This document shows positions 1 to 64,000 of a DNA stretch of 64,000 nt, in pieces. The number at the start of each line of letters is the position of its first letter. Positions within the stretch are counted from its first letter, which is position 1. This stretch comes from Amphiscolops sp. MND2022 (lineage: Eukaryota): assembly GCA_964187785.1 (NCBI GenBank), contig OZ076409.1, positions 16,370,001 through 16,434,000 of the forward strand, written 5' to 3'. A model generated the notes under the pieces. That model ran no database searches. It was given only the letters and a program-made list of their open reading frames with translations, and was not told where the DNA came from. The position numbers were made by a program, and so were the translations under genes.

Positions 1-1
1 A

Positions 2-3000
2 GAATTACTTGACAAGAACCAATGTTCCCTAACAATTCGAGACAAAAAATCGGATTCAATAATTATAAATACTTATGTGAATCCAAAACAGTACAATTTT
101 CAGCCTCTCAAAGATACTATTGAAACACTAGAACTAACATGTGATCAAACTATTTATATGGGAGGGGATTTCAATGCCATCGATCCTTCAGATATCAATG
201 AAGAAAACAAAACGTTCAATATGACTGTAAAATCAAATGATATTCGACTATTGCGATCCAAAAAACTAATACATTTGAACTCAAGTCTCCTTCTGATAGA
301 TCTTGCGCAACTCTTACAGAATCGCCAACCAACGCATTTTGAAACACGGTCTGGAAAACAAAGCCGCATCGATTATATTTTTAGTAATAACCAAAATCTC
401 ACCATCGAAAAAAAACAGGATCGAAACATTGCCCTTTGCTTTTTCCGACCACAAATGCCTCCACCTTTTTCGAAATAGCAACTATCAGTATTCTCAAAAA
501 CTTTGGAAGCTCGATAACATTGTATTTAACTATCCGGAGAAAGTGAAGGAAATACTAGAAACATCTAAAGTCGCATCCGAAAAATTTGGGAACATTGTGT
601 CTTGTCATGATATCTTTAAAGCGAAATTAAGAGATCAACTAAAATACCTTAGTGCTACAAGCAGGAAGATGCTAGTGAAACAAAAAGAAAAAATTCAGAT
701 GGATATTGAAAAACTTGAAGAAAATGGTTCTAAGGGAAATTGTTCTGACCAACAGATCAAACAGAACTTAGAGCACCTGACATGCCTCAAAAATAATCTT
801 CAATTGATCAAAAATGAAGAATCTGAAAATTCATTTCAACAAATCAAAAAATTCTTCAGGGAAGCCAATGATGGAAACACAAAAAATATCAAATGCTTAG
901 CAAAAGCCTCAAGCTTAGCTAAGGATATCAAAAAGATTGAAAAACAAGATGGATCATTCACAGAAGATCCTGACGAAATTTTAAATGAATTCAAATCTTT
1001 TTATGAGAAACTTAGCCAACCAAAATGGAAACCAACAGAAACATCCTCGAAATCTCAGGATAAATTCATTGAAAAGTTTTTTAAACAAAAAAGGAAAAGC
1101 ATTGAAAACATTGAAAAATTGTTCAAAGAAACGTTGGAGGACCCCGACAACGAAATCACAGTATATGAAGTTGAAAAAGCTATCTCTAAACTGAACTCAA
1201 ACAGTGCTCCTGGATCGGATGGACTTACAAGTCAATTATACCAAAACCACAAAAACTTTTTTGCCCCGTATCTTTCAAATCTATTTAATAAAATCAATGA
1301 AAATGGAGAAGTTCCGGACTCATTTAAACATGCAATCATCAAAGTAATTCCTAAGAAGAATAATTCACTGAAGGTATCCGAATTTCGGCCAATTAGTCTC
1401 ATTAATACGGATCAAAAAATTCTTTCTCATGTTCTAGCAGAAAGACTTAAACCTATTTTATCAATATTAATTGGTAATCATCAAAACGCTCATTTACCAA
1501 ATAGAAATATACACATTGCCATACAAAAAATTCAGCATTACGCCCATGAAACTACTCGTAGTCAATCACTTATCGCTATTGACTTCAGTAAAGCTTGCGA
1601 CTGTGTAGAGCGTAGCTTTTTACAAAAACTGATTGAAAAAAGTCCAATCGATAAATTTACTCAAGAAATGATTTTACTTACGTACAAGGATACTTATGCT
1701 TTCATTGGAATGAAAAATGGAATTTCCACAAAATTCAAAATAGATAGAGGGGTGAGACAAGGCTGTCCTCTCTCAGCATTGATTTTCAATCTTTGCCTCG
1801 AACCTCTTCTACAAAGAATTCAAAAATCAAAATACATAAAATCAAAACAACAAACAAAATGTATCGCCTACGCAGATGATATAACGATCAGCCTCTACAA
1901 CAAATCTCTTCGGAAGCTATTGATAATATTGGATCATTTTCACGAAATAGCAGGCTTAGAAGTTAATTTAGCCAAAACTGAAATCCTTTCGAAAGCGGAC
2001 AAATTCTTTGTATCGGAAAAACTAACAAGAGTTACCACAACAAAAATTCTTGGAGTTTACATTTCGCTGAATAAAACTCTCAAAAAAGAAACCAAGAACG
2101 CAATAACGAATGCTTTTAACTCAGCAGAAAAATTCATATTAAAAAATAGTTCGTTCCGCGCGAGAGCTAGAAATATTGAGACTTTTATCTACTTGAAATT
2201 AATTCATCATCTGAGACACGAAAATTTGTATAAAAAGTTTCTTCGAAAAGTTCAATCGAAAATAATAGATGTTTTCTGGCTGTACAAAAAACACAATGTT
2301 AAAAAAGAAATTCTTGAGCTACCAATTGAAGAGGGCGGAGTAAACCTCAAGAACTTCTCAAAATACTACCTAACTGCCAAGATTATGAACTTGAAGTTTC
2401 TAGCGGTTAACCCAAAGGAGAGAAAATACATACAAGAATTAAAGAAATCAAAATTTTTTTCAGAATTAGAAAAACACTTCGAAAAGGAACACATTGAAAT
2501 CCTGGAACTGAAACCAGAAGAATTTACAATCCAACATCATTTCACCACGCTTAATATAACAAAAGAGACAACTTCGAAAGAAATTTACACTTTTTTGAAC
2601 AACTCCTCAATAAACGTCCCACCGTCTCTAAAAACTGAAGTCACAGCAACAAAACAAAATATAGCATCCGAAATTTTAAACTCAGTTACAAAGAACATCT
2701 GGAAAAACAAAAAACTCACTTCGTTTGATAAAAACTATCTTTACTGCTTCCTAATGAACTCGTATCTAGATAAACAAGACAAGTGGCTCAAAAATCTTGT
2801 TCTCCAACCACTATGTTTCGCATGTGAAGCAGAATTTGAAACATGGGACCATTTAATGTTTTCGTGTAAAAAATTGAAAACGTTAACAATGAAGTTAAAC
2901 GTTTTTTCATGGAAGGAAATATGGCTTGATCGAAGTTGTCTCTCTCAAAAACTCCTTGTAGCAATAATGCTCTCGTCGTGGACGGAATCAATTGGAGACT

Positions 3001-3068
3001 ACTTAAAATATTTTTTAGAACGAATGAAAGTAATACTAATGCCAGTTGCAAATCTATCTGATAATTGA
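2..3068 (+). CDS. ORF2 (AP endonuclease + reverse transcriptase + zinc knuckle), 5'-incomplete, with a +1 frameshift at A8 408-415
   Basis: Frame 2 is open from base 2 with APE motifs INTYVNP, GGDFN, SRIDYIF. Frame 3 continues with SDH, then RT motifs SAPGSDG, FRPISLIN, DFSKACD, GVRQGCPLS, YADD (1869-1880) and CxxC-x8-H-x4-C (2814-2867). Stop at 3068. Confidence 0.9.
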
Positions 3069-3090
3069 AGATATGATGCGATTCTAATCT

Positions 3091-3096
3091 AATAAA
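3091..3096 (+). promoter_or_regulatory. Candidate polyadenylation signal of the retrotransposon
   Basis: AATAAA 22 nt after the ORF2 stop and about 20 nt before an A6 run; the context is AT-rich. Confidence 0.4.
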
Positions 3097-3159
3097 TTTC
3101 ATATTGATCTTTTGTAAAAAAGGGATTGATATTATTCATGATTAATTGAATTTTTGAAA

Positions 3160-3270
3160 GCCTAATTGTTGTGATAAACTTATTAAATAGGTAAGTATTC
3201 CAACCCTATTGATAAGTTTTATTTGAAAGCAGACTGCGAAAGTGGTCTGCTGCCCAATTTTTGAACAAGG
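3160..3270 (+). ncRNA. Spliced-leader (SL) RNA gene, copy 1 (normal upstream region replaced by retroelement-side sequence); both ends are inferred
   Basis: Leader 3160-3190 ending AG|GTAAGT. Stem AAACTTATTAAATAGG/CCTATTGATAAGTTT spans the donor. Hairpin AGCAGACTGC-GAAA-GTGGTCTGCT at 3228-3251. Sm site AATTTTTGA at 3256-3264. Confidence 0.88.
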
Positions 3271-3358
3271 AACAAGCTAGTCTGCACTAACTTAAAAGTT
3301 ACGCGTATTTTGACCGAGAAAATTTTCGTATCATTGTACGTAATTTTGTTGTTAAGCA

Positions 3359-3364
3359 TATAAA
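3359..3364 (+). promoter_or_regulatory. TATA-like box upstream of 5S (repeated in each unit)
   Basis: TATAAA at -27..-22 relative to 5S +1. Confidence 0.6.
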
Positions 3365-3385
3365 GCTATTGATTCTACAATGATC

Positions 3386-3504
3386 GGCTACGACCATACT
3401 ATGTTGAATGCACCGGTTCTCGTCCGATCACCGAAGTTAAACAACATAGGGCCTGGTTAGTACTTGGATGGGAGACCGCTTGGGAACACCAGGTGTTGTA
3501 GCCT
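3386..3504 (+). rRNA. 5S rRNA: 5S rRNA copy 1 (C15T variant)
   Basis: GGCTACGACCATAC...CCGATC...GGTTAGTACTTGGATGGGAGACC...GTAGCC; helix I closure, box A and box C, T6 terminator. Confidence 0.98.
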
Positions 3505-3509
3505 TTTTT
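3504..3509 (+). terminator. Pol III oligo-T terminator of 5S (repeated in each unit)
   Basis: T6 directly after GTAGCC. Confidence 0.9.
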
Positions 3510-3514
3510 GTCAG

Positions 3515-3776
3515 AAATGTGGTTTAACTTCGGTGACAGTTTTGCAAAAGGGGTCAAATTGAAAAGATAGCAAAAAACGGACAACGCCATTAGAAAGAGC
3601 GTCCAAAAAAACCCCCATGCTGAAATTTTCGCCGCCATCACTTGAATTTTCATTGAGTTATGTCATTTTTACTATTTTCACAAAATGTGGTTTAACTTCG
3701 GTGACAGTTTTGCAAAAGGGGTCAAAATGAACAGATAGCAAAAAACGGACAACGGCACTGGAAAGAGGGCCCAAAA
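3515..3776 (+). repeat. Two ~94-bp imperfect direct subrepeats in the spacer, 168 bp apart (present in all units but one)
   Basis: AAATGTGGTTTAACTTCGGTGACAGTTTTGCAAAAGGGGTCAAA... at 3515-3608 and 3683-3776. Confidence 0.95.
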
Positions 3777-4063
3777 TTACCCCTAAAACGTGTTTTTCAC
3801 ACTCCTGAGTCGACTTTTGATAATACATGGAATTTCATTTTTAAGCTTACTAATTTATGCTTTTCAGCATACATTTTCGTAATAGAGTCAAAATTTTGCT
3901 TTCTCACAATTTTTCTGGAATATTTTTGTTTCATCAGATGTCAATAACTTGAAACGTCGTCTTTTCATGAGAATTTCTCCTCAAAACAAGTTGTTGGCTG
4001 GTAATGGTAAGTCCGTACCGCAGATAGGAGTCTCGCGCTCCAAAAATTGACTCTTTGCTTTTA

Positions 4064-4174
4064 GCCTAATTGTTGTGATAAACTTATTAAATAGGTAAGT
4101 ATTCCAACCCTATTGATAAGTTTTATTTGAAAGCAGACTGCGAAAGTGGTCTGCTGCCCAATTTTTGAACAAGG
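4064..4174 (+). ncRNA. SL RNA gene, copy 2; representative of the intact copies, which start 226 bp upstream of each 5S gene in standard units
   Basis: Same leader, donor, hairpin and Sm architecture as copy 1. Confidence 0.88.
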
Positions 4175-4289
4175 AACAAGCTAGTCTGCACTAACTTAAA
4201 AGTTACGCGTATTTTGACCGAGAAAATTTTCGTATCATTGTACGTAATTTTGTTGTTAAGCATATAAAGCTATTGATTCTACAATGATC

Positions 4290-4408
4290 GGCTACGACCA
4301 TACCATGTTGAATGCACCGGTTCTCGTCCGATCACCGAAGTTAAACAACATAGGGCCTGGTTAGTACTTGGATGGGAGACCGCTTGGGAACACCAGGTGT
4401 TGTAGCCT
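4290..4408 (+). rRNA. 5S rRNA: 5S rRNA
   Basis: Array copy. Confidence 0.98.
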
Positions 4409-5192
4409 TTTTTGTCAGAAATGTGGTTTAACTTCGGTGACAGTTTTGCAAAAGGGGTCAAATTGAAAAGATAGCAAAAAACGGACAACGCCATTAGAAA
4501 GAGCGTCCAAAAAACCCCCATGCTGAAATTTTCGCCGCCATCACTTGAATTTTCATTGAGTTATGTCATTTTTACTATTTTCACAAAATGTGGTTTAACT
4601 TCGGTGACAGTTTTGCAAAAGGGGTCAAAATGAACAGATAGCAAAAAACGGACAACGGCACTGGAAAGAGGGCCCAAAATTACCCCTAAAACGTGTTTTT
4701 CACACTCCTGAGTCGACTTTTGATAATACATGGAATTTCATTTTTAAGCTTACTAATTTATGCTTTTCAGCATACATTTTCGTAATAGAGTCAAAATTTT
4801 GCTTTCTCACAATTTTTCTGGAATATTTTTGTTTCATCAGATGTCAATAACTTGAAACGTCGTCTTTTCATGAGAATTTCTCCTCAAAACAAGTTGTTGG
4901 CTGGTAATGGTAAGTCCGTACCGCAGATAGGAGTCTCGCGCTCCAAAAATTGACTCTTTGCTTTTAGCCTAATTGTTGTGATAAACTTATTAAATAGGTA
5001 AGTATTCCAACCCTATTGATAAGTTTTATTTGAAAGCAGACTGCGAAAGTGGTCTGCTGCCCAATTTTTGAACAAGGAACAAGCTAGTCTGCACTAACTT
5101 AAAAGTTACGCGTATTTTGACCGAGAAAATTTTCGTATCATTGTACGTAATTTTGTTGTTAAGCATATAAAGCTATTGATTCTACAATGATC

Positions 5193-5311
5193 GGCTACGA
5201 CCATACCATGTTGAATGCACCGGTTCTCGTCCGATCACCGAAGTTAAACAACATAGGGCCTGGTTAGTACTTGGATGGGAGACCGCTTGGGAACACCAGG
5301 TGTTGTAGCCT
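5193..5311 (+). rRNA. 5S rRNA: 5S rRNA
   Basis: Array copy. Confidence 0.98.
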
Positions 5312-6096
5312 TTTTTGTCAGAAATGTGGTTTAACTTCGGTGACAGTTTTGCAAAAGGGGTCAAATTGAAAAGATAGCAAAAAACGGACAACGCCATTAG
5401 AAAGAGCGTCCAAAAAAACCCCCATGCTGAAATTTTCGCCGCCATCACTTGAATTTTCATTGAGTTATGTCATTTTTACTATTTTCACAAAATGTGGTTT
5501 AACTTCGGTGACAGTTTTGCAAAAGGGGTCAAAATGAACAGATAGCAAAAAACGGACAACGGCACTGGAAAGAGGGCCCAAAATTACCCCTAAAACGTGT
5601 TTTTCACACTCCTGAGTCGACTTTTGATAATACATGGAATTTCATTTTTAAGCTTACTAATTTATGCTTTTCAGCATACATTTTCGTAATAGAGTCAAAA
5701 TTTTGCTTTCTCACAATTTTTCTGGAATATTTTTGTTTCATCAGATGTCAATAACTTGAAACGTCGTCTTTTCATGAGAATTTCTCCTCAAAACAAGTTG
5801 TTGGCTGGTAATGGTAAGTCAGTACCGCAGATAGGAGTCTCGCGCTCCAAAAATTGACTCTTTGCTTTTAGCCTAATTGTTGTGATAAACTTATTAAATA
5901 GGTAAGTATTCCAACCCTATTGATAAGTTTTATTTGAAAGCAGACTGCGAAAGTGGTCTGCTGCCCAATTTTTGAACAAGGAAAAAGCTAGTCTGCACTA
6001 ACTTAAAAGTTACGCGTATTTTGACCGAGAAAATTTTCGTATCATTGTACGTAATTTTGTTGTTAAGCATATAAAGCTATTGATTCTACAATGATC

Positions 6097-6215
6097 GGCT
6101 ACGACCATACCATGTTGAATGCACCGGTTCTCGTCCGATCACCGAAGTTAAACAACATAGGGCCTGGTTAGTACTTGGATGGGAGACCGCTTGGGAACAC
6201 CAGGTGTTGTAGCCT
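6097..6215 (+). rRNA. 5S rRNA: 5S rRNA
   Basis: Array copy. Confidence 0.98.
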
Positions 6216-7000
6216 TTTTTGTCAGAAATGTGGTTTAACTTCGGTGACAGTTTTGCAAAAGGGGTCAAATTGAAAAGATAGCAGAAAACGGACAACGCCA
6301 TTAGAAAGAGCGTCCAAAAAAACCCCCATGCTGAAATTTTCGCCGCCATCACTTGAATTTTCATTGAGTTATGTCATTTTTACTATTTTCACAAAATGTG
6401 GTTTAACTTCGGTGACAGTTTTGCAAAAGGGGTCAAAATGAACAGATAGCAAAAAACGGACAACGGCACTGGAAAGAGGGCCCAAAATTACCCCTAAAAC
6501 GTGTTTTTCACACTCCTGAGTCGACTTTTGATAATACATGGAATTTCATTTTTAAGCTTACTAATTTATGCTTTTCAGCATACATTTTCGTAATAGAGTC
6601 AAAATTTTGCTTTCTCACAATTTTTCTGGAATATTTTTGTTTCATCAGATGTCAATAACTTGAAACGTCGTCTTTTCATGAGAATTTCTCCTCAAAACAA
6701 GTTGTTGGCTGGTAATGGTAAGTCCGTACCGCAGATAGGAGTCTCGCGCTCCAAAAATTGACTCTTTGCTTTTAGCCTAATTGTTGTGATAAACTTATTA
6801 AATAGGTAAGTATTCCAACCCTATTGATAAGTTTTATTTGAAAGCAGACTGCGAAAGTGGTCTGCTGCCCAATTTTTGAACAAGGAAAAAGCTAGTCTGC
6901 ACTAACTTAAAAGTTACGCGTATTTTGACCGAGAAAATTTTCGTATCATTGTACGTAATTTTGTTGTTAAGCATATAAAGCTATTGATTCTACAATGATC

Positions 7001-7119
7001 GGCTACGACCATACCATGTTGAATGCACCGGTTCTCGTCCGATCACCGAAGTTAAACAACATAGGGCCTGGTTAGTACTTGGATGGGAGACCGCTTGGGA
7101 ACACCAGGTGTTGTAGCCT
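7001..7119 (+). rRNA. 5S rRNA: 5S rRNA
   Basis: Array copy. Confidence 0.98.
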
Positions 7120-7678
7120 TTTTTGTCAGAAATGTGGTTTAACTTCGGTGACAGTTTTGCAAAAGGGGTCAAATTGAAAAGATAGCAAAAAACGGACAAC
7201 GCCATTAGAAAGAGCGTCCAAAAAAACCCCCATGCTGAAATTTTCGCCGCCATCACTTGAATTTTCATTGAGTTATGTCATTTTTACTATTTTCACAAAA
7301 TGTGGTTTAACTTCGGTGACAGTTTTGCAAAAGGGGTCAAAATGAACAGATAGCAAAAAACGGACAACGGCACTGGAAAGAGGGCCCAAAATTACCCCTA
7401 AAACGTGTTTTTCACACTCCTGAGTCGACTTTTGATAATACATGGAATTTCATTTTTAAGCTTACTAATTTATGCTTTTCAGCATACATTTTCGTAATAG
7501 AGTCAAAATTTTGCTTTCTCACAATTTTTCTGGAATATTTTTGTTTCATCAGATGTCAATAACTTGAAACGTCGTCTTTTCATGAGAATTTCTCCTCAAA
7601 ACAAGTTGTTGGCTGGTAATGGTAAGTCCGTACCGCAGATAGGAGTCTCGCGCTCCAAAAATTGACTCTTTGCTTTTA

Positions 7679-7920
7679 GCCTAATTGTTGTGATAAACTT
7701 ATTAAATAGGTAAGTATTCCAACCTTGGAATATTTCTTGCCTGTTTGAGGTGTGAATCACACTTACTTATCAATAGGGCCCAAAAGCCAGTAACCAAAAA
7801 CCAGTAACCAATAACCAACCTGTACTTACTGTTTGAAAGGTAAGTATTCCAACCCTATTGATAAGTTTTATTTGAAAGCAGACTGCGAAAGTGGTCTGCT
7901 GCCCAATTTTTGAACAAGGA
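7679..7920 (+). ncRNA. SL RNA gene with a 130-bp expansion (113-bp insert + 17-bp duplication)
   Basis: AGGTAAGTATTCCAACC at 7708-7724 and 7838-7854 flanks the insert at 7725-7837. Confidence 0.8.
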
Positions 7921-8034
7921 AAAAGCTAGTCTGCACTAACTTAAAAGTTACGCGTATTTTGACCGAGAAAATTTTCGTATCATTGTACGTAATTTTGTTG
8001 TTAAGCATATAAAGCTATTGATTCTACAATGATC

Positions 8035-8153
8035 GGCTACGACCATACCATGTTGAATGCACCGGTTCTCGTCCGATCACCGAAGTTAAACAACATAGGG
8101 CCTGGTTAGTACTTGGATGGGAGACCGCTTGGGAACACCAGGTGTTGTAGCCT
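8035..8153 (+). rRNA. 5S rRNA: 5S rRNA
   Basis: Array copy. Confidence 0.98.
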
Positions 8154-8938
8154 TTTTTGTCAGAAATGTGGTTTAACTTCGGTGACAGTTTTGCAAAAGG
8201 GGTCAAATTGAAAAGATAGCAAAAAACGGACAACGCCATTAGAAAGAGCGTCCAAAAAAACCCCCATGCTGAAATTTTCGCCGCCATCACTTGAATTTTC
8301 ATTGAGTTATGTCATTTTTACTATTTTCACAAAATGTGGTTTAACTTCGGTGACAGTTTTGCAAAAGGGGTCAAAATGAACAGATAGCAAAAAACGGACA
8401 ACGGCACTGGAAAGAGGGCCCAAAATTACCCCTAAAACGTGTTTTTCACACTCCTGAGTCGACTTTTGATAATACATGGAATTTCATTTTTAAGCTTACT
8501 AATTTATGCTTTTCAGCATACATTTTCGTAATAAAGTCAAAATTTTGCTTTCTCACAATTTTTCTGGAATATTTTTGTTTCATCAGATGTCAATAACTTG
8601 AAACGTCGTCTTTTCATGAGAATTTCTCCTCAAAACAAGTTGTTGGCTGGTAATGGTAAGTCCGTACCGCAGATAGGAGTCTCGCGCTCCAAAAATTGAC
8701 TCTTTGCTTTTAGCCTAATTGTTGTGATAAACTTATTAAATAGGTAAGTATTCCAACCCTATTGATAAGTTTTATTTGAAAGCAGACTGCGAAAGTGGTC
8801 TGCTGCCCAATTTTTGAACAAGGAAAAAGCTAGTCTGCACTAACTTAAAAGTTACGCGTATTTTGACCGAGAAAATTTTCGTATCATTGTACGTAATTTT
8901 GTTGTTAAGCATATAAAGCTATTGATTCTACAATGATC

Positions 8939-9057
8939 GGCTACGACCATACCATGTTGAATGCACCGGTTCTCGTCCGATCACCGAAGTTAAACAACAT
9001 AGGGCCTGGTTAGTACTTGGATGGGAGACCGCTTGGGAACACCAGGTGTTGTAGCCT
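8939..9057 (+). rRNA. 5S rRNA: 5S rRNA
   Basis: Array copy. Confidence 0.98.
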
Positions 9058-9842
9058 TTTTTGTCAGAAATGTGGTTTAACTTCGGTGACAGTTTTGCAA
9101 AAGGGGTCAAATTGAAAAGATAGCAAAAAACGGACAACGCCATTAGAAAGAGCGTCCAAAAAAACCCCCATGCTGAAATTTTCGCCGCCATCACTTGAAT
9201 TTTCATTGAGTTATGTCATTTTTACTATTTTCACAAAATGTGGTTTAACTTCGGTGACAGTTTTGCAAAAGGGGTCAAAATGAACAGATAGCAAAAAACG
9301 GACAACGGCATTGGAAAGAGGGCCCAAAATTACCCCTAAAACGTGTTTTTCACACTCCTGAGTCGACTTTTGATAATACATGGAATTTCATTTTTAAGCT
9401 TACTAATTTATGCTTTTCAGCATACATTTTCGTAATAGAGTCAAAATTTTGCTTTCTCACAATTTTTCTGGAATATTTTTGTTTCATCAGATGTCAATAA
9501 CTTGAAACGTCGTCTTTTCATGAGAATTTCTCCTCAAAACAAGTTGTTGGCTGGTAATGGTAAGTCCGTACCGCAGATAGGAGTCTCGCGCTCCAAAAAT
9601 TGACTCTTTGCTTTTAGCCTAATTGTTGTGATAAACTTATTAAATAGGTAAGTATTCCAACCCTATTGATAAGTTTTATTTGAAAGCAGACTGCGAAAGT
9701 GGTCTGCTGCCCAATTTTTGAACAAGGAAAAAGCTAGTCTGCACTAACTTAAAAGTTACGCGTATTTTGACCGAGAAAATTTTCGTATCATTGTACGTAA
9801 TTTTGTTGTTAAGCATATAAAGCTATTGATTCTACAATGATC

Positions 9843-9961
9843 GGCTACGACCATACCATGTTGAATGCACCGGTTCTCGTCCGATCACCGAAGTTAAACA
9901 ACATAGGGCCTGGTTAGTACTTGGATGGGAGACCGCTTGGGAACACCAGGTGTTGTAGCCT
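9843..9961 (+). rRNA. 5S rRNA: 5S rRNA
   Basis: Array copy. Confidence 0.98.
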
Positions 9962-10746
9962 TTTTTGTCAGAAATGTGGTTTAACTTCGGTGACAGTTTT
10001 GCAAAAGGGGTCAAATTGAAAAGATAGCAAAAAACGGACAACGCCATTAGAAAGAGCGTCCAAAAAAACCCCCATGCTGAAATTTTCGCCGCCATCACTT
10101 GAATTTTCATTGAGTTATGTCATTTTTACTATTTTCACAAAATGTGGTTTAACTTCGGTGACAGTTTTGCAAAAGGGGTCAAAATGAACAGATAGCAAAA
10201 AACGGACAACGGCACTGGAAAGAGGGCCCAAAATTACCCCTAAAACGTGTTTTTCACACTCCTGAGTCGACTTTTGATAATACATGGAATTTCATTTTTA
10301 AGCTTACTAATTTATGCTTTTCAGCATACATTTTCGTAATAGAGTCAAAATTTTGCTTTCTCACAATTTTTCTGGAATATTTGTGTTTCATCAGATGTCA
10401 ATAACTTGAAACGTCGTCTTTTCATGAGAATTTCTCCTCAAAACAAGTTGTTGGCTGGTAATGGTAAGTCCGTACCGCAGATAGGAGTCTCGCGCTCCAA
10501 AAATTGACTCTTTGCTTTTAGCCTAATTGTTGTGATAAACTTATTAAATAGGTAAGTATTCCAACCCTATTGATAAGTTTTATTTGAAAGCAGACTGCGA
10601 AAGTGGTCTGCTGCCCAATTTTTGAACAAGGAAAAAGCTAGTCTGCACTAACTTAAAAGTTACGCGTATTTTGACCGAGAAAATTTTCGTATCATTGTAC
10701 GTAATTTTGTTGTTAAGCATATAAAGCTATTGATTCTACAATGATC

Positions 10747-10865
10747 GGCTACGACCATACCATGTTGAATGCACCGGTTCTCGTCCGATCACCGAAGTTA
10801 AACAACATAGGGCCTGGTTAGTACTTGGATGGGAGACCGCTTGGGAACACCAGGTGTTGTAGCCT
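10747..10865 (+). rRNA. 5S rRNA: 5S rRNA
   Basis: Array copy. Confidence 0.98.
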
Positions 10866-11482
10866 TTTTTGTCAGAAATGTGGTTTAACTTCGGTGACAG
10901 TTTTGCAAAAGGGGTCAAAATGAACAGATAGCAAAAAACGGACAACGGCACTGGAAAGAGGGCCCAAAATTACCCCTAAAACGTGTTTTTCACACTCCTG
11001 AGTCGACTTTTGATAATACATGGAATTTCATTTTTAAGCTTACTAATTTATGCTTTTCAGCATACATTTTCGTAATAAAGTCAAAATTTTGCTTTCTCAC
11101 AATTTTTCTGGAATATTTTTGTTTCATCAGATGTCAATAACTTGAAACGTCGTCTTTTCATGAGAATTTCTCCTCAAAACAAGTTGTTGGCTGGTAATGG
11201 TAAGTCCGTACCGCAGATAGGAGTCTCGCGCTCCAAAAATTGACTCTTTGCTTTTAGCCTAATTGTTGTGATAAACTTATTAAATAGGTAAGTATTCCAA
11301 CCCTATTGATAAGTTTTATTTGAAAGCAGACTGCGAAAGTGGTCTGCTGCCCAATTTTTGAACAAGGAAAAAGCTAGTCTGCACTAACTTAAAAGTTACG
11401 CGTATTTTGACCGAGAAAATTTTCGTATCATTGTACGTAATTTTGTTGTTAAGCATATAAAGCTATTGATTCTACAATGATC

Positions 11483-11601
11483 GGCTACGACCATACCATG
11501 TTGAATGCACCGGTTCTCGTCCGATCACCGAAGTTAAACAACATAGGGCCTGGTTAGTACTTGGATGGGAGACCGCTTGGGAACACCAGGTGTTGTAGCC
11601 T
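11483..11601 (+). rRNA. 5S rRNA: 5S rRNA
   Basis: Array copy. Confidence 0.98.
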
Positions 11602-12386
11602 TTTTTGTCAGAAATGTGGTTTAACTTCGGTGACAGTTTTGCAAAAGGGGTCAAATTGAAAAGATAGCAAAAAACGGACAACGCCATTAGAAAGAGCGTC
11701 CAAAAAAACCCCCATGCTGAAATTTTCGCCGCCATCACTTGAATTTTCATTGAGTTATGTCATTTTTACTATTTTCACAAAATGTGGTTTAACTTCGGTG
11801 ACAGTTTTGCAAAAGGGGTCAAAATGAACAGATAGCAAAAAACGGACAACGGCACTGGAAAGAGGGCCCAAAATTACCCCTAAAACGTGTTTTTCACACT
11901 CCTGAGTCGACTTTTGATAATACATGGAATTTCATTTTTAAGCTTACTAATTTATGCTTTTCAGCATACATTTTCGTAATAGAGTCAAAATTTTGCTTTC
12001 TCACAATTTTTCTGGAATATTTGTGTTTCATCAGATGTCAATAACTTGAAACGTCGTCTTTTCATGAGAATTTCTCCTCAAAACAAGTTGTTGGCTGGTA
12101 ATGGTAAGTCCGTACCGCAGATAGGAGTCTCGCGCTCCAAAAATTGACTCTTTGCTTTTAGCCTAATTGTTGTGATAAACTTATTAAATAGGTAAGTATT
12201 CCAACCCTATTGATAAGTTTTATTTGAAAGCAGACTGCGAAAGTGGTCTGCTGCCCAATTTTTGAACAAGGAAAAAGCTAGTCTGCACTAACTTAAAAGT
12301 TACGCGTATTTTGACCGAGAAAATTTTCGTATCATTGTACGTAATTTTGTTGTTAAGCATATAAAGCTATTGATTCTACAATGATC

Positions 12387-12505
12387 GGCTACGACCATAC
12401 CATGTTGAATGCACCGGTTCTCGTCCGATCACCGAAGTTAAACAACATAGGGCCTGGTTAGTACTTGGATGGGAGACCGCTTGGGAACACCAGGTGTTGT
12501 AGCCT
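12387..12505 (+). rRNA. 5S rRNA: 5S rRNA
   Basis: Array copy. Confidence 0.98.
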
Positions 12506-13290
12506 TTTTTGTCAGAAATGTGGTTTAACTTCGGTGACAGTTTTGCAAAAGGGGTCAAATTGAAAAGATAGCAAAAAACGGACAACGCCATTAGAAAGAG
12601 CGTCCAAAAAAACCCCCATGCTGAAATTTTCGCCGCCATCACTTGAATTTTCATTGAGTTATGTCATTTTTACTATTTTCACAAAATGTGGTTTAACTTC
12701 GGTGACAGTTTTGCAAAAGGGGTCAAAATGAACAGATAGCAAAAAACGGACAACGGCATTGGAAAGAGGGCCCAAAATTACCCCTAAAACGTGTTTTTCA
12801 CACTCCTGAGTCGACTTTTGATAATACATGGAATTTCATTTTTAAGCTTACTAATTTATGCTTTTCAGCATACATTTTCGTAATAGAGTCAAAATTTTGC
12901 TTTCTCACAATTTTTCTGGAATATTTTTGTTTCATCAGATGTCAATAACTTGAAACGTCGTCTTTTCATGAGAATTTCTCCTCAAAACAAGTTGTTGGCT
13001 GGTAATGGTAAGTCCGTACCGCAGATAGGAGTCTCGCGCTCCAAAAATTGACTCTTTGCTTTTAGCCTAATTGTTGTGATAAACTTATTAAATAGGTAAG
13101 TATTCCAACCCTATTGATAAGTTTTATTTGAAAGCAGACTGCGAAAGTGGTCTGCTGCCCAATTTTTGAACAAGGAAAAAGCTAGTCTGCACTAACTTAA
13201 AAGTTACGCGTATTTTGACCGAGAAAATTTTCGTATCATTGTACGTAATTTTGTTGTTAAGCATATAAAGCTATTGATTCTACAATGATC

Positions 13291-13409
13291 GGCTACGACC
13301 ATACCATGTTGAATGCACCGGTTCTCGTCCGATCACCGAAGTTAAACAACATAGGGCCTGGTTAGTACTTGGATGGGAGACCGCTTGGGAACACCAGGTG
13401 TTGTAGCCT
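13291..13409 (+). rRNA. 5S rRNA: 5S rRNA
   Basis: Array copy. Confidence 0.98.
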
Positions 13410-14194
13410 TTTTTGTCAGAAATGTGGTTTAACTTCGGTGACAGTTTTGCAAAAGGGGTCAAATTGAAAAGATAGCAAAAAACGGACAACGCCATTAGAA
13501 AGAGCGTCCAAAAAAACCCCCATGCTGAAATTTTCGCCGCCATCACTTGAATTTTCATTGAGTTATGTCATTTTTACTATTTTCACAAAATGTGGTTTAA
13601 CTTCGGTGACAGTTTTGCAAAAGGGGTCAAAATGAACAGATAGCAAAAAACGGACAACGGCACTGGAAAGAGGGCCCAAAATTACCCCTAAAACGTGTTT
13701 TTCACACTCCTGAGTCGACTTTTGATAATACATGGAATTTCATTTTTAAGCTTACTAATTTATGCTTTTCAGCATACATTTTCGTAATAAAGTCAAAATT
13801 TTGCTTTCTCACAATTTTTCTGGAATATTTTTGTTTCATCAGATGTCAATAACTTGAAACGTCGTCTTTTCATGAGAATTTCTCCTCAAAACAAGTTGTT
13901 GGCTGGTAATGGTAAGTCCGTACCGCAGATAGGAGTCTCGCGCTCCAAAAATTGACTCTTTGCTTTTAGCCTAATTGTTGTGATAAACTTATTAAATAGG
14001 TAAGTATTCCAACCCTATTGATAAGTTTTATTTGAAAGCAGACTGCGAAAGTGGTCTGCTGCCCAATTTTTGAACAAGGAAAAAGCTAGTCTGCACTAAC
14101 TTAAAAGTTACGCGTATTTTGACCGAGAAAATTTTCGTATCATTGTACGTAATTTTGTTGTTAAGCATATAAAGCTATTGATTCTACAATGATC

Positions 14195-14313
14195 GGCTAC
14201 GACCATACCATGTTGAATGCACCGGTTCTCGTCCGATCACCGAAGTTAAACAACATAGGGCCTGGTTAGTACTTGGATGGGAGACCGCTTGGGAACACCA
14301 GGTGTTGTAGCCT
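14195..14313 (+). rRNA. 5S rRNA: 5S rRNA
   Basis: Array copy. Confidence 0.98.
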
Positions 14314-15098
14314 TTTTTGTCAGAAATGTGGTTTAACTTCGGTGACAGTTTTGCAAAAGGGGTCAAATTGAAAAGATAGCAAAAAACGGACAACGCCATT
14401 AGAAAGAGCGTCCAAAAAAACCCCCATGCTGAAATTTTCGCCGCCATCACTTGAATTTTCATTGAGTTATGTCATTTTTACTATTTTCACAAAATGTGGT
14501 TTAACTTCGGTGACAGTTTTGCAAAAGGGGTCAAAATGAACAGATAGCAAAAAACGGACAACGGCACTGGAAAGAGGGCCCAAAATTACCCCTAAAACGT
14601 GTTTTTCACACTCCTGAGTCGACTTTTGATAATACATGGAATTTCATTTTTAAGCTTACTAATTTATGCTTTTCAGCATACATTTTCGTAATAGAGTCAA
14701 AATTTTGCTTTCTCACAATTTTTCTGGAATATTTGTGTTTCATCAGATGTCAATAACTTGAAACGTCGTCTTTTCATGAGAATTTCTCCTCAAAACAAGT
14801 TGTTGGCTGGTAATGGTAAGTCCGTACCGCAGATAGGAGTCTCGCGCTCCAAAAATTGACTCTTTGCTTTTAGCCTAATTGTTGTGATAAACTTATTAAA
14901 TAGGTAAGTATTCCAACCCTATTGATAAGTTTTATTTGAAAGCAGACTGCGAAAGTGGTCTGCTGCCCAATTTTTGAACAAGGAAAAAGCTAGTCTGCAC
15001 TAACTTAAAAGTTACGCGTATTTTGACCGAGAAAATTTTCGTATCATTGTACGTAATTTTGTTGTTAAGCATATAAAGCTATTGATTCTACAATGATC

Positions 15099-15217
15099 GG
15101 CTACGACCATACCATGTTGAATGCACCGGTTCTCGTCCGATCACCGAAGTTAAACAACATAGGGCCTGGTTAGTACTTGGATGGGAGACCGCTTGGGAAC
15201 ACCAGGTGTTGTAGCCT
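15099..15217 (+). rRNA. 5S rRNA: 5S rRNA
   Basis: Array copy. Confidence 0.98.
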
Positions 15218-16002
15218 TTTTTGTCAGAAATGTGGTTTAACTTCGGTGACAGTTTTGCAAAAGGGGTCAAATTGAAAAGATAGCAAAAAACGGACAACGC
15301 CATTAGAAAGAGCGTCCAAAAAAACCCCCATGCTGAAATTTTCGCCGCCATCACTTGAATTTTCATTGAGTTATGTCATTTTTACTATTTTCACAAAATG
15401 TGGTTTAACTTCGGTGACAGTTTTGCAAAAGGGGTCAAAATGAACAGATAGCAAAAAACGGACAACGGCATTGGAAAGAGGGCCCAAAATTACCCCTAAA
15501 ACGTGTTTTTCACACTCCTGAGTCGACTTTTGATAATACATGGAATTTCATTTTTAAGCTTACTAATTTATGCTTTTCAGCATACATTTTCGTAATAGAG
15601 TCAAAATTTTGCTTTCTCACAATTTTTCTGGAATATTTTTGTTTCATCAGATGTCAATAACTTGAAACGTCGTCTTTTCATGAGAATTTCTCCTCAAAAC
15701 AAGTTGTTGGCTGGTAATGGTAAGTCCGTACCGCAGATAGGAGTCTCGCGCTCCAAAAATTGACTCTTTGCTTTTAGCCTAATTGTTGTGATAAACTTAT
15801 TAAATAGGTAAGTATTCCAACCCTATTGATAAGTTTTATTTGAAAGCAGACTGCGAAAGTGGTCTGCTGCCCAATTTTTGAACAAGGAAAAAGCTAGTCT
15901 GCACTAACTTAAAAGTTACGCGTATTTTGACCGAGAAAATTTTCGTATCATTGTACGTAATTTTGTTGTTAAGCATATAAAGCTATTGATTCTACAATGA
16001 TC

Positions 16003-16121
16003 GGCTACGACCATACCATGTTGAATGCACCGGTTCTCGTCCGATCACCGAAGTTAAACAACATAGGGCCTGGTTAGTACTTGGATGGGAGACCGCTTGG
16101 GAACACCAGGTGTTGTAGCCT
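16003..16121 (+). rRNA. 5S rRNA: 5S rRNA
   Basis: Array copy. Confidence 0.98.
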
Positions 16122-16906
16122 TTTTTGTCAGAAATGTGGTTTAACTTCGGTGACAGTTTTGCAAAAGGGGTCAAATTGAAAAGATAGCAAAAAACGGACA
16201 ACGCCATTAGAAAGAGCGTCCAAAAAAACCCCCATGCTGAAATTTTCGCCGCCATCACTTGAATTTTCATTGAGTTATGTCATTTTTACTATTTTCACAA
16301 AATGTGGTTTAACTTCGGTGACAGTTTTGCAAAAGGGGTCAAAATGAACAGATAGCAAAAAACGGACAACGGCACTGGAAAGAGGGCCCAAAATTACCCC
16401 TAAAACGTGTTTTTCACACTCCTGAGTCGACTTTTGATAATACATGGAATTTCATTTTTAAGCTTACTAATTTATGCTTTTCAGCATACATTTTCGTAAT
16501 AGAGTCAAAATTTTGCTTTCTCACAATTTTTCTGGAATATTTTTGTTTCATCAGATGTCAATAACTTGAAACGTCGTCTTTTCATGAGAATTTCTCCTCA
16601 AAACAAGTTGTTGGCTGGTAATGGTAAGTCAGTACCGCAGATAGGAGTCTCGCGCTCCAAAAATTGACTCTTTGCTTTTAGCCTAATTGTTGTGATAAAC
16701 TTATTAAATAGGTAAGTATTCCAACCCTATTGATAAGTTTTATTTGAAAGCAGACTGCGAAAGTGGTCTGCTGCCCAATTTTTGAACAAGGAAAAAGCTA
16801 GTCTGCACTAACTTAAAAGTTACGCGTATTTTGACCGAGAAAATTTTCGTATCATTGTACGTAATTTTGTTGTTAAGCATATAAAGCTATTGATTCTACA
16901 ATGATC

Positions 16907-17025
16907 GGCTACGACCATACCATGTTGAATGCACCGGTTCTCGTCCGATCACCGAAGTTAAACAACATAGGGCCTGGTTAGTACTTGGATGGGAGACCGC
17001 TTGGGAACACCAGGTGTTGTAGCCT
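16907..17025 (+). rRNA. 5S rRNA: 5S rRNA
   Basis: Array copy. Confidence 0.98.
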
Positions 17026-17810
17026 TTTTTGTCAGAAATGTGGTTTAACTTCGGTGACAGTTTTGCAAAAGGGGTCAAATTGAAAAGATAGCAAAAAACG
17101 GACAACGCCATTAGAAAGAGCGTCCAAAAAAACCCCCATGCTGAAATTTTCGCCGCCATCACTTGAATTTTCATTGAGTTATGTCATTTTTACTATTTTC
17201 ACAAAATGTGGTTTAACTTCGGTGACAGTTTTGCAAAAGGGGTCAAAATGAACAGATAGCAAAAAACGGACAACGGCACTGGAAAGAGGGCCCAAAATTA
17301 CCCCTAAAACGTGTTTTTCACACTCCTGAGTCGACTTTTGATAATACATGGAATTTCATTTTTAAGCTTACTAATTTATGCTTTTCAGCATACATTTTCG
17401 TAATAGAGTCAAAATTTTGCTTTCTCACAATTTTTCTGGAATATTTGTGTTTCATCAGATGTCAATAACTTGAAACGTCGTCTTTTCATGAGAATTTCTC
17501 CTCAAAACAAGTTGTTGGCTGGTAATGGTAAGTCCGTACCGCAGATAGGAGTCTCGCGCTCCAAAAATTGACTCTTTGCTTTTAGCCTAATTGTTGTGAT
17601 AAACTTATTAAATAGGTAAGTATTCCAACCCTATTGATAAGTTTTATTTGAAAGCAGACTGCGAAAGTGGTCTGCTGCCCAATTTTTGAACAAGGAAAAA
17701 GCTAGTCTGCACTAACTTAAAAGTTACGCGTATTTTGACCGAGAAAATTTTCGTATCATTGTACGTAATTTTGTTGTTAAGCATATAAAGCTATTGATTC
17801 TACAATGATC

Positions 17811-17929
17811 GGCTACGACCATACCATGTTGAATGCACCGGTTCTCGTCCGATCACCGAAGTTAAACAACATAGGGCCTGGTTAGTACTTGGATGGGAGA
17901 CCGCTTGGGAACACCAGGTGTTGTAGCCT
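17811..17929 (+). rRNA. 5S rRNA: 5S rRNA
   Basis: Array copy. Confidence 0.98.
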
Positions 17930-18714
17930 TTTTTGTCAGAAATGTGGTTTAACTTCGGTGACAGTTTTGCAAAAGGGGTCAAATTGAAAAGATAGCAAAA
18001 AACGGACAACGCCATTAGAAAGAGCGTCCAAAAAAACCCCCATGCTGAAATTTTCGCCGCCATCACTTGAATTTTCATTGAGTTATGTCATTTTTACTAT
18101 TTTCACAAAATGTGGTTTAACTTCGGTGACAGTTTTGCAAAAGGGGTCAAAATGAACAGATAGCAAAAAACGGACAACGGCATTGGAAAGAGGGCCCAAA
18201 ATTACCCCTAAAACGTGTTTTTCACACTCCTGAGTCGACTTTTGATAATACATGGAATTTCATTTTTAAGCTTACTAATTTATGCTTTTCAGCATACATT
18301 TTCGTAATAGAGTCAAAATTTTGCTTTCTCACAATTTTTCTGGAATATTTTTGTTTCATCAGATGTCAATAACTTGAAACGTCGTCTTTTCATGAGAATT
18401 TCTCCTCAAAACAAGTTGTTGGCTGGTAATGGTAAGTCCGTACCGCAGATAGGAGTCTCGCGCTCCAAAAATTGACTCTTTGCTTTTAGCCTAATTGTTG
18501 TGATAAACTTATTAAATAGGTAAGTATTCCAACCCTATTGATAAGTTTTATTTGAAAGCAGACTGCGAAAGTGGTCTGCTGCCCAATTTTTGAACAAGGA
18601 AAAAGCTAGTCTGCACTAACTTAAAAGTTACGCGTATTTTGACCGAGAAAATTTTCGTATCATTGTACGTAATTTTGTTGTTAAGCATATAAAGCTATTG
18701 ATTCTACAATGATC

Positions 18715-18833
18715 GGCTACGACCATACCATGTTGAATGCACCGGTTCTCGTCCGATCACCGAAGTTAAACAACATAGGGCCTGGTTAGTACTTGGATGG
18801 GAGACCGCTTGGGAACACCAGGTGTTGTAGCCT
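18715..18833 (+). rRNA. 5S rRNA: 5S rRNA
   Basis: Array copy. Confidence 0.98.
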
Positions 18834-19618
18834 TTTTTGTCAGAAATGTGGTTTAACTTCGGTGACAGTTTTGCAAAAGGGGTCAAATTGAAAAGATAGC
18901 AAAAAACGGACAACGCCATTAGAAAGAGCGTCCAAAAAAACCCCCATGCTGAAATTTTCGCCGCCATCACTTGAATTTTCATTGAGTTATGTCATTTTTA
19001 CTATTTTCACAAAATGTGGTTTAACTTCGGTGACAGTTTTGCAAAAGGGGTCAAAATGAACAGATAGCAAAAAACGGACAACGGCATTGGAAAGAGGGCC
19101 CAAAATTACCCCTAAAACGTGTTTTTCACACTCCTGAGTCGACTTTTGATAATACATGGAATTTCATTTTTAAGCTTACTAATTTATGCTTTTCAGCATA
19201 CATTTTCGTAATAGAGTCAAAATTTTGCTTTCTCACAATTTTTCTGGAATATTTTTGTTTCATCAGATGTCAATAACTTGAAACGTCGTCTTTTCATGAG
19301 AATTTCTCCTCAAAACAAGTTGTTGGCTGGTAATGGTAAGTCCGTACCGCAGATAGGAGTCTCGCGCTCCAAAAATTGACTCTTTGCTTTTAGCCTAATT
19401 GTTGTGATAAACTTATTAAATAGGTAAGTATTCCAACCCTATTGATAAGTTTTATTTGAAAGCAGACTGCGAAAGTGGTCTGCTGCCCAATTTTTGAACA
19501 AGGAAAAAGCTAGTCTGCACTAACTTAAAAGTTACGCGTATTTTGACCGAGAAAATTTTCGTATCATTGTACGTAATTTTGTTGTTAAGCATATAAAGCT
19601 ATTGATTCTACAATGATC

Positions 19619-19737
19619 GGCTACGACCATACCATGTTGAATGCACCGGTTCTCGTCCGATCACCGAAGTTAAACAACATAGGGCCTGGTTAGTACTTGG
19701 ATGGGAGACCGCTTGGGAACACCAGGTGTTGTAGCCT
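19619..19737 (+). rRNA. 5S rRNA: 5S rRNA
   Basis: Array copy. Confidence 0.98.
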
Positions 19738-20522
19738 TTTTTGTCAGAAATGTGGTTTAACTTCGGTGACAGTTTTGCAAAAGGGGTCAAATTGAAAAGA
19801 TAGCAAAAAACGGACAACGCCATTAGAAAGAGCGTCCAAAAAAACCCCCATGCTGAAATTTTCGCCGCCATCACTTGAATTTTCATTGAGTTATGTCATT
19901 TTTACTATTTTCACAAAATGTGGTTTAACTTCGGTGACAGTTTTGCAAAAGGGGTCAAAATGAACAGATAGCAAAAAACGGACAACGGCATTGGAAAGAG
20001 GGCCCAAAATTACCCCTAAAACGTGTTTTTCACACTCCTGAGTCGACTTTTGATAATACATGGAATTTCATTTTTAAGCTTACTAATTTATGCTTTTCAG
20101 CATACATTTTCGTAATAGAGTCAAAATTTTGCTTTCTCACAATTTTTCTGGAATATTTTTGTTTCATCAGATGTCAATAACTTGAAACGTCGTCTTTTCA
20201 TGAGAATTTCTCCTCAAAACAAGTTGTTGGCTGGTAATGGTAAGTCCGTACCGCAGATAGGAGTCTCGCGCTCCAAAAATTGACTCTTTGCTTTTAGCCT
20301 AATTGTTGTGATAAACTTATTAAATAGGTAAGTATTCCAACCCTATTGATAAGTTTTATTTGAAAGCAGACTGCGAAAGTGGTCTGCTGCCCAATTTTTG
20401 AACAAGGAAAAAGCTAGTCTGCACTAACTTAAAAGTTACGCGTATTTTGACCGAGAAAATTTTCGTATCATTGTACGTAATTTTGTTGTTAAGCATATAA
20501 AGCTATTGATTCTACAATGATC

Positions 20523-20641
20523 GGCTACGACCATACCATGTTGAATGCACCGGTTCTCGTCCGATCACCGAAGTTAAACAACATAGGGCCTGGTTAGTAC
20601 TTGGATGGGAGACCGCTTGGGAACACCAGGTGTTGTAGCCT
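20523..20641 (+). rRNA. 5S rRNA: 5S rRNA
   Basis: Array copy. Confidence 0.98.
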
Positions 20642-21426
20642 TTTTTGTCAGAAATGTGGTTTAACTTCGGTGACAGTTTTGCAAAAGGGGTCAAATTGAA
20701 AAGATAGCAAAAAACGGACAACGCCATTAGAAAGAGCGTCCAAAAAAACCCCCATGCTGAAATTTTCGCCGCCATCACTTGAATTTTCATTGAGTTATGT
20801 CATTTTTACTATTTTCACAAAATGTGGTTTAACTTCGGTGACAGTTTTGCAAAAGGGGTCAAAATGAACAGATAGCAAAAAACGGACAACGGCATTGGAA
20901 AGAGGGCCCAAAATTACCCCTAAAACGTGTTTTTCACACTCCTGAGTCGACTTTTGATAATACATGGAATTTCATTTTTAAGCTTACTAATTTATGCTTT
21001 TCAGCATACATTTTCGTAATAGAGTCAAAATTTTGCTTTCTCACAATTTTTCTGGAATATTTTTGTTTCATCAGATGTCAATAACTTGAAACGTCGTCTT
21101 TTCATGAGAATTTCTCCTCAAAACAAGTTGTTGGCTGGTAATGGTAAGTCCGTACCGCAGATAGGAGTCTCGCGCTCCAAAAATTGACTCTTTGCTTTTA
21201 GCCTAATTGTTGTGATAAACTTATTAAATAGGTAAGTATTCCAACCCTATTGATAAGTTTTATTTGAAAGCAGACTGCGAAAGTGGTCTGCTGCCCAATT
21301 TTTGAACAAGGAAAAAGCTAGTCTGCACTAACTTAAAAGTTACGCGTATTTTGACCGAGAAAATTTTCGTATCATTGTACGTAATTTTGTTGTTAAGCAT
21401 ATAAAGCTATTGATTCTACAATGATC

Positions 21427-21545
21427 GGCTACGACCATACCATGTTGAATGCACCGGTTCTCGTCCGATCACCGAAGTTAAACAACATAGGGCCTGGTTA
21501 GTACTTGGATGGGAGACCGCTTGGGAACACCAGGTGTTGTAGCCT
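21427..21545 (+). rRNA. 5S rRNA: 5S rRNA
   Basis: Array copy. Confidence 0.98.
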
Positions 21546-22330
21546 TTTTTGTCAGAAATGTGGTTTAACTTCGGTGACAGTTTTGCAAAAGGGGTCAAAT
21601 TGAAAAGATAGCAAAAAACGGACAACGCCATTAGAAAGAGCGTCCAAAAAAACCCCCATGCTGAAATTTTCGCCGCCATCACTTGAATTTTCATTGAGTT
21701 ATGTCATTTTTACTATTTTCACAAAATGTGGTTTAACTTCGGTGACAGTTTTGCAAAAGGGGTCAAAATGAACAGATAGCAAAAAACGGACAACGGCATT
21801 GGAAAGAGGGCCCAAAATTACCCCTAAAACGTGTTTTTCACACTCCTGAGTCGACTTTTGATAATACATGGAATTTCATTTTTAAGCTTACTAATTTATG
21901 CTTTTCAGCATACATTTTCGTAATAGAGTCAAAATTTTGCTTTCTCACAATTTTTCTGGAATATTTTTGTTTCATCAGATGTCAATAACTTGAAACGTCG
22001 TCTTTTCATGAGAATTTCTCCTCAAAACAAGTTGTTGGCTGGTAATGGTAAGTCCGTACCGCAGATAGGAGTCTCGCGCTCCAAAAATTGACTCTTTGCT
22101 TTTAGCCTAATTGTTGTGATAAACTTATTAAATAGGTAAGTATTCCAACCCTATTGATAAGTTTTATTTGAAAGCAGACTGCGAAAGTGGTCTGCTGCCC
22201 AATTTTTGAACAAGGAAAAAGCTAGTCTGCACTAACTTAAAAGTTACGCGTATTTTGACCGAGAAAATTTTCGTATCATTGTACGTAATTTTGTTGTTAA
22301 GCATATAAAGCTATTGATTCTACAATGATC

Positions 22331-22449
22331 GGCTACGACCATACCATGTTGAATGCACCGGTTCTCGTCCGATCACCGAAGTTAAACAACATAGGGCCTG
22401 GTTAGTACTTGGATGGGAGACCGCTTGGGAACACCAGGTGTTGTAGCCT
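22331..22449 (+). rRNA. 5S rRNA: 5S rRNA
   Basis: Array copy. Confidence 0.98.
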
Positions 22450-23234
22450 TTTTTGTCAGAAATGTGGTTTAACTTCGGTGACAGTTTTGCAAAAGGGGTC
22501 AAATTGAAAAGATAGCAAAAAACGGACAACGCCATTAGAAAGAGCGTCCAAAAAAAACCCCATGCTGAAATTTTCGCCGCCATCACTTGAATTTTCATTG
22601 AGTTATGTCATTTTTACTATTTTCACAAAATGTGGTTTAACTTCGGTGACAGTTTTGCAAAAGGGGTCAAAATGAACAGATAGCAAAAAACGGACAACGG
22701 CACTGGAAAGAGGGCCCAAAATTACCCCTAAAACGTGTTTTTCACACTCCTGAGTCGACTTTTGATAATACATGGAATTTCATTTTTAAGCTTACTAATT
22801 TATGCTTTTCAGCATACATTTTCGTAATAGAGTCAAAATTTTGCTTTCTCACAATTTTTCTGGAATATTTTTGTTTCATCAGATGTCAATAACTTGAAAC
22901 GTCGTCTTTTCATGAGAATTTCTCCTCAAAACAAGTTGTTGGCTGGTAATGGTAAGTCCGTACCGCAGATAGGAGTCTCGCGCTCCAAAAATTGACTCTT
23001 TGCTTTTAGCCTAATTGTTGTGATAAACTTATTAAATAGGTAAGTATTCCAACCCTATTGATAAGTTTTATTTGAAAGCAGACTGCGAAAGTGGTCTGCT
23101 GCCCAATTTTTGAACAAGGAACAAGCTAGTCTGCACTAACTTAAAAGTTACGCGTATTTTGACCGAGAAAATTTTCGTATCATTGTACGTAATTTTGTTG
23201 TTAAGCATATAAAGCTATTGATTCTACAATGATC

Positions 23235-23353
23235 GGCTACGACCATACCATGTTGAATGCACCGGTTCTCGTCCGATCACCGAAGTTAAACAACATAGGG
23301 CCTGGTTAGTACTTGGATGGGAGACCGCTTGGGAACACCAGGTGTTGTAGCCT
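23235..23353 (+). rRNA. 5S rRNA: 5S rRNA
   Basis: Array copy. Confidence 0.98.
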
Positions 23354-23912
23354 TTTTTGTCAGAAATGTGGTTTAACTTCGGTGACAGTTTTGCAAAAGG
23401 GGTCAAATTGAAAAGATAGCAAAAAACGGACAACGCCATTAGAAAGAGCGTCCAAAAAAACCCCCATGCTGAAATTTTCGCCGCCATCACTTGAATTTTC
23501 ATTGAGTTATGTCATTTTTACTATTTTCACAAAATGTGGTTTAACTTCGGTGACAGTTTTGCAAAAGGGGTCAAAATGAACAGATAGCAAAAAACGGACA
23601 ACGGCACTGGAAAGAGGGCCCAAAATTACCCCTAAAACGTGTTTTTCACACTCCTGAGTCGACTTTTGATAATACATGGAATTTCATTTTTAAGCTTACT
23701 AATTTATGCTTTTCAGCATACATTTTCGTAATAGAGTCAAAATTTTGCTTTCTCACAATTTTTCTGGAATATTTTTGTTTCATCAGATGTCAATAACTTG
23801 AAACGTCGTCTTTTCATGAGAATTTCTCCTCAAAACAAGTTGTTGGCTGGTAATGGTAAGTCCGTACCGCAGATAGGAGTCTCGCGCTCCAAAAATTGAC
23901 TCTTTGCTTTTA

Positions 23913-24154
23913 GCCTAATTGTTGTGATAAACTTATTAAATAGGTAAGTATTCCAACCTCGGAATATTTCTTGCCTGTTTGAGGTGTTAATCACACATAC
24001 TTATCAATAGGGCCCAAAAGCCAGTAACCAAAAACCAGTAACCAATAACCAACCTGTACTTACTGTTTGAAAGGTAAGTATTCCAACCCTATTGATAAGT
24101 TTTATTTGAAAGCAGACTGCGAAAGTGGTCTGCTGCCCAATTTTTGAACAAGGA
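23913..24154 (+). ncRNA. SL RNA gene with a 130-bp expansion
   Basis: Duplication at 23942-23958 and 24072-24088; insert at 23959-24071. Confidence 0.8.
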
Positions 24155-24268
24155 ACAAGCTAGTCTGCACTAACTTAAAAGTTACGCGTATTTTGACCGA
24201 GAAAATTTTCGTATCATTGTACGTTATTTTGTTGTTAAGCATATAAAGCTATTGATTCTACAATGATC

Positions 24269-24387
24269 GGCTACGACCATACCATGTTGAATGCACCGGT
24301 TCTCGTCCGATCACCGAAGTTAAACAACATAGGGCCTGGTTAGTACTTGGATGGGAGACCGCTTGGGAACACCAGGTGTTGTAGCCT
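24269..24387 (+). rRNA. 5S rRNA: 5S rRNA
   Basis: Array copy. Confidence 0.98.
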
Positions 24388-24946
24388 TTTTTGTCAGAAA
24401 TGTGGTTTAACTTCGGTGACAGTTTTGCAAAAGGGGTCAAATTGAAAAGATAGCAAAAAACGGACAACGCCATTAGAAAGAGCGTCCAAAAAAACCCCCA
24501 TGCTGAAATTTTCGCCGCCATCACTTGAATTTTCATTGAGTTATGTCATTTTTACTATTTTCACAAAATGTGGTTTAACTTCGGTGACAGTTTTGCAAAA
24601 GGGGTCAAAATGAACAGATAGCAAAAAACGGACAACGGCACTGGAAAGAGGGCCCAAAATTACCCCTAAAACGTGTTTTTCACACTCCTGAGTCGACTTT
24701 TGATAATACATGGAATTTCATTTTTAAGCTTACTAATTTATGCTTTTCAGCATACATTTTCGTAATAGAGTCAAAATTTTGCTTTCTCACAATTTTTCTG
24801 GAATATTTTTGTTTCATCAGATGTCAATAACTTGAAACGTCGTCTTTTCATGAGAATTTCTCCTCAAAACAAGTTGTTGGCTGGTAATGGTAAGTCCGTA
24901 CCGCAGATAGGAGTCTCGCGCTCCAAAAATTGACTCTTTGCTTTTA

Positions 24947-25188
24947 GCCTAATTGTTGTGATAAACTTATTAAATAGGTAAGTATTCCAACCTCGGAATA
25001 TTTCTTGCCTGTTTGAGGTGTTAATCACACATACTTATCAATAGGGCCCAAAAGCCAGTAACCAAAAACCAGTAACCAATAACCAACCTGTACTTACTGT
25101 TTGAAAGGTAAGTATTCCAACCCTATTGATAAGTTTTATTTGAAAGCAGACTGCGAAAGTGGTCTGCTGCCCAATTTTTGAACAAGGA
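24947..25188 (+). ncRNA. SL RNA gene with a 130-bp expansion
   Basis: Duplication at 24976-24992 and 25106-25122; insert at 24993-25105. Confidence 0.8.
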
Positions 25189-25302
25189 ACAAGCTAGTCT
25201 GCACTAACTTAAAAGTTACGCGTATTTTGACCGAGAAAATTTTCGTATCATTGTACGTTATTTTGTTGTTAAGCATATAAAGCTATTGATTCTACAATGA
25301 TC

Positions 25303-25421
25303 GGCTACGACCATACCATGTTGAATGCACCGGTTCTCGTCCGATCACCGAAGTTAAACAACATAGGGCCTGGTTAGTACTTGGATGGGAGACCGCTTGG
25401 GAACACCAGGTGTTGTAGCCT
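25303..25421 (+). rRNA. 5S rRNA: 5S rRNA
   Basis: Array copy. Confidence 0.98.
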
Positions 25422-26206
25422 TTTTTGTCAGAAATGTGGTTTAACTTCGGTGACAGTTTTGCAAAAGGGGTCAAATTGAAAAGATAGCAAAAAACGGACA
25501 ACGCCATTAGAAAGAGCGTCCAAAAAAACCCCCATGCTGAAATTTTCGCCGCCATCACTTGAATTTTCATTGAGTTATGTCATTTTTACTATTTTCACAA
25601 AATGTGGTTTAACTTCGGTGACAGTTTTGCAAAAGGGGTCAAAATGAACAGATAGCAAAAAACGGACAACGGCACTGGAAAGAGGGCCCAAAATTACCCC
25701 TAAAACGTGTTTTTCACACTCCTGAGTCGACTTTTGATAATACATGGAATTTCATTTTTAAGCTTACTAATTTATGCTTTTCAGCATACATTTTCGTAAT
25801 AGAGTCAAAATTTTGCTTTCTCACAATTTTTCTGGAATATTTTTGTTTCATCAGATGTCAATAACTTGAAACGTCGTCTTTTCATGAGAATTTCTCCTCA
25901 AAACAAGTTGTTGGCTGGTAATGGTAAGTCCGTACCGCAGATAGGAGTCTCGCGCTCCAAAAATTGACTCTTTGCTTTTAGCCTAATTGTTGTGATAAAC
26001 TTATTAAATAGGTAAGTATTCCAACCCTATTGATAAGTTTTATTTGAAAGCAGACTGCGAAAGTGGTCTGCTGCCCAATTTTTGAACAAGGAACAAGCTA
26101 GTCTGCACTAACTTAAAAGTTACGCGTATTTTGACCGAGAAAATTTTCGTATCATTGTACGTTATTTTGTTGTTAAGCATATAAAGCTATTGATTCTACA
26201 ATGATC

Positions 26207-26325
26207 GGCTACGACCATACCATGTTGAATGCACCGGTTCTCGTCCGATCACCGAAGTTAAACAACATAGGGCCTGGTTAGTACTTGGATGGGAGACCGC
26301 TTGGGAACACCAGGTGTTGTAGCCT
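26207..26325 (+). rRNA. 5S rRNA: 5S rRNA
   Basis: Array copy. Confidence 0.98.
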
Positions 26326-27110
26326 TTTTTGTCAGAAATGTGGTTTAACTTCGGTGACAGTTTTGCAAAAGGGGTCAAATTGAAAAGATAGCAAAAAACG
26401 GACAACGCCATTAGAAAGAGCGTCCAAAAAAACCCCCATGCTGAAATTTTCGCCGCCATCACTTGAATTTTCATTGAGTTATGTCATTTTTACTATTTTC
26501 ACAAAATGTGGTTTAACTTCGGTGACAGTTTTGCAAAAGGGGTCAAAATGAACAGATAGCAAAAAACGGACAACGGCACTGGAAAGAGGGCCCAAAATTA
26601 CTCCTAAAACGTGTTTTTCACACTCCTGAGTCGACTTTTGATAATACATGGAATTTCATTTTTAAGCTTACTAATTTATGCTTTTCAGCATACATTTTCG
26701 TAATAGAGTCAAAATTTTGCTTTCTCACAATTTTTCTGGAATATTTTTGTTTCATCAGATGTCAATAACTTGAAACGTCGTCTTTTCATGAGAATTTCTC
26801 CTCAAAACAAGTTGTTGGCTGGTAATGGTAAGTCCGTACCGCAGATAGGAGTCTCGCGCTCCAAAAATTGACTCTTTGCTTTTAGCCTAATTGTTGTGAT
26901 AAACTTATTAAATAGGTAAGTATTCCAACCCTATTGATAAGTTTTATTTGAAAGCAGACTGCGAAAGTGGTCTGCTGCCCAATTTTTGAACAAGGAACAA
27001 GCTAGTCTGCACTAACTTAAAAGTTACGCGTATTTTGACCGAGAAAATTTTCGTATCATTGTACGTTATTTTGTTGTTAAGCATATAAAGCTATTGATTC
27101 TACAATGATC

Positions 27111-27229
27111 GGCTACGACCATACCATGTTGAATGCACCGGTTCTCGTCCGATCACCGAAGTTAAACAACATAGGGCCTGGTTAGTACTTGGATGGGAGA
27201 CCGCTTGGGAACACCAGGTGTTGTAGCCT
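27111..27229 (+). rRNA. 5S rRNA: 5S rRNA
   Basis: Array copy. Confidence 0.98.
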
Positions 27230-28014
27230 TTTTTGTCAGAAATGTGGTTTAACTTCGGTGACAGTTTTGCAAAAGGGGTCAAATTGAAAAGATAGCAAAA
27301 AACGGACAACGCCATTAGAAAGAGCGTCCAAAAAAACCCCCATGCTGAAATTTTCGCCGCCATCACTTGAATTTTCATTGAGTTATGTCATTTTTACTAT
27401 TTTCACAAAATGTGGTTTAACTTCGGTGACAGTTTTGCAAAAGGGGTCAAAATGAACAGATAGCAAAAAACGGACAACGGCATTGGAAAGAGGGCCCAAA
27501 ATTACCCCTAAAACGTGTTTTTCACACTCCTGAGTCGACTTTTGATAATACATGGAATTTCATTTTTAAGCTTACTAATTTATGCTTTTCAGCATACATT
27601 TTCGTAATAGAGTCAAAATTTTGCTTTCTCACAATTTTTCTGGAATATTTTTGTTTCATCAGATGTCAATAACTTGAAACGTCGTCTTTTCATGAGAATT
27701 TCTCCTCAAAACAAGTTGTTGGCTGGTAATGGTAAGTCCGTACCGCAGATAGGAGTCTCGCGCTCCAAAAATTGACTCTTTGCTTTTAGCCTAATTGTTG
27801 TGATAAACTTATTAAATAGGTAAGTATTCCAACCCTATTGATAAGTTTTATTTGAAAGCAGACTGCGAAAGTGGTCTGCTGCCCAATTTTTGAACAAGGA
27901 ACAAGCTAGTCTGCACTAACTTAAAAGTTACGCGTATTTTGACCGAGAAAATTTTCGTATCATTGTACGTAATTTTGTTGTTAAGCATATAAAGCTATTG
28001 ATTCTACAATGATC

Positions 28015-28133
28015 GGCTACGACCATACCATGTTGAATGCACCGGTTCTCGTCCGATCACCGAAGTTAAACAACATAGGGCCTGGTTAGTACTTGGATGG
28101 GAGACCGCTTGGGAACACCAGGTGTTGTAGCCT
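28015..28133 (+). rRNA. 5S rRNA: 5S rRNA
   Basis: Array copy. Confidence 0.98.
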
Positions 28134-28918
28134 TTTTTGTCAGAAATGTGGTTTAACTTCGGTGACAGTTTTGCAAAAGGGGTCAAATTGAAAAGATAGC
28201 AAAAAACGGACAACGCCATTAGAAAGAGCGTCCAAAAAAACCCCCATGCTGAAATTTTCGCCGCCATCACTTGAATTTTCATTGAGTTATGTCATTTTTA
28301 CTATTTTCACAAAATGTGGTTTAACTTCGGTGACAGTTTTGCAAAAGGGGTCAAAATGAACAGATAGCAAAAAACGGACAACGGCATTGGAAAGAGGGCC
28401 CAAAATTACCCCTAAAACGTGTTTTTCACACTCCTGAGTCGACTTTTGATAATACATGGAATTTCATTTTTAAGCTTACTAATTTATGCTTTTCAGCATA
28501 CATTTTCGTAATAGAGTCAAAATTTTGCTTTCTCACAATTTTTCTGGAATATTTTTGTTTCATCAGATGTCAATAACTTGAAACGTCGTCTTTTCATGAG
28601 AATTTCTCCTCAAAACAAGTTGTTGGCTGGTAATGGTAAGTCCGTACCGCAGATAGGAGTCTCGCGCTCCAAAAATTGACTCTTTGCTTTTAGCCTAATT
28701 GTTGTGATAAACTTATTAAATAGGTAAGTATTCCAACCCTATTGATAAGTTTTATTTGAAAGCAGACTGCGAAAGTGGTCTGCTGCCCAATTTTTGAACA
28801 AGGAACAAGCTAGTCTGCACTAACTTAAAAGTTACGCGTATTTTGACCGAGAAAATTTTCGTATCATTGTACGTAATTTTGTTGTTAAGCATATAAAGCT
28901 ATTGATTCTACAATGATC

Positions 28919-29037
28919 GGCTACGACCATACCATGTTGAATGCACCGGTTCTCGTCCGATCACCGAAGTTAAACAACATAGGGCCTGGTTAGTACTTGG
29001 ATGGGAGACCGCTTGGGAACACCAGGTGTTGTAGCCT
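28919..29037 (+). rRNA. 5S rRNA: 5S rRNA
   Basis: Array copy. Confidence 0.98.
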
Positions 29038-29822
29038 TTTTTGTCAGAAATGTGGTTTAACTTCGGTGACAGTTTTGCAAAAGGGGTCAAATTGAAAAGA
29101 TAGCAAAAAACGGACAACGCCATTAGAAAGAGCGTCCAAAAAAACCCCCATGCTGAAATTTTCGCCGCCATCACTTGAATTTTCATTGAGTTATGTCATT
29201 TTTACTATTTTCACAAAATGTGGTTTAACTTCGGTGACAGTTTTGCAAAAGGGGTCAAAATGAACAGATAGCAAAAAACGGACAACGGCATTGGAAAGAG
29301 GGCCCAAAATTACCCCTAAAACGTGTTTTTCACACTCCTGAGTCGACTTTTGATAATACATGGAATTTCATTTTTAAGCTTACTAATTTATGCTTTTCAG
29401 CATACATTTTCGTAATAGAGTCAAAATTTTGCTTTCTCACAATTTTTCTGGAATATTTTTGTTTCATCAGATGTCAATAACTTGAAACGTCGTCTTTTCA
29501 TGAGAATTTCTCCTCAAAACAAGTTGTTGGCTGGTAATGGTAAGTCCGTACCGCAGATAGGAGTCTCGCGCTCCAAAAATTGACTCTTTGCTTTTAGCCT
29601 AATTGTTGTGATAAACTTATTAAATAGGTAAGTATTCCAACCCTATTGATAAGTTTTATTTGAAAGCAGACTGCGAAAGTGGTCTGCTGCCCAATTTTTG
29701 AACAAGGAACAAGCTAGTCTGCACTAACTTAAAAGTTACGCGTATTTTGACCGAGAAAATTTTCGTATCATTGTACGTAATTTTGTTGTTAAGCATATAA
29801 AGCTATTGATTCTACAATGATC

Positions 29823-29941
29823 GGCTACGACCATACCATGTTGAATGCACCGGTTCTCGTCCGATCACCGAAGTTAAACAACATAGGGCCTGGTTAGTAC
29901 TTGGATGGGAGACCGCTTGGGAACACCAGGTGTTGTAGCCT
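29823..29941 (+). rRNA. 5S rRNA: 5S rRNA
   Basis: Array copy. Confidence 0.98.
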
Positions 29942-30726
29942 TTTTTGTCAGAAATGTGGTTTAACTTCGGTGACAGTTTTGCAAAAGGGGTCAAATTGAA
30001 AAGATAGCAAAAAACGGACAACGCCATTAGAAAGAGCGTCCAAAAAAACCCCCATGCTGAAATTTTCGCCGCCATCACTTGAATTTTCATTGAGTTATGT
30101 CATTTTTACTATTTTCACAAAATGTGGTTTAACTTCGGTGACAGTTTTGCAAAAGGGGTCAAAATGAACAGATAGCAAAAAACGGACAACGGCATTGGAA
30201 AGAGGGCCCAAAATTACCCCTAAAACGTGTTTTTCACACTCCTGAGTCGACTTTTGATAATACATGGAATTTCATTTTTAAGCTTACTAATTTATGCTTT
30301 TCAGCATACATTTTCGTAATAGAGTCAAAATTTTGCTTTCTCACAATTTTTCTGGAATATTTTTGTTTCATCAGATGTCAATAACTTGAAACGTCGTCTT
30401 TTCATGAGAATTTCTCCTCAAAACAAGTTGTTGGCTGGTAATGGTAAGTCCGTACCGCAGATAGGAGTCTCGCGCTCCAAAAATTGACTCTTTGCTTTTA
30501 GCCTAATTGTTGTGATAAACTTATTAAATAGGTAAGTATTCCAACCCTATTGATAAGTTTTATTTGAAAGCAGACTGCGAAAGTGGTCTGCTGCCCAATT
30601 TTTGAACAAGGAACAAGCTAGTCTGCACTAACTTAAAAGTTACGCGTATTTTGACCGAGAAAATTTTCGTATCATTGTACGTAATTTTGTTGTTAAGCAT
30701 ATAAAGCTATTGATTCTACAATGATC

Positions 30727-30845
30727 GGCTACGACCATACCATGTTGAATGCACCGGTTCTCGTCCGATCACCGAAGTTAAACAACATAGGGCCTGGTTA
30801 GTACTTGGATGGGAGACCGCTTGGGAACACCAGGTGTTGTAGCCT
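30727..30845 (+). rRNA. 5S rRNA: 5S rRNA
   Basis: Array copy. Confidence 0.98.
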
Positions 30846-31630
30846 TTTTTGTCAGAAATGTGGTTTAACTTCGGTGACAGTTTTGCAAAAGGGGTCAAAT
30901 TGAAAAGATAGCAAAAAACGGACAACGCCATTAGAAAGAGCGTCCAAAAAAACCCCCATGCTGAAATTTTCGCCGCCATCACTTGAATTTTCATTGAGTT
31001 ATGTCATTTTTACTATTTTCACAAAATGTGGTTTAACTTCGGTGACAGTTTTGCAAAAGGGGTCAAAATGAACAGATAGCAAAAAACGGACAACGGCATT
31101 GGAAAGAGGGCCCAAAATTACCCCTAAAACGTGTTTTTCACACTCCTGAGTCGACTTTTGATAATACATGGAATTTCATTTTTAAGCTTACTAATTTATG
31201 CTTTTCAGCATACATTTTCGTAATAGAGTCAAAATTTTGCTTTCTCACAATTTTTCTGGAATATTTTTGTTTCATCAGATGTCAATAACTTGAAACGTCG
31301 TCTTTTCATGAGAATTTCTCCTCAAAACAAGTTGTTGGCTGGTAATGGTAAGTCCGTACCGCAGATAGGAGTCTCGCGCTCCAAAAATTGACTCTTTGCT
31401 TTTAGCCTAATTGTTGTGATAAACTTATTAAATAGGTAAGTATTCCAACCCTATTGATAAGTTTTATTTGAAAGCAGACTGCGAAAGTGGTCTGCTGCCC
31501 AATTTTTGAACAAGGAACAAGCTAGTCTGCACTAACTTAAAAGTTACGCGTATTTTGACCGAGAAAATTTTCGTATCATTGTACGTAATTTTGTTGTTAA
31601 GCATATAAAGCTATTGATTCTACAATGATC

Positions 31631-31749
31631 GGCTACGACCATACCATGTTGAATGCACCGGTTCTCGTCCGATCACCGAAGTTAAACAACATAGGGCCTG
31701 GTTAGTACTTGGATGGGAGACCGCTTGGGAACACCAGGTGTTGTAGCCT
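31631..31749 (+). rRNA. 5S rRNA: 5S rRNA
   Basis: Array copy. Confidence 0.98.
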
Positions 31750-32534
31750 TTTTTGTCAGAAATGTGGTTTAACTTCGGTGACAGTTTTGCAAAAGGGGTC
31801 AAATTGAAAAGATAGCAAAAAACGGACAACGCCATTAGAAAGAGCGTCCAAAAAAACCCCCATGCTGAAATTTTCGCCGCCATCACTTGAATTTTCATTG
31901 AGTTATGTCATTTTTACTATTTTCACAAAATGTGGTTTAACTTCGGTGACAGTTTTGCAAAAGGGGTCAAAATGAACAGATAGCAAAAAACGGACAACGG
32001 CATTGGAAAGAGGGCCCAAAATTACCCCTAAAACGTGTTTTTCACACTCCTGAGTCGACTTTTGATAATACATGGAATTTCATTTTTAAGCTTACTAATT
32101 TATGCTTTTCAGCATACATTTTCGTAATAGAGTCAAAATTTTGCTTTCTCACAATTTTTCTGGAATATTTTTGTTTCATCAGATGTCAATAACTTGAAAC
32201 GTCGTCTTTTCATGAGAATTTCTCCTCAAAACAAGTTGTTGGCTGGTAATGGTAAGTCCGTACCGCAGATAGGAGTCTCGCGCTCCAAAAATTGACTCTT
32301 TGCTTTTAGCCTAATTGTTGTGATAAACTTATTAAATAGGTAAGTATTCCAACCCTATTGATAAGTTTTATTTGAAAGCAGACTGCGAAAGTGGTCTGCT
32401 GCCCAATTTTTGAACAAGGAACAAGCTAGTCTGCACTAACTTAAAAGTTACGCGTATTTTGACCGAGAAAATTTTCGTATCATTGTACGTAATTTTGTTG
32501 TTAAGCATATAAAGCTATTGATTCTACAATGATC

Positions 32535-32653
32535 GGCTACGACCATACCATGTTGAATGCACCGGTTCTCGTCCGATCACCGAAGTTAAACAACATAGGG
32601 CCTGGTTAGTACTTGGATGGGAGACCGCTTGGGAACACCAGGTGTTGTAGCCT
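32535..32653 (+). rRNA. 5S rRNA: 5S rRNA
   Basis: Array copy. Confidence 0.98.
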
Positions 32654-33438
32654 TTTTTGTCAGAAATGTGGTTTAACTTCGGTGACAGTTTTGCAAAAGG
32701 GGTCAAATTGAAAAGATAGCAAAAAACGGACAACGCCATTAGAAAGAGCGTCCAAAAAAAACCCCATGCTGAAATTTTCGCCGCCATCACTTGAATTTTC
32801 ATTGAGTTATGTCATTTTTACTATTTTCACAAAATGTGGTTTAACTTCGGTGACAGTTTTGCAAAAGGGGTCAAAATGAACAGATAGCAAAAAACGGACA
32901 ACGGCATTGGAAAGAGGGCCCAAAATTACCCCTAAAACGTGTTTTTCACACTCCTGAGTCGACTTTTGATAATACATGGAATTTCATTTTTAAGCTTACT
33001 AATTTATGCTTTTCAGCATACATTTTCGTAATAGAGTCAAAATTTTGCTTTCTCACAATTTTTCTGGAATATTTTTGTTTCATCAGATGTCAATAACTTG
33101 AAACGTCGTCTTTTCATGAGAATTTCTCCTCAAAACAAGTTGTTGGCTGGTAATGGTAAGTCCGTACCGCAGATAGGAGTCTCGCGCTCCAAAAATTGAC
33201 TCTTTGCTTTTAGCCTAATTGTTGTGATAAACTTATTAAATAGGTAAGTATTCCAACCCTATTGATAAGTTTTATTTGAAAGCAGACTGCGAAAGTGGTC
33301 TGCTGCCCAATTTTTGAACAAGGAACAAGCTAGTCTGCACTAACTTAAAAGTTACGCGTATTTTGACCGAGAAAATTTTCGTATCATTGTACGTAATTTT
33401 GTTGTTAAGCATATAAAGCTATTGATTCTACAATGATC

Positions 33439-33557
33439 GGCTACGACCATACCATGTTGAATGCACCGGTTCTCGTCCGATCACCGAAGTTAAACAACAT
33501 AGGGCCTGGTTAGTACTTGGATGGGAGACCGCTTGGGAACACCAGGTGTTGTAGCCT
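33439..33557 (+). rRNA. 5S rRNA: 5S rRNA
   Basis: Array copy. Confidence 0.98.
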
Positions 33558-34342
33558 TTTTTGTCAGAAATGTGGTTTAACTTCGGTGACAGTTTTGCAA
33601 AAGGGGTCAAATTGAAAAGATAGCAAAAAACGGACAACGCCATTAGAAAGAGCGTCCAAAAAAACCCCCATGCTGAAATTTTCGCCGCCATCACTTGAAT
33701 TTTCATTGAGTTATGTCATTTTTACTATTTTCACAAAATGTGGTTTAACTTCGGTGACAGTTTTGCAAAAGGGGTCAAAATGAACAGATAGCAAAAAACG
33801 GACAACGGCATTGGAAAGAGGGCCCAAAATTACCCCTAAAACGTGTTTTTCACACTCCTGAGTCGACTTTTGATAATACATGGAATTTCATTTTTAAGCT
33901 TACTAATTTATGCTTTTCAGCATACATTTTCGTAATAGAGTCAAAATTTTGCTTTCTCACAATTTTTCTGGAATATTTTTGTTTCATCAGATGTCAATAA
34001 CTTGAAACGTCGTCTTTTCATGAGAATTTCTCCTCAAAACAAGTTGTTGGCTGGTAATGGTAAGTCCGTACCGCAGATAGGAGTCTCGCGCTCCAAAAAT
34101 TGACTCTTTGCTTTTAGCCTAATTGTTGTGATAAACTTATTAAATAGGTAAGTATTCCAACCCTATTGATAAGTTTTATTTGAAAGCAGACTGCGAAAGT
34201 GGTCTGCTGCCCAATTTTTGAACAAGGAACAAGCTAGTCTGCACTAACTTAAAAGTTACGCGTATTTTGACCGAGAAAATTTTCGTATCATTGTACGTAA
34301 TTTTGTTGTTAAGCATATAAAGCTATTGATTCTACAATGATC

Positions 34343-34461
34343 GGCTACGACCATACCATGTTGAATGCACCGGTTCTCGTCCGATCACCGAAGTTAAACA
34401 ACATAGGGCCTGGTTAGTACTTGGATGGGAGACCGCTTGGGAACACCAGGTGTTGTAGCCT
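34343..34461 (+). rRNA. 5S rRNA: 5S rRNA
   Basis: Array copy. Confidence 0.98.
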
Positions 34462-35246
34462 TTTTTGTCAGAAATGTGGTTTAACTTCGGTGACAGTTTT
34501 GCAAAAGGGGTCAAATTGAAAAGATAGCAAAAAACGGACAACGCCATTAGAAAGAGCGTCCAAAAAAACCCCCATGCTGAAATTTTCGCCGCCATCACTT
34601 GAATTTTCATTGAGTTATGTCATTTTTACTATTTTCACAAAATGTGGTTTAACTTCGGTGACAGTTTTGCAAAAGGGGTCAAAATGAACAGATAGCAAAA
34701 AACGGACAACGGCATTGGAAAGAGGGCCCAAAATTACCCCTAAAACGTGTTTTTCACACTCCTGAGTCGACTTTTGATAATACATGGAATTTCATTTTTA
34801 AGCTTACTAATTTATGCTTTTCAGCATACATTTTCGTAATAGAGTCAAAATTTTGCTTTCTCACAATTTTTCTGGAATATTTTTGTTTCATCAGATGTCA
34901 ATAACTTGAAACGTCGTCTTTTCATGAGAATTTCTCCTCAAAACAAGTTGTTGGCTGGTAATGGTAAGTCCGTACCGCAGATAGGAGTCTCGCGCTCCAA
35001 AAATTGACTCTTTGCTTTTAGCCTAATTGTTGTGATAAACTTATTAAATAGGTAAGTATTCCAACCCTATTGATAAGTTTTATTTGAAAGCAGACTGCGA
35101 AAGTGGTCTGCTGCCCAATTTTTGAACAAGGAACAAGCTAGTCTGCACTAACTTAAAAGTTACGCGTATTTTGACCGAGAAAATTTTCGTATCATTGTAC
35201 GTAATTTTGTTGTTAAGCATATAAAGCTATTGATTCTACAATGATC

Positions 35247-35365
35247 GGCTACGACCATACCATGTTGAATGCACCGGTTCTCGTCCGATCACCGAAGTTA
35301 AACAACATAGGGCCTGGTTAGTACTTGGATGGGAGACCGCTTGGGAACACCAGGTGTTGTAGCCT
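35247..35365 (+). rRNA. 5S rRNA: 5S rRNA
   Basis: Array copy. Confidence 0.98.
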
Positions 35366-36150
35366 TTTTTGTCAGAAATGTGGTTTAACTTCGGTGACAG
35401 TTTTGCAAAAGGGGTCAAATTGAAAAGATAGCAAAAAACGGACAACGCCATTAGAAAGAGCGTCCAAAAAAACCCCCATGCTGAAATTTTCGCCGCCATC
35501 ACTTGAATTTTCATTGAGTTATGTCATTTTTACTATTTTCACAAAATGTGGTTTAACTTCGGTGACAGTTTTGCAAAAGGGGTCAAAATGAACAGATAGC
35601 AAAAAACGGACAACGGCATTGGAAAGAGGGCCCAAAATTACCCCTAAAACGTGTTTTTCACACTCCTGAGTCGACTTTTGATAATACATGGAATTTCATT
35701 TTTAAGCTTACTAATTTATGCTTTTCAGCATACATTTTCGTAATAGAGTCAAAATTTTGCTTTCTCACAATTTTTCTGGAATATTTTTGTTTCATCAGAT
35801 GTCAATAACTTGAAACGTCGTCTTTTCATGAGAATTTCTCCTCAAAACAAGTTGTTGGCTGGTAATGGTAAGTCCGTACCGCAGATGGGAGTCTCGCGCT
35901 CCAAAAATTGACTCTTTGCTTTTAGCCTAATTGTTGTGATAAACTTATTAAATAGGTAAGTATTCCAACCCTATTGATAAGTTTTATTTGAAAGCAGACT
36001 GCGAAAGTGGTCTGCTGCCCAATTTTTGAACAAGGAACAAGCTAGTCTGCACTAACTTAAAAGTTACGCGTATTTTGACCGAGAAAATTTTCGTATCATT
36101 GTACGTAATTTTGTTGTTAAGCATATAAAGCTATTGATTCTACAATGATC

Positions 36151-36269
36151 GGCTACGACCATACCATGTTGAATGCACCGGTTCTCGTCCGATCACCGAA
36201 GTTAAACAACATAGGGCCTGGTTAGTACTTGGATGGGAGACCGCTTGGGAACACCAGGTGTTGTAGCCT
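36151..36269 (+). rRNA. 5S rRNA: 5S rRNA
   Basis: Array copy. Confidence 0.98.
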
Positions 36270-37054
36270 TTTTTGTCAGAAATGTGGTTTAACTTCGGTG
36301 ACAGTTTTGCAAAAGGGGTCAAATTGAAAAGATAGCAAAAAACGGACAACGCCATTAGAAAGAGCGTCCAAAAAAACCCCCATGCTGAAATTTTCGCCGC
36401 CATCACTTGAATTTTCATTGAGTTATGTCATTTTTACTATTTTCACAAAATGTGGTTTAACTTCGGTGACAGTTTTGCAAAAGGGGTCAAAATGAACAGA
36501 TAGCAAAAAACGGACAACGGCATTGGAAAGAGGGCCCAAAATTACCCCTAAAACGTGTTTTTCACACTCCTGAGTCGACTTTTGATAATACATGGAATTT
36601 CATTTTTAAGCTTACTAATTTATGCTTTTCAGCATACATTTTCGTAATAGAGTCAAAATTTTGCTTTCTCACAATTTTTCTGGAATATTTTTGTTTCATC
36701 AGATGTCAATAACTTGAAACGTCGTCTTTTCATGAGAATTTCTCCTCAAAACAAGTTGTTGGCTGGTAATGGTAAGTCCGTACCGCAGATAGGAGTCTCG
36801 CGCTCCAAAAATTGACTCTTTGCTTTTAGCCTAATTGTTGTGATAAACTTATTAAATAGGTAAGTATTCCAACCCTATTGATAAGTTTTATTTGAAAGCA
36901 GACTGCGAAAGTGGTCTGCTGCCCAATTTTTGAACAAGGAACAAGCTAGTCTGCACTAACTTAAAAGTTACGCGTATTTTGACCGAGAAAATTTTCGTAT
37001 CATTGTACGTAATTTTGTTGTTAAGCATATAAAGCTATTGATTCTACAATGATC

Positions 37055-37173
37055 GGCTACGACCATACCATGTTGAATGCACCGGTTCTCGTCCGATCAC
37101 CGAAGTTAAACAACATAGGGCCTGGTTAGTACTTGGATGGGAGACCGCTTGGGAACACCAGGTGTTGTAGCCT
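37055..37173 (+). rRNA. 5S rRNA: 5S rRNA
   Basis: Array copy. Confidence 0.98.
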
Positions 37174-37958
37174 TTTTTGTCAGAAATGTGGTTTAACTTC
37201 GGTGACAGTTTTGCAAAAGGGGTCAAATTGAAAAGATAGCAAAAAACGGACAACGCCATTAGAAAGAGCGTCCAAAAAAACCCCCATGCTGAAATTTTCG
37301 CCGCCATCACTTGAATTTTCATTGAGTTATGTCATTTTTACTATTTTCACAAAATGTGGTTTAACTTCGGTGACAGTTTTGCAAAAGGGGTCAAAATGAA
37401 CAGATAGCAAAAAACGGACAACGGCATTGGAAAGAGGGCCCAAAATTACCCCTAAAACGTGTTTTTCACACTCCTGAGTCGACTTTTGATAATACATGGA
37501 ATTTCATTTTTAAGCTTACTAATTTATGCTTTTCAGCATACATTTTCGTAATAGAGTCAAAATTTTGCTTTCTCACAATTTTTCTGGAATATTTTTGTTT
37601 CATCAGATGTCAATAACTTGAAACGTCGTCTTTTCATGAGAATTTCTCCTCAAAACAAGTTGTTGGCTGGTAATGGTAAGTCCGTACCGCAGATAGGAGT
37701 CTCGCGCTCCAAAAATTGACTCTTTGCTTTTAGCCTAATTGTTGTGATAAACTTATTAAATAGGTAAGTATTCCAACCCTATTGATAAGTTTTATTTGAA
37801 AGCAGACTGCGAAAGTGGTCTGCTGCCCAATTTTTGAACAAGGAACAAGCTAGTCTGCACTAACTTAAAAGTTACGCGTATTTTGACCGAGAAAATTTTC
37901 GTATCATTGTACGTAATTTTGTTGTTAAGCATATAAAGCTATTGATTCTACAATGATC

Positions 37959-38077
37959 GGCTACGACCATACCATGTTGAATGCACCGGTTCTCGTCCGA
38001 TCACCGAAGTTAAACAACATAGGGCCTGGTTAGTACTTGGATGGGAGACCGCTTGGGAACACCAGGTGTTGTAGCCT
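37959..38077 (+). rRNA. 5S rRNA: 5S rRNA
   Basis: Array copy. Confidence 0.98.
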
Positions 38078-38862
38078 TTTTTGTCAGAAATGTGGTTTAA
38101 CTTCGGTGACAGTTTTGCAAAAGGGGTCAAATTGAAAAGATAGCAAAAAACGGACAACGCCATTAGAAAGAGCGTCCAAAAAAACCCCCATGCTGAAATT
38201 TTCGCCGCCATCACTTGAATTTTCATTGAGTTATGTCATTTTTACTATTTTCACAAAATGTGGTTTAACTTCGGTGACAGTTTTGCAAAAGGGGTCAAAA
38301 TGAACAGATAGCAAAAAACGGACAACGGCATTGGAAAGAGGGCCCAAAATTACCCCTAAAACGTGTTTTTCACACTCCTGAGTCGACTTTTGATAATACA
38401 TGGAATTTCATTTTTAAGCTTACTAATTTATGCTTTTCAGCATACATTTTCGTAATAGAGTCAAAATTTTGCTTTCTCACAATTTTTCTGGAATATTTTT
38501 GTTTCATCAGATGTCAATAACTTGAAACGTCGTCTTTTCATGAGAATTTCTCCTCAAAACAAGTTGTTGGCTGGTAATGGTAAGTCCGTACCGCAGATAG
38601 GAGTCTCGCGCTCCAAAAATTGACTCTTTGCTTTTAGCCTAATTGTTGTGATAAACTTATTAAATAGGTAAGTATTCCAACCCTATTGATAAGTTTTATT
38701 TGAAAGCAGACTGCGAAAGTGGTCTGCTGCCCAATTTTTGAACAAGGAACAAGCTAGTCTGCACTAACTTAAAAGTTACGCGTATTTTGACCGAGAAAAT
38801 TTTCGTATCATTGTACGTAATTTTGTTGTTAAGCATATAAAGCTATTGATTCTACAATGATC

Positions 38863-38981
38863 GGCTACGACCATACCATGTTGAATGCACCGGTTCTCGT
38901 CCGATCACCGAAGTTAAACAACATAGGGCCTGGTTAGTACTTGGATGGGAGACCGCTTGGGAACACCAGGTGTTGTAGCCT
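38863..38981 (+). rRNA. 5S rRNA: 5S rRNA
   Basis: Array copy. Confidence 0.98.
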
Positions 38982-39766
38982 TTTTTGTCAGAAATGTGGT
39001 TTAACTTCGGTGACAGTTTTGCAAAAGGGGTCAAATTGAAAAGATAGCAAAAAACGGACAACGCCATTAGAAAGAGCGTCCAAAAAAACCCCCATGCTGA
39101 AATTTTCGCCGCCATCACTTGAATTTTCATTGAGTTATGTCATTTTTACTATTTTCACAAAATGTGGTTTAACTTCGGTGACAGTTTTGCAAAAGGGGTC
39201 AAAATGAACAGATAGCAAAAAACGGACAACGGCATTGGAAAGAGGGCCCAAAATTACCCCTAAAACGTGTTTTTCACACTCCTGAGTCGACTTTTGATAA
39301 TACATGGAATTTCATTTTTAAGCTTACTAATTTATGCTTTTCAGCATACATTTTCGTAATAGAGTCAAAATTTTGCTTTCTCACAATTTTTCTGGAATAT
39401 TTTTGTTTCATCAGATGTCAATAACTTGAAACGTCGTCTTTTCATGAGAATTTCTCCTCAAAACAAGTTGTTGGCTGGTAATGGTAAGTCCGTACCGCAG
39501 ATAGGAGTCTCGCGCTCCAAAAATTGACTCTTTGCTTTTAGCCTAATTGTTGTGATAAACTTATTAAATAGGTAAGTATTCCAACCCTATTGATAAGTTT
39601 TATTTGAAAGCAGACTGCGAAAGTGGTCTGCTGCCCAATTTTTGAACAAGGAACAAGCTAGTCTGCACTAACTTAAAAGTTACGCGTATTTTGACCGAGA
39701 AAATTTTCGTATCATTGTACGTAATTTTGTTGTTAAGCATATAAAGCTATTGATTCTACAATGATC

Positions 39767-39885
39767 GGCTACGACCATACCATGTTGAATGCACCGGTTC
39801 TCGTCCGATCACCGAAGTTAAACAACATAGGGCCTGGTTAGTACTTGGATGGGAGACCGCTTGGGAACACCAGGTGTTGTAGCCT
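39767..39885 (+). rRNA. 5S rRNA: 5S rRNA
   Basis: Array copy. Confidence 0.98.
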
Positions 39886-40670
39886 TTTTTGTCAGAAATG
39901 TGGTTTAACTTCGGTGACAGTTTTGCAAAAGGGGTCAAATTGAAAAGATAGCAAAAAACGGACAACGCCATTAGAAAGAGCGTCCAAAAAAACCCCCATG
40001 CTGAAATTTTCGCCGCCATCACTTGAATTTTCATTGAGTTATGTCATTTTTACTATTTTCACAAAATGTGGTTTAACTTCGGTGACAGTTTTGCAAAAGG
40101 GGTCAAAATGAACAGATAGCAAAAAACGGACAACGGCATTGGAAAGAGGGCCCAAAATTACCCCTAAAACGTGTTTTTCACACTCCTGAGTCGACTTTTG
40201 ATAATACATGGAATTTCATTTTTAAGCTTACTAATTTATGCTTTTCAGCATACATTTTCGTAATAGAGTCAAAATTTTGCTTTCTCACAATTTTTCTGGA
40301 ATATTTTTGTTTCATCAGATGTCAATAACTTGAAACGTCGTCTTTTCATGAGAATTTCTCCTCAAAACAAGTTGTTGGCTGGTAATGGTAAGTCCGTACC
40401 GCAGATAGGAGTCTCGCGCTCCAAAAATTGACTCTTTGCTTTTAGCCTAATTGTTGTGATAAACTTATTAAATAGGTAAGTATTCCAACCCTATTGATAA
40501 GTTTTATTTGAAAGCAGACTGCGAAAGTGGTCTGCTGCCCAATTTTTGAACAAGGAACAAGCTAGTCTGCACTAACTTAAAAGTTACGCGTATTTTGACC
40601 GAGAAAATTTTCGTATCATTGTACGTAATTTTGTTGTTAAGCATATAAAGCTATTGATTCTACAATGATC

Positions 40671-40789
40671 GGCTACGACCATACCATGTTGAATGCACCG
40701 GTTCTCGTCCGATCACCGAAGTTAAACAACATAGGGCCTGGTTAGTACTTGGATGGGAGACCGCTTGGGAACACCAGGTGTTGTAGCCT
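40671..40789 (+). rRNA. 5S rRNA: 5S rRNA
   Basis: Array copy. Confidence 0.98.
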
Positions 40790-41574
40790 TTTTTGTCAGA
40801 AATGTGGTTTAACTTCGGTGACAGTTTTGCAAAAGGGGTCAAATTGAAAAGATAGCAAAAAACGGACAACGCCATTAGAAAGAGCGTCCAAAAAAACCCC
40901 CATGCTGAAATTTTCGCCGCCATCACTTGAATTTTCATTGAGTTATGTCATTTTTACTATTTTCACAAAATGTGGTTTAACTTCGGTGACAGTTTTGCAA
41001 AAGGGGTCAAAATGAACAGATAGCAAAAAACGGACAACGGCATTGGAAAGAGGGCCCAAAATTACCCCTAAAACGTGTTTTTCACACTCCTGAGTCGACT
41101 TTTGATAATACATGGAATTTCATTTTTAAGCTTACTAATTTATGCTTTTCAGCATACATTTTCGTAATAGAGTCAAAATTTTGCTTTCTCACAATTTTTC
41201 TGGAATATTTTTGTTTCATCAGATGTCAATAACTTGAAACGTCGTCTTTTCATGAGAATTTCTCCTCAAAACAAGTTGTTGGCTGGTAATGGTAAGTCCG
41301 TACCGCAGATAGGAGTCTCGCGCTCCAAAAATTGACTCTTTGCTTTTAGCCTAATTGTTGTGATAAACTTATTAAATAGGTAAGTATTCCAACCCTATTG
41401 ATAAGTTTTATTTGAAAGCAGACTGCGAAAGTGGTCTGCTGCCCAATTTTTGAACAAGGAACAAGCTAGTCTGCACTAACTTAAAAGTTACGCGTATTTT
41501 GACCGAGAAAATTTTCGTATCATTGTACGTAATTTTGTTGTTAAGCATATAAAGCTATTGATTCTACAATGATC

Positions 41575-41693
41575 GGCTACGACCATACCATGTTGAATGC
41601 ACCGGTTCTCGTCCGATCACCGAAGTTAAACAACATAGGGCCTGGTTAGTACTTGGATGGGAGACCGCTTGGGAACACCAGGTGTTGTAGCCT
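41575..41693 (+). rRNA. 5S rRNA: 5S rRNA
   Basis: Array copy. Confidence 0.98.
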
Positions 41694-42478
41694 TTTTTGT
41701 CAGAAATGTGGTTTAACTTCGGTGACAGTTTTGCAAAAGGGGTCAAATTGAAAAGATAGCAAAAAACGGACAACGCCATTAGAAAGAGCGTCCAAAAAAA
41801 CCCCCATGCTGAAATTTTCGCCGCCATCACTTGAATTTTCATTGAGTTATGTCATTTTTACTATTTTCACAAAATGTGGTTTAACTTCGGTGACAGTTTT
41901 GCAAAAGGGGTCAAAATGAACAGATAGCAAAAAACGGACAACGGCATTGGAAAGAGGGCCCAAAATTACCCCTAAAACGTGTTTTTCACACTCCTGAGTC
42001 GACTTTTGATAATACATGGAATTTCATTTTTAAGCTTACTAATTTATGCTTTTCAGCATACATTTTCGTAATAGAGTCAAAATTTTGCTTTCTCACAATT
42101 TTTCTGGAATATTTTTGTTTCATCAGATGTCAATAACTTGAAACGTCGTCTTTTCATGAGAATTTCTCCTCAAAACAAGTTGTTGGCTGGTAATGGTAAG
42201 TCCGTACCGCAGATAGGAGTCTCGCGCTCCAAAAATTGACTCTTTGCTTTTAGCCTAATTGTTGTGATAAACTTATTAAATAGGTAAGTATTCCAACCCT
42301 ATTGATAAGTTTTATTTGAAAGCAGACTGCGAAAGTGGTCTGCTGCCCAATTTTTGAACAAGGAACAAGCTAGTCTGCACTAACTTAAAAGTTACGCGTA
42401 TTTTGACCGAGAAAATTTTCGTATCATTGTACGTAATTTTGTTGTTAAGCATATAAAGCTATTGATTCTACAATGATC

Positions 42479-42597
42479 GGCTACGACCATACCATGTTGA
42501 ATGCACCGGTTCTCGTCCGATCACCGAAGTTAAACAACATAGGGCCTGGTTAGTACTTGGATGGGAGACCGCTTGGGAACACCAGGTGTTGTAGCCT
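42479..42597 (+). rRNA. 5S rRNA: 5S rRNA
   Basis: Array copy. Confidence 0.98.
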
Positions 42598-43382
42598 TTT
42601 TTGTCAGAAATGTGGTTTAACTTCGGTGACAGTTTTGCAAAAGGGGTCAAATTGAAAAGATAGCAAAAAACGGACAACGCCATTAGAAAGAGCGTCCAAA
42701 AAAACCCCCATGCTGAAATTTTCGCCGCCATCACTTGAATTTTCATTGAGTTATGTCATTTTTACTATTTTCACAAAATGTGGTTTAACTTCGGTGACAG
42801 TTTTGCAAAAGGGGTCAAAATGAACAGATAGCAAAAAACGGACAACGGCATTGGAAAGAGGGCCCAAAATTACCCCTAAAACGTGTTTTTCACACTCCTG
42901 AGTCGACTTTTGATAATACATGGAATTTCATTTTTAAGCTTACTAATTATGCTTTTCAGCATACATTTTCGTAATAGAGTCAAAATTTTGCTTTCTCACA
43001 AATTTTTCTGGAATATTTTTGTTTCATCAGATGTCAATAACTTGAAACGTCGTCTTTTCATGAGAATTTCTCCTCAAAACAAGTTGTTGGCTGGTAATGG
43101 TAAGTCCGTACCGCAGATAGGAGTCTCGCGCTCCAAAAATTGACTCTTTGCTTTTAGCCTAATTGTTGTGATAAACTTATTAAATAGGTAAGTATTCCAA
43201 CCCTATTGATAAGTTTATTTGAAAGCAGACTGCGAAAGTGGTCTGCTGCCCAATTTTTGAACAAGGAACAAGCTAGTCTGCACTAACTTAAAAGTTACGC
43301 GTATTTTTGACCGAGAAAATTTTCGTATCATTGTACGTAATTTTGTTGTTAAGCATATAAAGCTATTGATTCTACAATGATC

Positions 43383-43501
43383 GGCTACGACCATACCATG
43401 TTGAATGCACCGGTTCTCGTCCGATCACCGAAGTTAAACAACATAGGGCCTGGTTAGTACTTGGATGGGAGACCGCTTGGGAACACCAGGTGTTGTAGCC
43501 T
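43383..43501 (+). rRNA. 5S rRNA: 5S rRNA
   Basis: Array copy. Confidence 0.98.
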
Positions 43502-44058
43502 TTTTTGTCAGAAATGTGGTTTAACTTCGGTGACAGTTTTGCAAAAGGGGTCAAATTGAAAAGATAGCAAAAAACGGACAACGCCATTAGAAAGAGCGTC
43601 CAAAAAAACCCCCATGCTGAAATTTTCGCCGCCATCACTTGAATTTTCATTGAGTTATGTCATTTTTACTATTTTCACAAAATGTGGTTTAACTTCGGTG
43701 ACAGTTTTGCAAAAGGGGTCAAAATGAACAGATAGCAAAAAACGGACAACGGCATTGGAAAGAGGGCCCAAAATTACCCCTAAAACGTGTTTTTCACACT
43801 CCTGAGTCGACTTTTGATAATACATGGAATTTCATTTTTAAGCTTACTAATTTATGCTTTTCAGCATACATTTTCGTAATAGAGTCAAAATTTTGCTTTC
43901 TCACAATTTTTCTGGAATATTTTTGTTTCATCAGATGTCAATAACTTGAAACGTCGTCTTTTCATGAGAATTTCTCCTCAAAACAAGTTGTTGGCTGGTA
44001 ATGGTAAGTCCGTACCGCAGATAGGAGTCTCGCGCTCCAAAAATTGACTCTTTGCTTT

Positions 44059-44258
44059 NNNNNNNNNNNNNNNNNNNNNNNNNNNNNNNNNNNNNNNNNN
44101 NNNNNNNNNNNNNNNNNNNNNNNNNNNNNNNNNNNNNNNNNNNNNNNNNNNNNNNNNNNNNNNNNNNNNNNNNNNNNNNNNNNNNNNNNNNNNNNNNNNN
44201 NNNNNNNNNNNNNNNNNNNNNNNNNNNNNNNNNNNNNNNNNNNNNNNNNNNNNNNNNN
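44059..44258. other. Scaffold gap (200 N)
   Basis: Run of exactly 200 N. Confidence 1.
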
Positions 44259-44318
44259 TCGTATCATTGTACGTAATTTTGTTGTTAAGCATATAAAGCT
44301 ATTGATTTTACAATGATC

Positions 44319-44437
44319 GGCTACGACCATACCATGTTGAATGCACCGGTTCTCGTCCGATCACCGAAGTTAAACAACATAGGGCCTGGTTAGTACTTGG
44401 ATGGGAGACCGCTTGGGAACACCAGGTGTTGTAGCCT
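44319..44437 (+). rRNA. 5S rRNA: 5S rRNA
   Basis: Array copy (first after the gap). Confidence 0.98.
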
Positions 44438-45222
44438 TTTTTGTCAGAAATGTGGTTTAACTTCGGTGACAGTTTTGCAAAAGGGGTCAAATTGAAAAGA
44501 TAGCACAAAACGGACAACGCCATCAGAAAGAGCGTCCAAAAAAACCCCCATGCTGAAATTTTCGCCGCCATCACTTGAATTTTCATTGAGTTATGTCATT
44601 TTTACTATTTTCACAAAATGTGGTTTAACTTCGGTGACAGTTTTGCAAAAGGGGTCAAAATGAACAGATAGCAAAAAACGGACAACGGCATTGGAAAGAG
44701 GGCCCAAAATTACCCCTAAAACGTGTTTTTCACACTCCTGAGTCGACTTTTGATAATACATGGAATTTCATTTTTAAGCTTACTAATTTATGCTTTTCAG
44801 CATACATTTTCGTAATAGAGTCAAAATTTTGCTTTCTCACAATTTTTCTGGAATATTTTTGTTTCATCAGATGTCAATAACTTGAAACGTCGTCTTTTCA
44901 TGAGAATTTCTCCTCAAAACAAGTTGTTGGCTGGTAATGGTAAGTCCGTACCGCAGATAGGAGTCTCGCGCTCCAAAAATTGACTCTTTGCTTTTAGCCT
45001 AATTGTTGTGATAAACTTATTAAATAGGTAAGTATTCCAACCCTATTGATAAGTTTTATTTGAAAGCAGACTGCGAAAGTGGTCTGCTGCCCAATTTTTG
45101 AACAAGGAACAAGCTAGTCTGCACTAACTTAAAAGTTACGCGTATTTTGACCGAGAAAATTTTCGTATCATTGTACGTAATTTTGTTGTTAAGCATATAA
45201 AGCTATTGATTTTACAATGATC

Positions 45223-45341
45223 GGCTACGACCATACCATGTTGAATGCACCGGTTCTCGTCCGATCACCGAAGTTAAACAACATAGGGCCTGGTTAGTAC
45301 TTGGATGGGAGACCGCTTGGGAACACCAGGTGTTGTAGCCT
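45223..45341 (+). rRNA. 5S rRNA: 5S rRNA
   Basis: Array copy. Confidence 0.98.
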
Positions 45342-46126
45342 TTTTTGTCAGAAATGTGGTTTAACTTCGGTGACAGTTTTGCAAAAGGGGTCAAATTGAA
45401 AAGATAGCACAAAACGGACAACGCCATCAGAAAGAGCGTCCAAAAAAACCCCCATGCTGAAATTTTCGCCGCCATCACTTGAATTTTCATTGAGTTATGT
45501 CATTTTTACTATTTTCACAAAATGTGGTTTAACTTCGGTGACAGTTTTGCAAAAGGGGTCAAAATGAACAGATAGCAAAAAACGGACAACGGCATTGGAA
45601 AGAGGGCCCAAAATTACCCCTAAAACGTGTTTTTCACACTCCTGAGTCGACTTTTGATAATACATGGAATTTCATTTTTAAGCTTACTAATTTATGCTTT
45701 TCAGCATACATTTTCGTAATAGAGTCAAAATTTTGCTTTCTCACAATTTTTCTGGAATATTTTTGTTTCATCAGATGTCAATAACTTGAAACGTCGTCTT
45801 TTCATGAGAATTTCTCCTCAAAACAAGTTGTTGGCTGGTAATGGTAAGTCCGTACCGCAGATAGGAGTCTCGCGCTCCAAAAATTGACTCTTTGCTTTTA
45901 GCCTAATTGTTGTGATAAACTTATTAAATAGGTAAGTATTCCAACCCTATTGATAAGTTTTATTTGAAAGCAGACTGCGAAAGTGGTCTGCTGCCCAATT
46001 TTTGAACAAGGAACAAGCTAGTCTGCACTAACTTAAAAGTTACGCGTATTTTGACCGAGAAAATTTTCGTATCATTGTACGTAATTTTGTTGTTAAGCAT
46101 ATAAAGCTATTGATTTTACAATGATC

Positions 46127-46245
46127 GGCTACGACCATACCATGTTGAATGCACCGGTTCTCGTCCGATCACCGAAGTTAAACAACATAGGGCCTGGTTA
46201 GTACTTGGATGGGAGACCGCTTGGGAACACCAGGTGTTGTAGCCT
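46127..46245 (+). rRNA. 5S rRNA: 5S rRNA
   Basis: Array copy. Confidence 0.98.
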
Positions 46246-47030
46246 TTTTTGTCAGAAATGTGGTTTAACTTCGGTGACAGTTTTGCAAAAGGGGTCAAAT
46301 TGAAAAGATAGCACAAAACGGACAACGCCATCAGAAAGAGCGTCCAAAAAAACCCCCATGCTGAAATTTTCGCCGCCATCACTTGAATTTTCATTGAGTT
46401 ATGTCATTTTTACTATTTTCACAAAATGTGGTTTAACTTCGGTGACAGTTTTGCAAAAGGGGTCAAAATGAACAGATAGCAAAAAACGGACAACGGCATT
46501 GGAAAGAGGGCCCAAAATTACCCCTAAAACGTGTTTTTCACACTCCTGAGTCGACTTTTGATAATACATGGAATTTCATTTTTAAGCTTACTAATTTATG
46601 CTTTTCAGCATACATTTTCGTAATAGAGTCAAAATTTTGCTTTCTCACAATTTTTCTGGAATATTTTTGTTTCATCAGATGTCAATAACTTGAAACGTCG
46701 TCTTTTCATGAGAATTTCTCCTCAAAACAAGTTGTTGGCTGGTAATGGTAAGTCCGTACCGCAGATAGGAGTCTCGCGCTCCAAAAATTGACTCTTTGCT
46801 TTTAGCCTAATTGTTGTGATAAACTTATTAAATAGGTAAGTATTCCAACCCTATTGATAAGTTTTATTTGAAAGCAGACTGCGAAAGTGGTCTGCTGCCC
46901 AATTTTTGAACAAGGAACAAGCTAGTCTGCACTAACTTAAAAGTTACGCGTATTTTGACCGAGAAAATTTTCGTATCATTGTACGTAATTTTGTTGTTAA
47001 GCATATAAAGCTATTGATTTTACAATGATC

Positions 47031-47149
47031 GGCTACGACCATACCATGTTGAATGCACCGGTTCTCGTCCGATCACCGAAGTTAAACAACATAGGGCCTG
47101 GTTAGTACTTGGATGGGAGACCGCTTGGGAACACCAGGTGTTGTAGCCT
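47031..47149 (+). rRNA. 5S rRNA: 5S rRNA
   Basis: Array copy. Confidence 0.98.
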
Positions 47150-47934
47150 TTTTTGTCAGAAATGTGGTTTAACTTCGGTGACAGTTTTGCAAAAGGGGTC
47201 AAATTGAAAAGATAGCACAAAACGGACAACGCCATCAGAAAGAGCGTCCAAAAAAACCCCCATGCTGAAATTTTCGCCGCCATCACTTGAATTTTCATTG
47301 AGTTATGTCATTTTTACTATTTTCACAAAATGTGGTTTAACTTCGGTGACAGTTTTGCAAAAGGGGTCAAAATGAACAGATAGCAAAAAACGGACAACGG
47401 CATTGGAAAGAGGGCCCAAAATTACCCCTAAAACGTGTTTTTCACACTCCTGAGTCGACTTTTGATAATACATGGAATTTCATTTTTAAGCTTACTAATT
47501 TATGCTTTTCAGCATACATTTTCGTAATAGAGTCAAAATTTTGCTTTCTCACAATTTTTCTGGAATATTTTTGTTTCATCAGATGTCAATAACTTGAAAC
47601 GTCGTCTTTTCATGAGAATTTCTCCTCAAAACAAGTTGTTGGCTGGTAATGGTAAGTCCGTACCGCAGATAGGAGTCTCGCGCTCCAAAAATTGACTCTT
47701 TGCTTTTAGCCTAATTGTTGTGATAAACTTATTAAATAGGTAAGTATTCCAACCCTATTGATAAGTTTTATTTGAAAGCAGACTGCGAAAGTGGTCTGCT
47801 GCCCAATTTTTGAACAAGGAACAAGCTAGTCTGCACTAACTTAAAAGTTACGCGTATTTTGACCGAGAAAATTTTCGTATCATTGTACGTAATTTTGTTG
47901 TTAAGCATATAAAGCTATTGATTTTACAATGATC

Positions 47935-48053
47935 GGCTACGACCATACCATGTTGAATGCACCGGTTCTCGTCCGATCACCGAAGTTAAACAACATAGGG
48001 CCTGGTTAGTACTTGGATGGGAGACCGCTTGGGAACACCAGGTGTTGTAGCCT
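47935..48053 (+). rRNA. 5S rRNA: 5S rRNA
   Basis: Array copy. Confidence 0.98.
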
Positions 48054-48838
48054 TTTTTGTCAGAAATGTGGTTTAACTTCGGTGACAGTTTTGCAAAAGG
48101 GGTCAAATTGAAAAGATAGCACAAAACGGACAACGCCATCAGAAAGAGCGTCCAAAAAAACCCCCATGCTGAAATTTTCGCCGCCATCACTTGAATTTTC
48201 ATTGAGTTATGTCATTTTTACTATTTTCACAAAATGTGGTTTAACTTCGGTGACAGTTTTGCAAAAGGGGTCAAAATGAACAGATAGCAAAAAACGGACA
48301 ACGGCATTGGAAAGAGGGCCCAAAATTACCCCTAAAACGTGTTTTTCACACTCCTGAGTCGACTTTTGATAATACATGGAATTTCATTTTTAAGCTTACT
48401 AATTTATGCTTTTCAGCATACATTTTCGTAATAGAGTCAAAATTTTGCTTTCTCACACTTTTTCTGGAATATTTTTGTTTCATCAGATGTCAATAACTTG
48501 AAACGTCGTCTTTTCATGAGAATTTCTCCTCAAAACAAGTTGTTGGCTGGTAATGGTAAGTCCGTACCGCAGATAGGAGTCTCGCGCTCCAAAAATTGAC
48601 TCTTTGCTTTTAGCCTAATTGTTGTGATAAACTTATTAAATAGGTAAGTATTCCAACCCTATTGATAAGTTTTATTTGAAAGCAGACTGCGAAAGTGGTC
48701 TGCTGCCCAATTTTTGAACAAGGAACAAGCTAGTCTGCACTAACTTAAAAGTTACGCGTATTTTGACCGAGAAAATTTTCGTATCATTGTACGTAATTTT
48801 GTTGTTAAGCATATAAAGCTATTGATTTTACAATGATC

Positions 48839-48957
48839 GGCTACGACCATACCATGTTGAATGCACCGGTTCTCGTCCGATCACCGAAGTTAAACAACAT
48901 AGGGCCTGGTTAGTACTTGGATGGGAGACCGCTTGGGAACACCAGGTGTTGTAGCCT
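48839..48957 (+). rRNA. 5S rRNA: 5S rRNA
   Basis: Array copy. Confidence 0.98.
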
Positions 48958-49742
48958 TTTTTGTCAGAAATGTGGTTTAACTTCGGTGACAGTTTTGCAA
49001 AAGGGGTCAAATTGAAAAGATAGCACAAAACGGACAACGCCATCAGAAAGAGCGTCCAAAAAAACCCCCATGCTGAAATTTTCGCCGCCATCACTTGAAT
49101 TTTCATTGAGTTATGTCATTTTTACTATTTTCACAAAATGTGGTTTAACTTCGGTGACAGTTTTGCAAAAGGGGTCAAAATGAACAGATAGCAAAAAACG
49201 GACAACGGCATTGGAAAGAGGGCCCAAAATTACCCCTAAAACGTGTTTTTCACACTCCTGAGTCGACTTTTGATAATACATGGAATTTCATTTTTAAGCT
49301 TACTAATTTATGCTTTTCAGCATACATTTTCGTAATAGAGTCAAAATTTTGCTTTCTCACAATTTTTCTGGAATATTTTTGTTTCATCAGATGTCAATAA
49401 CTTGAAACGTCGTCTTTTCATGAGAATTTCTCCTCAAAACAAGTTGTTGGCTGGTAATGGTAAGTCCGTACCGCAGATAGGAGTCTCGCGCTCCAAAAAT
49501 TGACTCTTTGCTTTTAGCCTAATTGTTGTGATAAACTTATTAAATAGGTAAGTATTCCAACCCTATTGATAAGTTTTATTTGAAAGCAGACTGCGAAAGT
49601 GGTCTGCTGCCCAATTTTTGAACAAGGAACAAGCTAGTCTGCACTAACTTAAAAGTTACGCGTATTTTGACCGAGAAAATTTTCGTATCATTGTACGTAA
49701 TTTTGTTGTTAAGCATATAAAGCTATTGATTTTACAATGATC

Positions 49743-49861
49743 GGCTACGACCATACCATGTTGAATGCACCGGTTCTCGTCCGATCACCGAAGTTAAACA
49801 ACATAGGGCCTGGTTAGTACTTGGATGGGAGACCGCTTGGGAACACCAGGTGTTGTAGCCT
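49743..49861 (+). rRNA. 5S rRNA: 5S rRNA
   Basis: Array copy. Confidence 0.98.
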
Positions 49862-50646
49862 TTTTTGTCAGAAATGTGGTTTAACTTCGGTGACAGTTTT
49901 GCAAAAGGGGTCAAATTGAAAAGATAGCACAAAACGGACAACGCCATCAGAAAGAGCGTCCAAAAAAACCCCCATGCTGAAATTTTCGCCGCCATCACTT
50001 GAATTTTCATTGAGTTATGTCATTTTTACTATTTTCACAAAATGTGGTTTAACTTCGGTGACAGTTTTGCAAAAGGGGTCAAAATGAACAGATAGCAAAA
50101 AACGGACAACGGCATTGGAAAGAGGGCCCAAAATTACCCCTAAAACGTGTTTTTCACACTCCTGAGTCGACTTTTGATAATACATGGAATTTCATTTTTA
50201 AGCTTACTAATTTATGCTTTTCAGCATACATTTTCGTAATAGAGTCAAAATTTTGCTTTCTCACACTTTTTCTGGAATATTTTTGTTTCATCAGATGTCA
50301 ATAACTTGAAACGTCGTCTTTTCATGAGAATTTCTCCTCAAAACAAGTTGTTGGCTGGTAATGGTAAGTCCGTACCGCAGATAGGAGTCTCGCGCTCCAA
50401 AAATTGACTCTTTGCTTTTAGCCTAATTGTTGTGATAAACTTATTAAATAGGTAAGTATTCCAACCCTATTGATAAGTTTTATTTGAAAGCAGACTGCGA
50501 AAGTGGTCTGCTGCCCAATTTTTGAACAAGGAACAAGCTAGTCTGCACTAACTTAAAAGTTACGCGTATTTTGACCGAGAAAATTTTCGTATCATTGTAC
50601 GTAATTTTGTTGTTAAGCATATAAAGCTATTGATTTTACAATGATC

Positions 50647-50765
50647 GGCTACGACCATACCATGTTGAATGCACCGGTTCTCGTCCGATCACCGAAGTTA
50701 AACAACATAGGGCCTGGTTAGTACTTGGATGGGAGACCGCTTGGGAACACCAGGTGTTGTAGCCT
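50647..50765 (+). rRNA. 5S rRNA: 5S rRNA
   Basis: Array copy. Confidence 0.98.
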
Positions 50766-51550
50766 TTTTTGTCAGAAATGTGGTTTAACTTCGGTGACAG
50801 TTTTGCAAAAGGGGTCAAATTGAAAAGATAGCACAAAACGGACAACGCCATCAGAAAGAGCGTCCAAAAAAACCCCCATGCTGAAATTTTCGCCGCCATC
50901 ACTTGAATTTTCATTGAGTTATGTCATTTTTACTATTTTCACAAAATGTGGTTTAACTTCGGTGACAGTTTTGCAAAAGGGGTCAAAATGAACAGATAGC
51001 AAAAAACGGACAACGGCATTGGAAAGAGGGCCCAAAATTACCCCTAAAACGTGTTTTTCACACTCCTGAGTCGACTTTTGATAATACATGGAATTTCATT
51101 TTTAAGCTTACTAATTTATGCTTTTCAGCATACATTTTCGTAATAGAGTCAAAATTTTGCTTTCTCACAATTTTTCTGGAATATTTTTGTTTCATCAGAT
51201 GTCAATAACTTGAAACGTCGTCTTTTCATGAGAATTTCTCCTCAAAACAAGTTGTTGGCTGGTAATGGTAAGTCCGTACCGCAGATAGGAGTCTCGCGCT
51301 CCAAAAATTGACTCTTTGCTTTTAGCCTAATTGTTGTGATAAACTTATTAAATAGGTAAGTATTCCAACCCTATTGATAAGTTTTATTTGAAAGCAGACT
51401 GCGAAAGTGGTCTGCTGCCCAATTTTTGAACAAGGAACAAGCTAGTCTGCACTAACTTAAAAGTTACGCGTATTTTGACCGAGAAAATTTTCGTATCATT
51501 GTACGTAATTTTGTTGTTAAGCATATAAAGCTATTGATTTTACAATGATC

Positions 51551-51669
51551 GGCTACGACCATACCATGTTGAATGCACCGGTTCTCGTCCGATCACCGAA
51601 GTTAAACAACATAGGGCCTGGTTAGTACTTGGATGGGAGACCGCTTGGGAACACCAGGTGTTGTAGCCT
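51551..51669 (+). rRNA. 5S rRNA: 5S rRNA
   Basis: Array copy. Confidence 0.98.
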
Positions 51670-52454
51670 TTTTTGTCAGAAATGTGGTTTAACTTCGGTG
51701 ACAGTTTTGCAAAAGGGGTCAAATTGAAAAGATAGCACAAAACGGACAACGCCATCAGAAAGAGCGTCCAAAAAAACCCCCATGCTGAAATTTTCGCCGC
51801 CATCACTTGAATTTTCATTGAGTTATGTCATTTTTACTATTTTCACAAAATGTGGTTTAACTTCGGTGACAGTTTTGCAAAAGGGGTCAAAATGAACAGA
51901 TAGCAAAAAACGGACAACGGCATTGGAAAGAGGGCCCAAAATTACCCCTAAAACGTGTTTTTCACACTCCTGAGTCGACTTTTGATAATACATGGAATTT
52001 CATTTTTAAGCTTACTAATTTATGCTTTTCAGCATACATTTTCGTAATAGAGTCAAAATTTTGCTTTCTCACAATTTTTCTGGAATATTTTTGTTTCATC
52101 AGATGTCAATAACTTGAAACGTCGTCTTTTCATGAGAATTTCTCCTCAAAACAAGTTGTTGGCTGGTAATGGTAAGTCCGTACCGCAGATAGGAGTCTCG
52201 CGCTCCAAAAATTGACTCTTTGCTTTTAGCCTAATTGTTGTGATAAACTTATTAAATAGGTAAGTATTCCAACCCTATTGATAAGTTTTATTTGAAAGCA
52301 GACTGCGAAAGTGGTCTGCTGCCCAATTTTTGAACAAGGAACAAGCTAGTCTGCACTAACTTAAAAGTTACGCGTATTTTGACCGAGAAAATTTTCGTAT
52401 CATTGTACGTAATTTTGTTGTTAAGCATATAAAGCTATTGATTTTACAATGATC

Positions 52455-52573
52455 GGCTACGACCATACCATGTTGAATGCACCGGTTCTCGTCCGATCAC
52501 CGAAGTTAAACAACATAGGGCCTGGTTAGTACTTGGATGGGAGACCGCTTGGGAACACCAGGTGTTGTAGCCT
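52455..52573 (+). rRNA. 5S rRNA: 5S rRNA
   Basis: Array copy. Confidence 0.98.
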
Positions 52574-53358
52574 TTTTTGTCAGAAATGTGGTTTAACTTC
52601 GGTGACAGTTTTGCAAAAGGGGTCAAATTGAAAAGATAGCACAAAACGGACAACGCCATCAGAAAGAGCGTCCAAAAAAACCCCCATGCTGAAATTTTCG
52701 CCGCCATCACTTGAATTTTCATTGAGTTATGTCATTTTTACTATTTTCACAAAATGTGGTTTAACTTCGGTGACAGTTTTGCAAAAGGGGTCAAAATGAA
52801 CAGATAGCAAAAAACGGACAACGGCATTGGAAAGAGGGCCCAAAATTACCCCTAAAACGTGTTTTTCACACTCCTGAGTCGACTTTTGATAATACATGGA
52901 ATTTCATTTTTAAGCTTACTAATTTATGCTTTTCAGCATACATTTTCGTAATAGAGTCAAAATTTTGCTTTCTCACAATTTTTCTGGAATATTTTTGTTT
53001 CATCAGATGTCAATAACTTGAAACGTCGTCTTTTCATGAGAATTTCTCCTCAAAACAAGTTGTTGGCTGGTAATGGTAAGTCCGTACCGCAGATAGGAGT
53101 CTCGCGCTCCAAAAATTGACTCTTTGCTTTTAGCCTAATTGTTGTGATAAACTTATTAAATAGGTAAGTATTCCAACCCTATTGATAAGTTTTATTTGAA
53201 AGCAGACTGCGAAAGTGGTCTGCTGCCCAATTTTTGAACAAGGAACAAGCTAGTCTGCACTAACTTAAAAGTTACGCGTATTTTGACCGAGAAAATTTTC
53301 GTATCATTGTACGTAATTTTGTTGTTAAGCATATAAAGCTATTGATTTTACAATGATC

Positions 53359-53477
53359 GGCTACGACCATACCATGTTGAATGCACCGGTTCTCGTCCGA
53401 TCACCGAAGTTAAACAACATAGGGCCTGGTTAGTACTTGGATGGGAGACCGCTTGGGAACACCAGGTGTTGTAGCCT
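53359..53477 (+). rRNA. 5S rRNA: 5S rRNA
   Basis: Array copy. Confidence 0.98.
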
Positions 53478-54262
53478 TTTTTGTCAGAAATGTGGTTTAA
53501 CTTCGGTGACAGTTTTGCAAAAGGGGTCAAATTGAAAAGATAGCACAAAACGGACAACGCCATCAGAAAGAGCGTCCAAAAAAACCCCCATGCTGAAATT
53601 TTCGCCGCCATCACTTGAATTTTCATTGAGTTATGTCATTTTTACTATTTTCACAAAATGTGGTTTAACTTCGGTGACAGTTTTGCAAAAGGGGTCAAAA
53701 TGAACAGATAGCAAAAAACGGACAACGGCATTGGAAAGAGGGCCCAAAATTACCCCTAAAACGTGTTTTTCACACTCCTGAGTCGACTTTTGATAATACA
53801 TGGAATTTCATTTTTAAGCTTACTAATTTATGCTTTTCAGCATACATTTTCGTAATAGAGTCAAAATTTTGCTTTCTCACACTTTTTCTGGAATATTTTT
53901 GTTTCATCAGATGTCAATAACTTGAAACGTCGTCTTTTCATGAGAATTTCTCCTCAAAACAAGTTGTTGGCTGGTAATGGTAAGTCCGTACCGCAGATAG
54001 GAGTCTCGCGCTCCAAAAATTGACTCTTTGCTTTTAGCCTAATTGTTGTGATAAACTTATTAAATAGGTAAGTATTCCAACCCTATTGATAAGTTTTATT
54101 TGAAAGCAGACTGCGAAAGTGGTCTGCTGCCCAATTTTTGAACAAGGAACAAGCTAGTCTGCACTAACTTAAAAGTTACGCGTATTTTGACCGAGAAAAT
54201 TTTCGTATCATTGTACGTAATTTTGTTGTTAAGCATATAAAGCTATTGATTTTACAATGATC

Positions 54263-54381
54263 GGCTACGACCATACCATGTTGAATGCACCGGTTCTCGT
54301 CCGATCACCGAAGTTAAACAACATAGGGCCTGGTTAGTACTTGGATGGGAGACCGCTTGGGAACACCAGGTGTTGTAGCCT
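54263..54381 (+). rRNA. 5S rRNA: 5S rRNA
   Basis: Array copy. Confidence 0.98.
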
Positions 54382-55166
54382 TTTTTGTCAGAAATGTGGT
54401 TTAACTTCGGTGACAGTTTTGCAAAAGGGGTCAAATTGAAAAGATAGCACAAAACGGACAACGCCATCAGAAAGAGCGTCCAAAAAAACCCCCATGCTGA
54501 AATTTTCGCCGCCATCACTTGAATTTTCATTGAGTTATGTCATTTTTACTATTTTCACAAAATGTGGTTTAACTTCGGTGACAGTTTTGCAAAAGGGGTC
54601 AAAATGAACAGATAGCAAAAAACGGACAACGGCATTGGAAAGAGGGCCCAAAATTACCCCTAAAACGTGTTTTTCACACTCCTGAGTCGACTTTTGATAA
54701 TACATGGAATTTCATTTTTAAGCTTACTAATTTATGCTTTTCAGCATACATTTTCGTAATAGAGTCAAAATTTTGCTTTCTCACAATTTTTCTGGAATAT
54801 TTTTGTTTCATCAGATGTCAATAACTTGAAACGTCGTCTTTTCATGAGAATTTCTCCTCAAAACAAGTTGTTGGCTGGTAATGGTAAGTCCGTACCGCAG
54901 ATAGGAGTCTCGCGCTCCAAAAATTGACTCTTTGCTTTTAGCCTAATTGTTGTGATAAACTTATTAAATAGGTAAGTATTCCAACCCTATTGATAAGTTT
55001 TATTTGAAAGCAGACTGCGAAAGTGGTCTGCTGCCCAATTTTTGAACAAGGAACAAGCTAGTCTGCACTAACTTAAAAGTTACGCGTATTTTGACCGAGA
55101 AAATTTTCGTATCATTGTACGTAATTTTGTTGTTAAGCATATAAAGCTATTGATTTTACAATGATC

Positions 55167-55285
55167 GGCTACGACCATACCATGTTGAATGCACCGGTTC
55201 TCGTCCGATCACCGAAGTTAAACAACATAGGGCCTGGTTAGTACTTGGATGGGAGACCGCTTGGGAACACCAGGTGTTGTAGCCT
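55167..55285 (+). rRNA. 5S rRNA: 5S rRNA
   Basis: Array copy. Confidence 0.98.
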
Positions 55286-56070
55286 TTTTTGTCAGAAATG
55301 TGGTTTAACTTCGGTGACAGTTTTGCAAAAGGGGTCAAATTGAAAAGATAGCACAAAACGGACAACGCCATCAGAAAGAGCGTCCAAAAAAACCCCCATG
55401 CTGAAATTTTCGCCGCCATCACTTGAATTTTCATTGAGTTATGTCATTTTTACTATTTTCACAAAATGTGGTTTAACTTCGGTGACAGTTTTGCAAAAGG
55501 GGTCAAAATGAACAGATAGCAAAAAACGGACAACGGCATTGGAAAGAGGGCCCAAAATTACCCCTAAAACGTGTTTTTCACACTCCTGAGTCGACTTTTG
55601 ATAATACATGGAATTTCATTTTTAAGCTTACTAATTTATGCTTTTCAGCATACATTTTCGTAATAGAGTCAAAATTTTGCTTTCTCACAATTTTTCTGGA
55701 ATATTTTTGTTTCATCAGATGTCAATAACTTGAAACGTCGTCTTTTCATGAGAATTTCTCCTCAAAACAAGTTGTTGGCTGGTAATGGTAAGTCCGTACC
55801 GCAGATAGGAGTCTCGCGCTCCAAAAATTGACTCTTTGCTTTTAGCCTAATTGTTGTGATAAACTTATTAAATAGGTAAGTATTCCAACCCTATTGATAA
55901 GTTTTATTTGAAAGCAGACTGCGAAAGTGGTCTGCTGCCCAATTTTTGAACAAGGAACAAGCTAGTCTGCACTAACTTAAAAGTTACGCGTATTTTGACC
56001 GAGAAAATTTTCGTATCATTGTACGTAATTTTGTTGTTAAGCATATAAAGCTATTGATTTTACAATGATC

Positions 56071-56189
56071 GGCTACGACCATACCATGTTGAATGCACCG
56101 GTTCTCGTCCGATCACCGAAGTTAAACAACATAGGGCCTGGTTAGTACTTGGATGGGAGACCGCTTGGGAACACCAGGTGTTGTAGCCT
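56071..56189 (+). rRNA. 5S rRNA: 5S rRNA
   Basis: Array copy. Confidence 0.98.
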
Positions 56190-56974
56190 TTTTTGTCAGA
56201 AATGTGGTTTAACTTCGGTGACAGTTTTGCAAAAGGGGTCAAATTGAAAAGATAGCACAAAACGGACAACGCCATCAGAAAGAGCGTCCAAAAAAACCCC
56301 CATGCTGAAATTTTCGCCGCCATCACTTGAATTTTCATTGAGTTATGTCATTTTTACTATTTTCACAAAATGTGGTTTAACTTCGGTGACAGTTTTGCAA
56401 AAGGGGTCAAAATGAACAGATAGCAAAAAACGGACAACGGCATTGGAAAGAGGGCCCAAAATTACCCCTAAAACGTGTTTTTCACACTCCTGAGTCGACT
56501 TTTGATAATACATGGAATTTCATTTTTAAGCTTACTAATTTATGCTTTTCAGCATACATTTTCGTAATAGAGTCAAAATTTTGCTTTCTCACAATTTTTC
56601 TGGAATATTTTTGTTTCATCAGATGTCAATAACTTGAAACGTCGTCTTTTCATGAGAATTTCTCCTCAAAACAAGTTGTTGGCTGGTAATGGTAAGTCCG
56701 TACCGCAGATAGGAGTCTCGCGCTCCAAAAATTGACTCTTTGCTTTTAGCCTAATTGTTGTGATAAACTTATTAAATAGGTAAGTATTCCAACCCTATTG
56801 ATAAGTTTTATTTGAAAGCAGACTGCGAAAGTGGTCTGCTGCCCAATTTTTGAACAAGGAACAAGCTAGTCTGCACTAACTTAAAAGTTACGCGTATTTT
56901 GACCGAGAAAATTTTCGTATCATTGTACGTAATTTTGTTGTTAAGCATATAAAGCTATTGATTTTACAATGATC

Positions 56975-57093
56975 GGCTACGACCATACCATGTTGAATGC
57001 ACCGGTTCTCGTCCGATCACCGAAGTTAAACAACATAGGGCCTGGTTAGTACTTGGATGGGAGACCGCTTGGGAACACCAGGTGTTGTAGCCT
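56975..57093 (+). rRNA. 5S rRNA: 5S rRNA
   Basis: Array copy. Confidence 0.98.
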
Positions 57094-57878
57094 TTTTTGT
57101 CAGAAATGTGGTTTAACTTCGGTGACAGTTTTGCAAAAGGGGTCAAATTGAAAAGATAGCACAAAACGGACAACGCCATCAGAAAGAGCGTCCAAAAAAA
57201 CCCCCATGCTGAAATTTTCGCCGCCATCACTTGAATTTTCATTGAGTTATGTCATTTTTACTATTTTCACAAAATGTGGTTTAACTTCGGTGACAGTTTT
57301 GCAAAAGGGGTCAAAATGAACAGATAGCAAAAAACGGACAACGGCATTGGAAAGAGGGCCCAAAATTACCCCTAAAACGTGTTTTTCACACTCCTGAGTC
57401 GACTTTTGATAATACATGGAATTTCATTTTTAAGCTTACTAATTTATGCTTTTCAGCATACATTTTCGTAATAGAGTCAAAATTTTGCTTTCTCACAATT
57501 TTTCTGGAATATTTTTGTTTCATCAGATGTCAATAACTTGAAACGTCGTCTTTTCATGAGAATTTCTCCTCAAAACAAGTTGTTGGCTGGTAATGGTAAG
57601 TCCGTACCGCAGATAGGAGTCTCGCGCTCCAAAAATTGACTCTTTGCTTTTAGCCTAATTGTTGTGATAAACTTATTAAATAGGTAAGTATTCCAACCCT
57701 ATTGATAAGTTTTATTTGAAAGCAGACTGCGAAAGTGGTCTGCTGCCCAATTTTTGAACAAGGAACAAGCTAGTCTGCACTAACTTAAAAGTTACGCGTA
57801 TTTTGACCGAGAAAATTTTCGTATCATTGTACGTAATTTTGTTGTTAAGCATATAAAGCTATTGATTTTACAATGATC

Positions 57879-57997
57879 GGCTACGACCATACCATGTTGA
57901 ATGCACCGGTTCTCGTCCGATCACCGAAGTTAAACAACATAGGGCCTGGTTAGTACTTGGATGGGAGACCGCTTGGGAACACCAGGTGTTGTAGCCT
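57879..57997 (+). rRNA. 5S rRNA: 5S rRNA
   Basis: Array copy. Confidence 0.98.
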
Positions 57998-58782
57998 TTT
58001 TTGTCAGAAATGTGGTTTAACTTCGGTGACAGTTTTGCAAAAGGGGTCAAATTGAAAAGATAGCACAAAACGGACAACGCCATCAGAAAGAGCGTCCAAA
58101 AAAACCCCCATGCTGAAATTTTCGCCGCCATCACTTGAATTTTCATTGAGTTATGTCATTTTTACTATTTTCACAAAATGTGGTTTAACTTCGGTGACAG
58201 TTTTGCAAAAGGGGTCAAAATGAACAGATAGCAAAAAACGGACAACGGCATTGGAAAGAGGGCCCAAAATTACCCCTAAAACGTGTTTTTCACACTCCTG
58301 AGTCGACTTTTGATAATACATGGAATTTCATTTTTAAGCTTACTAATTTATGCTTTTCAGCATACATTTTCGTAATAGAGTCAAAATTTTGCTTTCTCAC
58401 ACTTTTTCTGGAATATTTTTGTTTCATCAGATGTCAATAACTTGAAACGTCGTCTTTTCATGAGAATTTCTCCTCAAAACAAGTTGTTGGCTGGTAATGG
58501 TAAGTCCGTACCGCAGATAGGAGTCTCGCGCTCCAAAAATTGACTCTTTGCTTTTAGCCTAATTGTTGTGATAAACTTATTAAATAGGTAAGTATTCCAA
58601 CCCTATTGATAAGTTTTATTTGAAAGCAGACTGCGAAAGTGGTCTGCTGCCCAATTTTTGAACAAGGAACAAGCTAGTCTGCACTAACTTAAAAGTTACG
58701 CGTATTTTGACCGAGAAAATTTTCGTATCATTGTACGTAATTTTGTTGTTAAGCATATAAAGCTATTGATTTTACAATGATC

Positions 58783-58901
58783 GGCTACGACCATACCATG
58801 TTGAATGCACCGGTTCTCGTCCGATCACCGAAGTTAAACAACATAGGGCCTGGTTAGTACTTGGATGGGAGACCGCTTGGGAACACCAGGTGTTGTAGCC
58901 T
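58783..58901 (+). rRNA. 5S rRNA: 5S rRNA
   Basis: Array copy. Confidence 0.98.
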
Positions 58902-59686
58902 TTTTTGTCAGAAATGTGGTTTAACTTCGGTGACAGTTTTGCAAAAGGGGTCAAATTGAAAAGATAGCACAAAACGGACAACGCCATCAGAAAGAGCGTC
59001 CAAAAAAACCCCCATGCTGAAATTTTCGCCGCCATCACTTGAATTTTCATTGAGTTATGTCATTTTTACTATTTTCACAAAATGTGGTTTAACTTCGGTG
59101 ACAGTTTTGCAAAAGGGGTCAAAATGAACAGATAGCAAAAAACGGACAACGGCATTGGAAAGAGGGCCCAAAATTACCCCTAAAACGTGTTTTTCACACT
59201 CCTGAGTCGACTTTTGATAATACATGGAATTTCATTTTTAAGCTTACTAATTTATGCTTTTCAGCATACATTTTCGTAATAGAGTCAAAATTTTGCTTTC
59301 TCACAATTTTTCTGGAATATTTTTGTTTCATCAGATGTCAATAACTTGAAACGTCGTCTTTTCATGAGAATTTCTCCTCAAAACAAGTTGTTGGCTGGTA
59401 ATGGTAAGTCCGTACCGCAGATAGGAGTCTCGCGCTCCAAAAATTGACTCTTTGCTTTTAGCCTAATTGTTGTGATAAACTTATTAAATAGGTAAGTATT
59501 CCAACCCTATTGATAAGTTTTATTTGAAAGCAGACTGCGAAAGTGGTCTGCTGCCCAATTTTTGAACAAGGAACAAGCTAGTCTGCACTAACTTAAAAGT
59601 TACGCGTATTTTGACCGAGAAAATTTTCGTATCATTGTACGTAATTTTGTTGTTAAGCATATAAAGCTATTGATTTTACAATGATC

Positions 59687-59805
59687 GGCTACGACCATAC
59701 CATGTTGAATGCACCGGTTCTCGTCCGATCACCGAAGTTAAACAACATAGGGCCTGGTTAGTACTTGGATGGGAGACCGCTTGGGAACACCAGGTGTTGT
59801 AGCCT
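59687..59805 (+). rRNA. 5S rRNA: 5S rRNA
   Basis: Array copy. Confidence 0.98.
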
Positions 59806-60590
59806 TTTTTGTCAGAAATGTGGTTTAACTTCGGTGACAGTTTTGCAAAAGGGGTCAAATTGAAAAGATAGCACAAAACGGACAACGCCATCAGAAAGAG
59901 CGTCCAAAAAAACCCCCATGCTGAAATTTTCGCCGCCATCACTTGAATTTTCATTGAGTTATGTCATTTTTACTATTTTCACAAAATGTGGTTTAACTTC
60001 GGTGACAGTTTTGCAAAAGGGGTCAAAATGAACAGATAGCAAAAAACGGACAACGGCATTGGAAAGAGGGCCCAAAATTACCCCTAAAACGTGTTTTTCA
60101 CACTCCTGAGTCGACTTTTGATAATACATGGAATTTCATTTTTAAGCTTACTAATTTATGCTTTTCAGCATACATTTTCGTAATAGAGTCAAAATTTTGC
60201 TTTCTCACACTTTTTCTGGAATATTTTTGTTTCATCAGATGTCAATAACTTGAAACGTCGTCTTTTCATGAGAATTTCTCCTCAAAACAAGTTGTTGGCT
60301 GGTAATGGTAAGTCCGTACCGCAGATAGGAGTCTCGCGCTCCAAAAATTGACTCTTTGCTTTTAGCCTAATTGTTGTGATAAACTTATTAAATAGGTAAG
60401 TATTCCAACCCTATTGATAAGTTTTATTTGAAAGCAGACTGCGAAAGTGGTCTGCTGCCCAATTTTTGAACAAGGAACAAGCTAGTCTGCACTAACTTAA
60501 AAGTTACGCGTATTTTGACCGAGAAAATTTTCGTATCATTGTACGTAATTTTGTTGTTAAGCATATAAAGCTATTGATTTTACAATGATC

Positions 60591-60709
60591 GGCTACGACC
60601 ATACCATGTTGAATGCACCGGTTCTCGTCCGATCACCGAAGTTAAACAACATAGGGCCTGGTTAGTACTTGGATGGGAGACCGCTTGGGAACACCAGGTG
60701 TTGTAGCCT
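60591..60709 (+). rRNA. 5S rRNA: 5S rRNA
   Basis: Array copy. Confidence 0.98.
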
Positions 60710-61494
60710 TTTTTGTCAGAAATGTGGTTTAACTTCGGTGACAGTTTTGCAAAAGGGGTCAAATTGAAAAGATAGCACAAAACGGACAACGCCATCAGAA
60801 AGAGCGTCCAAAAAAACCCCCATGCTGAAATTTTCGCCGCCATCACTTGAATTTTCATTGAGTTATGTCATTTTTACTATTTTCACAAAATGTGGTTTAA
60901 CTTCGGTGACAGTTTTGCAAAAGGGGTCAAAATGAACAGATAGCAAAAAACGGACAACGGCATTGGAAAGAGGGCCCAAAATTACCCCTAAAACGTGTTT
61001 TTCACACTCCTGAGTCGACTTTTGATAATACATGGAATTTCATTTTTAAGCTTACTAATTTATGCTTTTCAGCATACATTTTCGTAATAGAGTCAAAATT
61101 TTGCTTTCTCACACTTTTTCTGGAATATTTTTGTTTCATCAGATGTCAATAACTTGAAACGTCGTCTTTTCATGAGAATTTCTCCTCAAAACAAGTTGTT
61201 GGCTGGTAATGGTAAGTCCGTACCGCAGATAGGAGTCTCGCGCTCCAAAAATTGACTCTTTGCTTTTAGCCTAATTGTTGTGATAAACTTATTAAATAGG
61301 TAAGTATTCCAACCCTATTGATAAGTTTTATTTGAAAGCAGACTGCGAAAGTGGTCTGCTGCCCAATTTTTGAACAAGGAACAAGCTAGTCTGCACTAAC
61401 TTAAAAGTTACGCGTATTTTGACCGAGAAAATTTTCGTATCATTGTACGTAATTTTGTTGTTAAGCATATAAAGCTATTGATTTTACAATGATC

Positions 61495-61613
61495 GGCTAC
61501 GACCATACCATGTTGAATGCACCGGTTCTCGTCCGATCACCGAAGTTAAACAACATAGGGCCTGGTTAGTACTTGGATGGGAGACCGCTTGGGAACACCA
61601 GGTGTTGTAGCCT
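61495..61613 (+). rRNA. 5S rRNA: 5S rRNA
   Basis: Array copy. Confidence 0.98.
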
Positions 61614-62398
61614 TTTTTGTCAGAAATGTGGTTTAACTTCGGTGACAGTTTTGCAAAAGGGGTCAAATTGAAAAGATAGCACAAAACGGACAACGCCATC
61701 AGAAAGAGCGTCCAAAAAAACCCCCATGCTGAAATTTTCGCCGCCATCACTTGAATTTTCATTGAGTTATGTCATTTTTACTATTTTCACAAAATGTGGT
61801 TTAACTTCGGTGACAGTTTTGCAAAAGGGGTCAAAATGAACAGATAGCAAAAAACGGACAACGGCATTGGAAAGAGGGCCCAAAATTACCCCTAAAACGT
61901 GTTTTTCACACTCCTGAGTCGACTTTTGATAATACATGGAATTTCATTTTTAAGCTTACTAATTTATGCTTTTCAGCATACATTTTCGTAATAGAGTCAA
62001 AATTTTGCTTTCTCACACTTTTTCTGGAATATTTTTGTTTCATCAGATGTCAATAACTTGAAACGTCGTCTTTTCATGAGAATTTCTCCTCAAAACAAGT
62101 TGTTGGCTGGTAATGGTAAGTCCGTACCGCAGATAGGAGTCTCGCGCTCCAAAAATTGACTCTTTGCTTTTAGCCTAATTGTTGTGATAAACTTATTAAA
62201 TAGGTAAGTATTCCAACCCTATTGATAAGTTTTATTTGAAAGCAGACTGCGAAAGTGGTCTGCTGCCCAATTTTTGAACAAGGAACAAGCTAGTCTGCAC
62301 TAACTTAAAAGTTACGCGTATTTTGACCGAGAAAATTTTCGTATCATTGTACGTAATTTTGTTGTTAAGCATATAAAGCTATTGATTTTACAATGATC

Positions 62399-62517
62399 GG
62401 CTACGACCATACCATGTTGAATGCACCGGTTCTCGTCCGATCACCGAAGTTAAACAACATAGGGCCTGGTTAGTACTTGGATGGGAGACCGCTTGGGAAC
62501 ACCAGGTGTTGTAGCCT
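62399..62517 (+). rRNA. 5S rRNA: 5S rRNA
   Basis: Array copy. Confidence 0.98.
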
Positions 62518-63302
62518 TTTTTGTCAGAAATGTGGTTTAACTTCGGTGACAGTTTTGCAAAAGGGGTCAAATTGAAAAGATAGCACAAAACGGACAACGC
62601 CATCAGAAAGAGCGTCCAAAAAAACCCCCATGCTGAAATTTTCGCCGCCATCACTTGAATTTTCATTGAGTTATGTCATTTTTACTATTTTCACAAAATG
62701 TGGTTTAACTTCGGTGACAGTTTTGCAAAAGGGGTCAAAATGAACAGATAGCAAAAAACGGACAACGGCATTGGAAAGAGGGCCCAAAATTACCCCTAAA
62801 ACGTGTTTTTCACACTCCTGAGTCGACTTTTGATAATACATGGAATTTCATTTTTAAGCTTACTAATTTATGCTTTTCAGCATACATTTTCGTAATAGAG
62901 TCAAAATTTTGCTTTCTCACACTTTTTCTGGAATATTTTTGTTTCATCAGATGTCAATAACTTGAAACGTCGTCTTTTCATGAGAATTTCTCCTCAAAAC
63001 AAGTTGTTGGCTGGTAATGGTAAGTCCGTACCGCAGATAGGAGTCTCGCGCTCCAAAAATTGACTCTTTGCTTTTAGCCTAATTGTTGTGATAAACTTAT
63101 TAAATAGGTAAGTATTCCAACCCTATTGATAAGTTTTATTTGAAAGCAGACTGCGAAAGTGGTCTGCTGCCCAATTTTTGAACAAGGAACAAGCTAGTCT
63201 GCACTAACTTAAAAGTTACGCGTATTTTGACCGAGAAAATTTTCGTATCATTGTACGTAATTTTGTTGTTAAGCATATAAAGCTATTGATTTTACAATGA
63301 TC

Positions 63303-63421
63303 GGCTACGACCATACCATGTTGAATGCACCGGTTCTCGTCCGATCACCGAAGTTAAACAACATAGGGCCTGGTTAGTACTTGGATGGGAGACCGCTTGG
63401 GAACACCAGGTGTTGTAGCCT
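63303..63421 (+). rRNA. 5S rRNA: 5S rRNA
   Basis: Array copy. Confidence 0.98.
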
Positions 63422-64000
63422 TTTTTGTCAGAAATGTGGTTTAACTTCGGTGACAGTTTTGCAAAAGGGGTCAAATTGAAAAGATAGCACAAAACGGACA
63501 ACGCCATCAGAAAGAGCGTCCAAAAAAACCCCCATGCTGAAATTTTCGCCGCCATCACTTGAATTTTCATTGAGTTATGTCATTTTTACTATTTTCACAA
63601 AATGTGGTTTAACTTCGGTGACAGTTTTGCAAAAGGGGTCAAAATGAACAGATAGCAAAAAACGGACAACGGCATTGGAAAGAGGGCCCAAAATTACCCC
63701 TAAAACGTGTTTTTCACACTCCTGAGTCGACTTTTGATAATACATGGAATTTCATTTTTAAGCTTACTAATTTATGCTTTTCAGCATACATTTTCGTAAT
63801 AGAGTCAAAATTTTGCTTTCTCACAATTTTTCTGGAATATTTTTGTTTCATCAGATGTCAATAACTTGAAACGTCGTCTTTTCATGAGAATTTCTCCTCA
63901 AAACAAGTTGTTGGCTGGTAATGGTAAGTCCGTACCGCAGATAGGAGTCTCGCGCTCCAAAAATTGACTCTTTGCTTTTAGCCTAATTGTTGTGATAAAC

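Follow-up and report, generated by a model that had tools for sequence, protein, structure and literature searches.

The window analysed here, a stretch of 64,000 nucleotides of Amphiscolops sp. MND2022, opens with a retrotransposon that runs directly into a spliced-leader (SL) RNA gene. Is this the edge of a gene array that happens to abut an element, or the product of an element that inserts at the first base of SL genes? The junction between element and array appears at 3158/3159, where the sequence reads ...GAATTTTTGAA-AGCCTAATTG; ordinary SL units read ...CTCTTTGCTTTT-AGCCTAATTG instead. The element has the same orientation as the SL gene, with its ORF2 stop at 3066-3068 and a run of six A (A6) at 3116-3121. 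Copies of the same family (family A) outside the array also terminate in TTTTTGAAA, at sites whose base before insertion was something other than A. A3159 is therefore a base of the element, and the true joint is 3159|3160, 91 nt past the ORF2 stop. A previous reading of the window, made from sequence only, had recognized the fixed junction near SL +1, which is real, but had placed the switch at base 3159, 90 bp after the stop. It had also deduced that SL +1 is G3160, and this is indeed base 1 of the published leader: the 31 nt at 3160-3190 match the trans-splicing leader of the acoel Symsagittifera roscoffensis at every base (excerpts of PMC9911081). The features are, from 5' to 3':

G000:C1:16368670-16368687, target-site duplication, 5' copy, 18 bp: GCCTAATTGTTGTGATAA, preceded by spacer
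G000:C1:16368688-16370000, part of the element upstream of the window, 1313 bp: truncated ORF1 and the start of ORF2 with a premature stop
1..478, + strand, C-terminal half of the APE endonuclease of ORF2 (GGDFN, RIDY, SDH region)
300..3068, + strand, remainder of ORF2 (reverse transcriptase, RT, and zinc finger)
408-415, + strand, A8 run with an extra A that shifts the frame within the endonuclease
~1347-2057, + strand, RT in ORF2 (Pfam RVT_1, E 1e-31)
2814-2867, + strand, C-terminal CCHC zinc finger in ORF2
3069..3159, + strand, 3' UTR of 91 nt with the fixed TTTTTGAAA end; A6 at 3116-3121 internal, no poly(A)
3160..3177, + strand, target-site duplication, 3' copy, leader +1..+18; its last 3 nt overlap the element at the 5' junction
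3160..3270, + strand, body of the SL RNA gene, severed from its own upstream flank (fold z = -3.3)
3160-3190, + strand, leader of the SL RNA gene
3191-3196, + strand, splice donor GTAAGT of the SL RNA gene
3228-3251, + strand, hairpin of the SL RNA gene, whose RNA has two hairpins
3256-3264, + strand, Sm-like AATTTTTGA of the SL RNA gene
3386..3504, + strand, 5S rRNA gene, first unit
4064..64000, + strand, homogeneous 904-bp SL/5S array, nearly free of insertions
7725..7838, + strand, 114-bp SINE-like insert, copy 1, in the exon-intron joint (second SL site)
23959..24072, + strand, 114-bp insert, copy 2
24993..25106, + strand, 114-bp insert, copy 3

The window copy as a whole (G000:C1:16368688-16373159) is 4472 bp long and is 5'-truncated inside ORF1. 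Its DNA shares 99.4% identity with an intact full-length copy of 5.1 kb on C13, yet its endonuclease carries a premature stop and a frameshift; the copy is thus recent but dead. It does not lie at the array edge, since its 5' side carries normal spacer and the duplication, with further array units beyond. Retrieval of the upstream flank had been set as a test, and the flank proved to be SL spacer with a target-site duplication and not unrelated DNA. A simple array boundary, the outcome that had been named as the alternative, is contradicted by the SL/5S units that resume upstream and by the spacer and GCCTAATTGTTGTGATAA at the 5' flank. Within the window there are 67 5S genes, one per 904-bp unit, and the array contains an assembly gap of N at 44059-44258. 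The insertion load is 38 among the 49 units upstream of the window versus three short inserts among the 67 window units.

What kind of element is this? In family A, an ORF1 of 476 codons and an ORF2 of 1108 aa are intact in two copies. ORF2 aligned to residues 5-878 of human L1 ORF2p with E 7e-55 (R2, E 1e-20), and its RT scored 190 bits against L1 and 77 against R2, in a comparison whose entries did not include RTE, I or CR1. The APE catalytic residues N, E, Y, D-x-N, D and D-H stand before the RT and align with those of human L1 ORF2p, in line with the earlier assignment to APE elements of the L1 group. Pfam matches to Exo_endo_phos were mostly under the curated cut-off and the zf-RVT match was weak. 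ORF2 ends ~60 aa after the CCHC finger, and Pfam gave no match to a restriction-like endonuclease domain in five ORF2s. Eight ORF1 proteins gave nothing significant in Pfam; the autonomous and ORF1-only families (see below) have an ORF1 core in common, whose predicted fold (pLDDT 87) matches tandem-RRM proteins of the PDB with E 3e-6, at TM-scores of only 0.3-0.4 because the domain arrangement differs. With a C-x2-C...H-x4-C knuckle after the RRM part, ORF1 is predicted to fold as tandem RRMs plus a CCHC-type knuckle.

Families A-H, including G, form one clade with ~30 database proteins (support 100/100 in a 21-row tree and 0.98 in a 118-row RT tree from which a coverage filter excluded D_ORF2 and eight database proteins). 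This clade is separate from vertebrate L1-like proteins and all other database hits, and the ORF2s are only 24-30% identical to hits outside it. By protein sequence, family A and its relatives are L1-group APE non-LTR retrotransposons; the assignment stops at the L1 group and does not extend to Tx1, since the trees hold no labelled Tx1 protein. Nor do they fall within the strict vertebrate L1 clade: fish and frog L1-like proteins branch apart from them, and the tail of family A is a fixed GAAA (14/14). Cluster look-ups of related proteins returned no Tx1 or L1 names, and a metagenome scan gave 80 loci at 20-34% identity, none of which belongs to the acoel clade by identity.

A single joint says little about targeting, and we gathered family A 3' ends genome-wide by pattern search (n=14). 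Every one finishes TTTTGAAA and continues past A6 to TTTTTGAAA; A6, which had been offered as a possible end of the element, is rejected. The fixed GAAA tails agree with what had been seen in the window, an element in SL orientation with no long poly(A). Eight of the 14 3' ends lie exactly at SL +1 and six lie in other DNA, so the targeting of SL genes proposed from the one junction is strong yet not absolute. The tabulated 3' flanks had been expected to decide the matter, and they do not refute targeting: eight are at SL +1, and the six non-SL flanks share a leader-like GCCT start, reading GCCT in four, GGCCT in one and GCTT in one (the 5' copy of the last reads GCCT).

The eight on-array copies are spread over C1, C12 and C13; the arrays that contain them differ in spacer, and their 5' ends are of three kinds. 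Between copies there are differences at 7-75 sites in 2.6 kb, and the copy tree groups the copies across chromosomes; they are therefore at least five separate insertions, and probably all eight are. We find an identical SL +1 junction on each of C1, C12 and C13 and also on small contigs, beside spacers of different types. Older relatives (78-85% identity, n=10) include eight with a readable 3' end, all off-array; turnover that purges old copies likely explains their absence from the array, and a weaker specificity in the past would also fit.

Family A is not alone in these genes. Scored only at the leader starts of the 904-bp units, ~350 kb of array DNA contained 60 insertions beginning at SL +1. 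Two fixed SL sites are occupied, +1 and +31. The autonomous families A-F at SL +1 have ORF2 identities of 31-52%, and family H is 67% identical in ORF2 to D; family G, with an ORF2 only 25-28% identical to those of the other families, inserts at +31, the exon-intron joint. In total, we found at least eight autonomous families (25-67% ORF2 identity), five ORF1-only families (N1-N5) and one SINE-like insert of 114 bp. N1-N5 are 1.4-2.0 kb long, with frames mostly open, and encode a single ORF of 388-536 codons and no RT. In BLASTP this ORF matches autonomous ORF1 with E values down to 3e-19, at only 18-29% identity, which marks N1-N5 as old lineages.

Genome-wide 3' ends were counted for A, B, E, G, N1 and the short insert, leaving out C, D, F and H. 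All on-array counts include array-level duplicates and are inflated by them, since a block of ~35-36 kb is repeated on C1. On target were 25 of 26 N1 ends (the 26th precedes a leader variant), 6/8 family E ends and the 114-bp insert at 29 loci of the 30 that were read among 40 matches. PMC4494074 speaks of a target preference where more than 20% of flanks are of one type; here the share was 8/14 for family A, 19/19 for B and, at +31, 36/36 for G. The 114-bp insert is flanked by a 16-bp duplication, GGTAAGTATTCCAACC, and its 3' end resembles that of family G. In the one copy folded, the SL gene with the insert had z -6.4 versus shuffles, and the insert pairs with SL sequence on both sides, which would fit a read-through RNA. 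From all this we are close to certain that family A and related families target the SL gene.

The 5' ends bear on how these elements are transcribed. We examined 18 off-array copies selected by their 3' ends and not by their heads. Eight of them (L037, L038, L041, L045, L134, L136, L137 and L232) have an intact 5' end, and all eight carry a leader head of 9-17 nt between their own duplication and the element; nine others are truncated, without a head, and one has an ambiguous 5' end. L140 and L231 showed no duplication, and that of L038 (7 bp) was read by eye, having been missed by the automatic search. Three of the eight heads, and one on-array junction, are preceded by TTA or TTTA, matching SL -4..-1. 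Head length is characteristic of the family in full-length copies: the family A head ends at +15 in 6/6 on-array and 4/4 off-array copies, and on the array N1 and N5 have 17 nt in 22/22, and B 13 or 11. The five truncated on-array copies have 16-18 nt instead of the family-fixed lengths. Family G heads carry a fixed T29A (5/5 copies read) that is absent from the host leaders read. The off-array heads, their fixed length per family and the T29A of G together argue that the head travels with the element RNA.

Because all eight intact off-array copies begin with a piece of leader, the start of the element RNA likely coincides with the SL start, between SL -4 and +1 as judged from these junctions; alternatively, the RNA might start at A(-1) and the T's ahead of the head might have been added without a template. 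The simplest reading, and a probable one, is that the upstream SL promoter drives transcription, as the sequence-only reading had suspected; it is drawn from DNA, namely the leader pieces that head off-array full-length copies. A competing possibility accepts SL targeting and gives the elements an internal promoter, the leader head being a permanent part of their 5' end. Such heads exist: SINEU elements carry snRNA heads as a permanent 5' part. The 5' UTRs (~250 nt, in the range of 200-430 nt) offer room for a promoter, the heads are fixed per family, and intact or near-intact copies exist off the array. We nevertheless regard this as unlikely, since the heads are only 13-17 nt long and always start at SL +1 or just ahead of it, those three off-array heads and one on-array junction include up to four upstream genomic bases, and all families, down to 25% identity, share gene orientation and start.

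A far weaker contender would dispense with targeting altogether: the elements might merely prefer a TTN/GCCT motif, with array copies being tolerated and amplified by unequal crossing-over. This reading can draw on the GCC(T) shared by off-array sites (among the 18 off-array 3' flanks, 13 start with GCC and 16 with GC, p 2e-25), on the duplicated block in the C1 array and on the old relatives off-array. The numbers make it very improbable. Exact leader-plus-donor sites number 1189 in 1.067 Gb, a chance of 5.6e-7 per random junction. Even among GCCT sites (~4.2 million) the SL sites have a share of 2.8e-4, which gives P = 9e-16 for at least 5 of 11 events on target; random placement of family A at SL sites is excluded. 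In addition, the on-array family A copies differ in their 5' ends and cluster across chromosomes, and none of the 81 3' ends of B, G and N1 belongs to an off-array copy.

Slightly less credible still is that the leader was gained by trans-splicing of the element RNA and that insertion into SL genes follows from leader homology. Trans-splicing affects 30% of genes in the published acoel genome (excerpts of PMC9911081), and family G does carry 31 nt ending in AG. Trans-splicing would add the full 31-nt leader, the mark of a trans-spliced retrocopy, whereas A-F, H and N carry only +1..+11/17; in family A the whole leader is absent and the head stops at +15, which excludes trans-splicing for this family. 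For G, the fixed T29A is foreign to the host leaders read, and a spliced head would not explain why the 3' junction lies at the 5' end of the leader. Finally, an array boundary or assembly artefact, for which the N gap and the near-identical units of the window might speak, has a negligible chance given the array units and the flanking duplication on the 5' side and the recurrence of the junction on three chromosomes and small contigs.

Taken together, it is likely that the window holds a dead, 5'-truncated copy of a family that inserts at SL +1, makes duplications of 15-18 bp and is probably transcribed from the SL promoter. How might such an element complete its cycle? SL and U2 families (see below) keep a fixed A3-A4 end even off-array, and T at -2 is common in pre-insertion sites (10/13, read by eye). 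The sequence preference upstream of the insertion point suggests that the endonuclease recognizes TTN/GCCT, and the fixed, tail-less end suggests that a read-through RNA pairs with the primer. We propose that (i) the RNA would begin where SL RNA begins, 0-4 nt ahead of the published G, and cross the leader head (13-17 nt) into the element; (ii) it would probably not stop at the fixed A3-A4 end but run on into the leader copy downstream (GCCUAAUUG); (iii) the APE would nick the bottom strand at 5'-AGGC/NAA-3'; (iv) the GCCU of the read-through would pair with the freed primer, taking the place of a poly(A) tail; (v) a second nick 16-18 bp downstream would give the duplication seen in truncated copies; and (vi) where a copy is full-length, cDNA made from the leader head would anneal to the target, giving each family its fixed head length. 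The ORF1-only elements and the 114-bp insert would depend on ORF2 supplied in trans. A motif of four bases cannot explain the preference for the array, and we therefore propose tethering to the active SL locus as a further step.

Priming by pairing between read-through RNA and primer is somewhat favoured by the junctions. In R1Bm, downstream target sequence is needed for accurate priming (excerpts of PMC7265360). At L135 the GC of the 3' junction is missing from the 5' target copy, which favours pairing; the junction of L003 and L037 has an extra G ahead of GCCT that simple read-through pairing does not predict.

The clade has also changed targets. Fifteen further stretches around hits of one clade member were examined. 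One sister family occupies U2 genes, joined at GGCTAAGATC (U2 +19) in 4/4 copies read. Three related families end in A runs of ~8 or more, in contrast to the fixed A3-A4 of the SL and U2 families; a tRNA gene stands head-to-head within ~100 bp of the 5' end at 2/5 loci, and for T3 the tRNA label is weak, with ARAGORN tRNAs beside two of five loci. The tree joins the tRNA-side branch to C/D/H/A/E/F as its sister group (98/99), places B and the U2 family outside, and puts G deeper. A single clade of +1-site families, a group named after the first tree and holding P0002 and P0014, to which no target is assigned, was rejected (p-AU 0.008). Placing the SL label on the tree requires three changes: either SL targeting is old and was abandoned on two occasions, or it arose as many as three times, and the order of the switches is unsettled because only distant outgroups root the tree and long branches meet in it. 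In their endonuclease hairpin-loop region, SL families are not set apart from tRNA or U2 families, so this comparison does not locate the determinant of specificity. One picture would unite these data, and we hold it to be evenly poised between right and wrong: an old acoel radiation of promoterless, tail-less L1-group elements with both ends guided by the target, repeated switches among SL +1, SL +31, U2 +19 and tRNA-adjacent sites, ORF1-only hitchhikers, and a SINE that pairs with SL RNA on both sides.

These elements represent a third, independent route to the targeting of SL genes, here by an APE endonuclease. The open literature searched, as far as its accessible text goes, gave no report of an APE element in SL genes; the search did not extend to subscription papers and Repbase, and a prior entry there is possible. 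Within one genome, one clade offers intact ORF2s for four different targets among small-RNA genes; such a natural series allows tests of how APE elements choose their targets, whether by endonuclease, by RNA-DNA pairing or by tethering to promoter factors. Target choice in APE elements also bears on the engineering of RNA-based gene insertion. The heavy load upstream, set against the window, leads one to ask how an SL block is kept free of insertions in a host with ~30% of its genes trans-spliced.

Among known systems, target-specific Tx1-clade elements are the nearest in behaviour. They too combine APE and RT, belong to the L1 group and use a fixed base of a multicopy small-RNA gene, and several families plus a dependent SINE can share one target. 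In contrast, the acoel families hit the SL RNA gene at two sites, and their short ORF2 (~1090 aa) falls in a separate clade (100/100), in a tree without a Tx1 reference. Keno uses a site in U2 further downstream than +19, where the acoel U2 family joins. The Tx1 clade overall targets U2, U5, 5S, microsatellites and transposons (excerpts of PMC4640811, PMC8869645, PMC4494074 and PMC12278014), with Keno in U2, Kibi and Koshi in microsatellites, Tx1 in Tx1D, Tx1-Mar as a further case, and others in U5 and 5S (PMC4494074, PMC4640811, likewise in excerpt); the excerpts of PMC13708176 make no mention of Tx1 or snRNA targets. HAL1 (half-L1) is a non-autonomous element with ORF1 only (excerpts of PMC5753468), as are N1-N5, but the latter are site-specific in SL genes and have a distant ORF1. 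R1Bm and R2 of the rDNA are alike in their likely co-transcription with the host gene and in the priming role of flanking target sequence in the RNA (excerpts of PMC7265360 and PMC4494074); they belong to different clades and use a different host gene, and the acoel case is built from DNA junctions alone.

SL genes are the targets of CRE and NeSL, which carry a restriction-like endonuclease (excerpts of PMC4640811, PMC8869645, PMC4494074 and PMC12278014), and the sequence-only reading was right in setting these classical elements apart on this ground (PMC4640811, PMC12278014). Like CRE/SLACS/CZAR of trypanosomatids and NeSL of nematodes, the acoel elements are non-LTR retrotransposons at a fixed position of the SL RNA gene, with duplications as in CRE. 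Unlike CRE and NeSL, which are defined by a restriction-like endonuclease at the C terminus and the lack of an APE, they have an N-terminal APE, two ORFs, no restriction-like C-terminal domain and no poly(A). Family A is not a member of CRE or NeSL, and the SL gene is a target on which it has converged with them. By analogy, family A would act like a target-specific Tx1 element that shares its target with CRE and NeSL.

The insertion load along the array of chromosome C1, built of tandem 904-bp units that each hold a spliced-leader (SL) RNA gene and a 5S rRNA gene, is polarised: the stretch upstream of the window (G000:C1:16230001-16370000) is heavily loaded, with 38 insertions in 49 5S units, whereas window 3160-64000 carries 3 insertions in 67 units, all of the short, SINE-like kind. 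Window 3160-64000 is possibly an active, insertion-free SL/5S block. The window features are as follows.

Features of the window
7725-7838, 114-bp insert
10521-11256, shortened unit of 736 bp, lacking one copy of the internal spacer repeat
23959-24072, 114-bp insert
24993-25106, 114-bp insert
44059-44258, assembly gap of 200 N

At G000:C1 about 16269700-16340000, a block of 35-36 kb recurs with units and elements in the same order, which is either a segmental duplication or an assembly artefact. Elsewhere, at L246:846 and L246:1734, SL units have lost most of the leader, and the spacer runs directly into CTTATTAAATAG.

Parts of the SL donor and of the SL intron lie in antisense within the 114-bp insert, which also brings in a second AG/GTAAGT donor. 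The Sm site is retained in the lengthened SL RNA, which might still work. An orphan copy lies outside the arrays (L128; C2:4985211-4988327), flanked on its 5' side by SL upstream spacer, 65 bp or more in length, and on its 3' side by a look-alike target.

Among the longer elements, the family B copy at G000:C12:56263572 is a tail swap between families: its 3' end is N/F-like, and it is enlarged by about 300 bases. A 43-bp tail is identical in families D and N3, and an off-array family A copy (L037) carries a 476-bp secondary insertion (L037:7104-7579) within an A run.

Sister families of the same clade lie in or beside other RNA genes.

Loci of the sister families
L237:1747-1819, L238:6265-6336, L239, L241 and L242, families with A-run tails
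L233-L236 (C4:81.09-81.11 Mb; C5:28.05-28.07 Mb), family in U2 snRNA arrays

Those with A-run tails stand head-to-head with tRNA-Lys and tRNA-Ala genes at two of their five loci, and tRNA-like sequence was recognised by eye at two further loci. In the U2 family, the 3' joint is at U2 +19 and U2 +1..+24 lies on the 5' side; the same U2 site also holds other elements, nested.

What the first reader, a model, noticed from the sequence alone, without database searches (positions are those of the whole stretch)
3160..3509. SL RNA gene hidden in the 5S spacer: a linked SL-5S tandem array implying trans-splicing in this organism
Each unit has a 31-nt leader ending AG|GTAAGT, a stem pairing the leader 3' half with the intron across the donor, a GAAA-tetraloop hairpin and an Sm site AATTTTTGA. 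It lies co-oriented just upstream of 5S. SL-5S linkage is established in nematodes, Oikopleura, Hydra, euglenozoans and dinoflagellates, but this leader matches none of those as I recall them. From memory it resembles a leader reported from acoel worms; this is unverified. Standard annotation would probably see only 5S here.
Basis: partly seen in the sequence, partly recalled or inferred. Interest (0 to 1): 0.75.

Follow-up and report, generated by a model that had tools for sequence, protein, structure and literature searches.

The report
Retrotransposon targeting acoel spliced-leader genes
The repeat is a real array of spliced-leader and 5S genes whose leader is already published for an acoel worm; the new part is a family of L1-like jumping genes that, in three divergent cases, ends at exactly the first letter of the spliced-leader gene.

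Summary
The window holds 67 co-oriented SL-5S units of 904 bp. The 31-nt leader equals the first 31 letters of the published Symsagittifera roscoffensis leader, so trans-splicing in acoels is known. In metagenome contigs the leader heads 50 transcript-like contigs, 44 with Pfam hits to varied genes. SL-5S linkage recurs in a diverged locus (L036); no paper searched reports it for acoels.

Corrections: the leader probably starts one base earlier (A3159, 32 nt), the conserved block is 100 nt, and the proposed Sm site lies mostly outside it.

So do two relatives, L018 and L028 (43% identical to it, 71% to each other, synonymous sites saturated). Best reading: an SL-gene-targeting APE-type family, convergent with the restriction-like-endonuclease elements CRE and NeSL. 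The 5' junction, the share of copies at SL genes and the clade (L1 or Tx1) are untested. The scan noted SL-associated retroelements before in other organisms, not on this DNA or family.

The parts
1..3068 (+). ORF2 of an L1-group non-LTR retrotransposon (APE endonuclease, RT, C-terminal zinc finger). 5' end lies outside the window; this copy is frameshifted near 410.
   Evidence: Exo_endo_phos E 2e-4 and Exo_endo_phos_2 E 2e-5, both under Pfam's cut-off; RVT_1 E 1e-31; zf-RVT E 0.003, under cut-off; human L1 ORF2p E 2.6e-52, best R2 2.3e-19; 98.6% to the open 1108-aa P0001
3069..3158 (+). 3' UTR of the element, ending in a very short A run that abuts SL +1 and replaces the normal upstream spacer
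   Evidence: 65 of 66 leader copies have the normal upstream 8-mer, this one does not
3159..3190 (+). Spliced-leader exon, probably 32 nt starting at A3159
   Evidence: (published leader)
3191..3258 (+). SL intron part: 5' donor, 3' arm of stem 1, GAAA hairpin (3228-3251); end of the conserved 100-nt block
3215..3226 (+). Alternative Sm-site candidate: U-rich, invariant, directly 5' of the terminal hairpin, but half paired in the predicted stem 1
   Evidence: mean unpaired probability 0.33-0.37
3256..3264 (+).
   Evidence: unpaired 0.71
3386..3509 (+). 5S rRNA gene (3386-3504) and T6 terminator
4031..4062 (+). Sequence upstream of an unoccupied SL gene that is kept in L036; candidate proximal promoter element
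   Evidence: 110 nt upstream align better than 1000 of 1000 shuffles; function inferred
3159..64000 (+). Tandem SL-5S array, 67 units of mostly 904 bp
7708..7854 (+). 113-nt insert (7725-7837) between two copies of a 17-nt stretch spanning the donor; also at 23959-24071 and 24993-25105

Best explanation
The array is the SL RNA locus of an acoel worm, each unit pairing an SL gene with a 5S gene. Inferred from known SL biology: RNA polymerase II makes a capped ~100-nt RNA from +1 (A3159); it folds into two stem-loops, takes an Sm ring, and donates its 32-nt exon at the AG/GT junction to acceptor sites of many pre-mRNAs; polymerase III makes 5S separately. Shown: the leader is joined, without its intron, to many different coding sequences. 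The element at 1-3158 belongs to an L1-group retrotransposon family that inserts site-specifically at the SL transcription start. Shown: three divergent members end at the same nucleotide, in the same orientation, each followed by leader, donor and intron. Inferred: its APE endonuclease nicks the bottom strand at or next to +1, the free end primes reverse transcription on the short A tail, the downstream SL gene stays whole but loses its upstream promoter, and the element's 5' end probably gains that promoter. The high-copy, homogenised array is a safe haven, as rDNA is for R1/R2.
For: SL: leader equals the published one. Of 64 pattern matches, 50 lie within 35 nt of a contig end, 11 are internal, 3 are SL genes. 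Of the 50, 48 carry an ORF of 150 aa or more, 44 start within ~100 nt of the leader, 44 have Pfam hits, to varied housekeeping families. The 100-nt block is identical in 62 of 66 copies and in L036, whose spacers have diverged and which also has 5S 208 nt downstream (227 here). Targeting: tblastn of the window ORF hits L018 and L028 over ~880 aa; 3 of the 4 genomic SL-gene contexts seen (window, L018, L028; not L036) have this family ending at +1. Identity 42.6%, 42.8% and 70.8%; pN 0.18-0.38 against pS 0.73-0.81, so these are old, selected lineages and not copies of one insertion. Their common ancestor subtends 12 of 75 RT sequences, support 0.976. Three pairs of family members from different subclades share an identical longest-contig length (P0001/P0005, P0009/P0025, P0019/P0022), as co-residence in one array would give.
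Against: L018 and L028 were found through the leader, so they cannot show what share of the family sits at SL genes; no flank of the other ~33 close protein clusters was seen. They come from one assembly and end 177 and 69 nt after the leader, without 5S. No 5' junction or target-site duplication was seen. The contig of P0002 (58% identical, JGI, 3535 bp) is not among the 64 matches; it has little room for flank, so this is ambiguous. Shared contig lengths are indirect. 49 of the 50 transcript-like contigs come from four assemblies with neighbouring names and may be one source; that they are RNA is inferred. No named acoel protein came up for the leader-bearing RPL3. No reads were laid on the window.
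Confidence: 0.82

Rival explanations
1. The family does not seek SL genes; it carries an SL gene as part of its own 3' end (read-through or 3' transduction) and inserts elsewhere.
For: L018 and L028 share SL variants not in the window or L036, L018 has a GC donor, and neither shows 5S. The window element's 3' UTR weakly resembles the SL-5S spacer of L036 (3 of 1000 shuffles, 1 of 15 comparisons).
Against: In the window the SL gene after the element is a normal array member: unit 1 differs from unit 3 at 2 of 904 positions and is followed by 66 more units in register. Both contigs end before 5S would begin.
Confidence: 0.08
2. One ancient insertion beside an SL gene was inherited, or generic preference for AT-rich DNA or assembly joins at the shared leader produced the three junctions.
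For: Few cases; the region is AT-rich; the leader is a repeated node for short-read assemblers.
Against: Saturated synonymous sites with open frames, unalignable 3' UTRs between the window and the other two, and a near-perfect array unit next to the window copy argue for recent, separate insertions. All three junctions fall on the same base and the same family. The empty site has a T-run on the top strand before +1, not the A-run downstream that L1's usual preference (recalled) would need.
Confidence: 0.06
3. The SL-like copies in this array are silent or pseudogenes, and the working SL RNA comes from other loci.
For: No RNA from this organism was examined; the Sm site is unresolved; 4 of 66 copies are altered.
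Against: The 100-nt block is identical to that of L036 while flanking spacers have diverged, and upstream sequence is partly kept.
Confidence: 0.04

Closest known systems
S. roscoffensis SL RNA (PMC9911081: passages and supplement text; bioRxiv 10.1101/2022.08.27.505549: passages)
   Same: Leader identical over 31 nt; multiple SL genes; ~100-bp conserved region.
   Different: The published 32nd letter (A) is not in the gene and varies on mRNAs (A 39, G 8, T 3 of 50); a 5' A is probably missing from it. 'rRNA' occurs 0 times in both main texts and in the supplement text. Their SL structure figure is an image and was not seen.
SL-5S linked arrays of other eukaryotes (PMC10946416, passage citing Drouin and de Sa 1995)
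   Same: 5S genes linked to the trans-spliced leader genes.
   Different: Not found in print for acoels in searches; a further independent lineage.
CRE/SLACS/CZAR and NeSL (PMC3636483 and PMC4640811, passages)
   Same: Non-LTR retrotransposons inserted in spliced-leader genes.
   Different: They encode a restriction-like endonuclease after the RT (R2 group). This family has an N-terminal APE and is far closer to L1 ORF2p than to R2. It joins at +1, leaving the exon whole; that CRE and NeSL cut inside the exon is recalled, not read.
Target-specific Tx1-clade elements, e.g. Keno in U2 genes (PMC4494074 passages; PMC4640811 passages and section 6)
   Same: APE-type L1-group elements with precise 3' junctions in multicopy small-RNA genes.
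   Different: Targets named in the passages read are U2, U5, 5S, satellites, microsatellites and transposons; 'leader' occurs 0 times in PMC4494074. Tx1 membership was not tested.
Two-stem SL RNAs of Schistosoma and rotifers (PMC2770079, passage)
   Same: Two stem-loops; tandem gene repeat.
   Different: There the Sm site is described as unpaired; here the conserved U-rich candidate is half paired in the prediction.

Membership tests
Spliced-leader RNA gene | Same short exon joined to 5' ends of unrelated mRNAs | tested here: met
   50 of 64 matches at contig ends, 44 of 50 with Pfam hits; from other samples, not the window's organism
Spliced-leader RNA gene | 5' splice donor right after the exon in the gene, absent on mRNAs | tested here: met
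Spliced-leader RNA gene | Stem-loop holding the donor, plus further stem-loop | tested here: met
   (z -3.34); prediction only, too little variation for covariation
Spliced-leader RNA gene | Single-stranded U-rich Sm site | tested here: inconclusive
   One candidate is conserved but half paired, the other unpaired but not conserved
Spliced-leader RNA gene | Capped small RNA in an Sm particle | not testable with these tools
   Needs RNA and immunoprecipitation
Rfam SL families | Covariance-model match | tested here: not met
   No SL family at gathering score or up to E 10 on 3000-3380; lineage-specific models
5S rRNA | Full-length RF00001 match with T-run terminator | tested here: met
   67 matches, 114.8-117.5 bits
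L1 group non-LTR retrotransposon | N-terminal APE, RT, C-terminal zinc finger; RT closest to L1 | tested here: met
   APE and zinc-finger hits are real but under Pfam's cut-offs
L1 group non-LTR retrotransposon | ORF1 and target-site duplication | not testable with these tools
   5' end outside the window; no genome held; loci not extendable
Tx1 clade | RT phylogeny with Tx1 and L1 references | not tested
   The tree holds no named Tx1 or L1 reference
Target-specific family (criterion in PMC4494074) | Target seen in more than 20% of copy flanks | not testable with these tools
   3 of 3 flanks seen are SL +1, but two were ascertained through the leader
CRE / NeSL | Restriction-like endonuclease after the RT | tested here: not met
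   APE before the RT; ORF ends soon after the zinc finger

The most novel reading that the evidence does not exclude
Acoels host an old, multi-lineage clade of APE-type L1-group retrotransposons that cut at the transcription start of SL RNA genes, take over the SL promoter and leave the SL gene whole: a third independent origin of SL targeting and the first with an APE endonuclease in the papers searched. Alongside it, unrelated LINEs in such genomes are trans-spliced and re-inserted with the leader at their 5' ends.
Probability: 0.6. Interest if true: 0.7.

Novelty: new variant of a known kind. Interest (0 to 1): 0.55.

Why it matters
The SL RNA itself is known and the 5S link is one more case of a recurring arrangement. 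The retrotransposon is the gain: it would show that SL genes have been chosen as a target by both endonuclease types, give a natural series (43-71% identical) for finding what sets APE target choice, and mark a long, stable history of one SL start sequence in acoels. The corrected leader ends matter for annotating acoel transcript starts.

Tried and rejected
No whole genome is held and the metagenome loci could not be extended. No relative of P0001 in viral contigs: 47 pattern matches, 0 confirmed. Sequencing-run search: 20 rows, none holding half of the words, best shares 0.37 and 0.21; none was laid, so they are no evidence, and read support for the junction and for expression stays open. 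Rfam at E up to 10 on 3000-3380 gave 3 matches far below their cut-offs. The RPL3 search gave no named acoel; named full-length hits were about 60% identical. Similarity of element 3' UTRs to array spacers: 1 of 15 comparisons reached 3 of 1000 shuffles, found post hoc; not relied on. The 113-nt insert matches nothing in the element or the 64 loci except a 14-nt inverted piece of the SL intron. CRE/NeSL membership rejected on endonuclease type. The tree used 75 of 126 sequences: 2 dropped for short RT, and P0071-P0120 except P0092 left out. Paper searches for an acoel SL-5S link and for APE-type SL-targeting elements found none; the library lacks most subscription papers and Repbase.

Full report
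Observation. The window is a tandem array from 3159 to the end. Rfam finds 67 5S genes on the + strand. The 31-nt leader at 3160-3190 occurs 66 times exactly; a 67th falls in a 200-N gap. The unit is 904 bp in 59 of 65 spacings. The leader ends AG and is followed by GTAAGT. No Rfam SL family matches.

Identity of the leader. A full-text search with 20 letters of the leader returned two items, the S. roscoffensis genome paper and its preprint. Passages give a 32-letter leader whose first 31 letters are the window's, say that 30.2% of genes are trans-spliced, and describe multiple SL genes with a conserved ~100-bp region. An earlier paper lists one SL form in Convoluta pulchra (PMC2481426, passages). 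The host is therefore most likely an acoel; species is not determined. Neither text nor the supplement text mentions rRNA; the structure figure was not visible.

Independent test of trans-splicing. A scan of metagenome contigs with 24 letters of the leader gave 64 loci. 50 have the leader within 35 nt of a contig end, 11 have it internally, 3 have it followed by donor and intron. Of the 50, 48 carry an ORF of at least 150 aa and 44 have Pfam hits: ribosomal proteins, ATP synthase, Arf, a proteasome ATPase, cyclin, DnaJ and others. The base after the leader is A in 39, G in 8, T in 3, so the published final A belongs to the mRNAs. 49 of the 50 come from four assemblies that may be one source, and their RNA origin is inferred from their form.

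Anatomy of the SL gene. Aligning the window with the three SL-gene loci shows a block of 100 nt, 3159-3258, invariant but for three positions, with divergence on both sides. It is identical in 62 of 66 window copies. A U-rich stretch at 3215-3226 lies inside the block, just before the terminal hairpin, where Sm assembly usually wants a 3' stem-loop (recalled), but it is half paired in the prediction. I favour it about 60:30 and leave it open. The start is probably A3159: 8 of 8 internal copies with an intact leader start have A before it (3 of 11 lack an intact start), against a background of 0.29. Five of the eight also have T before the A, as the gene does, so a start 1-3 nt further up is possible. 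L036 has 5S 208 nt after +1, diverged spacers with shared sub-repeats and a partly kept upstream motif: the SL-5S unit is shared by descent with what is probably another species. Searches found no paper on this link in acoels.

The retrotransposon. Bases 1-3068 encode an APE endonuclease, an RT and a C-terminal zinc finger, closest among solved structures to human L1 ORF2p (E 2.6e-52; best R2 2.3e-19). The copy is frameshifted near 410; an open 1108-aa relative at 98.6% stands for 24 member sequences. After a 90-nt UTR the element ends in a short A run directly on SL +1, in place of the spacer found before the other 65 leaders. L018 and L028, two of the three SL-gene loci, have relatives in the same position and orientation, ending on the same base. 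They are 42.6% and 42.8% identical to the window protein and 70.8% to each other, with pN 0.18-0.38 and pS 0.73-0.81. The three fall in a 12-member RT subclade (0.976) within a 38-member clade (0.996) of unnamed proteins. Three pairs from different subclades share a longest-contig length, which fits co-residence in one array but is indirect.

Mechanism. Shown: leader on many mRNAs; SL-5S linkage in two loci; three divergent elements at SL +1. Inferred: Pol II and Pol III transcription, cap, Sm binding; target-primed reverse transcription from a bottom-strand nick at or next to +1; loss of the promoter for the downstream SL copy and its gain by the element. The main weakness is ascertainment: L018 and L028 were found through the leader, so exclusive targeting is not shown, and an element that carries an SL gene at its 3' end cannot be excluded for them. 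For the window it can, since the SL gene is a near-perfect unit of a 67-unit array. No 5' junction was seen and no reads were laid.

Comparison. SL-inserting elements in the papers read are CRE and NeSL, with a restriction-like endonuclease (PMC3636483 and PMC4640811, passages). APE-type targeted elements are in the Tx1 and R1 clades; targets named are U2, U5, 5S, satellites, microsatellites and transposons. Searches found no APE-type element targeting SL genes; Repbase and Kojima and Fujiwara 2004 were not seen. PMC8869645 (passages) lists no SL target for Dada. The element works like CRE/NeSL but is not a member; it is L1-group, clade unsettled. The scan's earlier notes hold SL-headed or SL-associated retroelements in a Euglena-type alga, a sea squirt and dinoflagellates, unchecked, and nothing like this protein or this DNA.

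Side result. Seven of the 11 internal loci have APE or RT hits downstream of the leader; the three placed in the tree lie far from this family. They look like full-length LINEs copied from trans-spliced RNA.

Verdict. SL RNA: already known. Acoel SL-5S array: new member of a known kind. SL-start-targeted L1-group family: new variant of a known kind, well supported on three junctions and cheap to test. Interest 0.55.

Noticed in passing
window 7725-7837, 23959-24071, 24993-25105: 113-nt insert flanked by a 17-nt duplication across the donor in 3 units; holds a 14-nt inverted copy of the SL intron (0 of 1000 shuffles) and a short tandem repeat. Repair scar with templated pieces, or a small second element; its last six letters equal those before the target A of the retrotransposon end.
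   Followed up: partly
L010, L015, L037, L046, L049, L051, L056 (also L016, L023, L032, L053 without Pfam hits): LINE-like elements of other clades that begin with the leader, often followed by a second acceptor-like TTTCAG; L053 has a relic leader in tandem.
   Followed up: partly
window 3061-3158 against L036 SL-5S spacer: Weak colinear similarity of the element's 3' UTR to the spacer of another array (3 of 1000 shuffles, 1 of 15 tests); could be a captured spacer or chance.
   Followed up: partly
window 10521-11256: Unit of 736 bp with a 168-bp deletion in the spacer, matching the spacing of the two internal sub-repeats.
   Followed up: no
window array, unit positions 216, 414, 432: Three variants each in 20 of 59 units, suggesting two haplotype blocks under concerted evolution.
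   Followed up: no
L018:30-201: SL gene after the element has a GC donor and a two-base change that shifts the register of stem 1 without loosening it much.
   Followed up: partly
L003, L006, L012, L014, L029, L057 5' ends: Transcript-like contigs extend 4-25 nt upstream of the leader with sequence like the genomic upstream motif; read-through RNA, DNA carry-over or graph extension.
   Followed up: no
window 44060-44259: 200-N assembly gap inside the array; true copy number is unknown.
   Followed up: no
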